Of a stretch of DNA of 64,000 nt, positions 1-64,000 are shown piece after piece (positions within the stretch are counted from its first letter, which is position 1; each line of letters begins with the position of its first letter). This DNA is from Candidatus Iainarchaeum sp. GTDB taxonomy: Archaea > Micrarchaeota > Micrarchaeia > Burarchaeales > Fermentimicrarchaeaceae. The notes below the pieces were generated by a model, which saw only the letters and a program-made list of their open reading frames with translations, did not search any database and was not told where the DNA came from. The stretch spans positions 1,306 to 65,305 of the forward strand of contig JAQTMQ010000003.1 in the NCBI GenBank assembly GCA_028714235.1. Direction: 5' to 3'. The position numbers and the translations under genes were made by a program.

Positions 1-1
1 T

Positions 2-1729
2 GGCGCTTGCCAGCGTGCCTTTCAGCTCATTCAGCTCTTCCCCATTCGCGGCGAGCCGCGCCGCCACTTCCCGGTCCTTCTCCGCCTCTTGCAAGAGCCT
101 GTTCGCCTTAAGCCGGTTGCTTTCAGCCCGGTTCTTCATAAGCCGGCTAACCGGGTCGCCGAGGTAATAATCGGCGTAAAACTCCCCGAGCATTTTCAGC
201 GACTGTCCGAGCGTGAATTGCGGGGGAGGCGACTCGACGCGCGCGTAGGCTGAAGCGAGTTGCCTCTCAAGCGACTCAAGACTCTTCGCTTCGCTGCCGA
301 GGTTGTTTCTCATGATGCTGATGACGGCCTTAAGCTCCTTCGCGTTCTTGTACGGGCTCTTCGCCCCGGTTTGGGGGTCAACCATGGACCCCGATTCCAG
401 CATGCGCTCAAGCTTGGCGATTTCGGCTTCCAGCGCGTCCTTCCTGCCCTTCTGCTCCGCCATCCTCTGCTCCAGCGCCGGCCTGGTACGCTCCAAATAC
501 TTCTTGTATTCCTCCGGGTTTTTCCGCCAGTCCTTCATCTGCCTGCCGATTGCGTGCGCGTTCACCACGGTGCGGCCGGTGGCGGCGGCCATCACGCCGG
601 CGTACTTGTACTGCTTCAGCATGCCGCCGAACACGGGTATCGTCGTGGTAATCAGCGAGGTCGTGGCCGCCCACTGGAGCTCTCCGTAGAAAAGCGAGCC
701 CTGCATTAGCGTCTGGTCGCGCTGCACCCCTTCGCGGAGCAACTTATGCTTGTTCAACTCGTTGGACTTTGTATCGTACGCATTCACCTTTGCCGCGCGC
801 GTTTTTTCGGTTAAAGCAAAAGTCTTGTACCTATAGTACCCGCGCGAGAGTATGCCTTTCCCCTCCCGCAGGTTGATGCGCTTCGCCAGAATCGCGTCCG
901 CCGGGAAACTGTAGATTTTTTCGAGCTTGGTGATGTCGCCCGCCGCCGCCCTCTGGTATTGGCCAAGGCGCCCCCCGCCAATGGCAGAGCGGGTCAAGAC
1001 CATGTTCGTCAGGTTCACCTTGCCGAGGTCCAGGGGCTTGGGAGTTATTTTGCCGGTATCCTCGCGGACTGCCACGCGCGCCTTGCCGAAAATTTCGGAA
1101 AGCCCGGCCTGCAGCTCCGCGTTCTTCACCCTGCCCAGCCCGGGCAAGGGCAGGAGCGCGCCGTCCTTCCCGGCCGTTTTCCCGTCCGCGTAAGCGCGGA
1201 TGACGAGCGCGTTCTGGAGCGCTTCCGTGCTGAGCGCCGAGCCGAGCTTCTGGTCGAGCTTGAGCACCTTCCCGTCCGCGTCCCTGAGCGTCTCCCACCG
1301 CGAGCCGCGCTTTATCTGGATTTCGCCCGCGTGCCTTCCCCGGTTGACGTGCCTCAGCTGTTGCCCGGCGAACTGGATGGAGTTGTATTTGGAGGTCTGC
1401 AGCCCCACCTTGTGCGCAAGACCGGAGATTACGCCGCCCTTGAGCAGGGCGAGGGCGTTCCGCTGGAGGGACGCGGCGCCGCTCATGAACTGGTAGGAGC
1501 GCACGCCCGGCTGGCGGGCAGTCTGCTTTTGCGGGCTCGTGATGTCGAAAAAGCCGAGCGGCGACTTGCCCTGCGCGTAAAGCGCGGCGAAAAGGAACGC
1601 GAGAAGCAGGAAGAACGGGAAGCACACCGTCATGTTCCCGATGTCCAGCATGGGCGCGCCTCCCGCAAAAGCCAAAGCAAAGCCTGACGTTAGGAAAACG
1701 GATGCGAGCATGCTCCCGCCCATCGTCAT
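2..1729 (-). CDS. hypothetical membrane-anchored protein; C-terminus lies beyond the window edge. N-terminal hydrophobic/signal segment followed by a Lys/Glu-rich, coiled-coil-like region
   Basis: Own translation of the reverse strand. ATG at 1727-1729 opens a frame with no stop down to position 2 (576 codons: MTMGGSMLASVFLTSGFALAFAGG ... EELNELKGTLASA). Absent from the ORF track because no stop lies inside the window. TATA-like TTTATTAAT at 1747-1755 about 20 nt upstream. Confidence 0.5.
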   Translation of the reverse strand, partial: MTMGGSMLASVFLTSGFALAFAGGAPMLDIGNMTVCFPFFLLLAFLFAALYAQGKSPLGFFDITSPQKQTARQPGVRSYQFMSGAASLQRNALALLKGGVISGLAHKVGLQTSKYNSIQFAGQQLRHVNRGRHAGEIQIKRGSRWETLRDADGKVLKLDQKLGSALSTEALQNALVIRAYADGKTAGKDGALLPLPGLGRVKNAELQAGLSEIFGKARVAVREDTGKITPKPLDLGKVNLTNMVLTRSAIGGGRLGQYQRAAAGDITKLEKIYSFPADAILAKRINLREGKGILSRGYYRYKTFALTEKTRAAKVNAYDTKSNELNKHKLLREGVQRDQTLMQGSLFYGELQWAATTSLITTTIPVFGGMLKQYKYAGVMAAATGRTVVNAHAIGRQMKDWRKNPEEYKKYLERTRPALEQRMAEQKGRKDALEAEIAKLERMLESGSMVDPQTGAKSPYKNAKELKAVISIMRNNLGSEAKSLESLERQLASAYARVESPPPQFTLGQSLKMLGEFYADYYLGDPVSRLMKNRAESNRLKANRLLQEAEKDREVAARLAANGEELNELKGTLASA

Positions 1730-1892
1730 AAACTGCTCAATCGCGGTTTATTAATCATGCGCCAAGCCGGGGGGTTTTGCGGCGCCTAATCCCTGCGACG
1801 GGAATTCGCGGCGCGCGCGAAACCCGCCTGTCGGGTCTCCGCCGGCGCAGGAAAAAAGCGCGGGCCGGCAGGCCGAAACGGGGTTTGCAGCC

Positions 1893-4553
1893 TCATTTCC
1901 GGCTCCCGGCGGTTTTTCCCCGGAGCGCGCCAGCCTGCCAGTCGAGCAAAAGCTTTCCGGCAAGCGCAAGCAGGATGAGGAGCAGCGGAAGGAGTACGGA
2001 AAGCGTGCCGAGGTCGAGGGGGAAGCCGCCGGACTGGTAGGTTTTCGCGTCCTGCGACCGCCCGTACCTCGCCTCAATCGGGTCGCTCATGTTCGGCTTG
2101 AAGGCCGCGACGGCGGTGTGCTTGCCCCACCCGCAGACGGTGTAGCAGAACGTTGCCTCGCCCACGGCGCAGCCGCCCGCCTCGCTGTCCTCCGAGCAGG
2201 TCTTGTTGTCCCCGACCCACCCGAAGTTGTTCAGGCACCTCCCGGAATCCTGGCACACGTTGGACGCGGTGCCGCAAAGCCCGCCAGAGCACTTGCCGCT
2301 TAAGCCGCAGGCCGAATCCGCGGCGCACTTCTTCGCGCACGTGTTCGTCTTCAGGTTGCACGCCTGCGTGCACGAATCGTCGCCCCCGGGCTCGCAGCCG
2401 CAGTCCACGTTTCCGTTGCAGGGCTTCCCGTAAAACTCCACGGCAACCACGCACTGCCCGTCTTCTCCGCAATCCGAATCGTCGAAGCACTTCCGCGTGT
2501 AGGAGCAATGCGGCTGCGCGTTGGTTATCCCGTTGACCGACTGGCGCACGCACTGGGACGAGCTCGTGCACGGAATCTGGCCGTCCGATGTCGAGCAGCC
2601 GGTGTCGGGGTCGCACGAGCAGCCGCCCGCGCCGTCGTTGTTCTCCTGGACGTAGATGGAGTCGTTAGTGTACTCGTTGTAGTCGACGGGATTGATGACC
2701 GCGCCCGCCTCGTAGAAGCGAATCGTCTTGTTCCCGAGCGGGTGCGTGGAGATGGAATCCGGCTCGTCGATGTACTTCGCGAGCAGCTTCGCCGTGAGGC
2801 AGACGAGCGTCTTGTTCCCGTCCGCCGCGTCCCGGACCGTGTCCGGCACCAGGGTCACGGTCGTCGGAAGCCTGAAGTCGAAGGACTGGTTCCAGATGAA
2901 CGTGTTGTTGAAGCGGTCGTAGAACGCGAACGACGCGTTGTGCTGCCCGAGCACCGCCTCGTCCATCACGAGCAGGCTCGCGGTGTCAAGGTTCGAGAAA
3001 AGGTAAATCCCGCTCGCGTTCTGGTACGTGGTCGGGTGGAATTTCAGCGGCTCGACGCGGATGACGCCAAGCTTCCCGCCCCCGCTCCCGCCGGAGGTCG
3101 TGACGCTTATCATCTCGTTGTCCCCGCCCTCGATTTCGACGCGGAAGACCTCCGCGAAGGCGACGCCCGTGGAGCCGCCGTCCGCGGAAACGCCGGACGC
3201 CGTGACTTTCTGCCCGTCCGCGCCAACCCCCATTATCGTGACCCTTGCCGTGCTGCCGCTCTTGTTCGTGTGCACCACGAGCTGGCTGCCCTGCGCGCCT
3301 GAAACCTTCCCGAGGGCGGACGAGGCGGTGTAGGTATTCTCGAGCACGTCCGCGAGCGTGGTCAGGAGCTGCTCGGGGCCGCCTCCGCCGGACCAGAACT
3401 CGATTGAATCGTTCGCAAAGCCGCCCTCGCCCTCGAAGCTGCCGACGCTTTCCAGGCGGATGTAGTAGATGGCGCGCCACTGGATGCCTGACGCGACGAA
3501 CGAGCCCTGGCTTCCGGGCAGGTACAATTCTTCCGAGTCAAGCTGGCCGTCCCCGTTCAGCCCGATAAGCGTCATCGTCCCCGAGCCGCCGTTCTGCGAG
3601 TACCAGCCCTGCGAGTCGCAGGGCGCCGCGGTGTGGCAGTCGAGCGAGGCGGATGGGCTGCCCAGGTCGCACCTCGCGCACTGCGCCATGCCCTCGCGGG
3701 GGTAGCGGTAGCGCGTCTCCTTCCTCGTCGTGTTGTATTCGCACAGGCAGGTTACCATGCCGTTTGTCTCGCATTTCGTCCACGGCGGGTTCAGGTCAAC
3801 CGAGCCCGCCACGCACTTGCCCTGCTTGTCCGGAGTGACGTCGGAAAGCGCCTTGCACGCGGCGTCCAGCGCGTCCCTGTTCTGCTGTTCGCTCCCGCTG
3901 ACTGCGAGGATGCAGAGGTCCTGGGAATGGAACACGTGGGTGCTCGCGTCCTGGCTGACGAACGTGTGGTTGCAGCAGACGTTCTCGTGCGACGAGACCT
4001 TGACGTTGCGCGCGCTGCCGGCCACCATGGGAACGAGTGAGCCCGAATCCGCGGAGAATGTGGACGGGCCCTGGAACCCGGCCCCGGGGATGAAGATTGT
4101 GCCGATGACGACTTTCGCCTGGCCGGGGTCGGTCCACAGCTCGTATTCGTCGCCGAACCCGCCTCCCTCTCCCCCGACCTCGGTTATGTCCTTGAAGCCC
4201 GTGTTCGTGGCGTCCGCGTACCTGAACGGGTACGCTTCCGCGTCCGGAACGAATTTGTGCGTGCCCGGCTCGAAGCTGCCCGTGATTGAGACGCTCGCGC
4301 TGATTGCGTTGTTGGTCGCATTCGCGCCGACAAAGCTCAGGGCGGTCACGTTGCTCACGCGGTTGGGCACCGGCTTCAGCATCAGCGTCGCGTCCGGCGG
4401 AATCGGGGACGTGTTGTACAGCTTGTAGTCTTTAGAGAAAACCCAGTCCAGGCTGGTGCGGTTGTAGCCTGCCCACCACGGGTCCTTGTTGAGGTCGAAA
4501 TACGAGATGGCGTTTACGTCGTAGCGCGGCGCGGCGGGGTCTTTCGGGGACAC
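1893..4553 (-). CDS. C-terminal segment of giant cell-surface protein: Cys-rich module, C-terminal hydrophobic anchor with basic tail (LPLLLILLALAGKLLLDW...GSRK), no signal peptide of its own. In frame with 4620..11189 across a single TAA
   Basis: ORF-track ORF of 886 aa with a GTG start. Same frame as the upstream 2189-aa ORF (coordinate arithmetic: 69 nt apart). The 22 intervening codons read as ordinary protein (TRYRNTLYGYQYLNSSPDAYEN). Many N-x-S/T sequons. Confidence 0.6.
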   Translation of the reverse strand: MSPKDPAAPRYDVNAISYFDLNKDPWWAGYNRTSLDWVFSKDYKLYNTSPIPPDATLMLKPVPNRVSNVTALSFVGANATNNAISASVSITGSFEPGTHKFVPDAEAYPFRYADATNTGFKDITEVGGEGGGFGDEYELWTDPGQAKVVIGTIFIPGAGFQGPSTFSADSGSLVPMVAGSARNVKVSSHENVCCNHTFVSQDASTHVFHSQDLCILAVSGSEQQNRDALDAACKALSDVTPDKQGKCVAGSVDLNPPWTKCETNGMVTCLCEYNTTRKETRYRYPREGMAQCARCDLGSPSASLDCHTAAPCDSQGWYSQNGGSGTMTLIGLNGDGQLDSEELYLPGSQGSFVASGIQWRAIYYIRLESVGSFEGEGGFANDSIEFWSGGGGPEQLLTTLADVLENTYTASSALGKVSGAQGSQLVVHTNKSGSTARVTIMGVGADGQKVTASGVSADGGSTGVAFAEVFRVEIEGGDNEMISVTTSGGSGGGKLGVIRVEPLKFHPTTYQNASGIYLFSNLDTASLLVMDEAVLGQHNASFAFYDRFNNTFIWNQSFDFRLPTTVTLVPDTVRDAADGNKTLVCLTAKLLAKYIDEPDSISTHPLGNKTIRFYEAGAVINPVDYNEYTNDSIYVQENNDGAGGCSCDPDTGCSTSDGQIPCTSSSQCVRQSVNGITNAQPHCSYTRKCFDDSDCGEDGQCVVAVEFYGKPCNGNVDCGCEPGGDDSCTQACNLKTNTCAKKCAADSACGLSGKCSGGLCGTASNVCQDSGRCLNNFGWVGDNKTCSEDSEAGGCAVGEATFCYTVCGWGKHTAVAAFKPNMSDPIEARYGRSQDAKTYQSGGFPLDLGTLSVLLPLLLILLALAGKLLLDWQAGALRGKTAGSRK

Positions 4554-4619
4554 GTTCTCGTAGGCGTCGGGCGAGCTGTTCAGGTATTGGTAGCCGTAAA
4601 GCGTGTTCCTGTAGCGGGT

Positions 4620-7600
4620 TTAGTTGTACCTGAAGCTCGAGTTCACCATCAGGGACTTGGACGAGCCGTTGACGTTGTCGAGCGCCACGAAATGCTTCGT
4701 GAAAAGCCTGGACGAATACGCGGCGTATTCGAGGGACGGGTACACCTCCGGCGCGCACGCGCCCCCTATGCAAACCGCGCCGCTCTGGCACTGGCTGTCC
4801 CGCACGCACGCCTCCTTCTCGCTCCTGTACGGGGTCTGGAACGCAAGCTTGAAAGTGCCTCCCTCGTAAAGGGCGTGCAGGACTGGCGCGACCCCGTGCG
4901 CAATGCCCCAAATCTTGCCTCCGTTGTAGCTGATGTTGACCGCCCCTTCCACGACGGTGTCAACGTAAAACTGGGCGAAATACTTTCGCGTTACGTTCGG
5001 GATGGTCGCGGAAAGGCCGGCTGAAGCCGACCTGCCTGCCGCGATGCTTGAGCCGGCCACCGCCTGCTGCCTCCGGCACACGCTCATCGGGATTCCCGCG
5101 CGGTCCGGGCAGCCCTCGCAGTAAACCCCGTACGGCAGGTTCTTCCTCAGGACGTCCTCGTAAACCAGGACGTCGGTCGGGCCCCTTAGGTCGGGGTCGG
5201 TAATCTTGCCGACGAGCTGCTTCGCGGCCGAAACGCTTCCCTGGACGTCCTTGAAGTCTTCGCTCACCTGCAAGCCCGTGACTTTGACCCTCCAGACCCC
5301 TTCCCAGTCCGGCTTCGTCTTCTCCGAGTCCCTGACGGGCAGGTAGATGTCGTAGTTGCCGCTGCCGCCGTAAACGTCAATGCCGTCAACGCGGGCGTTG
5401 TCGTCGTCCGTTATGTCAAGCTTCTCGACTATCCCGAAAGCGCCGCCGACGCTGAAATCCCAGCCCATGCCGCCTTTCTCCTCAAGGCCGGTTCCGGACG
5501 CGGTCATCCCGCCCCAAAGCGCATCCGTAACCGCGCTGAAGCCCTCGCCCGAGATGGTGGAATAATCGCCTGTGTAAACCGACTTCTTTATGACGAGGTG
5601 CATCGCGGGCTTCACGTTGCCGTACTCGTCCTCGTAATAGACGCGGACCCAGTTTTCGGTGCGCTTGTACTTGGTTTTGTCGTCCCCGCAATAGTTGCAG
5701 GAAGCCGAGCCCTGCGCGTCGCCCTCCCCGAATATCGCCTCGCCGTAGGACAGCTGCCTGAAAGTGAACGCGAAGAGGTCGACCGAGGTGCACCCAAGGC
5801 ACCCCCCTGTCTTGGCCCAGTCGCAGCGCTGCGTCAGCCCCGGCCTCCCGAAGCCCTCCCTGCGCTCGAAAGTGAAGCGGTCCACTACGAAGATGTAGCC
5901 GTCCTTGTACGCGACCGCCACGCCCTGGTGGTAGCGCCTGAACGAAACCAGGCCCGCCGTCTGGCCGATGATGTCGTCCGCGGTGTTCGGGCCGTCGCGC
6001 TCCGGCGTGAACAGGTACTTGTCGTCAACGCAGACCCCCTTCCCTTCGCCGAACGGCTTGACCGCCGGAGAGAAGAACGACACGAACCCTTCGCCTATCT
6101 CGACGTACGGGTTGAGGCAGATGCCCGAGCTGTCGCAGTTGTTGGCGCCGCATTCCAGGTTGCTGTCGAGGAAAAGCGGCTTGAGGCCGCCCACGGACTC
6201 GCTGAACGTGGGCTGGTTCGCGCCTGACATCCATGCGGGCGCGGCCCAGTAGCAGTAGCCTTCGCCGTAATTCAGCGGCGGGCTTCCGGCGATGTTTGAG
6301 TCCCAGCAGCCGGAGCCGAGCTGCCTGCAGGGCATGTACAGCGGGATGTTCTGGAAGCTCGAGATGACCTCGCCGTCAAAGCGCAGCATCATGAGCGAGT
6401 CCGTGCCGTAAACTATGTAAATCTCGCTCCCGTCGCCGGCCACGGCGATGTCCGCCCTGTCCCGGATGTAATGCGAGCCCTGCTCGGGGTTGAAGTTGGA
6501 GTACCCTATGATTGAAGGCGCGTTGCGCGCGTAGGAGGTGTTCACGCTCCAGTCCGGGTTCAGGATTTGGATTACCACTTTTCCGCACGTGAGCCCGAGC
6601 GGGTCGCAGTTCACGTTGTCCGGCTCCGTCAGCCCGACGACGAAAATGCGGTTGTAGGAGTCTATGGCGACCCCGAACGGGTGGTAAGGCCCGGTGTAAT
6701 CAACGGAGAACGGGTCCGCCAACTCCCCTGTCGAGGTTGTCCGCGTGTTCCTCTCCGCGTTGGCGTAAAGCGAGCCCTGCTCCGGGACGCGGCCGATGAG
6801 CTTTATGACGTTCCCGCTGTCCTGCCTCGCAAGCTTGAAATAGTAAAGCGAGCCGCCCTTGCTGTCGGCAACGTAAAAGTTTCCGCGCTTGTCCTCGGCC
6901 ATGCCCTGCGGGTTTTTCCTGAACACGTCGTCAATGCCGGGCTGCGGGTACGTCTCGAACCTCTTGCCCGGATACCCGGAAGCGGAGAAGTCGTACGGGT
7001 AGTCGTAGCGCGAGATGTAGCCTTCCTTGTCGAGGGTGAGCATCGCGCTCGGCCCCTTTATCTCGAACGGGTTCAGCGGCCCCGAGCCCGAGCCGGGCAT
7101 GACCGTGTCGTTCGTCATGTTGAATGACGAAAGCGAGATGTTCGCGTTCAGCTCGACCGAGAGGTTGAAGTAAACCGGCGTTATCGCGTACAGGCTGTCC
7201 AGCTCTGAGCCGAGGGGATTGCCGTTTTTGCCCATCGCGGAAACCCCCCAGCCCCAGACGATGCGGGGATAGCGGAAGGTCGCGCGCATGTAATCGTCCG
7301 AAACGTCCGAGCCGTTGAAGTTCAGGTGGTCGGAAATCTCGCCGTCAATCTGCGGCGTGTAGGTGAAGCCCTTGACGCACAGGATTCCCGCCTCGCCGTC
7401 GAACTGGCCCGTCCCCTGCAGCTCGCCCGCGGCCGGGTCGTCCACGACGCACCATTTCACCGGAATCTCGGAATACCCGACCGCGCAAACGTCGTCGTTG
7501 CCGTACATCCTCTGGCCGTCCCAGCCGATGAGCCTGTCCCCGGCCGCGTTATTCGCGGCGTCCACGGCGTTGACGTCGGGGTAGTACAGCACTTCGCTGC

Positions 7601-10600
7601 CGTCCGGGTTGGCCACCGTCACGTTCTCTTCCGTCTTGTTGGCCGGGGGGTTCACGGTGCCGTCATAGCAGTTCGTGTTCAGGACGAGGGTCGCGTTTTC
7701 GCCGGACGCGAGGTCGCAGCCGTCGCACGTCCCGTTGACGAGGAGTATGCCGTTCTGCGTGGCGTTCACGAGGAACTCGCAGTAGCCGAGCGCCGGGTCG
7801 ACCGGGCAGGAGATTGACGACGACCGCTCGCCCCCGGGAAGCCGCGCGTACGCGTAGCCCACCGTGTTGTGGTTCTCGTCCTCGAAGTGGATGCTGACCG
7901 TGTACGCGTAGCCCTTCAGCGCCTTGCCGGCTGCGTCCGACACGTATGCGCGGGCGGCGAACTCCACGTTCTTCAGCGTCTTGGGGGGCAGCGTCAGCGT
8001 GATGTTTTTCGGCTCGGCGGTGATGGTGATGGCCGCGTAGCCCGTCGCCGGCTGCACGCCCACTTGGCCGAAAGTCTGGTTCGTCGCGGTTACCTCGAAG
8101 TCCCCGGGCCGGCTGATGGACATGTTGAACGCCATCGTCCCGTTCTCGATGTTGCAGCAGTAGGTGTCCGGGAAGCCCGTCTGCTCCTGTATGCTCTTCA
8201 TTGCCTCGGTCTTCTGGTGGTCGCACGTGAAATCTGTCCTGAGCGGGTCAACCAGGTTGAATACCTCGCACCTGCTCTTGTTTTTCGCGTAGGTCACGTT
8301 GAACTGGTAAGGGGCGCCGCCGTCGGCAACCGGGTCGCTTGGCACCGCCCAGATGTACGCGTACTTCGTATAGTTTTCGTCGAGGTCGAAGTACTTGTTG
8401 AGCACGGTGACGTTGCCCGGGAAGTTCGTGGCGGTGGAGGCGACCGCAGCCGGCGGGATTATCACGCGCATTGTCATCTCGGTCGTGTTGTGGCGCACGG
8501 TGACGTTGACGCTGCTGTTGTACTCCTCGCGCCCGCTCACGTAGAAATAGTTGTAAATCTTGTTCACGCGCCGGATGCCCGGGAAAAGGTTTCCGGCCGC
8601 GTTGTCCTGCGCCGCCACCTGGTCCCCCACGTAAATGTCTTCGTACGCGACGAGCCGGAAGGTGTGGTTTCCCCGGTCGCAGTCGTTGAACGTCCAGGTG
8701 CAGAAGCACCGCGCCTCGTCAAGCATCGTTCCGGCCGGGTCCTCCTCGCAGCAGGGCCACGCGGAAAGCCTGTTCGGGGGCGGGCAAAGCCCGGGGGCCG
8801 GGGCCGTGCTGTTGTACCTCAGGCCCTCGACCGTGCACTCCTCCGGGGACAGGTACCGCAACGCCCCGCCCGGGCTGCCGTCCACCGTGATGTTGCGCAG
8901 GTCGCTTTCGTTTTTGCGGTTGTAAAAGTATTCTATGACCTGCTTTACCTTCACCTGCCCCCTGAAAAAGTTGTTGAGGCGCGGGTCGCGGTAATTGTTC
9001 TGCTCGACCGGGTTCGCGCCGCCCGGCGCAATATCGTAGGCCGGGCAGCTCGCGTTGTTGCCCATCTCCGTGCAAATCCTCGCGTCCGCGTAAGGCGGGT
9101 CCGGCACGCCCCCGAAAATCGCCTGGCTCCACGTGGCGAAGCCGGGAAGCAGCTCCAGCGGCACGCGCTCCACGTCGTACGGCCACTGGTGGTATATGTC
9201 CGACACGTTCACGGTGACGTTGTAAAGCTTTTCCGAGTCCACAATCCCGCTGTCGCGGTCGAAATCGTCAAGCGCGCGGTAAACGTAGGGCGTGCGCGCG
9301 TTTTTCGCGTAGCTCACGTAATAGTCGAGGAAAAGCGACGAGTTGGAGCCCTCCCCGAAATCCACGTCCGGGGTGCACACGTAGCCCGGCGCGCACGGCT
9401 CGTGCCCGCGTGGAATGCCGCCGTACGCGCACAGCTCCTGGAATTCCGGGTCGGCCGGAATCACGTTTTTCGGCGAATCCGGGAAGCCGATGGTGTAATG
9501 GCTGTAATACGTGGTCCCGTAGCAGCACGCCGTGTCGTAAGGCCCGGTGTAGTACGAGCAGATGTCGCCTTGCCCGGGGTCGCAGTCCGGGTCGGTCATG
9601 AAGCTGTCTATCTGGCCTTCGCAGTAGTCGCCGCTGCAATCGCAGACCGGGGCCTGGCTCTCCACGGCCCAGTAATCGACGTTGGTCGTGCTCCCGGCCA
9701 CTTTACCGCAAACGTAGGCCTTGGGCACCGGGCACTGGCAGCCCGGGCAGGTTTCCGGGTCGTCGCCGTCAAAGCAGGACGTCCCGCATTGCGCCGGGGT
9801 GACTTCCGGGTTGTTCGTTTCCGAATAGTCTATCGGCTGCGGCTCCCAGCGCGTCACGGTCAGGCGGAACGGCTTAGTAAGCTGGCCGCAGACGGTGACG
9901 TTCGCGCAGTAGGCGTCAGGCAGCCGGATGGGGTTGCCGAGTATGTCCGTATCGTCGCGGTACCGTATGAACGTGGGCCACACGCCCACCTTGCTGATGC
10001 CGCTGTCAACGTAAAAGAAGCTTGCCACGTCCGTGTCGTTTATTTCGGCGTCTATCGGCTTGTTCCAGCAGATGCCTTTGTCCACGTCGCTTCCCGGGTA
10101 GTCCCTGCCCTGGCCCTCGACGATGGGAAGCTCGTTGTTGGCGTAATTGACGGCCGGGGGGACGTAGCCGATGTTGCAGTCGAGGCAGGATTCGCCGCAG
10201 TCGCAGTGGCCGGGGCAGGCGCAGGAGTAATCCGGCGGCTGGCTGTAAGCCGGCGTGCAGTACGGTATTGGGGTGGTGTCGCCCTCAATCTTGTAGTCGC
10301 CGGCATTGTTGCATACCTCGAGCTGCGTGCATTCCTCGGAGGGAAGCTGCGGCACCGGAACAGGCTTTATTTCGTCGCCGCAGGCCGGAATCTCGAGCTC
10401 TCCGAGCGGGGGCGGCGGGGCGCCGGAACCCGTGCCGCCGTTGCACGTGTTCCCGTAATTCGCCATTTCGTCGTAGGAATGGCAGGTTTCGGCGGTTCCC
10501 TGGTACATGCACAGGTACGGGTTGGGCGGGTCGAAGAGCTCGGGCGGGCACCATTTGGGGAACCCGTTCACGTCGCACGGGTCCCGGACGGAGTAGCAGC

Positions 10601-11189
10601 TTGCCGCGGTGATGGTGTTGCCCGTGATTGTGGCCGTGTTCGACCCCGTGAAATCCACGTCGCACGAGTCCACGGGATACATGTTCCCGCACCACAGGGT
10701 GTCCTCGAAAACGTAGCCGTTGGAGCAGGTGCTCGAGCGCTCCACTATGATTCCCGTGTCCGACCCGCTTATCGTGTTGTCCCGGACGGTTATCGCCTGG
10801 CCTGCCACGACGACCGGCCGGCCGCCGTAGCCGTCGCAATAGCTGAAGCGCAGGTAAATTCCCGTGTCGAAGCCCTCGAAGCCGCAGTTCTGGATGGTGG
10901 CGCCGTTTGCCTGCCCCAGGATGACTCCCGTGCCCCCGCGGCTGCTTACGAGCTTGTAGCCGCGGCAGTCAAGCGTCACGCCGTTCAGGACGCCGGGGCT
11001 CCCGGTTATCGTCAGGCACGCGCCGCCGCTTGACGTGATGTCGTGGGTCAGGTAATGCTCCCCGGGCTGCGTTATCACCCCGCAGGATGTTATCTCCATG
11101 GCGGCCGCGGTCTGGGATGCGGCGAGGACGAGGAGGAAAAGCTTCGCGGCTGCGCAAAACCCACGCTGCGAAAACGCGCGACGGTTCAT
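4620..11189 (-). CDS. giant secreted surface protein (2189 aa) with N-terminal Sec signal peptide, right-handed beta-helix-like repeats, NHL/beta-propeller-like repeats, Cys-rich stretches and dense N-glycosylation sequons
   Basis: ORF track. N-terminus MNRRAFSQRGFCAAAKLFLLVLAASQTAAA is a signal peptide. Repeats such as NCGFEGFDTGIYL / VRDNTISGSDTGIIV (pectin-lyase-fold-like) and GNFYVADSKGGSLYYF / YHPFGVAIDSYNRIFVVG (NHL-like). No non-overlapping alternative frame. TATA-like CTTATTAATTT at 11213-11223 upstream. Confidence 0.7.
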   Translation of the reverse strand: MNRRAFSQRGFCAAAKLFLLVLAASQTAAAMEITSCGVITQPGEHYLTHDITSSGGACLTITGSPGVLNGVTLDCRGYKLVSSRGGTGVILGQANGATIQNCGFEGFDTGIYLRFSYCDGYGGRPVVVAGQAITVRDNTISGSDTGIIVERSSTCSNGYVFEDTLWCGNMYPVDSCDVDFTGSNTATITGNTITAASCYSVRDPCDVNGFPKWCPPELFDPPNPYLCMYQGTAETCHSYDEMANYGNTCNGGTGSGAPPPPLGELEIPACGDEIKPVPVPQLPSEECTQLEVCNNAGDYKIEGDTTPIPYCTPAYSQPPDYSCACPGHCDCGESCLDCNIGYVPPAVNYANNELPIVEGQGRDYPGSDVDKGICWNKPIDAEINDTDVASFFYVDSGISKVGVWPTFIRYRDDTDILGNPIRLPDAYCANVTVCGQLTKPFRLTVTRWEPQPIDYSETNNPEVTPAQCGTSCFDGDDPETCPGCQCPVPKAYVCGKVAGSTTNVDYWAVESQAPVCDCSGDYCEGQIDSFMTDPDCDPGQGDICSYYTGPYDTACCYGTTYYSHYTIGFPDSPKNVIPADPEFQELCAYGGIPRGHEPCAPGYVCTPDVDFGEGSNSSLFLDYYVSYAKNARTPYVYRALDDFDRDSGIVDSEKLYNVTVNVSDIYHQWPYDVERVPLELLPGFATWSQAIFGGVPDPPYADARICTEMGNNASCPAYDIAPGGANPVEQNNYRDPRLNNFFRGQVKVKQVIEYFYNRKNESDLRNITVDGSPGGALRYLSPEECTVEGLRYNSTAPAPGLCPPPNRLSAWPCCEEDPAGTMLDEARCFCTWTFNDCDRGNHTFRLVAYEDIYVGDQVAAQDNAAGNLFPGIRRVNKIYNYFYVSGREEYNSSVNVTVRHNTTEMTMRVIIPPAAVASTATNFPGNVTVLNKYFDLDENYTKYAYIWAVPSDPVADGGAPYQFNVTYAKNKSRCEVFNLVDPLRTDFTCDHQKTEAMKSIQEQTGFPDTYCCNIENGTMAFNMSISRPGDFEVTATNQTFGQVGVQPATGYAAITITAEPKNITLTLPPKTLKNVEFAARAYVSDAAGKALKGYAYTVSIHFEDENHNTVGYAYARLPGGERSSSISCPVDPALGYCEFLVNATQNGILLVNGTCDGCDLASGENATLVLNTNCYDGTVNPPANKTEENVTVANPDGSEVLYYPDVNAVDAANNAAGDRLIGWDGQRMYGNDDVCAVGYSEIPVKWCVVDDPAAGELQGTGQFDGEAGILCVKGFTYTPQIDGEISDHLNFNGSDVSDDYMRATFRYPRIVWGWGVSAMGKNGNPLGSELDSLYAITPVYFNLSVELNANISLSSFNMTNDTVMPGSGSGPLNPFEIKGPSAMLTLDKEGYISRYDYPYDFSASGYPGKRFETYPQPGIDDVFRKNPQGMAEDKRGNFYVADSKGGSLYYFKLARQDSGNVIKLIGRVPEQGSLYANAERNTRTTSTGELADPFSVDYTGPYHPFGVAIDSYNRIFVVGLTEPDNVNCDPLGLTCGKVVIQILNPDWSVNTSYARNAPSIIGYSNFNPEQGSHYIRDRADIAVAGDGSEIYIVYGTDSLMMLRFDGEVISSFQNIPLYMPCRQLGSGCWDSNIAGSPPLNYGEGYCYWAAPAWMSGANQPTFSESVGGLKPLFLDSNLECGANNCDSSGICLNPYVEIGEGFVSFFSPAVKPFGEGKGVCVDDKYLFTPERDGPNTADDIIGQTAGLVSFRRYHQGVAVAYKDGYIFVVDRFTFERREGFGRPGLTQRCDWAKTGGCLGCTSVDLFAFTFRQLSYGEAIFGEGDAQGSASCNYCGDDKTKYKRTENWVRVYYEDEYGNVKPAMHLVIKKSVYTGDYSTISGEGFSAVTDALWGGMTASGTGLEEKGGMGWDFSVGGAFGIVEKLDITDDDNARVDGIDVYGGSGNYDIYLPVRDSEKTKPDWEGVWRVKVTGLQVSEDFKDVQGSVSAAKQLVGKITDPDLRGPTDVLVYEDVLRKNLPYGVYCEGCPDRAGIPMSVCRRQQAVAGSSIAAGRSASAGLSATIPNVTRKYFAQFYVDTVVEGAVNISYNGGKIWGIAHGVAPVLHALYEGGTFKLAFQTPYRSEKEACVRDSQCQSGAVCIGGACAPEVYPSLEYAAYSSRLFTKHFVALDNVNGSSKSLMVNSSFRYN

Positions 11190-11212
11190 GCCACAACCTT
11201 TGCATTCCGCTG

Positions 11213-11223
11213 CTTATTAATTT
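11213..11223 (-). promoter_or_regulatory. TATA-box-like element about 25-30 nt upstream of the giant surface-protein start (leaderless-type spacing)
   Basis: AT-rich AAATTAATAAG (minus strand) in otherwise 65 % GC DNA; position relative to the ATG at 11187-11189. Confidence 0.35.
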
Positions 11224-11329
11224 GCCGTGGGAAATCCGGGGTTTCCGCGGCCCGGGAAGCCCGCGCCATTGAGCGCTGTTGCCGCTGCCGTGCTGCTCTT
11301 AGTAATAATATAGTGCGGCGCGGCCCGCC

Positions 11330-13702
11330 CTAGCTTGCGCGGCCGATTATGGCGTTGAGGGTTCCGAGCGTGATGAACTGGATGCGGCCGATGTCGGACT
11401 CCATCTTTATCGTGACCGCGAGGCTCGTCGCCGATGTGGCGAGCCTGCGCTCGAACTCGTCGAGCTCCTCGCGGCTTGCGAACACGACGTAGGTCATGCC
11501 CTTCGCCGCGGTCCTTGACGCGCGCGCGATTGACTCGTCGCCCTCGTATATGTGGACGAAGATGTTTTCGCCGCGGTAGTTGGCGAGCACGTCGGCGTCC
11601 TGCCTTTGGCCGACTTCGGTGAAGAGGATGGCGTTGTTTATGAAGAAGTTGCGCATTTCGCGGAACATGGCGAGGTAGCGCGGGGTTTTTCCCGACTGCT
11701 TGAGCCATGAGGCGAGCCCGTAGGCGCCGCCTTCCTTGAAGACCTGGCCGGTTTCCGCGAGCTTGGAGAGGAGCTTGTCCAGGTTGTAGTCGCTTATGAG
11801 CACGGGCTTGCCCTGGTACTTTATTTTCCGTTTCACGCCCGTCTTTATCTCGCCGATTGTCAGCGGCATGTACTTCCAGCGGTAGTCCGCGTTCATGGAG
11901 TCGAGGAGGTTGATGAGCGAGTACTTGGATATCATGACGCGCTCCTTTCTCTGCGGCGGAAAGTCGGGGACGTCGATGAAGTACCTTTCGGGCTCGGAGC
12001 GCTGGAGCGCGATGCCCAGGATGAAGATGATTAGCGTGGCGCCGATTATGACCTGGTTTTTCGTGTCGTCGAAGAACGTCGTGGGGCGCGAGCGCGCGTC
12101 GCTGAGCGTGAGCATCCTCCCGGTCGTGTTGAAGGCGAAGGTGTGGTTGCCCACGCCCGGGGACGAGGCGGGCGCGACAGCGAACGCCCCTGAGGCGTCG
12201 GTGGTCGCCGCCATCGGGGGGCCGCCGTCTATCGAGACCATGACCGGCGTGTCCGTGACCGGGACGCCGTCGGTGGCGAGCCTGAACGCGAACCTCGGCG
12301 TGTCGTAGTCCATGCTGATTTTTTCAACCGTGGCCACGGGCACGTGGAGGTATGACTGGGCGTACACCGTTCCCGACGGGTCGGCGAGGCGCAGGATGTA
12401 GTCTCCGTCAGTGAGGTTCACTACGTACTGTTTGGTGGATTCGAAGCCGTCCGAGTATTTCGCGGATATGAACGGCTGCTCCTGCACCTGCCGCCCGTCC
12501 TTGTGCGCCACCAGGTTGAAGTACAGCGTCTGCCCACCGCTGCTCCCGCTGATTTGCAGGGCGACGTTTATGCTCGAGCCGTTGACCCCGCGGAACGGGT
12601 TGAGCATGTGGCCGGACACCGTGCGGCGCACGCCGCTTATTTCCGTGAAGCTGTTCACCGTCCTGTTTTCGCCGGGGCCGCTCCACATGGTCGCCGACTC
12701 GTAAACCCGGATGTAGTTGCCGGCGCTTTGGGCGGGGACGCCGTTGATGAACAGGGAGTCTGTGGCCGAGCCGTCCGGCTGCGCGAGCGAAACCGTCTTG
12801 TTGGCGGTCGCGGTGGGCTGCTCCCATTCCACGCGGTAGAGCAGCTCGGCGACGTCCCCTGCCGCGAGCGCGGGGCCGGTGTGCCAGTCGCCCCAGCCGA
12901 CTTCAAGCGTGTTGGGGAATACGATTAGGTAGCCGCTGCCTATCTTCTGCCACGAAAGCGAGTTGTACTTGAACGAGCTGTTCAAGCCCGCGAGCATGAA
13001 CGTGCTCTGCCTGAGGCGGTACGGGGGAATCGCCGGCTGGCTGCTTCCGACCGGGGCGTAGCTTATGTTGAACTTGGCCGCGAGCGCCGCCGGGTCCTGG
13101 TTCGTTATCGTCTCGTCGCGGCCAATCGTTTGCCCGAAGTCGCTTCCCACGTATACGACTACGCACCCGAGGCCGAGGAGCCTGCCGATGCTCGCCATGC
13201 TGGAATCGTCGAAAAACTCGCTCGGCATCCTTCCGGTCGGCACGATTATTATCGCTTTCTGGGTGGAGTTGGTGAACCTCGCGAGCTGCGGGATTTGGAT
13301 TGTGTTGAGCAGCTGGTCCTCGCGGAGGAGGCCGCGCCCCCTGAGCGCCTGCTCGAGGTCCGCGTAGAAGCCGTCCCGGTCCACGTCGTTCTGGCCGGCC
13401 CACGGGTGCTCGAGCACGTAGATGTCGTTCGGGACCGGCTGGGGGTATTGCTTTGCCTGGAGGGTGATTTCCGAAACGTCGCTTGAATTCACCGCGAAAA
13501 GCAGGTAAACCGAGCTGTAGCCGGGCGTTGAGCCGTAGTCGAGTATCTGGGCGTCGGTGAAGTGCAGGCTGTAGCCGGGGTTGTATTCGTGCGGCGCCTG
13601 GGGCGCGCCCGCCTCCATCATTGACTGCCAGTAGTAGTAGGCGAGCGCGGACGCGAGCACTATCACCATCAGCGACGCGATGAGGATTTTCCGGAGGTTC
13701 AT
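11330..13702 (-). CDS. hypothetical two-domain membrane protein (790 aa): N-terminal signal-anchor, about 500-aa extracytoplasmic region, internal TM helix (VIIGATLIIFILGIAL), about 230-aa C-terminal cytoplasmic domain
   Basis: ORF track. Hydrophobicity pattern read from the sequence. Protein-like composition, in contrast to the Arg-rich overlapping frames. Confidence 0.55.
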   Translation of the reverse strand: MNLRKILIASLMVIVLASALAYYYWQSMMEAGAPQAPHEYNPGYSLHFTDAQILDYGSTPGYSSVYLLFAVNSSDVSEITLQAKQYPQPVPNDIYVLEHPWAGQNDVDRDGFYADLEQALRGRGLLREDQLLNTIQIPQLARFTNSTQKAIIIVPTGRMPSEFFDDSSMASIGRLLGLGCVVVYVGSDFGQTIGRDETITNQDPAALAAKFNISYAPVGSSQPAIPPYRLRQSTFMLAGLNSSFKYNSLSWQKIGSGYLIVFPNTLEVGWGDWHTGPALAAGDVAELLYRVEWEQPTATANKTVSLAQPDGSATDSLFINGVPAQSAGNYIRVYESATMWSGPGENRTVNSFTEISGVRRTVSGHMLNPFRGVNGSSINVALQISGSSGGQTLYFNLVAHKDGRQVQEQPFISAKYSDGFESTKQYVVNLTDGDYILRLADPSGTVYAQSYLHVPVATVEKISMDYDTPRFAFRLATDGVPVTDTPVMVSIDGGPPMAATTDASGAFAVAPASSPGVGNHTFAFNTTGRMLTLSDARSRPTTFFDDTKNQVIIGATLIIFILGIALQRSEPERYFIDVPDFPPQRKERVMISKYSLINLLDSMNADYRWKYMPLTIGEIKTGVKRKIKYQGKPVLISDYNLDKLLSKLAETGQVFKEGGAYGLASWLKQSGKTPRYLAMFREMRNFFINNAILFTEVGQRQDADVLANYRGENIFVHIYEGDESIARASRTAAKGMTYVVFASREELDEFERRLATSATSLAVTIKMESDIGRIQFITLGTLNAIIGRAS

Positions 13703-13707
13703 TCAAA

Positions 13708-13965
13708 TCATTGCCCTCTTTTGCCGGTGAGGCGGGAGATGAGCGGCGAAAGGATTTTGAGGACCGGGTTCGGGACGGGCTCTGCGACGCGCTTTTTTAT
13801 CGCGTACTGCCGCGTGTGCTCGAACCGTTTCTTCACGCGTAGCAGGAGCACGTTTTTCTCGGCCGTGTACTTGAGCGCGGCTGCCCCGATTTTGGCTATT
13901 TCCCGCTGCACGTCGGCCGCGCCGCTTCCCCCCTTCCCGGATTCCGCCCCGCTTTCGCCCATCAT
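13708..13965 (-). CDS. small hypothetical protein (85 aa), Lys-rich
   Basis: ORF track. Overlaps the upstream 260-aa gene by 4 nt (13962-13965), suggesting translational coupling. Confidence 0.3.
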   Translation of the reverse strand: MMGESGAESGKGGSGAADVQREIAKIGAAALKYTAEKNVLLLRVKKRFEHTRQYAIKKRVAEPVPNPVLKILSPLISRLTGKRGQ

Positions 13966-14744
13966 CTCAACTCGAGGTAGCCGCCCAAAACCATTTTGTT
14001 GAGTATGGCTTCCACGCGCGACTCAACCACGTTGTACTGCTTCGAGAACTCGGGGATGCTTATCTCGTTCCTGTGCACGTCAAGCCAGTCCTGCAGCTTC
14101 ACCATCAGGGTTTCGTCGCTGTAGGCCTCGAGCTCCTTCACGCGCAGGGTTAGCTCGTCGTTCTCGGAGCGCGCCTCGATGAGGTCCTTGCTCATCTTCG
14201 AGTGCTGGGCCTCGAGGAGCTCCGTCTTCTTCTTGAGCTCCGAGAACCCGCGGAGCGCTTCGTCGTATTTCGCGAAGATGGTGTTGTAGTCCGAGGAAGC
14301 GAACTCTGCTATGTCCTTGAGCACGGACTGGAGGAGCTGGTACAGCTGCTTCTGGTCGGCCTCGCATGCGCCGTCGAGCTGCGTGAGGAGGTTGAGGAGG
14401 TGGCGGCACACCTCGATTTTCCGCTTCCTCGCGCTCGCGCCCGGGATGACCGAGTAGGCGACCTCAATCGAGGAGGGCCGCAGGTAGGTGATTGAGAAAA
14501 GGTATGGGCTCCGCTTTATGTCCCTGCTTTCGACGTTGAGCACCGCTACGGTGTCGCCGTCGACCGAAACCTTCAGGAACGAGCTTGCCGAAAGGATGCG
14601 CGAGATTTCGGCCGGCTCCTTCGACCGCGTTGCCGAAAGCGCGAAGCCGTCAACTGCCGGCTCCGCTTTCGCTTCCTCCTGCGGCTTCTGCTGCGCGGCC
14701 TCCTGCCCGGAGGGCTGTGCTGGCGTGGCGGGTATCTGCATCAC
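13962..14744 (-). CDS. coiled-coil protein with C-terminal helix-turn-helix-like segment (ISIPEFSKQYNVVESRVEAILNKMVLGGYLE); candidate regulator or accessory protein of the island
   Basis: ORF track. Heptad-like Glu/Lys/Leu-rich central region. C-terminal wHTH-like pattern. TATA-like TATTTAATTT at 14775-14784 upstream. Confidence 0.5.
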   Translation of the reverse strand: MMQIPATPAQPSGQEAAQQKPQEEAKAEPAVDGFALSATRSKEPAEISRILSASSFLKVSVDGDTVAVLNVESRDIKRSPYLFSITYLRPSSIEVAYSVIPGASARKRKIEVCRHLLNLLTQLDGACEADQKQLYQLLQSVLKDIAEFASSDYNTIFAKYDEALRGFSELKKKTELLEAQHSKMSKDLIEARSENDELTLRVKELEAYSDETLMVKLQDWLDVHRNEISIPEFSKQYNVVESRVEAILNKMVLGGYLELR

Positions 14745-14795
14745 CTCAAACGTTTCCGGTCCCTGCTGCGGTAGTATTTAATTTCCCGCCGCTTT

Positions 14796-15179
14796 TTATG
14801 CCTTCGTTCCGGCGGCCTTCCCGCTCTCTTCCCCCCTCTTCTCCGGCAGCTCCGCCTTCGGGTAGTAGTTGACGAGGGACAGCGCGAGGAGGAACGCTGC
14901 CGCGAGCGCCCCCGCGAGGATTGACGCCAGCGAACGCGACGAGTAGAGCACGAGGAAGAACATTGCGGCGGCGAGAAGCCCGTACCACATCAGGTATTTC
15001 TCGAACCGCGCGCGCTTCCCGCGCGCCGCCTCGACGTCGTCCTCGCAGACGACGAGCGAGTTTCCCGTGGCCCTGCCGAGGCGCTCCTTTGCCGCGCGAA
15101 TCGTGGAAAGCACGGGGTCCTCCTGGACTGGGTGGCCCGCCTTTTCCTTCCCGCACACGATGCAAACCGTTTTCGGCAT
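14796..15179 (-). CDS. small membrane protein with N-terminal CxxC zinc-ribbon-like motif (CIVCGK) and two C-terminal TM helices
   Basis: ORF track; hydrophobic segments LLAAAMFFLVLY and ILAGALAAAFLLALSLV. Confidence 0.4.
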   Translation of the reverse strand: MPKTVCIVCGKEKAGHPVQEDPVLSTIRAAKERLGRATGNSLVVCEDDVEAARGKRARFEKYLMWYGLLAAAMFFLVLYSSRSLASILAGALAAAFLLALSLVNYYPKAELPEKRGEESGKAAGTKA

Positions 15180-15188
15180 TGTAACAAC

Positions 15189-15488
15189 TCAATCGTAAAA
15201 CGCTATGTCCTGAACCCTTTCCTCGTCCATGCCCGCCTTCTTGAGGTCGGCGCGCGAGAAGACGGTGATGAGGACGGAGTCGTCGACGCCGCCCTCGCGG
15301 AGCATGGCGTAAACCCTGCCGCGCGGGACTCCGAGCCGCTCGACCGCCGCGACGAAGCTCACGATGTCCATGTGCCTGCTCCGCTTGTCGAACGCCGAGC
15401 AGACCTCCTCCGTCTGGTTGTCGGTGAGGCCGATGTCCCTCAGGCGCGACCGCAGCCCCACCTTCTCCATCGAAATCGCGTAGACCAC
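15189..15488 (-). CDS. hypothetical protein (99 aa)
   Basis: ORF track. Non-Arg-biased composition. Sits between the ATPase and the Zn-ribbon gene in the same orientation. Confidence 0.35.
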   Translation of the reverse strand: MVYAISMEKVGLRSRLRDIGLTDNQTEEVCSAFDKRSRHMDIVSFVAAVERLGVPRGRVYAMLREGGVDDSVLITVFSRADLKKAGMDEERVQDIAFYD

Positions 15489-15501
15489 GGCCGTGCCACC
15501 T

Positions 15502-17046
15502 TTAGGCGGTTCCCCCGCCCCTCATGAAGTCTATGCGCGAGAACAGGTCGATTATTATCGCGTCCTCTATGCCGATGCTCTTCAGGAACGACGTCGTGCT
15601 CGGCCGCGGCACGTTGTTTTCCTCGAGGTGGTTCACGAACGTGATGACGTCCATCGCCTTCTCGCCTTTCTCGAACTCGTTGAGCATCATGGTGACGGAC
15701 GTGTCCTCCACGCCGAATTCCACGAGCCGGTTCCGGAGCTCGCCGCGCTCGAAGGCGTACGACTTCGGGATGTCCGGGTTCTCGCGCGCCTCTGCGGACA
15801 GCACGGACTCTATCGACATGCGGTATTCCTGGAGCGGCTCCTCGCCGTGGACGCGCTCGAGCAGGAACGTTTCCGGGAACTCGGTCGTGGTCTGGAACGC
15901 CATGTTGACCGCGCACTGGCCCACCCCGAACTTGCCTATCTCGCCGCGCATGAACGGGCTGAAGTTGAGCGAGCCCTGGATGTAGTCGAGGAACTTCTCG
16001 AACTTCACGCGCAGGATGAAGGTCGTCCCGACGTTGGAGAAGATGGCCTCGTTTATGTCCGTCGGGTTCTGCGACGCGACGATGAGGCCGAACTGGTACT
16101 TCCTCCCTTCCCGCACAATCATGATTGCGTCCGAGCGGTCGTCCGAGGCGATTTTCCACGCCTCGTCGAGGACGACGAACACCTTCACGCCCTTCTGGGC
16201 CGACCAGCCCACCGCGCGCATGCGCTCCTTCAGGAACTGCAGGAAGAAGAGGCCTGCAAGGCCCCTTAGGACCTCGTCCGGCAGGCCGGAGAGGTCTATG
16301 TCCACGAGGCCCGCGGTCGTGAGCTCCCCGAGCTTCACGGTCGAAGGCTGCGCGAAGAAGTCGTTCCCCTTCCGCGTGAACTGCTTGACCCGGTAGATGG
16401 CGTTTTCGAGCTCGGCCGGGAACTCGTACGTGCCGGCCCGGAGGCGCTCCTCGAGGATGTTCACGACGTCCTTGAGCGTCGGGGGCCGGACCGCGTCCGG
16501 GGAGTTCTCGTCCGCCGGAGGCTCGTCGGGCCTGAAGCCGGCGCGCACGTACGCCTCCTCGATTGACTGCTCGGTGAGGCGCCTCTGCTCCGGGTACGAG
16601 CCGATGTCCGTGAGTATCTCGAGGGCGCGGATGATTTGCTTGACGCGGTCAATCGGCCGCATCCCGCCGAGGTCGAGCAGGTTGACGAAGTCGCCCTTGC
16701 CGAGCGAAATGATTCTTCCGCCGGTCTGCTTCACCCACGCCTTATATTCCCCCGCCCAGTCGATGATGATGGCGTTGCTGCCCCAGACGAAGGCGGCGCG
16801 GGAAAGGAACGTCTTCACGAAATACGATTTTCCCGCGCCCGTGATTCCGACGATGCAGATGTGCGGGTTCGTGAGCTGCATGAAGCTCCAGTTGAACGGA
16901 ATCTGGAACATCTTGGTGCGCCCCACGTAAATGGAGTTCGCGGGGTCGAGCATCAGGAATTCGGGCGGGGGCTCGGGCGGCCTCATGAACAGGGGCCTCC
17001 TCGACAGCTCCTTGCTCGTTATGCTCTGCGCTTTTATTCCCCCCAT
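15502..17046 (-). CDS. FtsK/HerA-superfamily ATPase of the VirB4/TraC/CedB/HerA type (DUF87-like), 514 aa
   Basis: Walker A GITGAGKS, Walker B VFVVLDEAW, followed by the IVASQNPTD (SQ) motif typical of VirB4/HerA-clade ATPases. ORF track. Confidence 0.75.
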   Translation of the reverse strand: MGGIKAQSITSKELSRRPLFMRPPEPPPEFLMLDPANSIYVGRTKMFQIPFNWSFMQLTNPHICIVGITGAGKSYFVKTFLSRAAFVWGSNAIIIDWAGEYKAWVKQTGGRIISLGKGDFVNLLDLGGMRPIDRVKQIIRALEILTDIGSYPEQRRLTEQSIEEAYVRAGFRPDEPPADENSPDAVRPPTLKDVVNILEERLRAGTYEFPAELENAIYRVKQFTRKGNDFFAQPSTVKLGELTTAGLVDIDLSGLPDEVLRGLAGLFFLQFLKERMRAVGWSAQKGVKVFVVLDEAWKIASDDRSDAIMIVREGRKYQFGLIVASQNPTDINEAIFSNVGTTFILRVKFEKFLDYIQGSLNFSPFMRGEIGKFGVGQCAVNMAFQTTTEFPETFLLERVHGEEPLQEYRMSIESVLSAEARENPDIPKSYAFERGELRNRLVEFGVEDTSVTMMLNEFEKGEKAMDVITFVNHLEENNVPRPSTTSFLKSIGIEDAIIIDLFSRIDFMRGGGTA

Positions 17047-17061
17047 CGGCTCACCAAAAAC

Positions 17062-17889
17062 TCAAAGGCTTGAGACGAAATCCGCCCGCTCCGGCGGGAT
17101 GTAGTGCTCCCATGTGAAGCAGCGCTTCATGTCCTCGCCGCGAAGCGGCTTGATTTCCACGTTGAGCGCGTTCGCGGCGGTGGAGCGGATTTCGCCGACC
17201 TGCCTGCGCGCGGCGGCGATTGCCGCTCCCTCGTTCGCGCCGATTCCCGTCGTCACCGCGTACTGCACGACGCCCATAGGCTTCTCGCCCTCGGCGAGGC
17301 GCTCGAGCATCGCGTTCGCGCGCTGGATTTCGCGCTCCCACTTGTCGAGCGTGAGCGCGTCCGGCTTCCCGCTTTCCCTTTCCTTGCCCAGCTTGTACGT
17401 GGCGGAATACCGCTTGTCCTCTATGCGCTCCCTGTACTTCGCGATGTCCTCGAGGTAGGCTATCAGGCAGAACTTGAACGGGAACTTTATCTGCGAAAGC
17501 GAGCGCTCCCAGAGGTCGACGTACGTCGAGGTCAGCGGCGCCTCCGCGTCGGCCGTGCTGGACTCGTAGAATTTCACCGCCATGTACATCGTCGCGTGGC
17601 AGGTCCCGCCGACGTCCTTGACGACCGCGTCCTGCGACGGCGGAATCCGGTAGCCGCCCCCTATTTCCTCGCTCACCTTGAGGAAGCCGGTGACGAGCGG
17701 CATCGCCATGTAGCCCATCATGAACGAGACGTAGACCGCGCCCACCCCGAGCGCGCCGAGCACCGAAAGCGCGATTGCCATCACGCCCCCGAAAAGGCTG
17801 AGGTTCAGGTAGACCACGCCGACCCCGAAGACCGTGCACGCTATCGCTGCGTACGCGGCGTTCTTTTCGTTCATCCTCAGGTCAACCAA
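17062..17889 (-). CDS. bitopic membrane protein P1 (two N-terminal TM helices plus about 190-aa soluble domain); paralogue of 17900..18691
   Basis: ORF track. Shared motifs with the neighbour (DAVVKDVGGTCHATMYMAVKFYESS vs DVVVKRVGDGYYATMFAAVRIFKSA; C-terminal ...LRGEDMKRCFTWEHY vs ...LTGDDLRRCVDWSYC). Confidence 0.5.
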   Translation of the reverse strand: MVDLRMNEKNAAYAAIACTVFGVGVVYLNLSLFGGVMAIALSVLGALGVGAVYVSFMMGYMAMPLVTGFLKVSEEIGGGYRIPPSQDAVVKDVGGTCHATMYMAVKFYESSTADAEAPLTSTYVDLWERSLSQIKFPFKFCLIAYLEDIAKYRERIEDKRYSATYKLGKERESGKPDALTLDKWEREIQRANAMLERLAEGEKPMGVVQYAVTTGIGANEGAAIAAARRQVGEIRSTAANALNVEIKPLRGEDMKRCFTWEHYIPPERADFVSSL

Positions 17890-17899
17890 GCGGAGTCAC

Positions 17900-18691
17900 C
17901 TACAATTCCTTCACCGAGGCCGGCACGCAGTAGGACCAGTCGACGCACCGGCGCAGGTCGTCGCCAGTAAGCGCGGCGACTTCCGCGTTGAGCGTGGTCC
18001 CTACGGTGCCCCTTATCTCGTTGACGGTCTGCCTCACCGCGGCGATTGCCGTGTCCTTGGTGGCGCCTTTCGCGCTCACCTGGACGTAGGTCAGCATGGC
18101 GCGCGGCCTGTCGCCTGAGGACACCTTGGATATGACGTTGTCCCACATGGATATCTCGCGCTCGAGCGTCAGGATTCTTGCCGGGTCCACCTTCTCCTTC
18201 TCGTTTTCCTTCGCGATTTCCATCTGCGTCCTCGCCTTCCTCTCCTCGATGCTGTCCTTGTAGCGCGAGAGGTCCTTGATGTACACGAGCACGCTGTATT
18301 TCGTCACCGTCTTGAGGCTGGAAACCGCGCGCTCCCAGAGCTCCATGAACGAGAACTTCTCCTTCTCGCTCATCGTGGTCGCGGACTTGAAGATGCGCAC
18401 CGCGGCGAACATGGTCGCGTAGTACCCGTCGCCGACGCGCTTCACGACCACGTCGTCTGTGAGCGGTATCTCGTAGTCCGCCTCCTTGCTCTCTATCACG
18501 CGCTTGCGCTGCGTGAAGTAGGGTATCATCCAGTAGCCCCACTTGTAAAGGACGAACGATACGGGCGCCGCGATTATGGAGACCAGCATCAGGAGTATCG
18601 CGAGCGGGCCGAAATAGTAGCCGCCCGCGAAAACGAGCAGCGAGCAGGCTACCGAGATTCCAATAAGCGCGATGGCGAAAGGGTTTTCCAA
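17900..18691 (-). CDS. bitopic membrane protein P2, paralogue of P1. Probable TTG start at 18689-18691; the ORF-track N-terminus out to 18988 overlaps the upstream gene and is Arg-rich, so probably spurious
   Basis: The upstream gene M1 stops at 18718-18720, so translation must start after that. TTG with AGGGA 5 nt upstream gives an N-terminus (ENPFAIALIGISVACSLLVFAGG) matching P1 architecture. An alternative ATG (MLVSII) lies further in. Confidence 0.45.
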   Translation of the reverse strand: MENPFAIALIGISVACSLLVFAGGYYFGPLAILLMLVSIIAAPVSFVLYKWGYWMIPYFTQRKRVIESKEADYEIPLTDDVVVKRVGDGYYATMFAAVRIFKSATTMSEKEKFSFMELWERAVSSLKTVTKYSVLVYIKDLSRYKDSIEERKARTQMEIAKENEKEKVDPARILTLEREISMWDNVISKVSSGDRPRAMLTYVQVSAKGATKDTAIAAVRQTVNEIRGTVGTTLNAEVAALTGDDLRRCVDWSYCVPASVKEL

Positions 18692-18717
18692 TTCAATCCC
18701 TGCAAAAGCCGCTTCGC

Positions 18718-19806
18718 CTATATCAGGCGGACCAGCCCCCGCCCGATTTCGGTGATGTCGGCGCCTAATAGTGGCGCCAGCACCTTTATAAAGGTGATAG
18801 TGGCCGCCATGACGATAATCGGGTAGAAAAGCACCTTCAAAAGCACGCCCGGAAGGTACGAGTTCGCGCTGTTGATTCCGGCGGTGATGGACGGGTCGGA
18901 CTGGTCTTCCGCGGTGCGCATCGCGTACTCGGCGTCGTTGTTGCAGCAGGTGAGCGCCGAAACGTCGACGAACGTGAGCCCGGAGCACACGTCCTCTATG
19001 ATGCCTACCTGGTTGGCGAGCGCGCTCTCGTCCTGGCTGATGAGGGAGAGGAATGCAATCATGGTCGGGAACACGAGGAACAGCCCTATGGCTATCGCTA
19101 TCAGCAGGCCGCCTGCCCCGCGCGTCGGGGGGAAGATGCGGAGGAAGACGCCGAGCGGAAGGAAGGTTGCGAACGCGGACGTCTTGAAGAACTCAAGCAG
19201 CCCCTTCCATATGGATACCAGCATGAGGGACTGGGTGATGTACGAGCCCGCTATGTGCGCCGGCTCCACGCGCAGGGGCCGGAGGAACGCGGCCACCGGG
19301 ACGTCTATCCCGACCGCGTTTATGTAGATGGAGAAGGTTGAAAGCGCTTCCACCGGGAAGTTGCAGAAGTAGTACGTGCGGTAATAGTATTGCAGCGCGT
19401 TCTGCAGGTCGTTCAGGTACGCGTCGGAAATCGCGAACGGGTTCACGCCGTGGCCGAGGATGGTCCCGAACAGCTGGTCGCTCATCATCAGTTGCGTCAT
19501 GGATATGAGGCCGAGCACGAGTATGAGGCTCGCGAGCGACTGGTAGAACTCGGCCTTCGCCCAGTTCCGGAGGCTGTGCATGTCGAACGCGATTGCAATC
19601 ATGTACGCGAGCGCGACCACGGAGAACGAGATTGTCACCGCGAGGAGCGCCGACGGGCCCCATATCGCCCATGTGGCCGAAATCGCGTCAACCTCCGCCT
19701 GGAACCATTGCGGCCGCGGCGTCGGGCTTTCCTGGGCGAAGGCGGCCGCTGCGAAGAAGGCGAGGACGAGCGCCGAAAATGCAATCCGCTTCAGGCCAGG
19801 CATCAT
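18718..19806 (-). CDS. polytopic membrane protein, paralogue M1 of a six-member family (signal peptide plus at least 6 TM; candidate VirB6/TrbL/CedA-like channel component)
   Basis: ORF track. Signal peptide ...AAAFA/QE. Family motifs WAKAEFYQ and LPLGVFLRIFPPTRGAGGLLIAIAIGLFLVFP. C-terminus GADITEIGRGLVRLI. Confidence 0.6.
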   Translation of the reverse strand: MMPGLKRIAFSALVLAFFAAAAFAQESPTPRPQWFQAEVDAISATWAIWGPSALLAVTISFSVVALAYMIAIAFDMHSLRNWAKAEFYQSLASLILVLGLISMTQLMMSDQLFGTILGHGVNPFAISDAYLNDLQNALQYYYRTYYFCNFPVEALSTFSIYINAVGIDVPVAAFLRPLRVEPAHIAGSYITQSLMLVSIWKGLLEFFKTSAFATFLPLGVFLRIFPPTRGAGGLLIAIAIGLFLVFPTMIAFLSLISQDESALANQVGIIEDVCSGLTFVDVSALTCCNNDAEYAMRTAEDQSDPSITAGINSANSYLPGVLLKVLFYPIIVMAATITFIKVLAPLLGADITEIGRGLVRLI

Positions 19807-20972
19807 ATCAGCCTCGTGATGTTGCTCACGTCCACCTCTTCCCCGAGCATCGCCGAAAGCCCGCGTATGAACGAGACCATGACCAGGAACACCGCGAACG
19901 GCACGAACACCGCGCCGAGAACCAGGAGCGAAAGGAAGCCGCAGACCGGCTGCATCACCGAATCAAAAATGCCTTTCATCCAGTTGGACAGGTCAAACGA
20001 CCCGCCCGGCGTGCCGGTCGGCAGTGCGGACATGGCGTCCTCGTCGTACAGGGCTGCCACGCTCGCGTCGATGTTGTCCTGCAGTATCCCGTAGAACAGT
20101 ACGACCGACATCGGGTAGATGAAGTAGAACCCGAGCGCGAGCGCGATGAGCGCGCCCCCGAAGCCGCGCGTGATGCCGAACGAGCGCAGCAGGACCCCTG
20201 CAACCAGCAGCGGGCCGAAAAGCCGCGAAAACATCTTGAGGAGGATTATTTGCGCGATGATGATTATTTGCGAGCTCGAGATGGTTATCATCGCGATGTT
20301 GAACATCTGCCCGAGGTTCGCGAACCCCTGGCCGAAGCTCACCATGAAGCCGAGCCCGTTCGGGTTGAGCGCGAGCGTGGTCGAGCTTGCGGCCGAGATT
20401 GCCATGTTGATGACTATCACCGCCCAGAAGCCGGCGCTCACGAGGCTGAGGAAGTGCTCGAGGTTGTAGAGCGCGACGCTGTACGGGTTGCAGCTGCCCC
20501 ATTGTATTTCCGAGTCGTAGTACCCCACGCTCAATACCGCGAGGCTCGGCGCGCTTCCGGGCGTGCACGCCGCGCCGATGACGTCCGCCTGGAGGCCGCA
20601 CCCGAAGCCGACAATCCAGACGAGCAGCCCGGCGAGGACGAGCATGGCGATGCTTTCGTAAACCTGGTTTTTCGCCCATATCCTGAGCCCCGCGTGGTTC
20701 ATGAGGCCCGAAAGCGCGTAAACCACCCCGGCGGAAGCGATGACGACGAGCAGGGTGAGCACGAGAACTCCCTGCCACGAGGTCCACATGGACTGGAGGC
20801 CGCCGGACATCGCGTCGCTTTCGCATGCGGGCGGGAACGGGTTTGACCCGCTCACCGCCCTCCCGCCCGAGGTGCAGCCGGCGAGCATCGCCGCCGCTAG
20901 CGCCGCGAGCAGGAAGGGCGCGAACCGCGCCAGCCTCGGCTTTTTGCGTGGAGGGGACGGCATTGCAATCAC
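19803..20972 (-). CDS. polytopic membrane protein, paralogue M2; N-terminus has lipobox-like LAGC
   Basis: ORF track. Motifs WAKNQVYE and LRSFGITRGFGGALIALALGFYFIYPM. C-terminus VDVSNITRLI. 4-nt overlap (ATGA type) with M1 and with M3. Confidence 0.6.
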   Translation of the reverse strand: MIAMPSPPRKKPRLARFAPFLLAALAAAMLAGCTSGGRAVSGSNPFPPACESDAMSGGLQSMWTSWQGVLVLTLLVVIASAGVVYALSGLMNHAGLRIWAKNQVYESIAMLVLAGLLVWIVGFGCGLQADVIGAACTPGSAPSLAVLSVGYYDSEIQWGSCNPYSVALYNLEHFLSLVSAGFWAVIVINMAISAASSTTLALNPNGLGFMVSFGQGFANLGQMFNIAMITISSSQIIIIAQIILLKMFSRLFGPLLVAGVLLRSFGITRGFGGALIALALGFYFIYPMSVVLFYGILQDNIDASVAALYDEDAMSALPTGTPGGSFDLSNWMKGIFDSVMQPVCGFLSLLVLGAVFVPFAVFLVMVSFIRGLSAMLGEEVDVSNITRLI

Positions 20973-21985
20973 AGGAGCTTGGAAAGCGCGCTCACGTCTA
21001 TCTCTCCGCCGAACACGGTGGCCATTTCCTTCATGAACGTGAACGTGAGCGTGAAGTTCAGCACCGGGAGCAGTATGGAAACGATGACTATCAGGTAAAC
21101 CGGCGCCAGCATCCAGCTGATTACGTACGTCATCAAGCTGGACCAGGTCACCGTCAGGTCAAGCGACAGGATTGGCGGCGGCGTGTCGGCAAGGCCCGCC
21201 TGGTCCTGCTGGACGAGCGGTATCTCGAATAGCACGAGCATGGGGTAGACCACGTAAAGCCCGAGCATCAGCGCGAGCATCGCCGCCCCGGCCGCGCGCG
21301 TGAAGGAGAACGCGCGCAGGGCGAGCCCGATGGGAAGCAGGAGTATGAGTTTTGTGCGGATGAACGTGAGGATTATTATCTGCCCCCACAGCGAGCCGAG
21401 CCCCATGCCCGCGAACAGCGTCATCATGTTCGTGAACTCGTTTATCGGGAAGAGCCCGGCGAGCGGGGCGAGCGCGAAGCCGGTCTGGTAGGGCATGAGG
21501 TAGAGCTGGTAGCTCGTCAGCACGCCGGTCGTGAAGTTCAGTATGGTCAGGAACGATTCCCAGAGCCACATGGCGTCCCGCTTTGCGATGAGGAAGCAGG
21601 ACACGTAGTCGAACGCGGTCGAGAAAGGCGGCTTCTCGTCCGTAGAGCAGGCGTAGGAAAGGCCGGTCAGGGACACGTCAACCCAGCCGCCCCCGCCCGA
21701 GCCGATGCAGGAGGTGCATGGCGCGTCCGGCGTCGTGCCCATGGCCCCGACCTGCGCCGCGACCCCGTCGACTATCGCGAGCCCGATGAATATGAGCACT
21801 ATGAGGGCGACGCTTGCGAAGCCCTGGTAATACTCTTCCTTCGCCCAGAGCGTCACGCGGGGAATCCTGAGCCCGGCTCCCACCATGTACGCGAGCCCGG
21901 CTATCGCGAACACCGCGGAAACCGCGGCGAGAGTCACCGAATACCAGTCCGAACCCAACGCCATAATCGCACCGGAACCAATCAT
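20969..21985 (-). CDS. polytopic membrane protein, paralogue M3 (no cleavable signal peptide apparent)
   Basis: ORF track. Motifs WAKEEYYQ and LRAFSFTRAAGAAMLALMLGLYVVYPM. C-terminus IDVSALSKLL. Confidence 0.6.
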   Translation of the reverse strand: MIGSGAIMALGSDWYSVTLAAVSAVFAIAGLAYMVGAGLRIPRVTLWAKEEYYQGFASVALIVLIFIGLAIVDGVAAQVGAMGTTPDAPCTSCIGSGGGGWVDVSLTGLSYACSTDEKPPFSTAFDYVSCFLIAKRDAMWLWESFLTILNFTTGVLTSYQLYLMPYQTGFALAPLAGLFPINEFTNMMTLFAGMGLGSLWGQIIILTFIRTKLILLLPIGLALRAFSFTRAAGAAMLALMLGLYVVYPMLVLFEIPLVQQDQAGLADTPPPILSLDLTVTWSSLMTYVISWMLAPVYLIVIVSILLPVLNFTLTFTFMKEMATVFGGEIDVSALSKLL

Positions 21986-23457
21986 AACAGATGCGTCAGC
22001 CCGGCTATTTCAATGTCGCCTCCGAGCAGCGGCGAAAGCGTCTTGATGAACGAAACCGTCACCAGTCCTATTATTATCGGAATCATGAAGCCGGGCACGA
22101 TGAGCTGCCCGACGACCGAGATGACCTTGTAGAGCCACGCGAACTCGAGCTCGATGTTCAGCGGGTCCCGGTCGAAAATCCCCATCAGCTCGGGCCCGAC
22201 GCCAATCGTGAGTATCGTGGCCACCTGGGGCGTGCAGAAACGGACCGGGCAAACCTCCTTCCTGTACTGCTCGGCCGCCTCCGGGGTTTTCAGCCAGTCC
22301 GAAGCCGACGCCCACCACGGCCGCGTCGTGTCGCAGGTGCAGCTTTGGACGTCCCACTTGTCAAGCCAGAGCTGCGACTCGTCGAACATGTAGTTGTCCA
22401 TGAGGAGGATGTACATGAGCGGGTAAACCGTGTACAGCCCTATCGCTACCGCCATCAGGAGCCCGCCGAGCCGCCTCGTGAAGAAAAGCGTGCGCAGGAT
22501 TATGCCGAGGGCGAGCAGCACCGGGAAAACGGATTCCTGGATCATGCGGAGCATGAATTCCTGCGCGATGAAGCTCGCAATCCACGAGAAAAGGAACGGC
22601 ATTATGCCCGCAACCGCCTCGGAAAGCATCGTGACCCCGGCGTAAGGGCTGACGCTGAAGCCGAAGGCGAGGTGGCACGGAATCGGGCACGGGAACACCG
22701 GCATCTGCCCTGTTTCCTGGTTCGGGGAGATGTCAATGAACTTGCTGAACCCGGAAAGCGCCCTCATGCGGATGTTCAGGTTGAGCAGGTTGTCCGCCTG
22801 GATGACCATCGCGCCCTGCGAGAAGTTGAGGATTTTCCTCGCGCACGTTATGTGGTAATTCGGGTCGGACGGGGCGGTCGGCATCGCGCCGAAAGGCGAG
22901 ATGCCTCCGGCCTGCATGCTCGCGGGAAGCTCGCCGATGAGGTTCGCGCAGCTGAGCGTGCACCGGTTGTTGACGCACGTGAAGCCGTTGCTGCACGCCG
23001 CCGCGCCCCCGCCGGACGGAGTGATGCACAGCTGGCCGAGCGGGCAGTCCAGGTCCTGCGCGCATCTCGCGGGCTCTCCGGGCGGGCGGCAGTCCGCGTC
23101 GCCGCCGCAGGCTTCCGGGAACGGCGAAACCGCGGTTTTTGACGCGGCAAGCTGGCCGGAGAGGTTGCCGAGGCCGTACACGAAACCGATTACGAGCGTG
23201 AGTATGAGCAGGCTCGCGATTCCCTGGTAAAGCTCGTCCTTCGCCCACACGGTCAGCCTGCGCAGCCCGAAGCCCATCCCTATCATGTACGGGATTGCGG
23301 GAAAGAAGAGCGCTATCACCGCGGCGGTGAGCGCGACCGCGCCCCAGTTCTCCCCGTTTGCGCCCCAGATGTCGGAAAAGGTCGTGGGCGACGCTGCGCA
23401 AGCGGCGCATGCGAACAATGAGAGCGCGAGCAACGCGGTTCGCGGCGAAATCCCCAT
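21982..23457 (-). CDS. polytopic membrane protein, paralogue M4, with Cys-rich extracytoplasmic insertion (CGGDADCRPPGEPARCAQDLDCPLGQLCITPSGGGAAACSNGFTCVNNRCTLSC). Start trimmed to ATG at 23455-23457
   Basis: The ORF-track N-terminal 239 residues are Arg-rich and overlap M5 in another frame. The internal Met gives a signal peptide MGISPRTALLALSLFACAACAAS. Motifs WAKDELYQ and LRTLFFTRRLGGLLMAVAIGLYTVYPL. Confidence 0.55.
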   Translation of the reverse strand: MGISPRTALLALSLFACAACAASPTTFSDIWGANGENWGAVALTAAVIALFFPAIPYMIGMGFGLRRLTVWAKDELYQGIASLLILTLVIGFVYGLGNLSGQLAASKTAVSPFPEACGGDADCRPPGEPARCAQDLDCPLGQLCITPSGGGAAACSNGFTCVNNRCTLSCANLIGELPASMQAGGISPFGAMPTAPSDPNYHITCARKILNFSQGAMVIQADNLLNLNIRMRALSGFSKFIDISPNQETGQMPVFPCPIPCHLAFGFSVSPYAGVTMLSEAVAGIMPFLFSWIASFIAQEFMLRMIQESVFPVLLALGIILRTLFFTRRLGGLLMAVAIGLYTVYPLMYILLMDNYMFDESQLWLDKWDVQSCTCDTTRPWWASASDWLKTPEAAEQYRKEVCPVRFCTPQVATILTIGVGPELMGIFDRDPLNIELEFAWLYKVISVVGQLIVPGFMIPIIIGLVTVSFIKTLSPLLGGDIEIAGLTHLL

Positions 23458-23462
23458 CCAAA

Positions 23463-24473
23463 TCAACCGAACGGCGACGGAAAGTTTTGCGAGAAGACTT
23501 TCGTCATGCTCTTGATGAACGCGTAAAGTATGGCGAGGTCGAGCAGGGGCAGGAACACCGCCTGCGGCACGAGGATGGCGACTTTCTGCACCTGCTCCAT
23601 GGGCGCGAACATCTGGATGACCGAGCGCAAGGCGTTGAATGCTGCGAACGGGCCGACGAACACCGATGCCGAGCCGCCCGCCTGCCCCCAGTCGCTCGCG
23701 CTCTCGTACGCGAAGCCGACGTCCCCGATGCTTGCGACCACGGCGCCGTTGAACACGTAGAGCATGGGCCACACGATGTACGCGCCGAGCCCTATCGCGA
23801 TGAACGCCGCCCCCGCCGTCCTGAGGAACGGGAACACGCGGAAGAACACGCCCATCGGGAGCACTATCTTGAACGCCACCGCCTGCGCAAGGTTGAGGAG
23901 AATCTCCTGCAGGAGGAGCGACGAGAAAAGGGTCGAGGCCAGCAGGAAAAGGAAGTTCAGGAGCGCGTTTATCGCGCTCAGCCCCGCAAGCGGCTGGAAG
24001 CCGCTGGGCGGCGCGCCGACCGGGACGAAGAACGCGCCTGCGACGGAAGCGTAGATGGCGAGCAGGAAAAGCTCCATTGCCACGTTCAGGGTTTTCTGCC
24101 ATATCAGGTCGTTCAGGTAGCTCCTCGCCGCGGAGAACGGGTCGCCGCCCGCAAGCGAGAACGTGGCCGTGCACGCGATTACCCCGAGCGAGGACACGAG
24201 GTAGATTATGAAGAAGGATATGAGCGCCTGGTAGAATTCGTCCTTGACCCAGAGAATCCAGTCAAGCCTCGAGAGGAGCACCGCGGACATGTAGACGATG
24301 GAAAGGAAGAGCATTATCGCCATGATGCCGGACAGCGCGAGCGAAATCCACGTGCCCCCGCCCTGCGTCCACTCCGAATCAAGCGTGCAGAGCTCCGCCG
24401 CATGGCACGTGCCGCACAGCGCAAGCAGTAGGAAAACCGCGGCTGCAAACGTTTTCATGCGGCGCGGATTCAT
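23463..24473 (-). CDS. polytopic membrane protein, paralogue M5 (start at MNPRRMKTF...; ORF-track start at 24536 would overlap M6)
   Basis: Signal peptide MNPRRMKTFAAAVFLLLALCGTCHA. Motifs WVKDEFYQ and FRVFPFLRTAGAAFIAIGLGAYIVWPM. M6 stop at 24478-24480. Confidence 0.55.
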   Translation of the reverse strand: MNPRRMKTFAAAVFLLLALCGTCHAAELCTLDSEWTQGGGTWISLALSGIMAIMLFLSIVYMSAVLLSRLDWILWVKDEFYQALISFFIIYLVSSLGVIACTATFSLAGGDPFSAARSYLNDLIWQKTLNVAMELFLLAIYASVAGAFFVPVGAPPSGFQPLAGLSAINALLNFLFLLASTLFSSLLLQEILLNLAQAVAFKIVLPMGVFFRVFPFLRTAGAAFIAIGLGAYIVWPMLYVFNGAVVASIGDVGFAYESASDWGQAGGSASVFVGPFAAFNALRSVIQMFAPMEQVQKVAILVPQAVFLPLLDLAILYAFIKSMTKVFSQNFPSPFG

Positions 24474-24477
24474 CCAA

Positions 24478-25566
24478 TCACAGCCCGAGCTTTGACATGC
24501 CGAACACCTGCGGGTCCCCGCCGAGCGCAACCGCAAGCGACCTGAACGCGGTCACGGTGATTATGAAGTCCAGGATGAAGAGCAGCATTATGGAAACGAA
24601 CAGCTGCACCGCCGGGCGGAGGACGTTGACCACCGCGTGCACGTTCTGGCCGCTGAGTATCGCGAACGGCGTGAGGATGCTGCCCAGCAGGAATCCCGTG
24701 ATGCCGCCGAGGAGCGACCCCGGGCTGACGACCTGGAGGAGCACGGGGTCGAACGCGTAAAGCATGAATATCTCGTTTGAAAGCGCGAGGGCCAGCGGGT
24801 AGACGAAATACAGGGTGAGCGCCATCGCGATTACGGTGCTCCCGAGCCTCCTCGTGAAGGTGAAGGAGCGCATCACGAGCCCAAGGGGAAGGAAGAACGA
24901 GAGCATGTGGTTTTCCGCAAACGTCAGCAGGATGAACTGCGCGGCCACCGCGAAATACGCGCTGAAAAGCACGGAAAAGAAGGGCCGGAGCCCTGAAAGT
25001 ATGTCGCTGAGTCCCGAAAGCAGTGCGACGCGCGTGCCGTCGCGAACGTAAACGACGACCGCTCCGGGGGCGAGCAACGGAAGCGGGATGGGGATGAACA
25101 TGCTCACCGAAAACGAGCTCAGCATCGCGTACTCCTGTATCGTGCCGACAGAGTTCGTGAGCACCGTCGCGACGCTGCCTTGCGCGCGGTCAAGGTACGC
25201 CCTCCCGGCCTGGATGTGGTCGCCGCCCGTCAGCGCAATCGAGATGTCGCCGACGGCAATGACGAGCGTGAAGACCACCGCGAGAAGGAACAGGTTGAGC
25301 ACGGCCTCGAAGAACTCGTTTTTCGCCCATTCCGTAATCTTGCCGAGCCCGAACGCCGCGCCCATCATGTAGGCGAGCCCTGCGAACATGAAGCCGAGCG
25401 ACGCGGCGAGAAGCGCGGTCGGCACCCAGTCGCCGAAAATTGCGGCGCTCGGGGGCAGCGCCTGCGGGGTCGCGGACGCCTGGGGCGTCGCCGGGCACGC
25501 GGCCGGGGGGAGGATGGCGAGCAACGCTAGCAAGGCGGCTAACGCGCGAAAACGTGCTGGCGGCAT
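24478..25566 (-). CDS. polytopic membrane protein, paralogue M6 (first gene of the six-gene block)
   Basis: ORF track. Motifs WAKNEFFE and MRSFTFTRRLGSTVIAMALTLYFVYPL. TATA-like element 25589-25600 upstream. Confidence 0.6.
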   Translation of the reverse strand: MPPARFRALAALLALLAILPPAACPATPQASATPQALPPSAAIFGDWVPTALLAASLGFMFAGLAYMMGAAFGLGKITEWAKNEFFEAVLNLFLLAVVFTLVIAVGDISIALTGGDHIQAGRAYLDRAQGSVATVLTNSVGTIQEYAMLSSFSVSMFIPIPLPLLAPGAVVVYVRDGTRVALLSGLSDILSGLRPFFSVLFSAYFAVAAQFILLTFAENHMLSFFLPLGLVMRSFTFTRRLGSTVIAMALTLYFVYPLALALSNEIFMLYAFDPVLLQVVSPGSLLGGITGFLLGSILTPFAILSGQNVHAVVNVLRPAVQLFVSIMLLFILDFIITVTAFRSLAVALGGDPQVFGMSKLGL

Positions 25567-25588
25567 CGGTGGGAATTAGGCGCGCATC

Positions 25589-25600
25589 TTTTATTATAAT
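25589..25600 (-). promoter_or_regulatory. TATA-box-like element (ATTATAATAAAA on minus strand) about 25-30 nt upstream of the M6 start codon; candidate promoter of the six-gene membrane-protein operon
   Basis: Isolated AT-rich dodecamer in a GC-rich 161-bp intergenic spacer; spacing to the ATG at 25564-25566. Confidence 0.4.
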
Positions 25601-25727
25601 GTTTGCAGGGCCGGCGGCCGCGCCCCTGCCGCCCGATGGAAACGGAAACCGGAAAACTAGGGATTTGGAAAAGAAACGGAAAAAAAGATGGGACGGGCCA
25701 AACCGCGTCTGGCCCCTGGCTCGGCGT

Positions 25728-26042
25728 TCAGGAACCGCTCATTCCCACGAGGAAGTCAACAAGGAACGGGGCTATGATGACTATCAGGATTCCGACTACC
25801 CCCCCGACAATCATCGCCATCGCCCAGTTCTGTGCCTTCTGCCTAGTCGCCGCGTCGAATACCTGCCCTACCGCGTACACGAGCCCCGCGAGGATGAAGA
25901 GTGCGAGCACGACTATGGGAACGATGTCCTTAATCAGCTGCACCAAATCCAGGAGCGACGTGTTGATGTTGCTCGCCAGACGCGAAGTGGCAAAAACTGC
26001 GCCGCTTGCAAGAAGCGGCGCCAGTGCGCGAAACGACCTCAT
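25728..26042 (-). CDS. pilin-like small membrane protein, copy C (about 105 aa): signal peptide plus two hydrophobic helices separated by a basic loop (VirB2/TrbC/CedA1-like layout)
   Basis: Internal Met (MRSFRALAPLLASGAVFATS...) of ORF 25728..26309. The longer N-terminus overlaps copy B out of frame. Conserved core LAGLVYAVGQVFDAATRQKAQNWAMAMIVGGVVGI. Confidence 0.5.
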   Translation of the reverse strand: MRSFRALAPLLASGAVFATSRLASNINTSLLDLVQLIKDIVPIVVLALFILAGLVYAVGQVFDAATRQKAQNWAMAMIVGGVVGILIVIIAPFLVDFLVGMSGS

Positions 26043-26065
26043 ACCAGTCACCGGTACCTGCCCGC

Positions 26066-26413
26066 TTAGCAGATTGGAACCGAGGCTCCCGAAAGCGCGG
26101 GCACGAACGCACCGATTATGATTGGCGCGATCACCGCGAGTATGATGCCGATTATGCCGCCGAGTATGAGCGACATCGCCCAGCCCTGTGCCTTCGCCTT
26201 CGTCTCGGCGCCGAACGCCTGGCCTGCGGCGTACGCGAGCCCAGCAAGGAAGAAGAGCACGAGCGCCAGCGTCGGAAGCACGGCAACCACGATCTGCTTG
26301 ACAGAGCACAGCGCCGAGTTGATTGGGCCGACGCTGATGGTGCTCGTCGCGAACGCGAGTCCGCTGAACGCAGCCAACACTAATGCCAACATTGCATATC
26401 TTTGCAGTTTCAT
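26066..26413 (-). CDS. pilin-like small membrane protein, copy B (115 aa)
   Basis: ORF track. Sec-type signal peptide ...GLAFA/TSTISV, then two hydrophobic helices with loop QAFGAETKAKAQGW. Perfect TTTAAATA about 80 nt upstream. Confidence 0.65.
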   Translation of the reverse strand: MKLQRYAMLALVLAAFSGLAFATSTISVGPINSALCSVKQIVVAVLPTLALVLFFLAGLAYAAGQAFGAETKAKAQGWAMSLILGGIIGIILAVIAPIIIGAFVPALSGASVPIC

Positions 26414-26493
26414 CCCTTACCCCCCCATAGCGGCCAACCGCGGCTTCCGTGCCGCGACGGCGCTAATCCTGAACCAGAATTGTGCATTCCGTA

Positions 26494-26501
26494 CTATTTA
26501 A
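26494..26501 (-). promoter_or_regulatory. consensus archaeal TATA box TTTAAATA (minus strand) between pilin copies A and B, upstream of copy B
   Basis: Exact TTTAWATA match on the minus strand in the 117-bp intergenic region. Confidence 0.4.
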
Positions 26502-26530
26502 ACCTTTCCATGAGTGTATTAATGTACGCC

Positions 26531-26881
26531 TCATGCGCAGGTTGGAACCGAGGCTCCCGAGAGCGCGGGCACGAACGCACCGACCATTATCGGCGCCATC
26601 ACGGCAAGCATTATGCCGACTATCCCGCCCACGATGAGGGACATCGCCCAGTTTTGCGCGCGCGCCTTTGTCTCGGCGCCGAAGACCTGCCCGGCGGCGT
26701 ACGCGAGCCCGGCAAGGAAGAAGAGCACGAGCGCGAGCGTCGGCAGGACCTGCACCACGATCATCCGGACGGAGCATAGGGCCGCCGTTATCGGGCCCGT
26801 GCTGATTGAGCTGGACGCAAAGGCAACTGCGCTGAATGAAACCAGCATTGACAGCAGCAGAACGGACCTTTTTGGTTTCAT
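26531..26881 (-). CDS. pilin-like small membrane protein, copy A (about 116 aa from MKPKR...; the ORF-track start at 26911 is also possible)
   Basis: ORF track. Signal peptide ...AVAFA/SSSIST. Core about 85 % identical to copy B at the nucleotide level. Confidence 0.65.
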   Translation of the reverse strand: MKPKRSVLLLSMLVSFSAVAFASSSISTGPITAALCSVRMIVVQVLPTLALVLFFLAGLAYAAGQVFGAETKARAQNWAMSLIVGGIVGIMLAVMAPIMVGAFVPALSGASVPTCA

Positions 26882-26942
26882 GAACATCCCCTTTCGCGGC
26901 GGAGCATTCACTTTCCCGCCGCTGCCTGCTTATGGGTAAAGG

Positions 26943-26998
26943 ATTATTTAAGCCTATCCCAGATTCGGGCGGTTTTGGGCGCGAAAGGCGTTTATAGG
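26943..26998. promoter_or_regulatory. divergent promoter region: ATTATTTAAG (26943-26954, for pilin copy A on the minus strand) and TTTATAGG (26991-26998, about 24 nt upstream of the plus-strand ATG at 27019, leaderless spacing)
   Basis: Two isolated AT-rich TATA-like elements in a 107-bp GC-rich spacer between divergently oriented genes. Confidence 0.35.
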
Positions 26999-27018
26999 AC
27001 AAAATTGAAATTGTTTCC

Positions 27019-27630
27019 ATGCATGGGAAGGGCTCGTCGCGCAAGCGCTCGGTTGACGCTTTCCTCAAGTCGCACGGCAGGACGGCCAAGGAGATTGACG
27101 AGAGCGAGCTCCGCGCGCTCGCCGGCCCGGAAAGCCGCCCGCGGAAGGGGAAGGCGGCGCCGGGCCCGGCTTCCGGCGGGGGCGCGGCGGACGGGCCGGG
27201 AAGCCCGCGCGACGCGGTTGACGGCCTTGACTGGCGGATAAGCCCGGAAAAGGACGTGGAAAAGGGCGCCGGCACGCCGTTCGTGGCTTTCTCCTTCATT
27301 TTGTTCGCCGCGGCGGCTGCGGCCGGGGCTTGCGTCATGCTCCTGCTTTTGCCTGGGCGCGTCGGGTCCTCGCTTGCGAGGGCCGCGCCGTTCATTGACG
27401 TCAGGAGCGGGATGACGCTCGCGGGATTCGTTTCGGCCAACCCGCTCTGCTTTATCGGCGGGGTGCTTGCGCTCGTCGGCTTCCAGGCGCTGTATTACGC
27501 GTTCAACCTGCTTGCGAAGAAGAGGAAGGGCGGCGGCTACGAGCGGAAGGGAGTGACGCTGTCCATCCTGCTTTCCGTCGCAACGCTTGCCGCTGCGCTG
27601 GCGTTCGCATGGTATTTCAACCTTGTCTAG
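27019..27630 (+). CDS. hypothetical membrane protein (203 aa): Gly/Pro-rich cytoplasmic N-terminus plus about 4 TM helices
   Basis: ORF track; hydrophobic segments FVAFSFILFAAAAAAGACVMLLLL, LCFIGGVLALVGFQALYYAF, LSILLSVATLAAALAFAWYF. Confidence 0.45.
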   Translation: MHGKGSSRKRSVDAFLKSHGRTAKEIDESELRALAGPESRPRKGKAAPGPASGGGAADGPGSPRDAVDGLDWRISPEKDVEKGAGTPFVAFSFILFAAAAAAGACVMLLLLPGRVGSSLARAAPFIDVRSGMTLAGFVSANPLCFIGGVLALVGFQALYYAFNLLAKKRKGGGYERKGVTLSILLSVATLAAALAFAWYFNLV

Positions 27631-27684
27631 GGGGCGGCATGAACCGGCCTGCGCCGCATCCCCCCCTTGCCCTGGACCGCGTTC

Positions 27685-28446
27685 TCATCTAAGGATGGTG
27701 TACTTCGTCAGGTAGATTTGGGTCTGGTACATTACCAGGAACGGCATTATGAACAGCGAGTTTGCGACGAGGACCAGGACCTGGGTGAAAGGGATGACCG
27801 CGCGGAGGTTCATGAACAGGAGGTCGATTGCCGAGATTGACGCGATTGCGAGCAGGAGCCAGAGCAGCACGAGCTTGGGCTGCTTCCCGATGACCGCGAC
27901 GCTTGTCTTGAGCGCCTGGAACGGGGCCTGCTCGTCTATGACGATTGCGGCGGGCGCGAAGAACAGTGGCGCCGAGACGATTATGCCGGCAACCGGGAGG
28001 AACCAGTTGTTGAGGGCGAACTCGTACCCCACGAGGTCCACGATGAGCAGGAGCGCCCACGCGGTGAGGTAAAGCCAGAACACGTTGAGCACGTATTTGC
28101 CTATGCTGTTGATCACTTCCTTCTTCACGCTCGTGAAGGTGCGCTGGGACTTGATTACCAGGTTTATCGCGACGATGGCGAACGACACGAGGAACAGCGA
28201 CAGGAGGAACGCTGCGACGATGACCGCCGCGTCGAGCATGGTGAGGTCCACGTACATGCTGCCCGTGCGGAGGAACGTCGCCCCGAGGGCGAGGTAGGTC
28301 GGCATCGGCGACAGGAGGGGTATCGCGAATGCGAGCAGGAAGGGTATCGAGAAGAACGATACTATTTGGACGTTGTCAAAATACGCGTCCGCAGTGAGTT
28401 TCAGCGTGTCTGCCATCTTGAACCGTAGTTTATTTTTTGGCCGCAA
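27685..28446 (-). CDS. polytopic integral membrane protein (at least 6 TM), unknown family; start could be the internal MADTL at 28416
   Basis: ORF track. Uniformly hydrophobic with protein-like composition. TATA-like TTTATATA at 28447-28454 in the divergent spacer. Confidence 0.5.
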   Translation of the reverse strand: MRPKNKLRFKMADTLKLTADAYFDNVQIVSFFSIPFLLAFAIPLLSPMPTYLALGATFLRTGSMYVDLTMLDAAVIVAAFLLSLFLVSFAIVAINLVIKSQRTFTSVKKEVINSIGKYVLNVFWLYLTAWALLLIVDLVGYEFALNNWFLPVAGIIVSAPLFFAPAAIVIDEQAPFQALKTSVAVIGKQPKLVLLWLLLAIASISAIDLLFMNLRAVIPFTQVLVLVANSLFIMPFLVMYQTQIYLTKYTILR

Positions 28447-28572
28447 TTTATATAGCTTTTCAGCGCGTGCCGCTGAAGCGCGCGTTTCAGGCGGGCGCGG
28501 GAGCGCGCGGCCGATTCCGGTTTGGCGCGCGATTTATTAAACTTGGAACCGGCTTAACTGTCCGGGTTTTCC

Positions 28573-30081
28573 TTGGGCGAACGACTTGCGGCGGGGGGGA
28601 GGGCGCTTCCCGTCCTGCTGGCGGTTTTGCTTGCCGTCCAGGCGGCAATGCACGTGGCGCTAATCGGCGCAATGCAGTTTTCGGACGAGGGCACGTACCT
28701 CGCCATGGGGAAATTCGTTTCCCAAGGCGAGATAATCTACAGGGATTTTTTCGACTACCACTCGCCGGGCACGACGCTCGCCGCCGCCGCCGCGTTCTCG
28801 GCTTTCGGCCCGTCCTACGGGCTCGCGAGGGTGCTCGCCCTCGCGGCGCAGCTCGGCGTAACCCTGCTGCTGTTTTTCGTCGGGAGGGAATGGTTCGGGG
28901 AAGAGGTCGCGCTTCTCGGGGCCGCGGTTTACGCGCTGACCGAGCCCACGCTGGGCGGAATCTGGTTCGTCGCGGAGCCGTTCCTCGCGTTTTTCACGCT
29001 CGCCTCCTTCGCGCTCTTCTATTTCAGGTATTACGCGAAGGGGCCGGCGTGGCTTGACGCGCGCCTGCTGCTGCCGGCCTCCGGAATCGCGGCCGGGTTG
29101 GCGGCGGCTTTCAAGCAGCCCGGCGCCGCGTTCGCGTTGTTCGTTTTTCTCGCGATCGCGGCGACCGGCCTGCTGCGCGGCGAGCGGAAGGAAAGGGTTG
29201 CCCGGGACCTGGCGTCGTTTTCCCTCGGCGCGGCGCTCCCGTGGCTCCTGCTGGCGGCGTATTTCGCGCTCGCGGGCGGGCTTTGGGACGCCGCGTACTG
29301 GCTCGTGTATTTCCCGGTAGTCGTGAAGAATTCGCGGGACGCGGGTTTTTTCGTGGAGACGCCGGGAAGCCCCATGTTCTTGGTGGCGGCCGCGGCCCTG
29401 GTGGCCTGCCTGCTCGCGAGGGGGAAGGTGTATGCGGACGGGCGCGGGCTTTCGCGCGACGCGCTTGCGCTCGGCTTCATCGCGTTCGCGTGCGTTACCG
29501 GGGTGCCGCGCTTCAACGCGTTCCACGTGATGGCCGCGTTTCCCGTGCTCAGCCTGCTTTCCGCCGAGGTGCTGCTCTCCAGGATTCCGCCGAAGGTAGG
29601 CAGCCTCGGGAAGCTCGTGCCCGCGATGGAAACGCTTGCCGCCGGTTTCGCGGCCTACTTTGTCGCATTCTCGGTTTTGGCCGCGGCGCTGCTTGCGCTT
29701 TATCCCGGCGAAAGCGCGTACGGGATGCACCGGGAGCTGCGGTGCCTCGGCGGGCCGCTGCTTGCGGTGCCGTTTGACAATTTCGCGTATTTTTTTTCGG
29801 ACTGCGGCCATGCCTCCTATTATATAATGCTGGACCCGGTGTGGGCCACGCCCGAAATGGACGCGCGCGCCTGGGAGGACGTGCGGGCGAAAAACGCGAC
29901 GGTCGAGTATGCGGCCGAGAGGGTGAACGGGAAATGCCTCGAGGACTTCGCGCCCGTGCTGTTCCGGGGCCTGAAGGCGGATTACGAGGTTTACTCCCAG
30001 CCGGGCGAGAACATGTTCGTTTTGAAGCCGAAAAGCGGCGAGACGCGTCCCGACGCCGGGGTTTGGGGCGCGTGCAAGTGA
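28573..30081 (+). CDS. GT-C-fold integral membrane glycosyltransferase (ArnT/PMT, GT39/GT83-like), paralogue 1
   Basis: Multi-TM protein with an acidic DE motif in the first extracytoplasmic loop (QFSDEGTYLAMGKFVSQGEIIYRDFFDYHSPG), matched in the neighbour (FGDEGYYANEADFVSRGMVIYRDFFDNHSPG). TTG start in the track; an ATG at 28648 is an alternative. Confidence 0.55.
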   Translation: MGERLAAGGRALPVLLAVLLAVQAAMHVALIGAMQFSDEGTYLAMGKFVSQGEIIYRDFFDYHSPGTTLAAAAAFSAFGPSYGLARVLALAAQLGVTLLLFFVGREWFGEEVALLGAAVYALTEPTLGGIWFVAEPFLAFFTLASFALFYFRYYAKGPAWLDARLLLPASGIAAGLAAAFKQPGAAFALFVFLAIAATGLLRGERKERVARDLASFSLGAALPWLLLAAYFALAGGLWDAAYWLVYFPVVVKNSRDAGFFVETPGSPMFLVAAAALVACLLARGKVYADGRGLSRDALALGFIAFACVTGVPRFNAFHVMAAFPVLSLLSAEVLLSRIPPKVGSLGKLVPAMETLAAGFAAYFVAFSVLAAALLALYPGESAYGMHRELRCLGGPLLAVPFDNFAYFFSDCGHASYYIMLDPVWATPEMDARAWEDVRAKNATVEYAAERVNGKCLEDFAPVLFRGLKADYEVYSQPGENMFVLKPKSGETRPDAGVWGACK

Positions 30082-30097
30082 CGGGGCGTGGTGCGCG

Positions 30098-31519
30098 ATG
30101 GACTCAAAGCCCGCTTTTGCCGCGTTGGCCCTGATTCTTGCCGCACAGCTCGCATGCCACGCCGCGTTTTCCAAGGCGCTGGTCTTTGGCGATGAGGGGT
30201 ATTACGCGAACGAGGCGGACTTCGTTTCCAGGGGAATGGTCATCTACAGGGATTTTTTTGACAACCATTCGCCCGGCATCGCCTACGCCGGGGCCGCAGG
30301 ATTCGCGGTTTTTGGCAGGTCGTTTGAAAGCGGGCGGCTCGTCGTCGCGCTCGTCCAGGCCGCGGCAACGGTCGCCGTGTTCTATTTCGCTTCAAGGCTT
30401 TACGGTAATTTCGCGGGCACTGTTGCCGCCGGGTATTACGCGGCAGCCGAGGTCCTGATGGGCGGGTTCTGGTTCATCACCGAGCAGTTCCTCGCCTTCT
30501 TCATCCTCCTCTCCGCGTTCTGCGCGTGGCAATACTTTTCCGCGCGCGAAAAGCCGCGCGGCAGGGACATTTTTCTGGCGGGCTTTTTTGCGGGCGTCGC
30601 GCTCCTCTTCAAGCAGCCCGCCGCCTGCTTCGCAGCCGCCTTGGCGGCGTTCGCGGCGTCCGACAAGGCGTCGGCGCGCGGCGTGCCGCTCCTGCTCGCC
30701 GGGATTATGCTGCCCGTCGCGCTCGCCTCCGCGTATTTCCTCGCGTCCGGCGCGCTCCCGCAGGCGGCTTACGGCGTCCTCCTCTTCAATTTCGGCGTGA
30801 AGGGAATGCGGGACGCGGACTTCTCCCTGCTCTTCACCCCGTTCAGCCTGCTCCAGATGGCGCCGCTCCTCGTGGGCGCTGCGCCGCTCGCCTGGAAGGC
30901 CGCGAAAGGCGGGTGGAGCCGCCTTGACGCCTTCCTTTTCGCGTGGATTGCGTGCGCCGCCATGGCCGCGTTCCCCAGGTTCACGACGTACCACCTGATG
31001 GCGGCGCTGGCTCCGGCGGCCATCATTTTTTCCGGGGCCGCGGAAGGCGCGCTTTCGGCGGACGGGCGCGAAGCGGGCTGGCGCGGCGCCGCGCTGCGCG
31101 GCGCAATCGCGTTTTTTGCGCTGGACGCGCTCGCGGTTGCGGCGGTCGCGGCGCTCTCCGGCCAGATGGGCGACGAGATAAGCGCCTACTCCCAAGTCGA
31201 ATCCTACGTGCACGCGCATTGCGGCCTTTCGGAAGGCGTCTTCGGGTTCCCGGGCGGCGCCTACTTCTTCATGAACGCGACGCCGGCGACCTACTACCTT
31301 GAATTCTCGCCCTGGCTCGTGAGCCCGGAAATCGAGGCGGACACGATTGCCGAGCTCGAGGAAAAACGGCCGGATTGCGCGGTCGTGTGGAACCGGTGGC
31401 TCGAGCTGTCCGAGTCGAGGACGGCCACGCCGCGCCTGTACGCGTACGTTGAGGACAACTACGGCGGCGCGTGGCCCGCTCCGGGCGGCGAGTTCACCGT
31501 CCTCAAGAGGAACGGCTAG
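30098..31519 (+). CDS. GT-C-fold integral membrane glycosyltransferase, paralogue 2
   Basis: ORF track. Paralogous to 28573..30081 throughout (shared motifs YRDFFD.HSPG, LFKQP.A.F). Confidence 0.55.
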   Translation: MDSKPAFAALALILAAQLACHAAFSKALVFGDEGYYANEADFVSRGMVIYRDFFDNHSPGIAYAGAAGFAVFGRSFESGRLVVALVQAAATVAVFYFASRLYGNFAGTVAAGYYAAAEVLMGGFWFITEQFLAFFILLSAFCAWQYFSAREKPRGRDIFLAGFFAGVALLFKQPAACFAAALAAFAASDKASARGVPLLLAGIMLPVALASAYFLASGALPQAAYGVLLFNFGVKGMRDADFSLLFTPFSLLQMAPLLVGAAPLAWKAAKGGWSRLDAFLFAWIACAAMAAFPRFTTYHLMAALAPAAIIFSGAAEGALSADGREAGWRGAALRGAIAFFALDALAVAAVAALSGQMGDEISAYSQVESYVHAHCGLSEGVFGFPGGAYFFMNATPATYYLEFSPWLVSPEIEADTIAELEEKRPDCAVVWNRWLELSESRTATPRLYAYVEDNYGGAWPAPGGEFTVLKRNG

Positions 31520-32798
31520 CTTTTTTCGCTGGCCTGCACAGCAGGCAGGACTGCGTCGCGCCGGTTACGACCGCCTCCACCCGCTCCCCGGGCCTTGAAG
31601 CCGGGAGGGCGGCCGGCAGGTAGGAGTCGGTCCTCCCGCTCGCGCCCCCATCCCGCTTTTCCGTGACGAGCACGCTCGCTTTCCTCCCGACCTGCAGGAG
31701 GAGCACGCGTTTCGTCACCGCCTTGCAGAGGCGCGACGCCTCGCCGCTGCGCCGCTTCACCTCTGCGGCGGGAAGGGGCCGCATTCTCGCGGCGGGCGTG
31801 AACGGGCGCGGCGCGAACCTCGAAACGTTGACGATGACGGGCCTCGCTTTCCCGAGCAGGCGCAGGGTCTTGCCGAAATCCTCCCGCGTTTCTGAAGGGT
31901 AGCCGACGATGACGTCGGTCGCGAGGGTGATTTCCGGAAATTTTTTCCTGAACGCGGCCGCCACGGAAAAAAAATCTTTTGCCGAGTAGTTCCTGCGCAT
32001 CGAGTTCAGGACGCGGTCGCTCCCGCTTTGCACGGGCAGGTGGACGAACTTGTAGATTCTCTCGGATCCGTAGGCGCGCAAAAGCTTCGGCAGGATGCGC
32101 TTCGCGTGCCCGGGGTTCATCATCCCAACGCGCACGCGGAAGTCGCCGGGGATTGCGGTTATCCCGTCGAGAAGGTCGGCGAGGTCTCTTTTCGGCTTCA
32201 GCTCCATCCCGTACGCCCCGGTGTCCTGCGCGGTGAGCTGGATTTCCTTCGCGCCGTTTTCCACGCAGCGCGCGATTTCGCAAAGTATCTGCCGCATCGG
32301 GTAGCTGCGGAGGCGGCCGCGCGCCAGCTTCGTCTGGCAGTACGAGCACGCGCCGAGGCATCCTTCCGCAACCGGGATTCTGGCTATCGCGCCGGCATGC
32401 GCGCGCGGCAGCTCGAGCTTCTCCTCCTTCCTCGCGGTGATGGTGACGCGCCTCCCGCCCGCCGCCGCCTCGACCGCCTCGACGATTCTCGAGATTGCGC
32501 GCGTGCCGAGGATTACCGCGCCCGGCGCGCGCCTCCCCGCGATTCCAGGGTTCGCCTCAGGGAGGCAGCCCGCCAAGACCAGCCTCTTCCCGGCGTCGTG
32601 CAGCTTTTTCGCCTTGTCGAGGATTTTTTGCTCGGTAACGCCCTTGACCGTGCACGTGTTCAGGACGATTACGCCCGCGCCGCTTTCGCTTTCCGCCACC
32701 GCGTAGCCGTTCGCCTCCAGGATTGCGAGCATCGCGTCCGAGTCGGACCGGTTGTACGCGCAGCCGTAGGTCTTGAGGAAAATCCGGGGCTTTTGCAT
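31503..32798 (-). CDS. radical-SAM methylthiotransferase of the MiaB/RimO/MtaB family (archaeal MtaB/CDKAL1-like, ms2t6A tRNA modification); start trimmed to MQKPRIFLKTYGCAYN
   Basis: N-terminal MTTase domain with conserved Cys (TYGCAYN, LNTCTV, LAGCLP), radical-SAM CLGACSYC, C-terminal TRAM-like region. The first 56 track residues are Arg/Ala-rich with no upstream signal. Confidence 0.75.
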   Translation of the reverse strand: MQKPRIFLKTYGCAYNRSDSDAMLAILEANGYAVAESESGAGVIVLNTCTVKGVTEQKILDKAKKLHDAGKRLVLAGCLPEANPGIAGRRAPGAVILGTRAISRIVEAVEAAAGGRRVTITARKEEKLELPRAHAGAIARIPVAEGCLGACSYCQTKLARGRLRSYPMRQILCEIARCVENGAKEIQLTAQDTGAYGMELKPKRDLADLLDGITAIPGDFRVRVGMMNPGHAKRILPKLLRAYGSERIYKFVHLPVQSGSDRVLNSMRRNYSAKDFFSVAAAFRKKFPEITLATDVIVGYPSETREDFGKTLRLLGKARPVIVNVSRFAPRPFTPAARMRPLPAAEVKRRSGEASRLCKAVTKRVLLLQVGRKASVLVTEKRDGGASGRTDSYLPAALPASRPGERVEAVVTGATQSCLLCRPAKKASRSS

Positions 32799-32846
32799 CC
32801 GGTTTAAATTGTTGACGGCGGAAATATAAACCGATTCACAGGGTGC

Positions 32847-33044
32847 ATGTTGATGGCCGTATTGATTTGCGAAAAATGCGGGGGCGAAACCATCGCCTTC
32901 GAGAAATGCTCCGGCTGCGGGAAAAAAATCTGCAGGAAGTGCGTGAAGTCGCAGAAGAAGCTGCACAAGCTTGACCGCGTGGCGATTTGCAGGGAGTGCT
33001 GGGGCAGGATGGGCAAGCGCGGGAAATTCAAGTCCGCCCGCTAG
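32847..33044 (+). CDS. small zinc-ribbon protein (four CxxC pairs)
   Basis: ORF track; CEKCGG...CSGCGKKICRKCV...CRECWG. Confidence 0.4.
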   Translation: MLMAVLICEKCGGETIAFEKCSGCGKKICRKCVKSQKKLHKLDRVAICRECWGRMGKRGKFKSAR

Positions 33045-36000
33045 CGGGCTCTCGCTTCCCCAGCGCTATCTCCACGTCCTCGTCCTCAATCCTCCACTTC
33101 TTCGCGGTCCCGGGCAGGCCGCCTTTCTGCGAGAGGTGGAGTTTGGAGGCGTGCACCTCGCGCGCGAGCTCGTCCTTCTGTGTCTTCAATATCGCGAGGA
33201 ATTCCTTGGGCGCGCAAACCGTCGCCTCGATTTCGTCTTTTTCCACGAGGCCCATCTCCTTCCTCATCAGCTGGATGCGGCGCGCCACTTCCCTGCGGAG
33301 GCCCTCCGCGTAAAGCTCGCCCGCGACCTCGGTTTTCACGAGGACCTTTGACTCCGGGCCGGGCGCGAGCGCGTACCCCGGCGGCGGCGTCTCCACGAAC
33401 TCGACCATGTCCGGGACGATGGGGAACTTGTAGTTTTCCACCGCGAGCTCGAACCTCCCGTCCGCAAGCGCGTCCCGCAGCTCCTCTGGCCTCATCGCCT
33501 CGAGCCGCTCCCTGACTTTTTGCGCCTTCTGCTTGAACGCGGCGCCAAGCCGGTTCGCGCTCACCTTGAACGACACGGTCGTGGGCGGCTTGTCCTCTAT
33601 GCGCAGCCTTTTCACGTTCGCGAGCATCTCGATTATGAACGGGAGCCTTTCAACCGCGCCGCGCACCTCGGTCGACTGCGTGGCGACGACCGCCTCCGCG
33701 ACAGGCCAGCGCAGGTTGACGCCCGCTGACTGGCGCGCGTTCGCCGCGGCGCTTGCGAGGTCGACCGCTATCTCCATCTGCCTCTCGAGCGCCGGGTTGA
33801 CCGCGCCGGGGTCGTGCTCCGGCCACGCGAGCATGGAAACGCTTTCCGCCCCCTCGTGCTTCCTGAACGCGTTCTGGTATATTTCCTCGGCGATGAACGG
33901 CACCAGTGGCGCCGCCATCCTGGTTGCTGAGAGAAGCGAGTCGTAAAGCGCCCTGAGGAGCGCCTTCTTGTTCCTTTCGTCGCCGAGCCGCTTTTTCGCG
34001 AGCTTCAGGTAGAGGCGGCTCAGGTCCGCGACGATGAACCTGCGGAGCGCGCGGCTCGCCTCGTGGACGGCGTAGGATTCCATCGCCTTCGTCGCCTGGA
34101 GGATGGTCGAGTTCATTCGCGAGACGAGCCACTGGTCCTCGAGGTCGTAGTCGGGCTTCTCCTTTGCGGCGGCCTTCGGGTCGAAACCTTCCGCCTCCAT
34201 CGCGCGCAAGAGGTAGACGTGGAGGTTCCAGAAGATTCCGAGCGCGCGGCTCGCGTCCTTCAGCTCGTCCTCGTTCGAGCGGAGGTCGTCCCAGACCACC
34301 GAGTTGAGGGCCCAGAGCCGGAACCCGTCCCCGCCGTATTTCGCAATCGTCTCGCGGAACGGGACGAAGTTGCCTTTCGACTTGCTCATCTTTTCCCCGT
34401 TCTCCGCGACCATGTGGCCGTGCATCAGGAGCGCGCGGTACGGTACCTCGCCGTTCCTCACCATTCCGCAGGCGAGCAGGGAATAAAACCATGACTTGAT
34501 TTGCTCCTTTCCCTCGCAGACGAGGTCCGCGGGATACCATTCCGCCATCCCTTCCTCTCCGAGCGTGCACCACATCATGTTGCCGGAGTCGAACCACACG
34601 TCAAGGATGTCCGGGATTCGCTTCATCTCCCCCTTGCATTTCCTGCAGGCGAAGGTTACCGCGTCAAGCTGGGGCTTGTGCAGCTCGGAAAGCTTTTTTC
34701 CCGACCTCTCCTCAATCTCCGCCCTTGACGCGAACAGCTCGGACTCGCCGCATTTGCCGCACGACCACAGCGGGAACGGGATGCCCCAGTACCGCTGGCG
34801 CGAGATGCACCAGTCCGGCGCATTGGAAACCGTGTTCTTGAACCAGACGCCCGCGTGCGGCGGCTGCCACTTCACGCGCCCGGCCTCGGCAATCATTTTT
34901 TCCCGGAGCGATGACATCGCGATGTACCACTGCTCCGAGGCGATGTAGATGAGGGGCGACTTGCACCGCCAGCACACCGGATAGCTGTGCGTCACCCTCC
35001 CGACCGAGAGAAGCAGGCCTTTTTCCCTCAAGTCCCCAAGCACCTTTTCGTTCGCGTCGAAAACGCCCATTCCCGCGTACTTGCCCGCGTCCCGCGTGTA
35101 GATTCCCGCGATGCTCACAGGGCTGAAGGCGGGCGCGCCCTCGCGCTTCCCTATCTCGAAGTCCTCCGGCCCGTGGCCCGGCGCCGTGTGGACGATGCCC
35201 GTGCCCTCCTCGAGCGTGACGTGCTCCTTGCTCAGCGTGACGTAATGGAATTTCTTCAACTCTTTTGACGAGTGGGCGGGGACCTCGCTTGCGAGCGGCT
35301 GCTCGTACCTCATCCCCTCAAGCTTTTTCCCGGAGAACTCTTCGACCACCTTCGGCGCGAGGCCGAACGGGTCCGCAATAGCCGCAACCGCGCCGAGCCG
35401 CTCCTTCGCGAGAATCCACGTCTCGCCGTTGACGTTCACCTTAACGTACGTGAACTCCGGGTGCGCCATGAGCAGCAGGTTCGCGGGAAGGGTCCACGGC
35501 GTCGTGGTCCACACGAGGAGGTAGGTCGAGTCCTCGCCCGAAACCCTGAATTTCAGGTAAACCGACGGGTCCGCCTGCTCGGCGTGCTCGATTTCGTTGT
35601 TCGCGAGCGCGGTTTCGCACCTCGGGCAGACCGGCCCGACCCTGAAGCCCTTCGCGAGAAGTTTTTTTTCCTGCGCGCGCCTGAGGGTGAGCCAGGAGCG
35701 CTCGATGAACGCGTCCCGGAACGTTATGTCCGCCCCGTCCCAGTCCATCCAGACGCCGAGCGACTTGAAGTCGCCGGACATCGTCCCGATGTACTTGGTC
35801 GAATACTCCTTGCACTTTTCTATGAACCGCTCCACCCCGTAATCCTCGATGTCCTTCTTGGACTTGAACTTGAGGGACCTCTCCACCTTCTCCTCTATCG
35901 GGAGCCCGTGCGAGTCGAAGCACGGGATGGTGTTGACCTTGAAGCCGCGCATCCTCTTGTAGCGGTATACCGCGTCCTTCAGCGCCTTGTTCCACGCGGT

Positions 36001-36150
36001 TCCCGGATGGATGTCCCCGGTCGCGTAAGGCGGGCCGTCGGGAAAATAGAATTTTTGCCTGCCCTTGTCCGCGGCCTTCACCTTCTCGAAAATCCCTTCC
36101 CGCTCCCAGAAGCCCGAGACGCGGCCCTCAACCTCGCTCGGCCGATACAT
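33028..36150 (-). CDS. ileS: isoleucyl-tRNA synthetase
   Basis: 1040 aa. Class I HIGH-type motif region (PPYATGDIHPGTAWN), KMSKS (GEKMSKSKGN), Zn-binding CPRC...CGKC. Length and editing-domain layout typical of archaeal IleRS. Confidence 0.9.
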   Translation of the reverse strand: MYRPSEVEGRVSGFWEREGIFEKVKAADKGRQKFYFPDGPPYATGDIHPGTAWNKALKDAVYRYKRMRGFKVNTIPCFDSHGLPIEEKVERSLKFKSKKDIEDYGVERFIEKCKEYSTKYIGTMSGDFKSLGVWMDWDGADITFRDAFIERSWLTLRRAQEKKLLAKGFRVGPVCPRCETALANNEIEHAEQADPSVYLKFRVSGEDSTYLLVWTTTPWTLPANLLLMAHPEFTYVKVNVNGETWILAKERLGAVAAIADPFGLAPKVVEEFSGKKLEGMRYEQPLASEVPAHSSKELKKFHYVTLSKEHVTLEEGTGIVHTAPGHGPEDFEIGKREGAPAFSPVSIAGIYTRDAGKYAGMGVFDANEKVLGDLREKGLLLSVGRVTHSYPVCWRCKSPLIYIASEQWYIAMSSLREKMIAEAGRVKWQPPHAGVWFKNTVSNAPDWCISRQRYWGIPFPLWSCGKCGESELFASRAEIEERSGKKLSELHKPQLDAVTFACRKCKGEMKRIPDILDVWFDSGNMMWCTLGEEGMAEWYPADLVCEGKEQIKSWFYSLLACGMVRNGEVPYRALLMHGHMVAENGEKMSKSKGNFVPFRETIAKYGGDGFRLWALNSVVWDDLRSNEDELKDASRALGIFWNLHVYLLRAMEAEGFDPKAAAKEKPDYDLEDQWLVSRMNSTILQATKAMESYAVHEASRALRRFIVADLSRLYLKLAKKRLGDERNKKALLRALYDSLLSATRMAAPLVPFIAEEIYQNAFRKHEGAESVSMLAWPEHDPGAVNPALERQMEIAVDLASAAANARQSAGVNLRWPVAEAVVATQSTEVRGAVERLPFIIEMLANVKRLRIEDKPPTTVSFKVSANRLGAAFKQKAQKVRERLEAMRPEELRDALADGRFELAVENYKFPIVPDMVEFVETPPPGYALAPGPESKVLVKTEVAGELYAEGLRREVARRIQLMRKEMGLVEKDEIEATVCAPKEFLAILKTQKDELAREVHASKLHLSQKGGLPGTAKKWRIEDEDVEIALGKREPASGRT

Positions 36151-36523
36151 TCTTCACCAACTCCATTCCTGCAAGGAAAACCGCGGGCAGCGCGAAGCAC
36201 GCCGCGACCGGAAACGCGATGGAGGAAAAAAAGTATTCCGGCCGCGCCCTGACGAACCCGGTCCCGGCGAGCGCGCCCGCGGCCGCCGCGGCGGCGAAAA
36301 CCGCGTAAAACGCCCGGTCGCGCCGCAGCCCGAGCGACGACTCGCCGTAGGCGAGCACCGCGTAGCCGGAAACGTACGCCGCCGCGAAAGCGAGCAGCGC
36401 GAACGGCGAGGCCTGCGCGCCGCCCAGCCCCGAAAACCAGAACGCCCCGGCTATGACCGCGGCAGGAATTGCCACGCGGGCAATGAACGCCAGGACTTTT
36501 TTCTCATCCATGCTGACCATCAC
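36128..36523 (-). CDS. small hypothetical membrane protein (131 aa, about 4 TM)
   Basis: ORF track; hydrophobic throughout. 23-nt overlap with the ileS start. Confidence 0.4.
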   Translation of the reverse strand: MMVSMDEKKVLAFIARVAIPAAVIAGAFWFSGLGGAQASPFALLAFAAAYVSGYAVLAYGESSLGLRRDRAFYAVFAAAAAAGALAGTGFVRARPEYFFSSIAFPVAACFALPAVFLAGMELVKNVSAERG

Positions 36524-36577
36524 GCTGAACGGCGATAAATAAGGCGCTGTAAGGCGCTAAATTTGGCCCGCTCGCCT

Positions 36578-37261
36578 TTAAATCTGTTGGGTTGGCGACG
36601 CGGCCTCCGCCTTCCGAAACGAGATTTTCGCGCCCTTCAGGCTCGAGTAGATGTCCCGCTTTTTCAGCATGTCCTTCGGGACGTCGACCAGGAACTCGAG
36701 GCCGGTGAAGGACAGGTACCACGCCGCCGGCGCGGCGATTGACGAGAGCGCGGCGACCGCGACGAACGAGCCCGCGAGCGCGAGAAGCACCGCCTCAAGC
36801 CCAAGGAGAAGCGAGCCTGCGGCGAGGCGAAGCGCGCCCGCGCGCCTGCGCCGCGAAATCTCGGCCCGGGCTGAAGCGAGCCTGTCCGCAAAAAAGCGCT
36901 TCAGCCGCTTCGCCACCATCTCCTCGACGCGCGCGTCCCGCAGCGCGGCCGGCACGGAAAACGCGAGCTCCGCCCTCCCGCAGACCGGGCCCCTGAGCCG
37001 GCCCTCAATCTCGTCGACGAGGTCCCCGGAAAGCCTCCGCGTCTCAAGCGGGCCGTAGTCGAAGTCGGAGAAAATGTCGTCGTAGGTATCAAGCGCGATT
37101 GCCTCCACGCAAAGGCCTTTCTGCTGCGCGAGCGGAAAACTGGGCACGGGGCCAAACGCCCCCGCGACCGTTTCGGCGACGCCCGGGCCCCGCTTCTCGG
37201 GCGCCTGCGGGGGCGCGGGCTGCTTGCCTGAATCGGGTTCCGGCATGGCTTCACCTTTCAC
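36578..37261 (-). CDS. hypothetical protein (227 aa) with C-terminal TM helices
   Basis: ORF track. Acidic central part, then LRLAAGSLLLGLEAVLLALAGSFVAVAALSSIAAPAAWYLSF. Confidence 0.35.
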   Translation of the reverse strand: MKGEAMPEPDSGKQPAPPQAPEKRGPGVAETVAGAFGPVPSFPLAQQKGLCVEAIALDTYDDIFSDFDYGPLETRRLSGDLVDEIEGRLRGPVCGRAELAFSVPAALRDARVEEMVAKRLKRFFADRLASARAEISRRRRAGALRLAAGSLLLGLEAVLLALAGSFVAVAALSSIAAPAAWYLSFTGLEFLVDVPKDMLKKRDIYSSLKGAKISFRKAEAASPTQQI

Positions 37262-37313
37262 CGCTAACGGTTGCGAACCGGAAAGTTAAAAGGGGAAAGG
37301 GCGCGGCACGCGC

Positions 37314-37326
37314 CATTTTTAACTTT
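37314..37326 (+). promoter_or_regulatory. TATA-box-like ATTTTTAACTTTT about 25 nt upstream of the rfcS ATG (leaderless spacing)
   Basis: Only AT-rich element in the 85-bp spacer. Confidence 0.35.
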
Positions 37327-37345
37327 TGTCGTGCAACATGTAGCC

Positions 37346-38323
37346 ATGGCAGAAGACCCGCCTTCTAGCGACATCCCCTGGACGGAGAAGTACAGGCCGC
37401 GCAGCCTGCCCGAAGTCTGCGGCCAGAATGAAATCGTGGAAAGGATGAGGGCGTACGCGAGGCACAGGAACGTTCCCCACATGCTTTTTTCCGGGCCGCC
37501 CGGAATCGGGAAGACGACGATTGCGCTCGCCCTCGCGCGCGAGCTCTTCGGGGAAGGGTATTCCTCCTCGTTTTTGGAACTCAATGCGAGCGACGAGCGC
37601 GGGATAGACGTGGTCCGCGGCAAAATCAAGGATTTCGCGCGCACGCTCCCGCTCAGCGCGGTGCCCTTCAAGCTCGTGTTCCTCGACGAAAGCGACGCGC
37701 TCACGCCCGAGGCGCAGAACGCGCTGCGGCGCACGATGGAGATGTTCGCGGGGAACACGCGGTTCATCCTCTCCTGCAACTACTCGTCAAAAATCATCGA
37801 GCCCATCCAGAGCAGGTGCGCGGTCTTCCGCTTCAGGCCGCTCGGCGAAGAGGAAGTGAAGGGGATGGTCTGCCTCATCGCCGAAAAGGAGGGAATCGCG
37901 CTCGACGCGGGCGCTGCCAAGGCCATCTGCTACGTTTCCGAGGGCGACATGCGGAAGGCGATTAACGCGCTCCAGGGCGCGGCAGCGGTTTCAAGGCACG
38001 TCACCGAAGAGCTCGTGCACAAGGTGAGCTCGCGCGCGAGGCCCGAAGAGGTGCGCAGGATGCTCGAGGCCGCTCTCAAGGGGGATTTCGCGGGCGCGCG
38101 GGAAAAGCTCGACTTCCTCATGCTCAACTACGGGATGAGCGGCGAGGACGTGCTCCTCCAGATGTACAAGGAGGTGACGGCGCTCGGGATTTCGGACAGG
38201 GAGAAGGTCGCCCTCGTTGACCGTATTGGCGAATACAACTTCAGGCTCGTCGAGGGGGCGAACGAGCGCATCCAGCTCGAGGCGCTTCTCGCGCAGGTAA
38301 TGCTTCTCTCGGAAAAAGGCTGA
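37346..38323 (+). CDS. rfcS: replication factor C small subunit (clamp loader)
   Basis: PWTEKYRP, Walker A GPPGIGKTT, DEAD-like FLDESDAL, SRC motif (IQSRCAVFRF). Start trimmed to MAEDPP... (ORF-track start 37271). No intein. Confidence 0.85.
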   Translation: MAEDPPSSDIPWTEKYRPRSLPEVCGQNEIVERMRAYARHRNVPHMLFSGPPGIGKTTIALALARELFGEGYSSSFLELNASDERGIDVVRGKIKDFARTLPLSAVPFKLVFLDESDALTPEAQNALRRTMEMFAGNTRFILSCNYSSKIIEPIQSRCAVFRFRPLGEEEVKGMVCLIAEKEGIALDAGAAKAICYVSEGDMRKAINALQGAAAVSRHVTEELVHKVSSRARPEEVRRMLEAALKGDFAGAREKLDFLMLNYGMSGEDVLLQMYKEVTALGISDREKVALVDRIGEYNFRLVEGANERIQLEALLAQVMLLSEKG

Positions 38324-38328
38324 ACAAG

Positions 38329-38511
38329 ATGGACGCGCCGGTCTGGCTTCTCCTCGCGCTTTTCGGTGCGGCGAGCCCGCTGTTCGTCTACGCCCTCATC
38401 GCGAGCCTCTTCATCCCGCGCATCCTGAAGGAGGAGGTTGACGCGCGCACAGCGCTCTTTAAGGTTGCCGGCGCAATCCTGATAATGGCCGGAGTGTTCC
38501 TGGTGAGCTGA
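38329..38511 (+). CDS. small two-TM protein (60 aa); could be independent or a fragment
   Basis: ORF track only. Different frame from the downstream EamA gene. Confidence 0.25.
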   Translation: MDAPVWLLLALFGAASPLFVYALIASLFIPRILKEEVDARTALFKVAGAILIMAGVFLVS

Positions 38512-38512
38512 T

Positions 38513-39385
38513 TTGGCGTTTGCGATTGGGATTGCTGCGGGGGTTGCGGCGGCGCTCTGCTGGGGCGTTTCGGACTTCGTAGCCAAGATTGCGATTGGCA
38601 GGCTTGGAAAGCACGGCGACGTCAAGGCGCTTTTCTGGGCGCGGCTTGCGGGCATGCTGTTAATGCTCGCCGGCCTGCTTTGCGCGGGGTTTGACGCGCA
38701 GGCAGCAATCGCCTGGTTGCCCGCGCTCGCGCTCATCGGCCTCCTCGACTTCGCGGGCGCTTACTCGTTTTACCGCGGCCTGTCGAAAGGCGGGGTTTCG
38801 GTCGTCGGGCCCGTCGCCTCGTCGTATGCTGCGCTCGCCGCGGCAATCGGCGTGGCTTTGCTCGGCGAGCCGTTCAGCGGGATGCGCGCCTCCGGAATCG
38901 GCTTGACGCTCCTGGGGGTTGCGCTCGCGTCTTCCAGCCCGCTTGCCTCAAGGAAGAAAACGGGTGGGCTCGCCGGGGGAGTCCCGGAAGCGCTTTTCAC
39001 CATTCTTTGCTGGGGAGTTGTGTGGACGCTCGTCGCCGCTTGGAGCCCGTCGGCCGGCTGGATGCTCCCCGTGCTCGCGGTGAGGGTGGTGTCGGTTGCG
39101 GGATGCGCCGCCGCGGGAAGGCTGGGCGGGTTCAAGGTGGCGCTCGCCGCCGCGCCCCTCGCCGCCATCGCGGCGCTCGCGGGAATCCTTGACGCGGCGG
39201 CGGCCTCGATTGCGATGTGGGCGCTTTCCCAGAAGGAGCTCGTGAGCATAGTCGTGCCCATCACTTCCGCGTTCCCCGCGGTAGCCGTCGTGCTCGGGGT
39301 GTTCGTCCTCAAGGAGAAGATGGGCTGGCGCCAGGCGCTCGGAGTCCTCGCGATAATCGTGGGCGTAATGGCGATTTCGGCTTGA
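38513..39385 (+). CDS. EamA/DMT-superfamily transporter (10 TM)
   Basis: 290 aa. Two repeated halves with the typical EamA pattern (CWGVSDFVAKIAIGRLG ...). Confidence 0.7.
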   Translation: MAFAIGIAAGVAAALCWGVSDFVAKIAIGRLGKHGDVKALFWARLAGMLLMLAGLLCAGFDAQAAIAWLPALALIGLLDFAGAYSFYRGLSKGGVSVVGPVASSYAALAAAIGVALLGEPFSGMRASGIGLTLLGVALASSSPLASRKKTGGLAGGVPEALFTILCWGVVWTLVAAWSPSAGWMLPVLAVRVVSVAGCAAAGRLGGFKVALAAAPLAAIAALAGILDAAAASIAMWALSQKELVSIVVPITSAFPAVAVVLGVFVLKEKMGWRQALGVLAIIVGVMAISA

Positions 39386-39397
39386 GCGCGCGGCGGG

Positions 39398-40444
39398 TCA
39401 GCCTGTCCTGTACCGCAGCATCGCCGCGATTCCGCCCAGGCCCGCGAGCTGCTTACCAGCCGGGTTTTCGGACGAGAAGACGTGGACCTCGCACTTCAGC
39501 TTTTCCGCTTCCTGCATCAGCTGGTCGAGCTGCCTGTTCTTGCGGAGCAGCTCGTCGGTCACGAAAAGCCTGCCTGCCGCGCCGAGGCCGATTGCGCCGC
39601 GCACCTCGCTTTCGCCGTAGGCGGCAAGGCCGCTGCCCTTGGAGATTTCGAGCATGAGCCCTTCCATTAAGCCCATCTCCTTCGCAATCCTCTCCTCGCC
39701 GGCCACTTTCTCTATCACGCCCCTTTTCAGCAACTCGTATACCCCGCTCGGCTCGGCGTTCGAGGCGGTTTCGAAAACCAGTTTCTTGGAAAGCCCGGGG
39801 TTCCTGTCCTGCACGAATTTCCTTAGGTTGTCTTTCGAGAAGCCGGGGCCCGCGACGATGATTTTTCCCGCCTTCGAGTCCGCGAGGCATTTTGCGACGT
39901 CGCCGTAGAACTGGAGCTGCTTTTGCGAGTAGTCGGCCTCGCGCTTCGAGGCGTGGCTCTCAACCGTGAAATCGAACGAGACGCCGTAGTCGCGCACCGT
40001 CGAGAAGAGCGCGGCCTTGTCGTCCATCACGACGATTGCGAGGAGAATCTTCTTTTTGCCCGCTTTCTGCGCGTCGTAGAGGCGGTCGAGCTGGTATCCG
40101 CGCCAGCCTCCCTTCTTTTTTATTTCGACCGCGGTCTGCGGCTCCACGTCAATCGTATGGTACTGGCCGAGCTGTATGTACTCCTCCGGCCCGCCAGCCA
40201 CGATTTTTCCCGTGACGCGCACGCGGTTCGCGTGCTCGGAGAACTCGATTTTTTCGGCTTCAACCTGCACGAACACCTCGCGCTTGTCCCCGCTTTCGCC
40301 TTCCCCGATTTTGACGCGCCTGAAGCTCTTGCCCGCCACGAGGTCGCCGGGCTCGAGCACGCGCTCGACGTGCCACAGGTCCTCGACGGTTTCCGGGACC
40401 GCTTTCACGGTCCCGGTTTCCCTGTCGTGCTTGATGACGCGCAT
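39398..40444 (-). CDS. pelA: Pelota (Dom34 homologue), mRNA surveillance / ribosome rescue factor
   Basis: 348 aa; MRVIKHDRETG...EDLWHV N-terminal domain, central domain and eRF1-like domain 3 (PGFSKDNLRKF... GGIAAMLRYRTG). Confidence 0.85.
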   Translation of the reverse strand: MRVIKHDRETGTVKAVPETVEDLWHVERVLEPGDLVAGKSFRRVKIGEGESGDKREVFVQVEAEKIEFSEHANRVRVTGKIVAGGPEEYIQLGQYHTIDVEPQTAVEIKKKGGWRGYQLDRLYDAQKAGKKKILLAIVVMDDKAALFSTVRDYGVSFDFTVESHASKREADYSQKQLQFYGDVAKCLADSKAGKIIVAGPGFSKDNLRKFVQDRNPGLSKKLVFETASNAEPSGVYELLKRGVIEKVAGEERIAKEMGLMEGLMLEISKGSGLAAYGESEVRGAIGLGAAGRLFVTDELLRKNRQLDQLMQEAEKLKCEVHVFSSENPAGKQLAGLGGIAAMLRYRTG

Positions 40445-40522
40445 GGCAGGATTTCGCCGCCCGGATTAAATAAGATAGTCACCGAAAGATTAGCCGCGCG
40501 AGTGGCAGGGGGTAAAGCCGGC

Positions 40523-41371
40523 ATGCTGAAGCAAAAGGGGAAAGCCGCACAAGGGGAGACCGAGGTGGTTCCGCACCTGGACGGTGAAAACGTTTTCGGC
40601 CTCGGCCTCACGCCGCGGCGGCTTTTCGAGGCGCTTGGCGTGAAGGGAAAGCGAGTGCTTGAGGTCGGGCACCAGGAGAATTACGAGCCGTCGCTTGGCG
40701 CGGCGCTCGCCGGAGCGAAAGAGGTTGCCGGCATGACTTTTTTTGACCCGGCGAGCAGCTGGAAGATGCCTGGACTATTCCGGGGGCCGCGAATCCAGGA
40801 GCTTTACGGCAAGATAATCAGAATCCCGAAAAACGGGAAGAACTGCCACATGCGCGAGTATTTCGGGGATTTCCTGCGCGTGGGCGCGCCGGATTCGCCC
40901 CTGAAGGGCGAAAGGTTTGACGCCGTGCTTTTCTGGGGCTCCCTGAAAAAAACCGGGGAGGGAAACAAGAAGGACGCCGGGCACGTGATGGCCCTTTCCC
41001 GCGGCGCGGATGGACGCGACGCGCGGCCCCCACTGCCGGACAGGCTAGTCCAGCAAGGCATGCTGGAATGCGCGAAGGGAATCCTGGCCCCGGGCGGAAG
41101 GGTAATCGTGGTGAGCGGAAACTTCGCCGGGTCGAACGCGGACGCGACCGAGCCCGCCGTGGAAAAGCCGTACGTGGCCGAGGCGGCGCTCCACTCCGAA
41201 ATCCTGGAAGGGCTCGGCGCAAAGAGAATCCGGGTTTACGGGGAAAGCAGGCCGGGGTTCAGGGGGGACGGGAGGGCGCTTGCGCTTTCGGAACTCGGCT
41301 GCCCGGAGAGCGGGGTTTGCGGCACCATGCGCGTTTTCTCCCGCGTTGACGCGGTAATCGCCGAATTTTGA
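40523..41371 (+). CDS. hypothetical protein, possibly Rossmann/methyltransferase-like (282 aa from MLKQKGK...)
   Basis: Downstream part of ORF 39923..41371. The 5' 600 nt are antisense to pelA and Arg-rich, so trimmed. Motifs VLEVGHQ, PGGRVIVVSGNF. Confidence 0.35.
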   Translation: MLKQKGKAAQGETEVVPHLDGENVFGLGLTPRRLFEALGVKGKRVLEVGHQENYEPSLGAALAGAKEVAGMTFFDPASSWKMPGLFRGPRIQELYGKIIRIPKNGKNCHMREYFGDFLRVGAPDSPLKGERFDAVLFWGSLKKTGEGNKKDAGHVMALSRGADGRDARPPLPDRLVQQGMLECAKGILAPGGRVIVVSGNFAGSNADATEPAVEKPYVAEAALHSEILEGLGAKRIRVYGESRPGFRGDGRALALSELGCPESGVCGTMRVFSRVDAVIAEF

Positions 41372-41456
41372 TTTGCGGGAGCGCGCGGTTTAATAATCTC
41401 TCCTGTGCTTTCTTCGGGAGGGAAAGCGCGATTGCGCTCCCGCAAAGGTTATCCAA

Positions 41457-42419
41457 GTGTCCCGCTCGTTCGCACACAAAAGGAACCCGCGCCTTAACGC
41501 GTGCGGTGAAAGCGAGGTTCTCCACGGCAGCCCCGGGAAGCCGTTTTTTGACGGGCAGAACCGCATGGTTGACGGAATCTGCGGAATGGGCCGCGATTTG
41601 GGGAGGTTTGAGGAGAAGGCGAAAGCAATCGCCGCCATCAACGGGGCGACGAGGGTTGCTTACCGTTTTGTTGCGGATTCATCTGCGCCGAGGTTCCGGG
41701 GCGAGGAGGCGCGCATGCACCTTTCCGGAAAGCGCGCCGGGGAGTGCATTGTCTGCGTCGGCTTGAACTCGCCGGAAAGGAGGCTTTCGCGGGAGGAGGG
41801 ACGCAAGGAAGACGCGCTGCTTGAGAAGGCAAGGAAGGCTTCGGAAAGGAACGGGGGAAAGGCGGCGTTCCTGAAGGCCGGGCTTGAATCCAAGTATTCG
41901 TTTGAGGTCCCTGCAACGGTTTCGCCTGGGGACGTGCGCGCGCTCGCCGGGCTCTACGCCGAGGCGTTCAACGGAGGGTACTGGTTCCAGATCAGCGAGG
42001 CGTCAATCCGCAGGATTTTGTGCGGGAAGGGGAGCGTGGTTGCGGCGGCGCGCGACAGGAAGACGGGCGAGATTGCCTCGTGCTATGTCGGGCAGGTCAC
42101 CGATTTCGGGGGCGGCATCCTGATGGCGGAGATTGGCGAGGCGGCAACGTCCCCGCAGCACAGGATGGCGGGGCTCGGGAGCGTCCTTGCGCACCTGCTT
42201 GCCGGCGAGCTGTTCAGGCGCGGTGTCGACCTGGCTTTCGCGGAAACCCGCGCGACGACCCCAACTTCCTCGATAACCATTTTTCGGCTTGGGGCGAAGT
42301 ACGCGGGGCGCCTGGTGAAGGCGGTGCGCATGCCCAGGGAGGGCAGGCATGCCGAAAAGGAGGGCGCGTTTGAGAGCCTGAACCTGCTTTGCTTGAACCG
42401 CGGCGAGTTCTCGCCTTGA
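41457..42419 (+). CDS. hypothetical protein with C-terminal GNAT-acetyltransferase-like domain
   Basis: ORF track. GNAT motif-A-like QHRMAGLGSVLAHLLAGELFRRGVDLAFAETRA. True start uncertain (an internal Met is possible). Confidence 0.4.
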   Translation: MSRSFAHKRNPRLNACGESEVLHGSPGKPFFDGQNRMVDGICGMGRDLGRFEEKAKAIAAINGATRVAYRFVADSSAPRFRGEEARMHLSGKRAGECIVCVGLNSPERRLSREEGRKEDALLEKARKASERNGGKAAFLKAGLESKYSFEVPATVSPGDVRALAGLYAEAFNGGYWFQISEASIRRILCGKGSVVAAARDRKTGEIASCYVGQVTDFGGGILMAEIGEAATSPQHRMAGLGSVLAHLLAGELFRRGVDLAFAETRATTPTSSITIFRLGAKYAGRLVKAVRMPREGRHAEKEGAFESLNLLCLNRGEFSP

Positions 42420-42461
42420 TGATAGCTTCTTTTAAGCGTGTTGTTTGCCATCCATTAAGGA

Positions 42462-45020
42462 TTGGGGATGGAAGAAAAGCGGCTGGTTTCAGAGATTGTT
42501 TCAGAGCTCGGTTCCGATGCGGGCAGGGGATTGACCGAGCTTGAGGCCGCGCGACGGCTGCTGTCAAAGGGGCCCAACTCGCCCGGAGGCGGGAAGAGGC
42601 GCGCATGGTTTTCCGTCTTCTCGTTCCTCGGGGAGCCGATGATTTGGCTGCTTCTGGGCGCGGCCGCGATCTACTTCATTCTGGGCGAGGCGCTTGACGC
42701 CTACATCATGCTTGCCGCAATCGTGCCCATCGCCGCGATCGACGTGTACATGGAGTACAGGACGGAGAGCGCGATAGAGAGGCTGCGGAGCAGGATTACG
42801 CCGCACGTGCGCGTCCTCAGGAACGGGGTTGAGCGGGAGGTTGACGCGACCGAAATGGTTCCCGGCGACGTTTATTTCGTGAGCGAGGGCGACGTGGTTC
42901 CCGCGGACTCCGCGGTGCTGGAGGCGGCGGACCTGAAGGCGGACGAGTCCGCGCTCAGCGGCGAGTCGAAAGCGGTCGACAAGGCACCGGGGGAGCATTA
43001 TTCCTCCGCGGTTTTCGAGAATCCGGGCGCGCTTTTCGCGGGAAGCACGGTTGTCGGGGGAAGGGGGACGCTTCTCGCGGTCAGGACTGGAAGGGAGACC
43101 GAGTACGGGAAGATTGGGGGAATGATTTCCGCGATTGAGACGGTGCGCACGCCGCTGCAGAAAAACATCGACGACATCGTGCGCGTGCTCGGCTTCGCGG
43201 CCATCGGCTTGTCCATGGCGCTTTTCCTCCTCCAGTACTTTTTTGCCGGGAACCCGTGGCAGGTCGCGCTCCTTGACGCGGTGAGCCTCGCAATCGCCGC
43301 GATTCCCGAGGAGTTCCCGATAACTTTCGCCTTGTTTTTGAGCTTGGGGGCGTGGTCGCTTGCGAAAAGGAACGCGCTCGTGAAGAAAGTGGTCGCGGTC
43401 GAGACGCTCGGGAGCGTGAACGTGATTTGCACGGACAAGACGGGAACGCTCACCCTTGGCAGGATGTCGCTCACGAGCGTGTTTTACGGGGGCGAGCTTT
43501 TTGACGCGGACGAGTTTCTCTCCGAGCCGGACGCGGCGGGGGTTTTGGAGGCCGCGGCGCTCGCGTGCGAAAAGAAGCCTTTCGACCAGATGGAGAAATC
43601 CATTTTCGCGTTTGTCGGCAAGCGAAAGGACCCCGAGAAAATCCAGTCCGGGTGGGAGCTCGTGCGCGAGCATTCGTTTGACGAGAGGACGAAGCACATG
43701 TCCCACGTGTGGAGGAGGGACGGGAAGCTCCGCGTTTTCGCGAAAGGGGCGATAGAGGGCATTCTTTCTTCCGTGAAGGCATCCGATTCCGTGAAAAAGG
43801 ACGCGCTTGACGCGAACGCGCAGATGGCGGGGCAGGGGACGCGCGTGCTCGCCCTTGCCGCGGGGCCGCTTGGCCACTCCGGGGACAGGAAGAGCGACGA
43901 GGGCCACGCGGAATTCCTCGCGCTTCTCGGCTTTTCCGACCCGATTCGGCCCGGAGTCGCCGAAGCCGTGAAAAGCTGCCATGGCGCGGGAATCAAGGTG
44001 CTGATGATTACCGGGGACCACCATGCGACTGCGGAAGCCGTTGCGCGCGACATCGGGATGCCCGGGCCGGTCGTGATGGAGGGCTCGGAGCTCGCCCGGC
44101 TTTCGGGGAAGGACCTGACGCGCGCGGTGCACAAGGCGAACGTTTTCGCGCGCGTTCTTCCCGAGCACAAGCTTGCCATCGTGCGCGCCGAGCAAAGCCA
44201 CGGCGACGTCGTGGCCGTGACCGGCGACGGAATCAACGACGCGCCCGCGCTCAAGAGCGCGGACATCGGCGTCGCAATGGGCATGCGGGGGACAGAGGTC
44301 GCGCGCGACTCCGCGGCGATGGTGCTGCTTGACGACAACTTCGTGACGATAGTCGAGGCGATAAGGAACGGGAGGGTGATTTACGACAACTTGAGGAAGG
44401 CGTTCGCCTACCTCGTGGCCTTCCACGTGCCAATCTTCCTTTGCGCCCTCGTGATTCCGGCCATCGGGCTGCCGCTCCTCCTCATGCCCGTGCACATAAT
44501 ACTGCTCGAGCTCGTCCTCCACCCCACCGTTTCAATCGTTTTCCAGCAGGAATTGCCGGAAGAGGGCGTGATGAGGAGGAAGCCGAGGAAGAGGGACGCG
44601 GCGCTCGTTTCGGGAACGGATTTCGCGCGCCTGACGCTCCAGGGCTTCATGCTGTTCGCGCTCTGCCTTGCGGCGTATTCGCTCGCCCTGAAAAACGGCG
44701 AGCTTGAGGCGCGCGCCATCGCGTTCTCGCTCCTCATGTTCGGCCAGGTGTTCATGGTGGCCGAAGAGCTTGCCGGCGAGAAGCCGATGTCGCTTGCGCG
44801 CATAATCGGCAACCGGACTTATCTTGCGATAGGCGCGCTCACGATTGCCGCGTGGGTTGCGCTCGCGGCGATTCCGGCCACGCAGGCCGTGCTCAAGGTG
44901 AGCGGGCCGGCTCCAGCGCTCGTCGTTCTCCTGCTTGCGGTTTCAACTGCGCCCGTCGTCGTGATGGAGTTCGCCAAGCTCGCCGGCCTCGCTTCCCGGC
45001 CGGCAAATGGCGGCGGCTAG
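42462..45020 (+). CDS. P-type cation-transporting ATPase (P2-type, Ca2+/Mg2+-like)
   Basis: 852 aa. Cation_ATPase_N-like start, phosphorylation motif ICTDKTGTLT, TGDN-like MITGDHHATA, hinge VTGDGINDAPALKSADIGVAMG, about 10 TM. Confidence 0.85.
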   Translation: MGMEEKRLVSEIVSELGSDAGRGLTELEAARRLLSKGPNSPGGGKRRAWFSVFSFLGEPMIWLLLGAAAIYFILGEALDAYIMLAAIVPIAAIDVYMEYRTESAIERLRSRITPHVRVLRNGVEREVDATEMVPGDVYFVSEGDVVPADSAVLEAADLKADESALSGESKAVDKAPGEHYSSAVFENPGALFAGSTVVGGRGTLLAVRTGRETEYGKIGGMISAIETVRTPLQKNIDDIVRVLGFAAIGLSMALFLLQYFFAGNPWQVALLDAVSLAIAAIPEEFPITFALFLSLGAWSLAKRNALVKKVVAVETLGSVNVICTDKTGTLTLGRMSLTSVFYGGELFDADEFLSEPDAAGVLEAAALACEKKPFDQMEKSIFAFVGKRKDPEKIQSGWELVREHSFDERTKHMSHVWRRDGKLRVFAKGAIEGILSSVKASDSVKKDALDANAQMAGQGTRVLALAAGPLGHSGDRKSDEGHAEFLALLGFSDPIRPGVAEAVKSCHGAGIKVLMITGDHHATAEAVARDIGMPGPVVMEGSELARLSGKDLTRAVHKANVFARVLPEHKLAIVRAEQSHGDVVAVTGDGINDAPALKSADIGVAMGMRGTEVARDSAAMVLLDDNFVTIVEAIRNGRVIYDNLRKAFAYLVAFHVPIFLCALVIPAIGLPLLLMPVHIILLELVLHPTVSIVFQQELPEEGVMRRKPRKRDAALVSGTDFARLTLQGFMLFALCLAAYSLALKNGELEARAIAFSLLMFGQVFMVAEELAGEKPMSLARIIGNRTYLAIGALTIAAWVALAAIPATQAVLKVSGPAPALVVLLLAVSTAPVVVMEFAKLAGLASRPANGGG

Positions 45021-45044
45021 CGCCCGCCTTGCCTTTTTATATGC

Positions 45045-46868
45045 TTGCGCCGAGCATTTTTACGCCCGTTGCTCGGGGCCAGGTGGAACGGTTTGGCGAA
45101 GCGCATTGCGGTGATTGACAGGACGAGGTGCACTAAGGCCAGCTGCGGCTACCAGTGCATCAGGGTGTGCCCTGTCAACCGGATGGGGAAGGAGTGCATC
45201 AAGCAGGACGACGAGGGATTCCCCGTCATTTCTGAGGCGCTTTGCACGGGCTGCGGAATCTGCCCGAAGAAGTGCCCGGTGAAATGCCTGACGATAATCA
45301 ACCTGCTCGAGGAGGCCGGAAAACTGGTGCACCAGTACGGGCCGAACTCTTTCCGGCTTTACAACATCCCGCTCCCCAAAACGGGCGCGGTCGTGGGGCT
45401 GATCGGGGCGAACGGGGTGGGAAAGACCACCGCCATGCAGATTCTCGCGGGGCGCATCAAGCCCAACCTCGGGGATTACGGGCATGCCGCGGGATGGGAG
45501 AAGATAGCCGGCGAATTCAAGGGGCAGGAGGTGCGCAACTATTTCCAGGCGCTTGCGGAGAAGAAGGCGCGGATTTCGCTCAAGCCGCAGAACGTGGACC
45601 AGATTCCCGACGTTTTCAGGGGGAAGGTCGGGGCGCTCCTGAAGAAGGCGGACGAGCGGAAAAGGCTTTCCGAGGCCGCGGAAGCGTTCGGCATCACCGG
45701 AATCCTTTCGCGGGACGTCGCGAAACTGAGCGGCGGGGAGCTGCAGAGGGTCGCGATTTGCGCCGCGTACCTGCGGGACGCGGACGTGTACTGTTTCGAC
45801 GAGCCGAGCTCCTACCTTGACGTGAAGCAGCGCATGAGGATTGCGGGGAAGCTGAAAAGCCTTGCGTCCGAAGAGCGGAAATCGGTCATGGTCGTGGAGC
45901 ACGACCTTGCCGTCCTCGACTACCTGAGCGACTACGTGAACGTTTTCTTCGGGGTGAAGGGGGCTTACGGGGTTGTTTCGGGCCTGAAGGGCGCGAGGAA
46001 CGGCGTGAACGAGTATTTGGACGGCTTCCTGAAGGACGAGAACCTGCGCATCCGCGATTACCCGATTAAGTTCGGGGTTTCCGCGGAGGCTGAGAGGAGG
46101 ACGCTTCCGTTCTTCTCTTATCCCGCGCTAGGGAAGGATTACGCGGACTTCTCGCTTGAATGCGCCGCCGGGGAGGTCAGGAAGGGCGAGATTATCGGCG
46201 TCCTCGGCGAGAACGCGATCGGGAAGACGACGTTCGTCAAGCTGCTCGCCGGGATTGAGAAGCCCGATTCCGGGGAGGCGCCGCAAAAGCTGAGCGTTTC
46301 GTACAAGCCGCAGTACGTGAAAAGCGGTTTCAAGGGCACGGTTGCCGAGCTCGTTGACGGGGCGGGAATCCGGAGGGACGTGTTCGACTCGGAAGTCAGG
46401 GCGAAGCTCGAGGTGGACGAGCTCATGGAGAAGGACGTCAGGCACCTGAGCGGCGGGGAGCTGCAGCGGACCGCGATAGCAATCGCGCTTTCAAAGGACG
46501 CGGACCTCTACCTCCTCGACGAGCCGTCCGCCTTCCTTGACGTGGAGCAGCGGCTCAATTTCGCGGGCGCGCTCAAGCAAATCGTGGAGGGAAGCGGGAG
46601 GACCGCTTTCGTCGTGGACCACGACGTCGTCCTCGTGGACGCGGTGAGCTCGCGCGTGTGCGTGTTCGGGGGCGAGCCGGCTGTGCGCGGCCTCGCGGGG
46701 GCGCCGGAGGACAAGCGGGGCGGGATGAACCGGTTCCTGAAGGGCATTGACGTCACGCTGAGGCGGGACAAGGACTCGAAGAGGCCGCGCGTCAACAAGC
46801 CGGGCTCGCAGATGGACCGCGAGCAGAAGGAGTCCGGCGAATACTACTATTCGAGGGCGGAGGGATAG
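45045..46868 (+). CDS. ABCE1 / RNase L inhibitor homologue (ribosome recycling factor); probable true start is the in-frame TTG at 45093 (MAKRIAVID...)
   Basis: N-terminal twin 4Fe-4S cluster domain (CGYQCIRVCP... CTGCGICPKKCP) followed by two ABC domains (GANGVGKTT, LSGGELQR twice). Confidence 0.85.
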   Translation: MRRAFLRPLLGARWNGLAKRIAVIDRTRCTKASCGYQCIRVCPVNRMGKECIKQDDEGFPVISEALCTGCGICPKKCPVKCLTIINLLEEAGKLVHQYGPNSFRLYNIPLPKTGAVVGLIGANGVGKTTAMQILAGRIKPNLGDYGHAAGWEKIAGEFKGQEVRNYFQALAEKKARISLKPQNVDQIPDVFRGKVGALLKKADERKRLSEAAEAFGITGILSRDVAKLSGGELQRVAICAAYLRDADVYCFDEPSSYLDVKQRMRIAGKLKSLASEERKSVMVVEHDLAVLDYLSDYVNVFFGVKGAYGVVSGLKGARNGVNEYLDGFLKDENLRIRDYPIKFGVSAEAERRTLPFFSYPALGKDYADFSLECAAGEVRKGEIIGVLGENAIGKTTFVKLLAGIEKPDSGEAPQKLSVSYKPQYVKSGFKGTVAELVDGAGIRRDVFDSEVRAKLEVDELMEKDVRHLSGGELQRTAIAIALSKDADLYLLDEPSAFLDVEQRLNFAGALKQIVEGSGRTAFVVDHDVVLVDAVSSRVCVFGGEPAVRGLAGAPEDKRGGMNRFLKGIDVTLRRDKDSKRPRVNKPGSQMDREQKESGEYYYSRAEG

Positions 46869-46869
46869 C

Positions 46870-47427
46870 GTGATTGAAGGGGTTGCGGCGTCGTTCGCCC
46901 TCGCGTTCTTCGCTGAGCTCGGGGACAAGACGCAGCTTGCGGTGCTCGCGCTCTCGACCAGGCACCGGAACAGGGGGATGGTTTTCGCGGGCGCGTTCTG
47001 CGGGCTTTCGCTCGCAGTCGCGGTTTCCGTGGCTTTCGGCGGCATCGCTTCGCAGGTCGTCCCGCTCGGCGCGCTCAAGGTCGCGGCCGGGCTCGGGTTG
47101 GTGGCGTTCGGGCTTCACGCGTTTTTTTCGCGCGAGAAGGGGGAAGGGGAGCGGGCTGAAGCCGCGCCCGGCAGCATTTTCTTCGCGTCGCTTGCGTCCC
47201 TTTTCGTGATGGAGATGGGGGACAAGACGCAGGCCGCGAATTTTCTTCTTGCCACGAGGTATCCCGCGGCCTGGGTTTTCGCGGGCGCGGCGCTTGCGAT
47301 GGGGCTCGTGGCGCTCGCGACGGTCTTCGCTGGCGAGCAGGCGTGCCGGCTGGCGAGCCGCGGCGTCTTGAATAAGGTGAGCGGGTCGCTTCTCGTGCTC
47401 GCGGGCCTCGCCATGCTGGTTTCCTAG
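46870..47427 (+). CDS. UPF0016 (GDT1/TMEM165) family putative Ca2+/H+ or Mn2+ transporter
   Basis: Two repeats of the E-x-G-D-K-T motif (ELGDKTQLA, MEMGDKTQAA), 6 TM, 185 aa. Confidence 0.75.
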   Translation: MIEGVAASFALAFFAELGDKTQLAVLALSTRHRNRGMVFAGAFCGLSLAVAVSVAFGGIASQVVPLGALKVAAGLGLVAFGLHAFFSREKGEGERAEAAPGSIFFASLASLFVMEMGDKTQAANFLLATRYPAAWVFAGAALAMGLVALATVFAGEQACRLASRGVLNKVSGSLLVLAGLAMLVS

Positions 47428-47437
47428 GGGGCGCGGC

Positions 47438-48076
47438 CTAGTTCTTGCGGTAATACGACTCTATCGCCGTGCCGCCGGTCCTGTTGAGGACGACTTCGAA
47501 GCTTTGCGCGGCGTTCGGGTAGGAGTAGTCCACGACCCACACGTCGAAATAGGTGTTGTTCGTAGGCGTGTAGAGGGTGTCGGCATGCCTGGCCTGGGCT
47601 TCCGGCGCCGTGCCTTCCGGAATTCCGGAGGTGTAGCCGGTGACCGCCGTCCTCGTCGAGGGGTTTCGCTCGGGGTCAAGCGGCATCAGGATGGCTTCTT
47701 CGGGGTAGGCGATTATGCAGTATTGTATGCCCCTGCACCCGAGCACGCTGCAGTTCTCGGTGATGAGGCGCTCGCGGGGCACGAAATTGAATTTCTGGTC
47801 CATTTCGACTATGGTGAGGTTGGGGCAGAGGGTGGCCGGGCCCTGGACGACTTTCGACTTCAGCAGCCAGTTCGACTCGCCCGGAGTCGTGCTCGTGTTC
47901 TTCACGTCGTAAATGGCGATGGATGCGCCGGGGTAGCGGTAGTTCAGCTCGCTCGTCGCGAACTCCACGGCCTGCGCTTCGGTCGTGTTTTTCTTCAGGA
48001 GTAGGCCTTGCCCGACAAGGATGTAGACCGCTATGATTGCGAGTACCAAAAGTGCCCCGAGTACCCACTTGGACAT
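47438..48076 (-). CDS. hypothetical secreted/membrane-anchored protein with many N-x-S/T sequons
   Basis: ORF track. Signal-anchor MSKWVLGALLVLAIIAVYILV. Sequons NTT, NTS, NLT, NCS, NNT, NRT. Confidence 0.45.
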   Translation of the reverse strand: MSKWVLGALLVLAIIAVYILVGQGLLLKKNTTEAQAVEFATSELNYRYPGASIAIYDVKNTSTTPGESNWLLKSKVVQGPATLCPNLTIVEMDQKFNFVPRERLITENCSVLGCRGIQYCIIAYPEEAILMPLDPERNPSTRTAVTGYTSGIPEGTAPEAQARHADTLYTPTNNTYFDVWVVDYSYPNAAQSFEVVLNRTGGTAIESYYRKN

Positions 48077-48146
48077 AAAGTGGGTTATATCCGTCCGATG
48101 CTATAAATATTTAACTTATGGGGGCGGAAAAGGGGTTGGTGGACTG

Positions 48147-48947
48147 ATGGCGCTTGACCGCGCAAGCCTGGACGCGCGCTTGAAAAAAGAGGTTTCCGGC
48201 AACCCGGCCGCGCTCAGGATTTTTGAAAGGCTTGCTGAAAACGAGGCTTTCAACGCCGGTTGCGACATGGCGAACGCGGTCGCGGTAAGCCGGCTCGGCT
48301 ACAACGACCACGGGAGGGTGCACGTCCGCATAACCGCGCTCAACGCGCTTGCCATCCTCAACATTCTCGGCAGGAGCGGGGTTTCCCCCAACTTCGTGAA
48401 GGAAAAGCACGGGACGTTCGGGGACGCGCAGGTCGTCGTGATGCTTGGCGCGCTGCTGCACGACCTCGGGAACGCGATTCACAGGAAGGACCACGAGAAG
48501 AACGGGGTGTACCTCGCGGGCGGGCTGCTTGACGAGGTCTTGCCGGAGTTTTATTCCGGCCCGAAGCTCCACAAAATCAGGCTTTTCGTGCTCGGCTGCG
48601 TTTTCGAGACCGGGGACGGGGCGGATGCGAGCTCGGTCGAATCCGGGGCCGTGAAGATTGCGGACGGGGCGGACTGCGAGAAGGGGAGGGCGCGCATGCC
48701 TTACCGGCTTTTCGGCAAGCCCGACATCCATTCGGTTTCCGCGCTCGCGATAAAGCGCGTGGAGATAGGGCCCGGGAAGGAGGTGCCGGTGAGAATCACG
48801 GTGGACATGACGAATCCCGCCGGCCTGTTCCAGGTGAGCGAGGTCCTCGGGAAAAAGATTGCGGGCTCCGGGCTCAAAAGCTACGTGGAAGTGGACACGC
48901 GCATCAACGGCAGGAGGCTGCGGGAAACCGACGTTTCGCTGCTTTGA
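48147..48947 (+). CDS. HD-domain phosphohydrolase family protein (start trimmed to MALDRASL...)
   Basis: H...HD motif (GRVHVRITALNA ... LLHDLGNAIHRKDHEKNG). The first 38 track residues overlap the convergent gene end. Confidence 0.6.
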   Translation: MALDRASLDARLKKEVSGNPAALRIFERLAENEAFNAGCDMANAVAVSRLGYNDHGRVHVRITALNALAILNILGRSGVSPNFVKEKHGTFGDAQVVVMLGALLHDLGNAIHRKDHEKNGVYLAGGLLDEVLPEFYSGPKLHKIRLFVLGCVFETGDGADASSVESGAVKIADGADCEKGRARMPYRLFGKPDIHSVSALAIKRVEIGPGKEVPVRITVDMTNPAGLFQVSEVLGKKIAGSGLKSYVEVDTRINGRRLRETDVSLL

Positions 48948-48960
48948 GCGGCGCGCCTGC

Positions 48961-49854
48961 TCAGAATTCCTTCGCCCTTTCCAGCACCTTTTCCAGCGTC
49001 ATGCCGCTCGCGTGGCCGCCCACGTGCTCCTTGATGAGGGATGCGGCGGCGGAGCCGGTTTTAGCGCACTCTTCCACGGGCATGCCCTTCGCGTACGCGG
49101 CAAGGAAGCCGGCGCGGTAGGCGTCGCCCGCCCCTATCGGGTCGCGCATCGCCGACTTCGTGTAGGAGCCGATTTTGAACGAGGCGCCTTCCGTGTGCGC
49201 CTCCGAGCCGCGCTCTCCGTGCGTAATCACGATTACGCGGATGCCGTAGGAAAAAAGCGACTTCCACGAGCCGTTGCCCGTCGTCTTCAGGACTGAATCG
49301 AGCTCGGTCTCGTTCATGGAGAGGATGAGGGTGCGCCGGAAAATGGATTCGAGGTCGTCCTTCGAGTAGCGGGGGGCGTCGTAGCCAGGGTCAAAGGATA
49401 TTCGCGCGCCCGGGGTGGAGGCGGCGAGGCGCCGGTTGAACGCTGGGTTGCCGGTCGCGATGTGGATGAAGTCCCCGCTTGAAAGGCCGAGGCGGGGGAG
49501 GGGGAGGTCGCTGAAGCCGGGCATTGGCTCGAAGTAGAAGACGAGTTCCCCCGTGGACTCGACCACGGGCGCGTATGCGCGCGACGTGTGCGCGCCCTTC
49601 CTGATAGAGACGTGGGCGGTTTCCACTCCGAGGGACTTGAGGTGGCGGTCGTAGTCCGAGCCCGGGAAGTCTTCCCCTGCAAGCGAGATTACGGATGCGC
49701 GCTCTCCGAGCGCGGAAAGCACGGCAGCCACGTTTCCGGCGGTCCCGCCGAACACGCGGTGCATTGAGGACACCTGGACGGCGGTGTTCTTGAGGGGCAT
49801 GCGCGGGCAGTATATGATTGTGTCCAGCGCCAGCGTGCCTACGACGTAAATCAT
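48961..49854 (-). CDS. PfkB/ribokinase-family carbohydrate or nucleoside kinase, paralogue 1 (start trimmed to MIYVVGTLALD)
   Basis: GG dipeptide region (VFGGTAGNVAA), anion hole DPIGAGDAYRAGF. The track N-terminal 87 residues are Arg-rich. Confidence 0.75.
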   Translation of the reverse strand: MIYVVGTLALDTIIYCPRMPLKNTAVQVSSMHRVFGGTAGNVAAVLSALGERASVISLAGEDFPGSDYDRHLKSLGVETAHVSIRKGAHTSRAYAPVVESTGELVFYFEPMPGFSDLPLPRLGLSSGDFIHIATGNPAFNRRLAASTPGARISFDPGYDAPRYSKDDLESIFRRTLILSMNETELDSVLKTTGNGSWKSLFSYGIRVIVITHGERGSEAHTEGASFKIGSYTKSAMRDPIGAGDAYRAGFLAAYAKGMPVEECAKTGSAAASLIKEHVGGHASGMTLEKVLERAKEF

Positions 49855-49871
49855 GTAACCCACCTTTTCCC

Positions 49872-50774
49872 TCACAGCTCGCTTGCGCGCTCGCGCGCCT
49901 CCTCCCAGGACGGGAACCCCTCCTGGCTTCCTATGCGCTCGATGACGAAGGACGCGGTTGCCGAGCCGAATTTCGCGCATTTGTCGAGCGGCATCCCTTT
50001 CGCGCGCGCCGCGAGGAAGCCCGCGCGGTAAGCGTCGCCCGCGCCGGTCGTGTCCACGATTCTCGCCTTCGCGTACGCCTTCACCTCGAAATGCCTGCCG
50101 CCGGAGTAGACGCACGAGCCCAGCCTGCCGTGCGTTATTATGAGCGTTTCGGTTCCGTAGCCGAGGAGCTCTGTGGCCGCGTTTTTTCCGAGCGTGTGAA
50201 GCGCGGTTTCGAGCTCGCGCGTGTTCATGGACGCGGTTTTCACGCGCTGGAGGATGGATTCCAGGTCCTCCTTGGAGTAAAGCGGGGAGTCGTAGCCCGG
50301 GTCAAAGGAGATGCCCGCTCCGGGGTATGCCGCGGCGAGGCGGCGGTTGAACGAGGGCTCGCCCGTCGCGATGTGGATGATGTCGCCCTCTTCCAGGGCG
50401 AGCTTGGGGACTGGAAGGCTTTCGAAGGCGCCCGTCGCGCCGCGATAAAAGAACGACTGGAGGTCCCCGCTTGAGTCCACCGGCATCACCGCGCACGAGG
50501 TCCGCATTCCCCTGACGACCGAGACGTGCGAGGTATCCACCCCGAGCGAGAGCAGCTTTTTTTCGTAGGGAGAGCCCGGGAAGTCCTCGCCGACCGCGGA
50601 AATGACGGACGAGCTTGCGCCGAGGGATGCGAGGCATGCCGCGACGTTTCCTGCCGAGCCGCCGAAGAGCTCGTGCACGCCCGTGACCTGGACCGCGGAA
50701 TTCGGGTGCGGGAAATGGGCGCAGTGGAGAATCGTGTCGAACGCGATTGGGCCTGAAACGTAAATCATCGCCAC
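49872..50774 (-). CDS. PfkB/ribokinase-family kinase, paralogue 2
   Basis: MAMIYVSGPIAFDTI, LFGGSAGNVAA, DTTGAGDAYRAGF; 300 aa. Confidence 0.8.
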   Translation of the reverse strand: MAMIYVSGPIAFDTILHCAHFPHPNSAVQVTGVHELFGGSAGNVAACLASLGASSSVISAVGEDFPGSPYEKKLLSLGVDTSHVSVVRGMRTSCAVMPVDSSGDLQSFFYRGATGAFESLPVPKLALEEGDIIHIATGEPSFNRRLAAAYPGAGISFDPGYDSPLYSKEDLESILQRVKTASMNTRELETALHTLGKNAATELLGYGTETLIITHGRLGSCVYSGGRHFEVKAYAKARIVDTTGAGDAYRAGFLAARAKGMPLDKCAKFGSATASFVIERIGSQEGFPSWEEARERASEL

Positions 50775-50796
50775 ACCGGAAAAAGTTGCGCTCCAT

Positions 50797-51216
50797 TCAC
50801 ACGATTTTGATTAATAACGGTTTGCCCGTCGCGTCGTATGCGCGGATTGAATCAGGGGTGAACGGGTATGCGAGGATAAGGTGGGTTTCGCCCGTGGCCC
50901 TGAAGAACTCGAGGTCCGCCTTCGAGGGCCTCGCGCTCCTCGTCGGGTGCGAGTGCACCGAGCCCGAGTGCCCGCTCGTGTAGGGGACGTTGTAAAGGTT
51001 TATCGAGGAGTAGTCTTCGCCGTAAACGCTTTGGGGGATTACGAGGACTTCCGCGATTTCGCCCCTCGCGTTTTTCCTTATGAGCCCGGCGAACTCGGAG
51101 GGATACGTGCTGGCCGCGGCGCGAAGCATGAATTCCGCGGCGTCCCGCGTTATCGGCACGGCAGCCCTGCCCGCATCGCCCGCGTTTTTTTGCATCGCCT
51201 CCTTTTGGCGAGGCAA
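50797..51216 (-). CDS. JAB1/MPN/Mov34 (JAMM) metalloprotease, candidate SAMP/ubiquitin-like deconjugase
   Basis: JAMM motif E...HSHP-x7-S-x2-D (EVLVIP ... VHSHPTRSARPSKAD), 139 aa. Confidence 0.7.
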   Translation of the reverse strand: MPRQKEAMQKNAGDAGRAAVPITRDAAEFMLRAAASTYPSEFAGLIRKNARGEIAEVLVIPQSVYGEDYSSINLYNVPYTSGHSGSVHSHPTRSARPSKADLEFFRATGETHLILAYPFTPDSIRAYDATGKPLLIKIV

Positions 51217-51219
51217 GCG

Positions 51220-52416
51220 TTAAATGGGGATGGATGCGAGGAGCGCGGGGATGAGGACGAAGCCCATGAGCCCCACCCTCCGCGCGCCGGAAACGAGGGG
51301 CAGCGCGCCAATGAGCGACGCCGCCGCAGTGAGGGCGAGGCCCGGCCACCCCCCGGCGAGAAAGGACGCTGCGGGAAGCAAAACGAGCACGCAGACCGAA
51401 AGCGCCTTCTGGTCAAGGACCGCCGAAATGGAGACGAATTTTTTTGAGAGGAGGAAGACGGCCGCCGACGAGACCGCGACCGAGGCCAGGGCCGCGCCGA
51501 TTATGACCGGGAGGTCGCCTGCGCCGGTTCCCCCGAGGATGGAGCTTATTTGGGCTGCGGCCCCGGTGCGCGCCTTCCCTATCGCTGCAGAGTAGGCGAA
51601 GGAGGAGACGAGGTGCGCGGACGAGACCGAGGCCGCGAGGCACAGGAACCTCTCGGAATCGAGGGCGACGAATATTGACGCGAACAGCGCGACTTGCGCG
51701 GCGCTCCCCATTCCCGGGAAGGCGTCCGCGACGCAGCCAAGCGCGAAGCCGAGGATGATTGCCGGGAAAAAGCCGGACACCGCGATGGGTCCCGTTTCCC
51801 GGGGCGCGGCCGGGGCCGCGTGAGCGCCCTTGAGCGACGCCGCGGCAGCGGGGATTGCGAAGAGGCCGGAAAACGCGGGAAGGAACGGGTCCGCCATCCC
51901 CGAGCCGAACGCGGCCAGGCCGAGGGCGCCCGCGGAGAGCATCGCCGCGCCGCACGCGAGCCTCCTCTCGGAGGTTCTCTCGGTGCAGACCATCGCGAGG
52001 ACCGCCGCCGCTAGGGCGAAGGGCGTGAGCGGCTTGATTAATGGGAACGCCTGCGGGAGAATGAAAAGCAGGAGCGGAACCGACGCGCAGGCGAGGGCGG
52101 CGGACGCGAGCGTGGAAAACGAGTAGAGGCGGAGCGCGCGCTCCGCGAGCCCGGCTTTCGCGAGCCTGTGGCCGGGAAGAACGGAAGCCGCGGAGTCCGC
52201 GCCGGGGATGAAGAAAAGGATTGCAGGGACCGCCTCGAACGCGAGCCGCGCGCACGCGAGCGCGGCAAGGAAAGCGGCCCAAGCCTCGCCGTCGAAAGGC
52301 GCGCCCGCGGAAACGGCGAGGGCTTGCAGCGTGTTCGAGTGCAGGCCCGGAAGCGCGGAAAGCGCGCCGACGAGCGTCCCGGACGCGAGGGCGAGCGCGC
52401 ACGACTCCGGGCTCAT
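51220..52416 (-). CDS. polytopic membrane protein, TctA/DUF112-like
   Basis: 398 aa, highly hydrophobic; repeated G-x-x-PG-x-G motifs (GALSALPGLH, CVADAFPGMGS) as in TctA-family permeases. Family assignment by memory only. Confidence 0.45.
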   Translation of the reverse strand: MSPESCALALASGTLVGALSALPGLHSNTLQALAVSAGAPFDGEAWAAFLAALACARLAFEAVPAILFFIPGADSAASVLPGHRLAKAGLAERALRLYSFSTLASAALACASVPLLLFILPQAFPLIKPLTPFALAAAVLAMVCTERTSERRLACGAAMLSAGALGLAAFGSGMADPFLPAFSGLFAIPAAAASLKGAHAAPAAPRETGPIAVSGFFPAIILGFALGCVADAFPGMGSAAQVALFASIFVALDSERFLCLAASVSSAHLVSSFAYSAAIGKARTGAAAQISSILGGTGAGDLPVIIGAALASVAVSSAAVFLLSKKFVSISAVLDQKALSVCVLVLLPAASFLAGGWPGLALTAAASLIGALPLVSGARRVGLMGFVLIPALLASIPI

Positions 52417-52790
52417 TCGAGCACCTCAAGCGATTCCACCACGAGCCCGCTCTCGCCATCGTGGCGCGACACGGTCCCTTTCACGCGCACGTGCGCGCCC
52501 TTCCGGAGCAGCGCGATTTCCGGGCCGGCTGAAGCCATCGCCGCCGCTGCGCCCCTGAAGATTACGGCGCGCGCGCACTCGCCGTCGCAGACGGTGAAAA
52601 AGACGTTCCCGTTCCGCTGGTAAACGGATTGCGCGACCCCGCTCACCGTGACCGCGCTCCCGGGCTGCAGGCCGGAAAGGCCTCCCACGCTTTCCGCGGC
52701 GTACGCCGGCCCTCCCGTCCCTAGGGAGAAAAGCAGCAGGCCCGCCGCTGCAAGCATGGCGCACGAAAGGAAGAGGTGCTCGTCCCGCAT
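52413..52790 (-). CDS. small secreted OB-fold-like protein (start trimmed to MRDEHLFLSCAMLAAAG...)
   Basis: Signal peptide plus beta-rich core (VTVSGVAQSVYQRNGNVFFTVCDGECARAVIFRG ... VRVKGTVSRHDGESGLVVESLEVLE). 4-nt overlap with the upstream membrane protein. Confidence 0.4.
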   Translation of the reverse strand: MRDEHLFLSCAMLAAAGLLLFSLGTGGPAYAAESVGGLSGLQPGSAVTVSGVAQSVYQRNGNVFFTVCDGECARAVIFRGAAAAMASAGPEIALLRKGAHVRVKGTVSRHDGESGLVVESLEVLE

Positions 52791-52896
52791 TTCGCTCACG
52801 GAAGAAGAAGCTGATTGTTTTCGCGCGAGGGGCTTAATTACCCTTTCGCGGCCCGCCCAGCGCCGCTTATAAATTCGGAACGCAAAAGATTGCGGC

Positions 52897-53808
52897 ATGG
52901 AAACGCCTGGGCTGGTCGTGGTGGGCTCCATGGCCCTGGACGACATCCGGACCCCGTTCGGCGAGGTGAAGAAGACCCTGGGCGGGGCGGCGACTTACGC
53001 CGGGATTGCGGCAAGCATTTTCACGAAGGTGGGGGTCATCGCGGTGGTGGGGAAGGATTTCCCCGAGGAGCACATCCGGTTCCTGAACGGGAAGGGCATT
53101 GACACGCGCGGGGTGAAGTTTGCGGAAGGGCGCACGTTCAGGTGGAGCGCGTATTACGAGTACGACATGGCGCAGGCGCACACGCTTAAGACCGAGCTCA
53201 ACGTTTTCTCCGGGTTCAGCCCGGAGGTGCCGGACGGGTTTTCCGGGGCCGGGCACGTTTTCCTCGCAAACATCGACCCGAAGCTCCAGATGCACGTGCT
53301 CGGGCAGATGAGGGACGCGCGGTTTACCGCGCTGGACACCATGAACTTCTGGATTGGGAGGTCGCGGCAACGCCTGACCGAGGCGATAGGGAAGGTTGAC
53401 GCCGTCTTCATAAACGACGCCGAGCTCCGCCAGCTTTGCGGGACGCACAGCCTGGTCAAGGCCGCGAAGCATGTTTTGCGCATGGGCCCGGAATTCGTCG
53501 TCGTGAAGAAAGGCGAGCACGGCGCGCTCCTTTTCAGCGCCGAAGGAGCGTTTTCGGCCCCCGCCTTCCCGCTCGAGGACGTCATCGACCCGACGGGCGC
53601 CGGCGACTCGTTCGCGGGCGCGGCGATGGGCTGGCTTGCGAAGTCGGGGGGCGCGGACGAAAAGCAGGTCCGCAAGGCCGTGATTTACGGGACCGCGGTC
53701 GCAAGCTTCAACGCGGAGCATTTCGGCGCGGGAAAGCTCAGGGGCCTGACGATTGAGGAGGTCGAGGAGCGCGTCCGCAGGCTCGCCGAGCTTTCGCGCT
53801 TCGAGTGA
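52897..53808 (+). CDS. PfkB/ribokinase-family kinase, paralogue 3
   Basis: LGGAATYAG, DPTGAGDSFAGA; 303 aa. TATA-like CTTATAAATT at 52866-52875, about 27 nt upstream. Confidence 0.8.
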   Translation: METPGLVVVGSMALDDIRTPFGEVKKTLGGAATYAGIAASIFTKVGVIAVVGKDFPEEHIRFLNGKGIDTRGVKFAEGRTFRWSAYYEYDMAQAHTLKTELNVFSGFSPEVPDGFSGAGHVFLANIDPKLQMHVLGQMRDARFTALDTMNFWIGRSRQRLTEAIGKVDAVFINDAELRQLCGTHSLVKAAKHVLRMGPEFVVVKKGEHGALLFSAEGAFSAPAFPLEDVIDPTGAGDSFAGAAMGWLAKSGGADEKQVRKAVIYGTAVASFNAEHFGAGKLRGLTIEEVEERVRRLAELSRFE

Positions 53809-55103
53809 GGGTTCTTTCGGGCTTGATGGGAATGGGTTTGGTCGTGCGGAACGCGGTCGTCCTCACGCAGGACGCCGGGCGCCGCGTGCTCAAGGACTGC
53901 GACGTGCTCGTAGAGGGGGAAAGTATCTCCCGCGTGGGAAAAGGCCTGCAGGGAAAAGCGGAGTTTGAGATTGACGGGAAGGGGAAGCTCCTGCTGCCCG
54001 GCCTCGTGAACTGCCACACGCACGCGGCGATGACGGTTTTCCGCGGCCTTGCGGACGACTGCGAGTTTTTCGAGGGGTGGGAGGGAAGGGTGTGGCCCGC
54101 GGAGAAAAGGCTCAAGCCGCGCCACGTTTACGCGGGCGCGCGGCTCGCGCTCCTCGAAATGGTGAGGAGCGGGACGACCTCCTTCCTTGACATGTACTTT
54201 TTCCCGGACGAAACCGCGCGCGCGTGCAGGGAGCTCGGCGTGCGCGGGGTCTTGGGCGCGCCGATTTTTGACGCGCCCGTCGTTGACGGCGGAACGGAGG
54301 ACACGTTCAGGAAGAGCGGGGGCGAGGGGCTCGTCAGGTTCGGCACCATGCCCCACGCGCCCTACACCGTGGGGGAGGAGGGCTACAGGAAGGCGGCGGC
54401 TTTCGCCGAGCGCGAGGGATGCGTCCTCCACACGCACGTGGCGGAAACGAGGAGGGAGGTTCACGACGTGAAGAAGGCGACCGGGAAACGGCCCGTAGAG
54501 TGGCTGGAGTCCATCGGCGCGCTTTCCCCGAGGACTGTGGCGGCGCACTGCGTCTGGGTCACGAGGCAGGAGGCGGGCATCCTCGGAAGGAACGGCGTGA
54601 CGGTTGCGCACTGCCCGGTGAGCGGCATGAAGCTTGCCGGGGGAGGGGTTACGCCGATCCCGGAGCTGTCGGAAGCGGGCGCGAACGTCACGCTCGGGAC
54701 GGACGGGGCGGCCTCCAACAACTCGCTTGACATGATTGAAACGATGAAGGTTTGCTCGCTTCTCCAGAAGCACTCGCGGTGGAACGCGGCCGCGGCGGAT
54801 GCCGGCCAGGTCCTCGATTTTGCGACGAGGAACGGGGCGAGGGCGCTCGGGATTGACGGGGGGAGCATTGAGGAGGGAAGGCTTGCGGACTTCATACTCC
54901 TCGATTTGCGGCACCCGAACATGCTCCCGGTTTCCTCTGTCGGCTTCGCGCCGCTCGTGGTCTATTCCGCGAACCCGTCAAACGTTTGCGACGTCGTGGT
55001 GAACGGGAAGCCGGTGCTGCTCGGGGGCAGGTTCGCTTCCGCTCCGGCTGAAATGATTGCGAGGGATGCCGAGAAGGCGGTCGCGGAATTGCACTGGGCC
55101 TAG
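53805..55103 (+). CDS. amidohydrolase-superfamily deaminase of the MtaD/DadD type (5'-methylthioadenosine / S-adenosylhomocysteine / 5'-deoxyadenosine deaminase)
   Basis: LPGLVNCHTHAAMTVFRGLADD metal-binding HxH, internal HTHVAE, C-terminal TDGAASNNSLD. 432 aa. 4-nt overlap with the upstream pfkB. Confidence 0.8.
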   Translation: MRVLSGLMGMGLVVRNAVVLTQDAGRRVLKDCDVLVEGESISRVGKGLQGKAEFEIDGKGKLLLPGLVNCHTHAAMTVFRGLADDCEFFEGWEGRVWPAEKRLKPRHVYAGARLALLEMVRSGTTSFLDMYFFPDETARACRELGVRGVLGAPIFDAPVVDGGTEDTFRKSGGEGLVRFGTMPHAPYTVGEEGYRKAAAFAEREGCVLHTHVAETRREVHDVKKATGKRPVEWLESIGALSPRTVAAHCVWVTRQEAGILGRNGVTVAHCPVSGMKLAGGGVTPIPELSEAGANVTLGTDGAASNNSLDMIETMKVCSLLQKHSRWNAAAADAGQVLDFATRNGARALGIDGGSIEEGRLADFILLDLRHPNMLPVSSVGFAPLVVYSANPSNVCDVVVNGKPVLLGGRFASAPAEMIARDAEKAVAELHWA

Positions 55104-55693
55104 GGGGCGCGCCTTCGCAGCGTGACCAGGCTTTCCGTGCATTCCCCGATGCTCTTGCCGGCGACCACGATGCCGTGGCCTTTCGCGACGGCCGCGTTGC
55201 CTTTCGCGAGCAGGCCGGCGACGGCTTGCGCAAGCTCCTTGGTCCCGTAAGCGTTCTCTGCCTCGGTCACCGGGAGCTTCAGCTTCCTGATTGCATCCTC
55301 GGAGACGAGGAGCCTGTCGTGGACGTGGATTATCGCGTTCACGTCCTTCCGGGTCTTGTAGACGAGGTCGTGCATGGGCGTCTCGGACGAGGGCTCCTTG
55401 AGCCCCGCGGCCTTCGTGAGCGTGTTCGACTCCGCGTCGAACCCTTCCACCACCACGAAGTCCTCGTCCGAAAGCCTGGAGAGGTCGGACGCGGTGGCCG
55501 TGATGATGAACTTGCTTCCCGTCCGCACGCTCAGGTTCCCCGTCGTGCCCTGGGCGAGGCCGCGTTCGGAAAGCTCCTTGCCCGCCTTCTTCATCGCCCG
55601 GATTTGCGCCTTGTTTTCAACCGTAAAAACAGTCTTCCTCTCAAGCGCGCCATCGGGAATTGAGTATTTGACTCCGGTGTAATGCTCAGCCAT
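55100..55693 (-). CDS. class II aldolase/adducin-family protein (fuculose-phosphate aldolase / MtnB-like)
   Basis: GTTGNLSVR, HVHD metal ligands; 197 aa. Confidence 0.75.
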   Translation of the reverse strand: MAEHYTGVKYSIPDGALERKTVFTVENKAQIRAMKKAGKELSERGLAQGTTGNLSVRTGSKFIITATASDLSRLSDEDFVVVEGFDAESNTLTKAAGLKEPSSETPMHDLVYKTRKDVNAIIHVHDRLLVSEDAIRKLKLPVTEAENAYGTKELAQAVAGLLAKGNAAVAKGHGIVVAGKSIGECTESLVTLRRRAP

Positions 55694-55727
55694 CAGGTTT
55701 TACCAAAGGCAGGTTTCGGGCTTGACG

Positions 55728-55788
55728 CATATAAATTTAACGCAGGGGAAGGCGCGGGCGAATCCCGCGCACGACATGGTTTATAACT
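55728..55788. promoter_or_regulatory. divergent promoter region: CATATAAATTTA (55728-55739, about 35 nt from the aldolase start on the minus strand) and GTTTATAACT (55779-55788, about 36 nt upstream of the ahcY ATG)
   Basis: Two isolated TATA-like elements in a 130-bp GC-rich spacer between divergent genes. Confidence 0.35.
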
Positions 55789-55823
55789 CTGGCCCGACCC
55801 AAAAAATCGTGCGGTGATTTTTC

Positions 55824-57056
55824 ATGGACTGCAAAATCAGGGATGCCTCGCTTTCGGCGCAGGGGAAACTGAACGTTGACTGGGCGGAAAAGCGCATGCC
55901 AGTGCTTTCGGTGGTCGCGGAAGAGTTTTCCGGGACGAAGCCGTTTTCCGGGCTCAGGATTGGCGCCTGCCTTCACGTCACGAAGGAGACCGCGGTCCTC
56001 ATGCGCGCGCTCAAGGCCGGGGGCGCGCAGCTCTGGCTTTGCGGCAGCAACCCGCTTTCCACGCAGGACGACGTCGCGGCCGAGCTCGTTTCTGAAGGCG
56101 TGGGGGTTTTCGCGTGGCGCGGCCAGTCGGCGGAAGAGTACGCATGGTGCATCGGGAAGGTGCTTGACGCGAAGCCCGACATCGTGCTTGACGACGGCGC
56201 GGACCTGACGGTCGAGGCCCACGCGCGGGGGCTGAAGCCGCTTGGCGGGACCGAGGAGACGACCACGGGCGTGCTCCGGCTCGCCGCGCTCGAGCGCGAG
56301 GGGAAGCTCGGGTTCCCGCTGATTGCGGTCAACGACGCGAAGACGAAGATGATGTTCGACAACAGGTACGGGACCGGGCAGAGCACGATTGAGGGCATAA
56401 TCCGGGCGACGTCCGTGCTCCTCGCGGGCAAAAAGTTCGTCGTGGCCGGCTACGGGTGGTGCGGGAAGGGCGCGGCGATGCGCGCGAAAGGGCTTGGCGC
56501 GAGCGTGGTCGTCACGGAAGTGGACCCGGTGAAGGCGCTTGAGGCGGCGATGGACGGCTTCGAGGTGATGCGGATGGACGACGCGGCGAAAACCGGGGAC
56601 GTCTTCGTCACCGTCACGGGCGACAGGGACGTCATAGTGGGAAGGCATTTCGAGGCTATGAAGGACGGCGCGATTCTCGCGAACTCGGGCCACTTTGACG
56701 TCGAGGTGGACGTGAAGGGCCTGAAGGCGCTCGCGAAGTCCGTCAGGCGGGTGAGGCCGTGCGTGGACGAGTACGAGATGATGGACGGACGCCGGCTCTG
56801 CCTCCTCGGCGAAGGCAGGCTCGTCAACCTCGCGTGCGCGGAAGGCCACCCGAGCGAGGTGATGCAGATGAGCTTTGCGAACCAGGCGCTTTGCGCCGAG
56901 TTCATAGCGAAGGCCAGGGGAAGGCTTCCGGCCAGGCTTTCCAAGGTGCCCGAAGAGATTGACGCGAGGGTCGCCGCGCTCGCGCTCAGGGCGATGGGCA
57001 GGCAGATTGACGCGCTGACCCCGGAGCAGGAGGCGTACCTGAAAAGCTGGGCTTGA
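55824..57056 (+). CDS. ahcY: S-adenosyl-L-homocysteine hydrolase (adenosylhomocysteinase)
   Basis: 410 aa. Substrate-domain motifs ([22 protein letters not shown]), NAD-binding GYGWCGKG; typical archaeal-length AhcY. Confidence 0.9.
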
Positions 57057-57062
57057 GCCGCG

Positions 57063-57914
57063 CTAAGGGCGGGCAATCCCCACCACTTTCACCGCGAAGT
57101 TGAGCGCGTGCCCGGCAAGCGGGTGGTTCGTGTCCAGCACGAAGTAGTCGTCCTGTATGTCCACGACCTTTGCGACCTGCGGGTAGCCGTCCGCGCCCTT
57201 CACGTAATACTGGTTCCCGAGAATCGGCTGCCTCCGCAGCGTTATCGCCGTGTCGTTGATGGCCACCACCTGCTCCACCCAGCTTTGCGTTTGTATTGAC
57301 TGGTTGATTTCAGGGTTGTGCCGGAGCATCACGTCCGAAGACGTGACCGCGATGATGTCCGCCTCCCACGCGCCGAGGCTCACGCTCGTGTCCCCCGAAA
57401 AGTTGAAATCCGGGAATACGGCGAGGAAATCGGAGATGTTGACCGTCTCTATCCTCGGGGTCGGGTAATCGCGGGGCATGACCGCGATTTTCCCTGCGTC
57501 GTATTCGCCGTACCCATCGCCGGGCTGGACGGTGAACGCCTTTTCCTCGCCCTCGTGCATGCCGGTCAGCGCCGCCTCGAAGCCGGAAATCACCTGGCCG
57601 GCGCCGATTGTGACGTTCAACGGCTCGTAGGCCACGCCCTCCTTGTAAAGCCCGGCCGCCCTGGCCACGCTTTCTATTGACGTGTCGTAAACCGTGCCGT
57701 TGTCCAGCGTGAGCGTGTAGTCCGCGAAAACAGTGTCGCCGCTCCGCGCCTCCAGGCTCGGGTCGGGCGTCGCGGCGGGAAGCGGGGTGGGGGTGGAATT
57801 CGGCCCTCCCGCGCCGTGGCCGGCGCCCCACATCTGGGTCGCGGCGGCCGCCACCAGGATTATTGCCGCCGTTGCGAGCGCGGCGTAAGCCATGTTGATT
57901 TTCAACCGTTTCAC
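57063..57914 (-). CDS. FKBP-type peptidyl-prolyl cis-trans isomerase with N-terminal signal-anchor (secreted/membrane-tethered, SlyD/FkpA-like with IF insertion)
   Basis: GDTVFADYTLTLDNGTVYDTS ... GAGQVISGFEAALTGMHEGEEKAFTVQPGDGYG ... NHPLAGHALNFAVKVVGI. GTG start in the track (an ATG at 57893 is an alternative). Confidence 0.75.
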   Translation of the reverse strand: MKRLKINMAYAALATAAIILVAAAATQMWGAGHGAGGPNSTPTPLPAATPDPSLEARSGDTVFADYTLTLDNGTVYDTSIESVARAAGLYKEGVAYEPLNVTIGAGQVISGFEAALTGMHEGEEKAFTVQPGDGYGEYDAGKIAVMPRDYPTPRIETVNISDFLAVFPDFNFSGDTSVSLGAWEADIIAVTSSDVMLRHNPEINQSIQTQSWVEQVVAINDTAITLRRQPILGNQYYVKGADGYPQVAKVVDIQDDYFVLDTNHPLAGHALNFAVKVVGIARP

Positions 57915-58079
57915 CTTCCGAAAAGCCCGCCGAGAAAGGACTTGAGCCGCGAAAGAACGCCTTCCCTTTTCCGCCTGAAGTCCTTTGACGAGTGAAGCGA
58001 GCCGTACTTCGCCTGCTGGGCTGAAAATGCCTTCCAGGAGCGCTCAGCCATCGCTAATTGTTTTGGCTCCGCTGGCTTT

Positions 58080-58760
58080 TTAACGTGTGGGCGAAAGTTC
58101 GGCGCCGGCGGCCTCCATCGTGCCGGAAGAGCCGCGCCAGACCGTCTTCGTTTCGCGAAGCCGCAGGCGCTTGCTGAAGAACGGCGCGTTGAGCACGAGG
58201 GTTTCGAATTCGCCGCCCTCGCCGCAGACCGAGATTCCGGTTTTTTCGCGGAGCCGGATTAGGTCGCGCACGCATTTTTCGTCGTAGGGCCTGCCGAGCC
58301 ATCCTTCCCCGAGGCCTTCGGCCGAAACCGAGACGATTACCGCCTCGAGGCTTTCCGCCTCCTCGAGCGCGAGCCGCTCCTGCGGCTTGCGCCAAAGCGG
58401 GGCGAACGACTTGAGGCCGAGCTCCTCGCAGGTGAGGTCCACGCGCTCCTTCTGGTATTCGCTTTCGATCGCGCCGGAAACGACGCCGTCGATTCCGAGC
58501 CCGGAGAGGGCGCGCTTCAGGTCCGCGACCTCCTTTTCCTTTTCGCCTTTTGATTCGACGAACCTGTGCGGGATGCCTGCGGCTTCCGCCTGCAGCTTCG
58601 TGAGTTCAACGTTCGGGTGGTGGAACATGAAGGAGTCCGGGTTCGCGGTCTGGATTGTGACGAGGCGCGCGACCTCCCAGCCGTGCTGCATGGCGAGCCA
58701 CGCCGCGTAGGCGGAGTCCTTGCCTCCGGAGAAGAGAGCGGCAACCTTCAAGCTCGCCAC
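58080..58760 (-). CDS. PP-loop ATPase of the MJ0570/Dph6 family (diphthine-ammonia ligase-like)
   Basis: SGGKDS PP-loop at the N-terminus (KVAALFSGGKDSAYAA), E-G-G-E-x-E-T motif (CGEGGEFETLVLNAPFF). 226 aa. Confidence 0.7.
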   Translation of the reverse strand: MASLKVAALFSGGKDSAYAAWLAMQHGWEVARLVTIQTANPDSFMFHHPNVELTKLQAEAAGIPHRFVESKGEKEKEVADLKRALSGLGIDGVVSGAIESEYQKERVDLTCEELGLKSFAPLWRKPQERLALEEAESLEAVIVSVSAEGLGEGWLGRPYDEKCVRDLIRLREKTGISVCGEGGEFETLVLNAPFFSKRLRLRETKTVWRGSSGTMEAAGAELSPTR

Positions 58761-58770
58761 CGCCTGAATC

Positions 58771-59115
58771 CTAGTATTCGGATTGCCATTGTTCCGGGAG
58801 GCCGGAGATGGACCAGTAGCGGCCGCCCTCGCGCTTCCGCGAAGGGGCCTGCTCGGAAAGCGTTTTTTCTATCAGCCCGGAGAGCTCCTCCTCGCTCGGG
58901 ACGCGGTCCCCGAATATGCGCTCGCCGTTCAGCACGAGCCCGGGCGCGGAGAAGATTTGGAACTGGGCGGCCGCGTCCCGGTTCGCCTTCTGCTCGATGT
59001 CGAGGATGCTCGCGTGCAGCCTTCCGCGGAATTTCCTTGCGACCGCCTTCACGGCGGCCTCTATCGCGGCGCATTCGTCTGCCTTTTTCGATGATGTGAA
59101 CAGTGCGAGGTCCAT
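58771..59115 (-). CDS. hypothetical protein (114 aa), possibly thioredoxin-fold-like without a CxxC
   Basis: ORF track. beta-alpha pattern; a single Cys. Confidence 0.3.
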   Translation of the reverse strand: MDLALFTSSKKADECAAIEAAVKAVARKFRGRLHASILDIEQKANRDAAAQFQIFSAPGLVLNGERIFGDRVPSEEELSGLIEKTLSEQAPSRKREGGRYWSISGLPEQWQSEY

Positions 59116-59127
59116 GCGGATACCACC

Positions 59128-59787
59128 TTATGCTGGCGATTGCTGTTTTCTGGCGAGCTTCTTTTTTATTGTTTTCAGCGTGAAGAAGGTTTCGCGCTCC
59201 ATCTCGTCGAGGCGCATGGAGATGTATTTCGACTGCCGCCTGAGCCGGGGCATCACCACGTACTCGAGCGCGTTCACCCTGCGCTTCGTCTTCTCTATTT
59301 CGCGCAGGAGCTTTATGAGCGCGTTCTCTGTCTTCGCGAGCGCAATCACTGTCGCCAGGGTTTCCTCGAATGAGCCCGCGGCCTCGTCAATCTTGGCTGA
59401 CGTGCCGGTTATGCCGTAGCCGCGCTCGAACGCGGCCCGGGAGGAGTAGCCGCCCTTTATGTCCGGGACCTTCACGCCCATTATGTTCTTCACCGAGATT
59501 TCCACGTTGCTTGCCCTGCTGACCGCCATCGCCGCGTTCTCGACCTCGAGCACGCCGTGGTAGGCCTCCGCGACCGCGAGGTCCTGGTACGCGCGGGCCG
59601 CCTTCTGGTCCAGCTCGCCGCGGAGGTCGCGCGCCTTCTCGAGGATTTGGAAGAATTCGAGCACGAGGACGTCGCGCTTCTGCTTTAGGAGGCGGTGCCC
59701 CTGCACGGCTAGCTTCATCTTGTTCTTTGTGGTCATGAGCTCCATTCGGGTGGGCTTGACGGTTTCCTCCATCGCCATCCGCTTCAC
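59128..59787 (-). CDS. atpD: A-type (A1AO) ATP synthase subunit D
   Basis: [29 protein letters not shown] is the canonical subunit D N-terminus. 219 aa; operon position after atpB. Confidence 0.85.
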
Positions 59788-61220
59788 TCCCCGGCTGCTC
59801 CCGCGGCCTCGGGCTTTTCCGCGCCCTTGACTGCCGCCGTCCGGAAGCGCTTCCCGTATTTTTCGATGTATTCGCGCTTCACACGCTTCAGCTCGGATTC
59901 CGGAAGCATCGCGAAAAGCTCCCAGCCGAGGTCCAGCGTCCCCTCTATGTCGCGGTTCTCGTGCCTGCTCTGCGTGACCACGCGCTTCTCGAACTCGTCG
60001 GCGAACTTCAGGTACTGCTTGTCCACGTCGGTGAGCGCCTCCTCGCCGACCACCGCCGAAAGCGAGCGGAGGTCGCGGCCTTCCGCGTAAGCCGCGTACA
60101 TCTGGTCCGCGGCGCCGCGGTGGTCCTCGCGCGTCCTCCCCTTCCCGATGCCCGCGTTCATCAGCCTTGAAAGCGAGGGGAGCACGTCGATCGGGGGGTA
60201 GATGCCTTTCCTGTGGAGGTCCCTGCTCACCACTATCTGGCCCTCCGTTATGTAGCCCGTGAGGTCCGGAATCGGGTGCGTGATGTCGTCGCCGGGCATG
60301 GAAAGGATTGAGAACTGGGTGACCGTCCCCTTCTTGCCCTTAATGACGCCCGCGCGCTCGTAGATGGTGGAAAGGTCGGTGTACATGTAGCCGGGGTAGC
60401 CCCGCCTCCCGGGAACTTCTTCGCGCGCGCTCGCAATCTCGCGCAGGGCCTCGCAGTAGTTCGTCATGTCCGTGATGATTACGAGCACCTGCATGTCCTT
60501 CTCGTAAGCCAAAAACTCGGCGGTCGTGAGGGCGAGCCTTGGGGTGATGATGCGCTCGACGCTCGGGTCGTCGGCAAGGTTGAGGAAGAGGACGGCCCGC
60601 TCGAGCGCGCCCGTCTTCTCGAAGTCGCGCATGAAGAAGCCCGACTCCTCGTGCGTTATGCCGATTGCCGCGAAAACGACCGCGAACGACTCCTCCTTGC
60701 CGAGCACTTTCGCCTGCCTCGCAATCTGCACCGCGATTTCGTTGTGCGGCAGGCCGGAGCCTGAGAAGATGGGAAGCTTCTGCCCCCTGACGAGCGTGTT
60801 CATGCCGTCAATCGTTGAAATGCCGGTCTGGATGAACTCGCGCGGCGGCTCGCGCGCGTAGGGGTTGATTGCGCTTCCCGAGATGTCGGACCGCTTCTCG
60901 GGAACGATTTTGGGCCCGCCGTCCCTCGGCTCGCCCAGGCCGTCGAAAACCCTGCCCAGCATGTCCGTGGAGACGCCCAGCTTCATTGTCTCGCCGAGGA
61001 AGCGCACGCTCGTCCTGTCCGTGTCCAGGCCGGTCGTGGGGCCGAAAATCTGGACGACCGCGCGGCCCCTGCTCGTCTCAAGCACCTGCCCCTTGCGGCG
61101 CTCGCCGTCCGGAAGCGTGACCTCCACGAGCTCGTTGTAGCCCACGTTTCCCACGTTTTCCACGAAAACGAGCGGGCCGGCGACCGCCGAGACTGTCCTG
61201 AATTCCTTTATCAACTTCAC
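59784..61220 (-). CDS. atpB: A-type ATP synthase subunit B (regulatory)
   Basis: 478 aa; [17 protein letters not shown]..., degenerate P-loop region [18 protein letters not shown]. 4-nt overlaps with atpA and atpD. Confidence 0.9.
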
Positions 61221-63007
61221 GAAACCACCCCTGCCTTGTGGGCGTCTGAAAGAAGCTTGCCGAACTCGGCTTCCGTCTGCTTCGCGACCGCGCCAATCTT
61301 CTTTTCAAACTCCGCTTCGGGCACCTCCTTGAGGCGCGAAATCTCCGCGCCGACCGGAAGCTCCTGAATCCTCTTGAGCTGGACGCCTTCGTCAATCGCC
61401 TCTATTGACTTGCCGTAAAACGAAAGGATTGCCTTGAGCATCCCGAACTGCTTCTTCATCGAGCTGTACGTGTCCACCTCGTGGAACGCGGACTGCTGCA
61501 GGTAGTCCTCGCGAATCATGCGCGTTGCGCGGAGCACCGCGCGCTCCTTTTCCGGGAGGGCGTCGGGCCCGACGAGCTGCACGATTTCCTGCAGCTCGGC
61601 CTCCTTCTGGAGCAGGGCCATCGCCTTGAGCCGGAGCTCGGGCCAGTCCTTTGAAACGTTTTCCCGGTACCACTCGTCAAGCGAGTCCGCGTAAAGCGAA
61701 TAGCTTTTCAGCCAGTGGATTGCCGGGAAGTGGCGCCTGTGCGCGAGGCTCGCGTCAAGCGCCCAGAAGACCTTCGTGACGCGCAGCGTGTTCTGCGAGA
61801 CCGGCTCGGAGATGTCGCCGCCTGGGGGCGAAACCGCGCCGATTACCGAAATCGAGCCGACCCTGTCCTCGCCGCCGGGCAGGCACTCCACCCTTCCGGC
61901 GCGCTCGTAGAACTCGGCAAGCCTGCGCGCGAGGTACGCGGGGTATCCCTCCTCGCCGGGCATCTCCTCGAGCCTGCCCGAGATTTCCCTCATCGCCTCG
62001 GCCCAGCGAGAGGTCGAGTCTGCCATGAGCGACACGTCGTACCCCATGTCGCGGTAGTACTCGGCAATCGTGATTCCCGTGTAGATGCTCGCCTCCCTCG
62101 CGGCGACCGGCATGTTCGACGTGTTCGCAATCAGGACGGTCCTCTGCATCAACGGCTTCTTCGTCTTCGGGTCCTCGAGGCGCGGGAATTCGGTGAGCAC
62201 TTCCGTCATCTCGTTTCCCCTTTCCCCGCACCCGATGTAGACCACGATTTGCGCGTCGCTCCACTTGGCGAGCGCCTGCTGGGTCACCGTCTTTCCCGAC
62301 CCGAAAGGCCCGGGAATCGCGGCCGTCCCGCCCTTCGCGATGGGGAAGAAGGTGTCGAGCACGCGCTGCCCGGTGACGAGCGGCGTGTCGGGCGGGAACC
62401 TTTTCGCGTAGGGCCTTCCCTTCCTCACGCGCCACCGCTGCATGAGCTTCACCTCGCAGGGCTTGCTTCCCGCGCTCTTGATGGTGCAGACCGTTTCCTC
62501 GACCGTGAACGAGCCCGCCTTTATGTCCGAAACCTCGCCGGAAACCCCGGGGGGAACCATCACCTTGTGGGTTATGACGTCTGTTTCCTTCACAGTCCCT
62601 ACGATTGCGCCCGGGACGACCCTGTCGCCCTTCCTCACTTTCGGGACGAACGCCCACTTCTTCCCGCGCTCAAGCGCGTTCGTGACTATTCCCCTCCGGA
62701 TGAACGCGCCCGACTCGTTCATGACCACGACGAGCGGCCTCTGGATGCCGTCGTAAATGGACGTGAGGAGCCCTGGCCCGAGCTCCACCGAAAGCGGCTC
62801 GCCCGTGTTCTCGACCGGCTCGCCGGGCCGTATTCCGCCCGTGTCCTCGTAAACCTGTATGAACGCGCGGTCGCCCTCGAGGCGGATGATTTCGCCGATG
62901 AGCTTCTCCGTGCCCACCTTGACGACGTCGTACATCTTTGCGCCACGCATGCCCGACGCGACCACGACGGGCCCGGAAATCTTTTCGAGTACTCCCATGA
63001 AAAACAC
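61217..63007 (-). CDS. atpA: A-type ATP synthase subunit A (catalytic); no intein
   Basis: 596 aa; P-loop [18 protein letters not shown], non-homologous region typical of A/V-type catalytic subunits. Confidence 0.9.
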
Positions 63008-63008
63008 C

Positions 63009-63392
63009 CTATTTTTTTCCGCCCAGATCGAATCCCAGCGCGCGCTTTATCATTTCGCCAAGGCGCTCCGACTTCTCCGACCTGCCCGCCTTGTCCGGGA
63101 TGCCGATTACGACGGGCTTCGCGATGGACTCGATTTTTTTCTTGAGCCGCCAGTCGATTAACGAGAGGAGCGACTCGCTCACGATTATTATCCCCGCGTT
63201 CTCCCTGTCCACGAGCTCGGAAAGCTTTTTTTCCGCGGCCGCCCCCTCTGCGACGTAAGCCTCCGTGACCCCCGCGAGCCTGAAGCCCATCACCATGACG
63301 GGGTCGCCTATGACTATTATCTTGTCGGGAAGAACCGGGAGGGGAGGCGCCGCCTCTCCCTTCACCCTTATGAGCGTTATGTCCTCCTTCAT
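63009..63392 (-). CDS. atpF: A-type ATP synthase subunit F (start approximate; ORF track extends to a TTG at 63491, which would overlap atpC)
   Basis: [19 protein letters not shown]... matches the subunit F N-terminal consensus. Operon position between atpC and atpA. Confidence 0.65.
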
Positions 63393-63423
63393 TCCGGGCG
63401 CGTTTCCAGCCAATTGCAAAACC

Positions 63424-64000
63424 TCAGTCCGCGAAGACGAGCGTGCCGCGGATTTTCGCGGGCGGCAGGTTGAACTCCTTGCCGCGCACAATCTTCCTGA
63501 CGTTGTTCACCTCGTTCTCCTTGAGCAGGAGGTAGCCGACGAGCACGCCTGGCGAGAGCACGCTCATGCGAAGCGTCCTGAAGCCTAGCCTGAGGACCCT
63601 GCGCTCAAGCTCGGTCTCCATGTTCACGAGCGACGCCTTCCGCCCGCCCGGCTCGAGCGGGGTGAGCCCGAACCGCTCCATCACCGCCTTGAACGCCTCA
63701 TCCGTGGTCGGGGCCTGGATGAAGCGGTTGAGCTCGTGCGCCGTCAGCGTGCCGCCTCCGATGACGTACGACCTTATCTTCGCCTCGCTTGCGCCCTCGC
63801 GCTTGCCGCGCAGTATGTTCACCGCGTTCCGGTTGTCGATGCTCGCCCTCACCACGGCGAGAATCCTTTCGCCGTCGGGAATGCGCGGCGAGACCGCGCC
63901 CGAGAGCTTTGCGTAAAAATGCTTTTCAACCGCGTTGAGGAGCGGCTGGATGTTCTTGGACTTCTTGTACTCCGCGAGCAGCGGCTCGAGCGCCTCGCCG
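63424..64000 (-). CDS. atpC: A-type ATP synthase subunit C, C-terminal part (N-terminus beyond the window)
   Basis: Own translation shows the frame stays open from 63855 up to the window edge (...GEALEPLLAEYKKSKNIQPLLNAVEKHFYAKLSGAVSPRIPDGERILAVVRASIDNRNAV...). The ORF-track start at 63855 is just the first in-window GTG. Confidence 0.65.
   Translation of the reverse strand, partial: GEALEPLLAEYKKSKNIQPLLNAVEKHFYAKLSGAVSPRIPDGERILAVVRASIDNRNAVNILRGKREGASEAKIRSYVIGGGTLTAHELNRFIQAPTTDEAFKAVMERFGLTPLEPGGRKASLVNMETELERRVLRLGFRTLRMSVLSPGVLVGYLLLKENEVNNVRKIVRGKEFNLPPAKIRGTLVFAD

Follow-up and report, generated by a model that had tools for sequence, protein, structure and literature searches.

In the 64-kb window (the whole stretch of DNA that was analysed), three small adjacent genes lie on the minus strand where the preliminary description had placed them; we refer to their products as pilins A, B and C (Table 1). 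Pilin A starts at MKPK, inside an open reading frame (ORF) that reaches further, to a GTG at 26911, and pilin C starts 23 nucleotides (nt) past the stop codon of B, preceded by a Shine–Dalgarno-like motif, GGTGA. The concern that the triplicated genes could be an assembly artefact is excluded, because two independent Logan assemblies reproduce them exactly: one is 100% identical to window positions 24495–28413 and the other to 26020–27180 (the runs listed against these intervals are SRR22315509 and SRR22315508, respectively). That A, B and C are real genes is further supported by 84 homologues in databases at E ≤ 1e-3 in a word-indexed search and by 579 homologous clusters at 50% identity in an exhaustive search. 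Rfam and tRNA scans of the 64-kb window returned no matches.

Table 1 Genes and sequence elements of the pilin locus, in window coordinates
Feature	Position	Strand	Description	Basis
CTTAAATA	26945–26952	-	TATA-box-like, 64 nt upstream of the pilin A ATG	
Pilin A gene	26531–26881	-	116-aa prepilin, Cys-containing type	ORF and translation
TTTAAATA	26495–26502	-	TATA-box-like, in the A–B spacer, 82 nt upstream of the pilin B ATG	
Pilin B gene	26066–26413	-	115-aa prepilin	ORF and translation
Pilin C gene	25728–26042	-	104-aa Cys-less, short-tailed minor type	
TTTTTTTCCGTTTCTTTTCC	25667–25686	-	T-rich tract, about 40 nt past the pilin C stop	
ATTATAATAAAAG	25588–25600	-	AT-rich TATA-like box, about 21 nt before the B6-1 ATG	
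B6-1	24478–25566	-	362-aa polytopic, VirB6-like	
B6-2	23463–24473	-	Tandem paralogue of B6-1	
B6-3	21982–23457	-	Tandem paralogue of B6-1	
B6-4	20969–21985	-	Tandem paralogue of B6-1	
B6-5	19803–20972	-	Tandem paralogue of B6-1	
B6-6	18718–19806	-	Tandem paralogue of B6-1	
Y1	17900–18691	-	Two N-terminal TM helices and a domain of ~200 aa	
Y2	17062–17874	-	Two N-terminal TM helices and a domain of ~200 aa	
VirB4/CedB-type ATPase	15502–17046	-	514 aa, HerA/FtsK superfamily	

The pattern YTTAAATA has just two matches in 64 kb, TTTAAATA and CTTAAATA, against 0.48 expected, and two matches were reached in 6 of 100 shuffles; TTTAAATA itself occurs nowhere else in the window (0.24 expected). The suggestion that the copies have TATA boxes of their own is upheld for A and B but not for C, which has none. 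Past pilin C, the T-tract TTTTTTTCCGTTTCTTTTCC is a candidate archaeal oligo-T terminator that may end the pilin transcription unit, and the box ATTATAATAAAAG suggests a separate, near-leaderless transcript for the first VirB6-like gene.

By sequence and hydropathy, all three proteins have a signal peptide with n, h and c regions followed by two hydrophobic helices, which are connected, as described earlier, by a short basic loop of the GAETKAKAQGW type. The signal peptide of pilin A ends in AFA, followed by SS, and the protein has two transmembrane (TM) helices with cysteines at Cys36 and Cys115; the AlphaFold model of pilin B (pLDDT 81) has helices at residues 3–19, 29–66 and 69–108. Two traits that had been ascribed to the whole trio, the ALSGASVP tail and one Cys in each half, belong to A and B but not to C, which is without either Cys and has a short C-terminal end, FLVGMSGS. 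The signal peptide of B ends in AFA like that of A, and that of C in VFA. Cleavage of the signal peptides is predicted, by the AxA rule alone. Across 216 full-length family members, both Cys are present in 197 and neither in 11, with a single Cys found at the C-terminal position in 6 and at the N-terminal position in 2, so the pair co-varies (Fisher p = 1e-12). This near-invariant pair flanks the variable, predicted-exposed ends of the pilins. Family entropy is 0.33 bits in the loop, 0.7–0.8 in the helices, about 2.0 bits in the exposed N-terminal segment and 2.8 bits in the tail; a conserved loop with variable ends would be expected of a subunit whose loop lines a lumen and whose ends are at the surface.

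The proposal that these proteins are VirB2/TrbC-like is carried by their wider family. A, B and C were aligned with 57 homologues from databases; of these 60 family sequences, 48 match the Pfam model PF18895 (T4SS_pilin) and 32 match PF04956 (TrbC/VirB2) at E ≤ 0.01 (best 1.2e-7 and 2.2e-8, respectively). The first pilin of a related locus (P0050, locus L010) exceeds both curated cutoffs (32.1 versus 27.9 and 31.8 versus 26.6 bits), its match spanning positions 10–98 of the 98-position TrbC profile, and two further homologues, P0027 and P0034, are also above the PF18895 cutoff. The window pilins themselves do not pass any Pfam gathering cutoff: for PF18895, pilin C reaches 25.9 bits against 26.6 and pilin A 14.3 bits, and pilin B has no pilin-model match in the Pfam scan. 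All three score between 120 and 146 bits with the family hidden Markov model (HMM; 146 for pilin A). At the level of sequence, A, B and C are thus placed in the VirB2/TrbC superfamily by transitive homology, through a homologous family that matches both models. Searching the pilin family profile against all Protein Data Bank (PDB) chain sequences gave no match to VirB2, TraA, TrbC, CedA1 or TedC; a hit to the alphavirus E1 TM segment was dismissed as chance (E 0.9), and fold searches with the predicted pilin model returned generic helical hairpins alone. Among named matches and fetched loci, the clade is restricted to DPANN archaea. Type IV pilins and archaellins have a class III signal peptide, a single N-terminal hydrophobic helix and PilB/PilC-type assembly. 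An archaeal system of that kind was rejected for A, B and C, which have an n/h/c signal peptide, an AxA site and two TM helices, and whose neighbouring ATPase is of VirB4/HerA type, not PilB. One named distant family member comes from Candidatus Anstonella stagnisolia, of the Micrarchaeota.

The three copies differ in age. Pilins A and B share 74% protein identity and A and C 41%; DNA identity between A and B is 77% across 345 nt and reaches 85.0% in a 207-nt stretch (nt 139–345), which agrees with the earlier estimate of about 85% over more than 200 nt. Pilin C matches the second pilins of loci L010 and L012 at 57–59% identity. Judged by these comparisons, C belongs to an old minor type that has no Cys and recurs in two other genomes, and A and B are a lineage-specific duplicate pair, so that the supposed tandem triplication was not one event. 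Nearly all related loci have two or three tandem pilins, and independent pilin duplications were found in Sv174 and in the lineage of the studied archaeon. For A and B, dS is 0.70 and dN/dS 0.24, values that fit purifying selection better than the diversifying selection that had been proposed for the pilin copies.

Downstream of the pilins follow six B6 genes, Y1, Y2 and the ATPase gene. The six B6 proteins find one another in all-against-all BLASTP, mostly at 1e-7 to 1e-17 (3e-5 for the weakest pair), and their alignment shows common motifs. Their best PDB fold match, obtained with a predicted model of moderate quality and a nine-sequence alignment, is VirB6/TrwI, and the B6 family profile had no match among PDB sequences. 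The quality of the B6-1 AlphaFold model reflects the few B6 homologues found: word-indexed searches returned at least three VirB6-like homologues with a single sequence and at least three with an eight-sequence profile. The first ~100 residues of B6-1 resemble a prepilin, and this N-terminus aligns with the pilin profile at a match probability of 45%, a kind of score that hydrophobic composition can inflate. An 882-aa protein at the corresponding place in Sv326 prompted the idea that B6-2 and B6-3 are one frameshifted gene; we rejected it because the Sv326 protein aligns to B6-2 by its C-terminal 300 residues only and because B6-3 has its own ATG at 23457.

Y1 and Y2 are bitopic paralogues (32% identity, E 4e-44) that are kept in other loci and had no meaningful match in Pfam or PDB sequence searches. 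Y2 is a real gene, with a GC3 of 0.89 over the ORF 17062–17889, and an overlapping ORF at 17051–17839, considered as the gene upstream of the ATPase, was discarded as an out-of-frame shadow (GC3 0.43). The ATPase gene lies 9 kb downstream of the pilins on the same strand. Its product has a Walker A motif, GITGAGKS, at residues 67–74, is covered over residues 59–333 by PDB 4ag5 (VirB4) and matches DUF87 (5e-13), AAA_10 (5.7e-12) and the TraG P-loop (2.1e-6) in Pfam. In NCBIfam it matches CedD (1.2e-18), CedB (3.3e-17) and several VirB4/TraC models, all at 1e-18 to 1e-10 and far below the cutoffs. It is without the VirB4 N-terminal domain and in some searches as near to HerA as to VirB4, and with HerA scores comparable, its sequence points to a VirB4-family ATPase encoded with the pilins at the level of the superfamily only.

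The order IleRS, PMT, pilins, six B6, Y1, Y2 and ATPase recurs in other Micrarchaeota genomes. Flanking genes for IleRS, a radical-SAM protein and PMT glycosyltransferases are kept in distant Micrarchaeota, and every Micrarchaeota locus with enough flank has six B6 copies. Given this synteny with IleRS and PMT in several Micrarchaeota and a GC content that is even across the window, the locus is chromosomal and vertically conserved, not a mobile element. The ORFs scanned between 1.9 and 46.9 kb include no relaxase, coupling protein or integrase, and the cluster has no recognisable counterparts of VirB5, VirB7, VirB9 or VirB10.

The cluster resembles the archaeal Ced and Ted systems. Ced of Sulfolobales consists of CedA1, CedA and CedB, and Ted of Thermoproteales of the pilin TedC, the VirB6-like TedA and the VirB4-like TedB (PMC9905601). 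Like these, it is a chromosomal minimal set derived from a type IV secretion system (T4SS) in an archaeon, with a VirB2-like gene directly upstream of a polytopic gene, here putatively VirB6-like, and a VirB4-like ATPase nearby. The pilins, like TedC, have a Sec signal peptide that ends in an AxA cleavage site (cleavage being predicted here), and the pilin-like N-terminus of the polytopic B6-1 recalls the pilin-like relation reported for CedA and CedA1 and for VirB6 and VirB2 (PMC9905601). There are also differences: a single VirB6-like gene and a single pilin gene are replaced by six paralogues and by two or three pilins, respectively, a conserved Cys pair and two extra bitopic paralogues are present, and no HerA, Rad50 or ParA genes were seen adjoining the cluster. 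With model libraries in which Ced is represented and Ted is without a model, the ATPase scores 62 bits against a cutoff of 700 for CedB and 67 against 600 for CedD, and pilins B and C and B6-1 match no Ced model. The host is a DPANN archaeon. Ced and Ted proper are characterised by DNA import for repair and by UV or DNA-damage induction.

Bacterial VirB2/TrbC pilins are of the same length class and likewise have a signal peptide and then two helices with a short loop between them, and family members match both HMMs, which also served to identify VirB2-like pilins in Patescibacteria (PMC12102498), over their full length. They differ in that the host here is an archaeon without outer-membrane core parts and that the window copies fall just or well below the Pfam cutoffs. 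The T4SS of vir homologues in Rickettsiales (Anaplasma, Rickettsia) shares an obligate cell-associated life and expanded virB2 and virB6: Anaplasma phagocytophilum has 8–15 tandem VirB2 paralogues and 4 tandem VirB6 paralogues, and Rickettsiales VirB2 varies before the N-terminal Cys and near the C-terminus (PMC3556328, PMC2653234), a pattern also seen in the DPANN pilin family. That system, however, is a bacterial diderm one with a full VirB7–11/D4 set, and antigenic variation is the presumed purpose of its paralogues, whereas A and B appear to be under purifying selection and Micrarchaeota have a constant set of six VirB6-like genes.

We consider it probable (roughly 70%) that A, B and C are VirB2/TrbC-superfamily prepilins heading a T4SS-derived chromosomal cluster conserved across Micrarchaeota. 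The Sec pathway would insert each prepilin into the membrane, and its signal peptide would be cut after AFA or VFA, leaving a hairpin of ~86–93 aa whose two ends face out of the cell and whose highly conserved basic loop faces the cytoplasm. TrbC and TrhA pilins are head-to-tail cyclised. In A and B, the Cys that immediately precedes helix 1 and the one at the C terminus could instead form a disulfide that staples the exposed ends, a functional analogue of that cyclisation; the ends would probably be disulfide-joined here, in contrast to peptide cyclisation or free ends. The VirB4/CedB-like ATPase may then extract the pilins from the membrane and polymerise them on a platform of the six VirB6-like paralogues into a tube or short pilus, with the conserved loop lining the lumen and the variable ends on the surface. 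A and B, each with its own putative promoter, could be alternative or co-assembling major subunits, and C, presumably co-transcribed with B, a minor subunit that possibly serves as initiator or base. The likely role, on our analysis, is contact with a partner cell and the exchange of macromolecules, whether DNA or another cargo, as in the DNA-import systems Ced and Ted. Against this reading, the one cryo-tomography study of a related co-culture assigned the intercellular tubes seen there to the host rather than the DPANN partner (PMC11329633).

Superfamily membership need not mean an extended filament. A filament-free state was long assumed for monoderm T4SSs without visible pili, and the pilins might act as a membrane-embedded or short envelope-spanning channel element of a translocon. 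The absence of recognisable VirB5, VirB7, VirB9 and VirB10 is in keeping with this, as are Patescibacterial and Gram-positive systems that have VirB2-like genes and no documented long pili (PMC12102498), and the likeness of the pilins to the B6 N-terminus suggests that they may pack with B6 in the membrane. We nevertheless judge it unlikely: variable ends bracketed by invariant Cys fit an abundant surface polymer better, separate, strong-looking pilin promoters suit such a polymer more than a stoichiometric channel part, and archaeal CedA1 and TedC, as well as Gram-positive PrgF according to a 2025 preprint, do form pili. A far less credible reading takes the cluster for the mating apparatus of an integrated conjugative element, with pilin copies produced by mobile-element turnover and not part of a domesticated, host-encoded system. 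Conjugation is the ancestral role of VirB4-type ATPases and VirB2 pilins, and pilin copy number does vary between two and three, with the independent duplications noted above, but the conserved IleRS/radical-SAM/PMT neighbourhood, the even GC and the scanned ORFs, free of relaxase, coupling protein and integrase, all argue against such an element.

The same very low probability attaches to the idea that A, B and C are unrelated small two-TM proteins, such as transporter subunits, with pilin matches that are artefacts of hydrophobic composition. It could draw on the sub-cutoff scores of the window copies, the non-specific fold searches and weak matches to Yip1, DUF3007 and cytochrome bd subunit II. 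Those unrelated families, however, are matched by at most 6 of the 60 sequences, whereas two independent pilin models are matched end to end by most family members, in some cases above curated cutoffs, and the VirB4-like ATPase and the VirB6 top fold match are independent of the pilin sequence; the transporter idea is already disfavoured.

Within the T4SS-derived reading, a more detailed and rather doubtful proposal is an exchange conduit on the DPANN side, in which a disulfide-stapled pilus or tube of VirB2 type would be built by one hexamer of the VirB4-like ATPase on a hetero-oligomeric base where each of six different VirB6-like paralogues pairs with one protomer. If true, the retention throughout the phylum of exactly six B6 proteins with at least two pilin types would reflect a fixed asymmetric architecture unlike any described T4SS, and the filaments or tubes that cryo-tomography has shown between Micrarchaeota-type and other cells would gain a molecular identity.

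DPANN archaea, whose genomes are tiny, need direct contact with other cells. Published work says explicitly that the proteins which build the filaments, tubes and attachment structures between these cells have yet to be identified (PMC11420986, PMC11329633). In a literature search of incomplete coverage, we found nothing linking DPANN archaea or Micrarchaeota with VirB2, Ced or Ted, which is absence of evidence only. Because the trio consists of putative mating-pilus relatives heading a conserved secretion-type machine, it is a candidate for contact filaments or tubes, and a core-chromosome, T4SS-derived cluster across Micrarchaeota would supply concrete candidate genes for such intercellular structures. 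It would also provide further cases of sequence relatedness between pilins and VirB6, including natural poly-pilin fusion proteins, add a new pilin solution in which a disulfide replaces cyclisation, and extend the Ced/Ted style of domesticated conjugation machine to a third, very different archaeal lineage.

As the preliminary description had it, three neighbouring genes encoding pilin-like proteins, A, B and C, occupy 25728–26911 of the window; all are on the minus strand. The frame of pilin A is also open from a GTG at 26911, and we favour the ATG at 26881 as its start because of an AAAGGGG Shine–Dalgarno-like motif. Each product has a basic n-region, a hydrophobic core and, as described before, two strongly hydrophobic helices with a short loop between them, GAETKA(K/R)AQ(G/N)W in A and B and DAATRQKAQNW in C. 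Other traits ascribed to all three copies fit two of them: the signal peptide terminates in AFA in A and B and in VFA in C, and the two cysteines (one per half) and the ALSGASVP tail are found only in A and B, C being free of cysteine and ending in FLVGMSGS. A is 74% identical to B and 41% to C at the protein level. The DNA identity of A and B is 77% over 345 nt and 85.0% across nt 139–345 (207 nt), in agreement with the earlier figure of about 85% over more than 200 nt.

Features of the pilin and machinery gene cluster (window coordinates)
Feature	Position	Strand	Remarks
203-aa gene	27019-27630	+	TM segments; divergent, directly upstream of pilin A
CTTAAATA	26945-26952	-	TATA-box-like; 64 nt ahead of pilin A start
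Pilin A	26531-26881	-	ORF, 116 aa counted from MKPK
TTTAAATA	26495-26502	-	TATA-box-like; 82 nt ahead of pilin B start
Pilin B	26066-26413	-	ORF, 115 aa
Pilin C	25728-26042	-	ORF, 104 aa
TTTTTTTCCGTTTCTTTTCC	25667-25686	-	T-rich tract; ~40 nt past pilin C stop
ATTATAATAAAAG	25588-25600	-	AT-rich box; ~21 nt ahead of next gene
B6 paralogue	24478-25566	-	polytopic membrane protein
B6 paralogue	23463-24473	-	polytopic membrane protein
B6 paralogue	21982-23457	-	polytopic membrane protein
B6 paralogue	20969-21985	-	polytopic membrane protein
B6 paralogue	19803-20972	-	polytopic membrane protein
B6 paralogue	18718-19806	-	polytopic membrane protein
Y1	17900-18691	-	two N-terminal TM helices + ~200-aa domain
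Y2	17062-17874	-	two N-terminal TM helices + ~200-aa domain
P-loop ATPase	15502-17046	-	514 aa; Pfam DUF87/HerA, AAA_10, TraG P-loop
Genes downstream of ATPase	1893-14744	-	proteins of 260, 790, 2189 and 886 aa

An assembly artefact is ruled out by the Logan assemblies of two runs, which match the window with 100% identity in the pilin region: an 8.5-kb contig of SRR22315509 covers 24495–28413, with gene calls of 116, 115 and 104 aa, and a contig of SRR22315508 covers 26020–27180, spanning A and B only. Collapse or expansion of A and B by an assembler is also not expected, because the copies differ by 23% at the DNA level. The window belongs to a metagenome-assembled genome labelled ‘Candidatus ainarchaeum sp.’, whose PHF51_01070 is 100% identical to the product of a neighbouring gene. 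Archaeal markers in the window comprise eRF1, RFC and IleRS by Pfam, and A-type ATPase-like genes at 59–63 kb by reading of the ORF translations.

Promoter-like boxes stand ahead of A and of B, so the claim that the copies have their own TATA boxes, one in the A–B spacer and one upstream of A, applies to these two. No other YTTAAATA match occurs in the 64-kb window (63% G+C), both strands considered; 0.48 matches would be expected, and two were reached in 6 of 100 shuffles. C starts 23 nt past the stop codon of B, preceded by a GGTGA motif, and is therefore probably co-transcribed with B. Judged by these elements, the pilins may be transcribed as one unit, or as two, ending at a terminator of their own, with the machinery genes on a separate and almost leaderless transcript. 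In other Micrarchaeota, a reverse-strand gene of 120–125 aa takes the place of the divergent 203-aa gene, with no similarity detected between them at E ≤ 1e-5.

At the family level, A, B and C are paralogous prepilins of the VirB2/TrbC/T4SS_pilin superfamily. Taken singly they lie at or below Pfam thresholds: against PF18895 (T4SS_pilin; cutoff 26.6 bits), C scores 25.9 and A 14.3 bits, and B had no pilin-family match in the Pfam scan. A word-indexed search returned 84 homologues, those with a named organism all being Candidatus Micrarchaeota or Micrarchaeia, and an exhaustive profile search returned 579 clusters at 50% identity. In an alignment of A, B, C and 57 homologues (60 sequences in all), PF18895 matched 48 and PF04956 (TrbC/VirB2) 32 at E ≤ 0.01, and the first pilin of a related locus, L010 (P0050), scores above the curated cutoff of each model while aligning over nearly the full length. 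Because this tight family matches both models, the proposed VirB2/TrbC-like identity is supported transitively; TrbC/VirB2 is also the automatic annotation already given to some homologues. The family also includes metagenomic ‘poly-pilin’ proteins (P0085, P0086, P0089 and P0087). In P0085 (1071 aa), an N-terminal domain of ~390 aa precedes seven pilin-like hairpin repeats, each with a Cys pair; the pilin profile matches four stretches in P0089 and two in P0087. Such natural fusions bear on a possible origin of polytopic VirB6-like proteins from pilins.

The two cysteines, one before helix 1 and one in the C-terminal tail, co-vary. Both are present in 197 of 216 full-length family members and neither in 11, with 6 having only the C-terminal and 2 only the N-terminal residue, one of these truncated (Fisher p = 1e-12 for co-occurrence). 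In the predicted hairpin, both sites lie together on the extracellular side and bracket the two hypervariable segments: entropy is ~2.0 bits for residues 24–43 and 2.8 for the tail, against 0.7–0.8 for the helices and 0.33 for the loop, the most conserved part. This contrast between a conserved loop and variable ends would be expected of a lumen lined by the former and an outer surface made by the latter, an arrangement backed by knowledge of F, T, Ced and Ted pili (PMC9905601). The contrast also parallels Anaplasma VirB2 paralogues, which vary before the N-terminal Cys and near the C terminus (PMC3556328). We infer that a disulfide ties the two exposed ends together; by analogy, it could be the functional counterpart of the head-to-tail cyclisation shown for TrbC (RP4) and TrhA (H-pilus) (PMC13434634, PMC11722321). 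Alternatively, the pair may make an intersubunit disulfide within the polymer.

Comparison across genomes replaces the single tandem triplication first proposed with an ancient pilin pair and one later duplication. In the clade of Ca. Fermentimicrarchaeum limneticum Sv326, the first and second pilin genes are two orthologous types (Sv326_1 versus L004_1, 73% identity; Sv326_2 versus L004_2, 73.5%; Sv326_1 versus Sv326_2, only 58%). The second type is Cys-less and short-tailed in the window's clade, and C shares 57–59% identity with the second pilin of either L010 or L012, compared with only 35–37% with A or B. No compared copy of another genome matches A or B at more than 57%, below their mutual 74%, and the two hence arose within the window's lineage. 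Micrarchaeota Sv174 (locus L008 9989–11252) reached a total of three pilin genes through an independent, much younger tandem duplication of the first type (95.6% aa identity), so pilin copy number has changed repeatedly in the phylum. For A versus B, dS is 0.70 and dN/dS 0.24, which indicates purifying rather than the suggested diversifying selection. By region, dS is 1.34 in codons 1–43, 0.67 in codons 44–100 and 0.08 in the last 15 (tail versus N-terminal part, Fisher p = 4e-4), as would result from partial gene conversion at the 3′ end or from constraint on the nucleotide sequence there.

The machinery genes include those of six paralogous polytopic proteins (B6), putatively VirB6-like, with pairwise BLASTP values mostly between 1e-7 and 1e-17 (weakest pair 3e-5) and common motifs such as W..LL...AYM.G.......WAK.E.Y and LP.G..LR.F..TR..G..IA.ALGLY.VYP. 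The first ~100 residues of B6-1, the copy at 24478–25566, can be aligned in register to the pilin profile, with an i-E of 2.6e-4 in the HMM search and, by hhalign, an E of 2.2e-4 at 45% probability over 85 columns. In reverse, the B6 profile matches Cys-less pilins in L010 and L012; CedA–CedA1 and VirB6–VirB2 are reported to be related in the same manner (Beltran et al., PMC9905601). In Sv326, the second B6 paralogue (L001 11808–14456) has a ~585-aa N-terminal extension absent from the window, and only its residues 586–878 align, to 23481–24389. Y1 and Y2 are 32% identical and matched no Pfam family or PDB sequence; they are conserved in other loci between the B6 genes and the ATPase, and may represent VirB3/VirB8-like components or correspond to the N-terminal domain of VirB4. 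For the ATPase, the best NCBIfam models are CedD and CedB, followed by several VirB4/TraC models, all far below cutoffs; matches in the PDB comprise HerA proteins and, over residues 59–333, the C-terminal domain of VirB4 (4ag5). Its 1047-aa counterpart in a DRTY-6 Micrarchaeia genome (L003 19097–20342) has Intein_splicing and LAGLIDADG_3 domains and is therefore an intein-containing version. Of the proteins encoded downstream, the 2189-aa one is secreted, with a weak NosD-like β-helix match, and the 886-aa one has a C-terminal TM helix; possible roles for this group are as adhesins or as cargo of the system.

This T4SS-type neighbourhood is conserved. Scanning one genome for each GTDB species yielded 20 loci, which do not mark the outer limit of the family as the search patterns were biased to close relatives; 17 are labelled Micrarchaeota or Micrarchaeia and one each Aenigmatarchaeota, ‘ainarchaeum’ and ‘archaeon’. 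Sv326, the DRTY-6 genome and others share the order IleRS, PMT glycosyltransferases, two or three pilins, six B6, Y1, Y2 and ATPase. Every Micrarchaeota locus with enough flank (L001, L003, L004, L005, L007, L008, L010, L011, L012, L021 and L023) has exactly six B6 genes, which suggests a fixed hetero-oligomer, perhaps matched to a hexameric ATPase.

The most likely reading, at a probability of about 0.7, is a T4SS-type pilin cluster that builds a contact or exchange tube or pilus. Prepilins would be inserted through Sec, cut after AxA and stapled by the disulfide, and the VirB4/CedB-like ATPase would extract and polymerise them on a platform formed by the six VirB6-like paralogues; by analogy with DNA import by Ced and Ted, the product would serve contact and macromolecule exchange with another cell. 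The main rival, that the pilins form no long filament but remain within the envelope as a short channel element, is unlikely, though ahead of the others. A caution for the tube or pilus reading comes from the one cryo-tomography study of a related co-culture, in which intercellular nanotubes were assigned to the host and the DPANN cell showed no more than ‘thin filaments … that could represent archaeal pili’ (PMC11329633). Housekeeping flanks, conserved synteny, even GC content across the window and the lack of a relaxase, coupling protein or integrase among the scanned ORFs argue for a domesticated chromosomal system, and leave a mobile-element origin very improbable. That the pilin-family matches reflect hydrophobic bias is similarly remote, set against the profile matches across the family.

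The proposed tube- or pilus-building system is probably related to Ced and Ted and works alike. By sequence, the NCBIfam scan does not place it in the Ced families. It differs from them in having a fixed set of six VirB6-like paralogues, two or three types of pilin, the Cys pair and the extra Y1/Y2 pair, and no adjoining HerA, Rad50 or ParA genes. Giant proteins of nanohaloarchaea have been reported to contain VirB4-like domains (PMC10266531); our literature search, whose incomplete coverage makes this absence of evidence only, found no description of the Micrarchaeota system or of any DPANN VirB2-like pilin. Given profile tools, the pilin identity by itself is unsurprising; the conserved machine behind the pilins provides testable candidates for the cell–cell structures of DPANN archaea.
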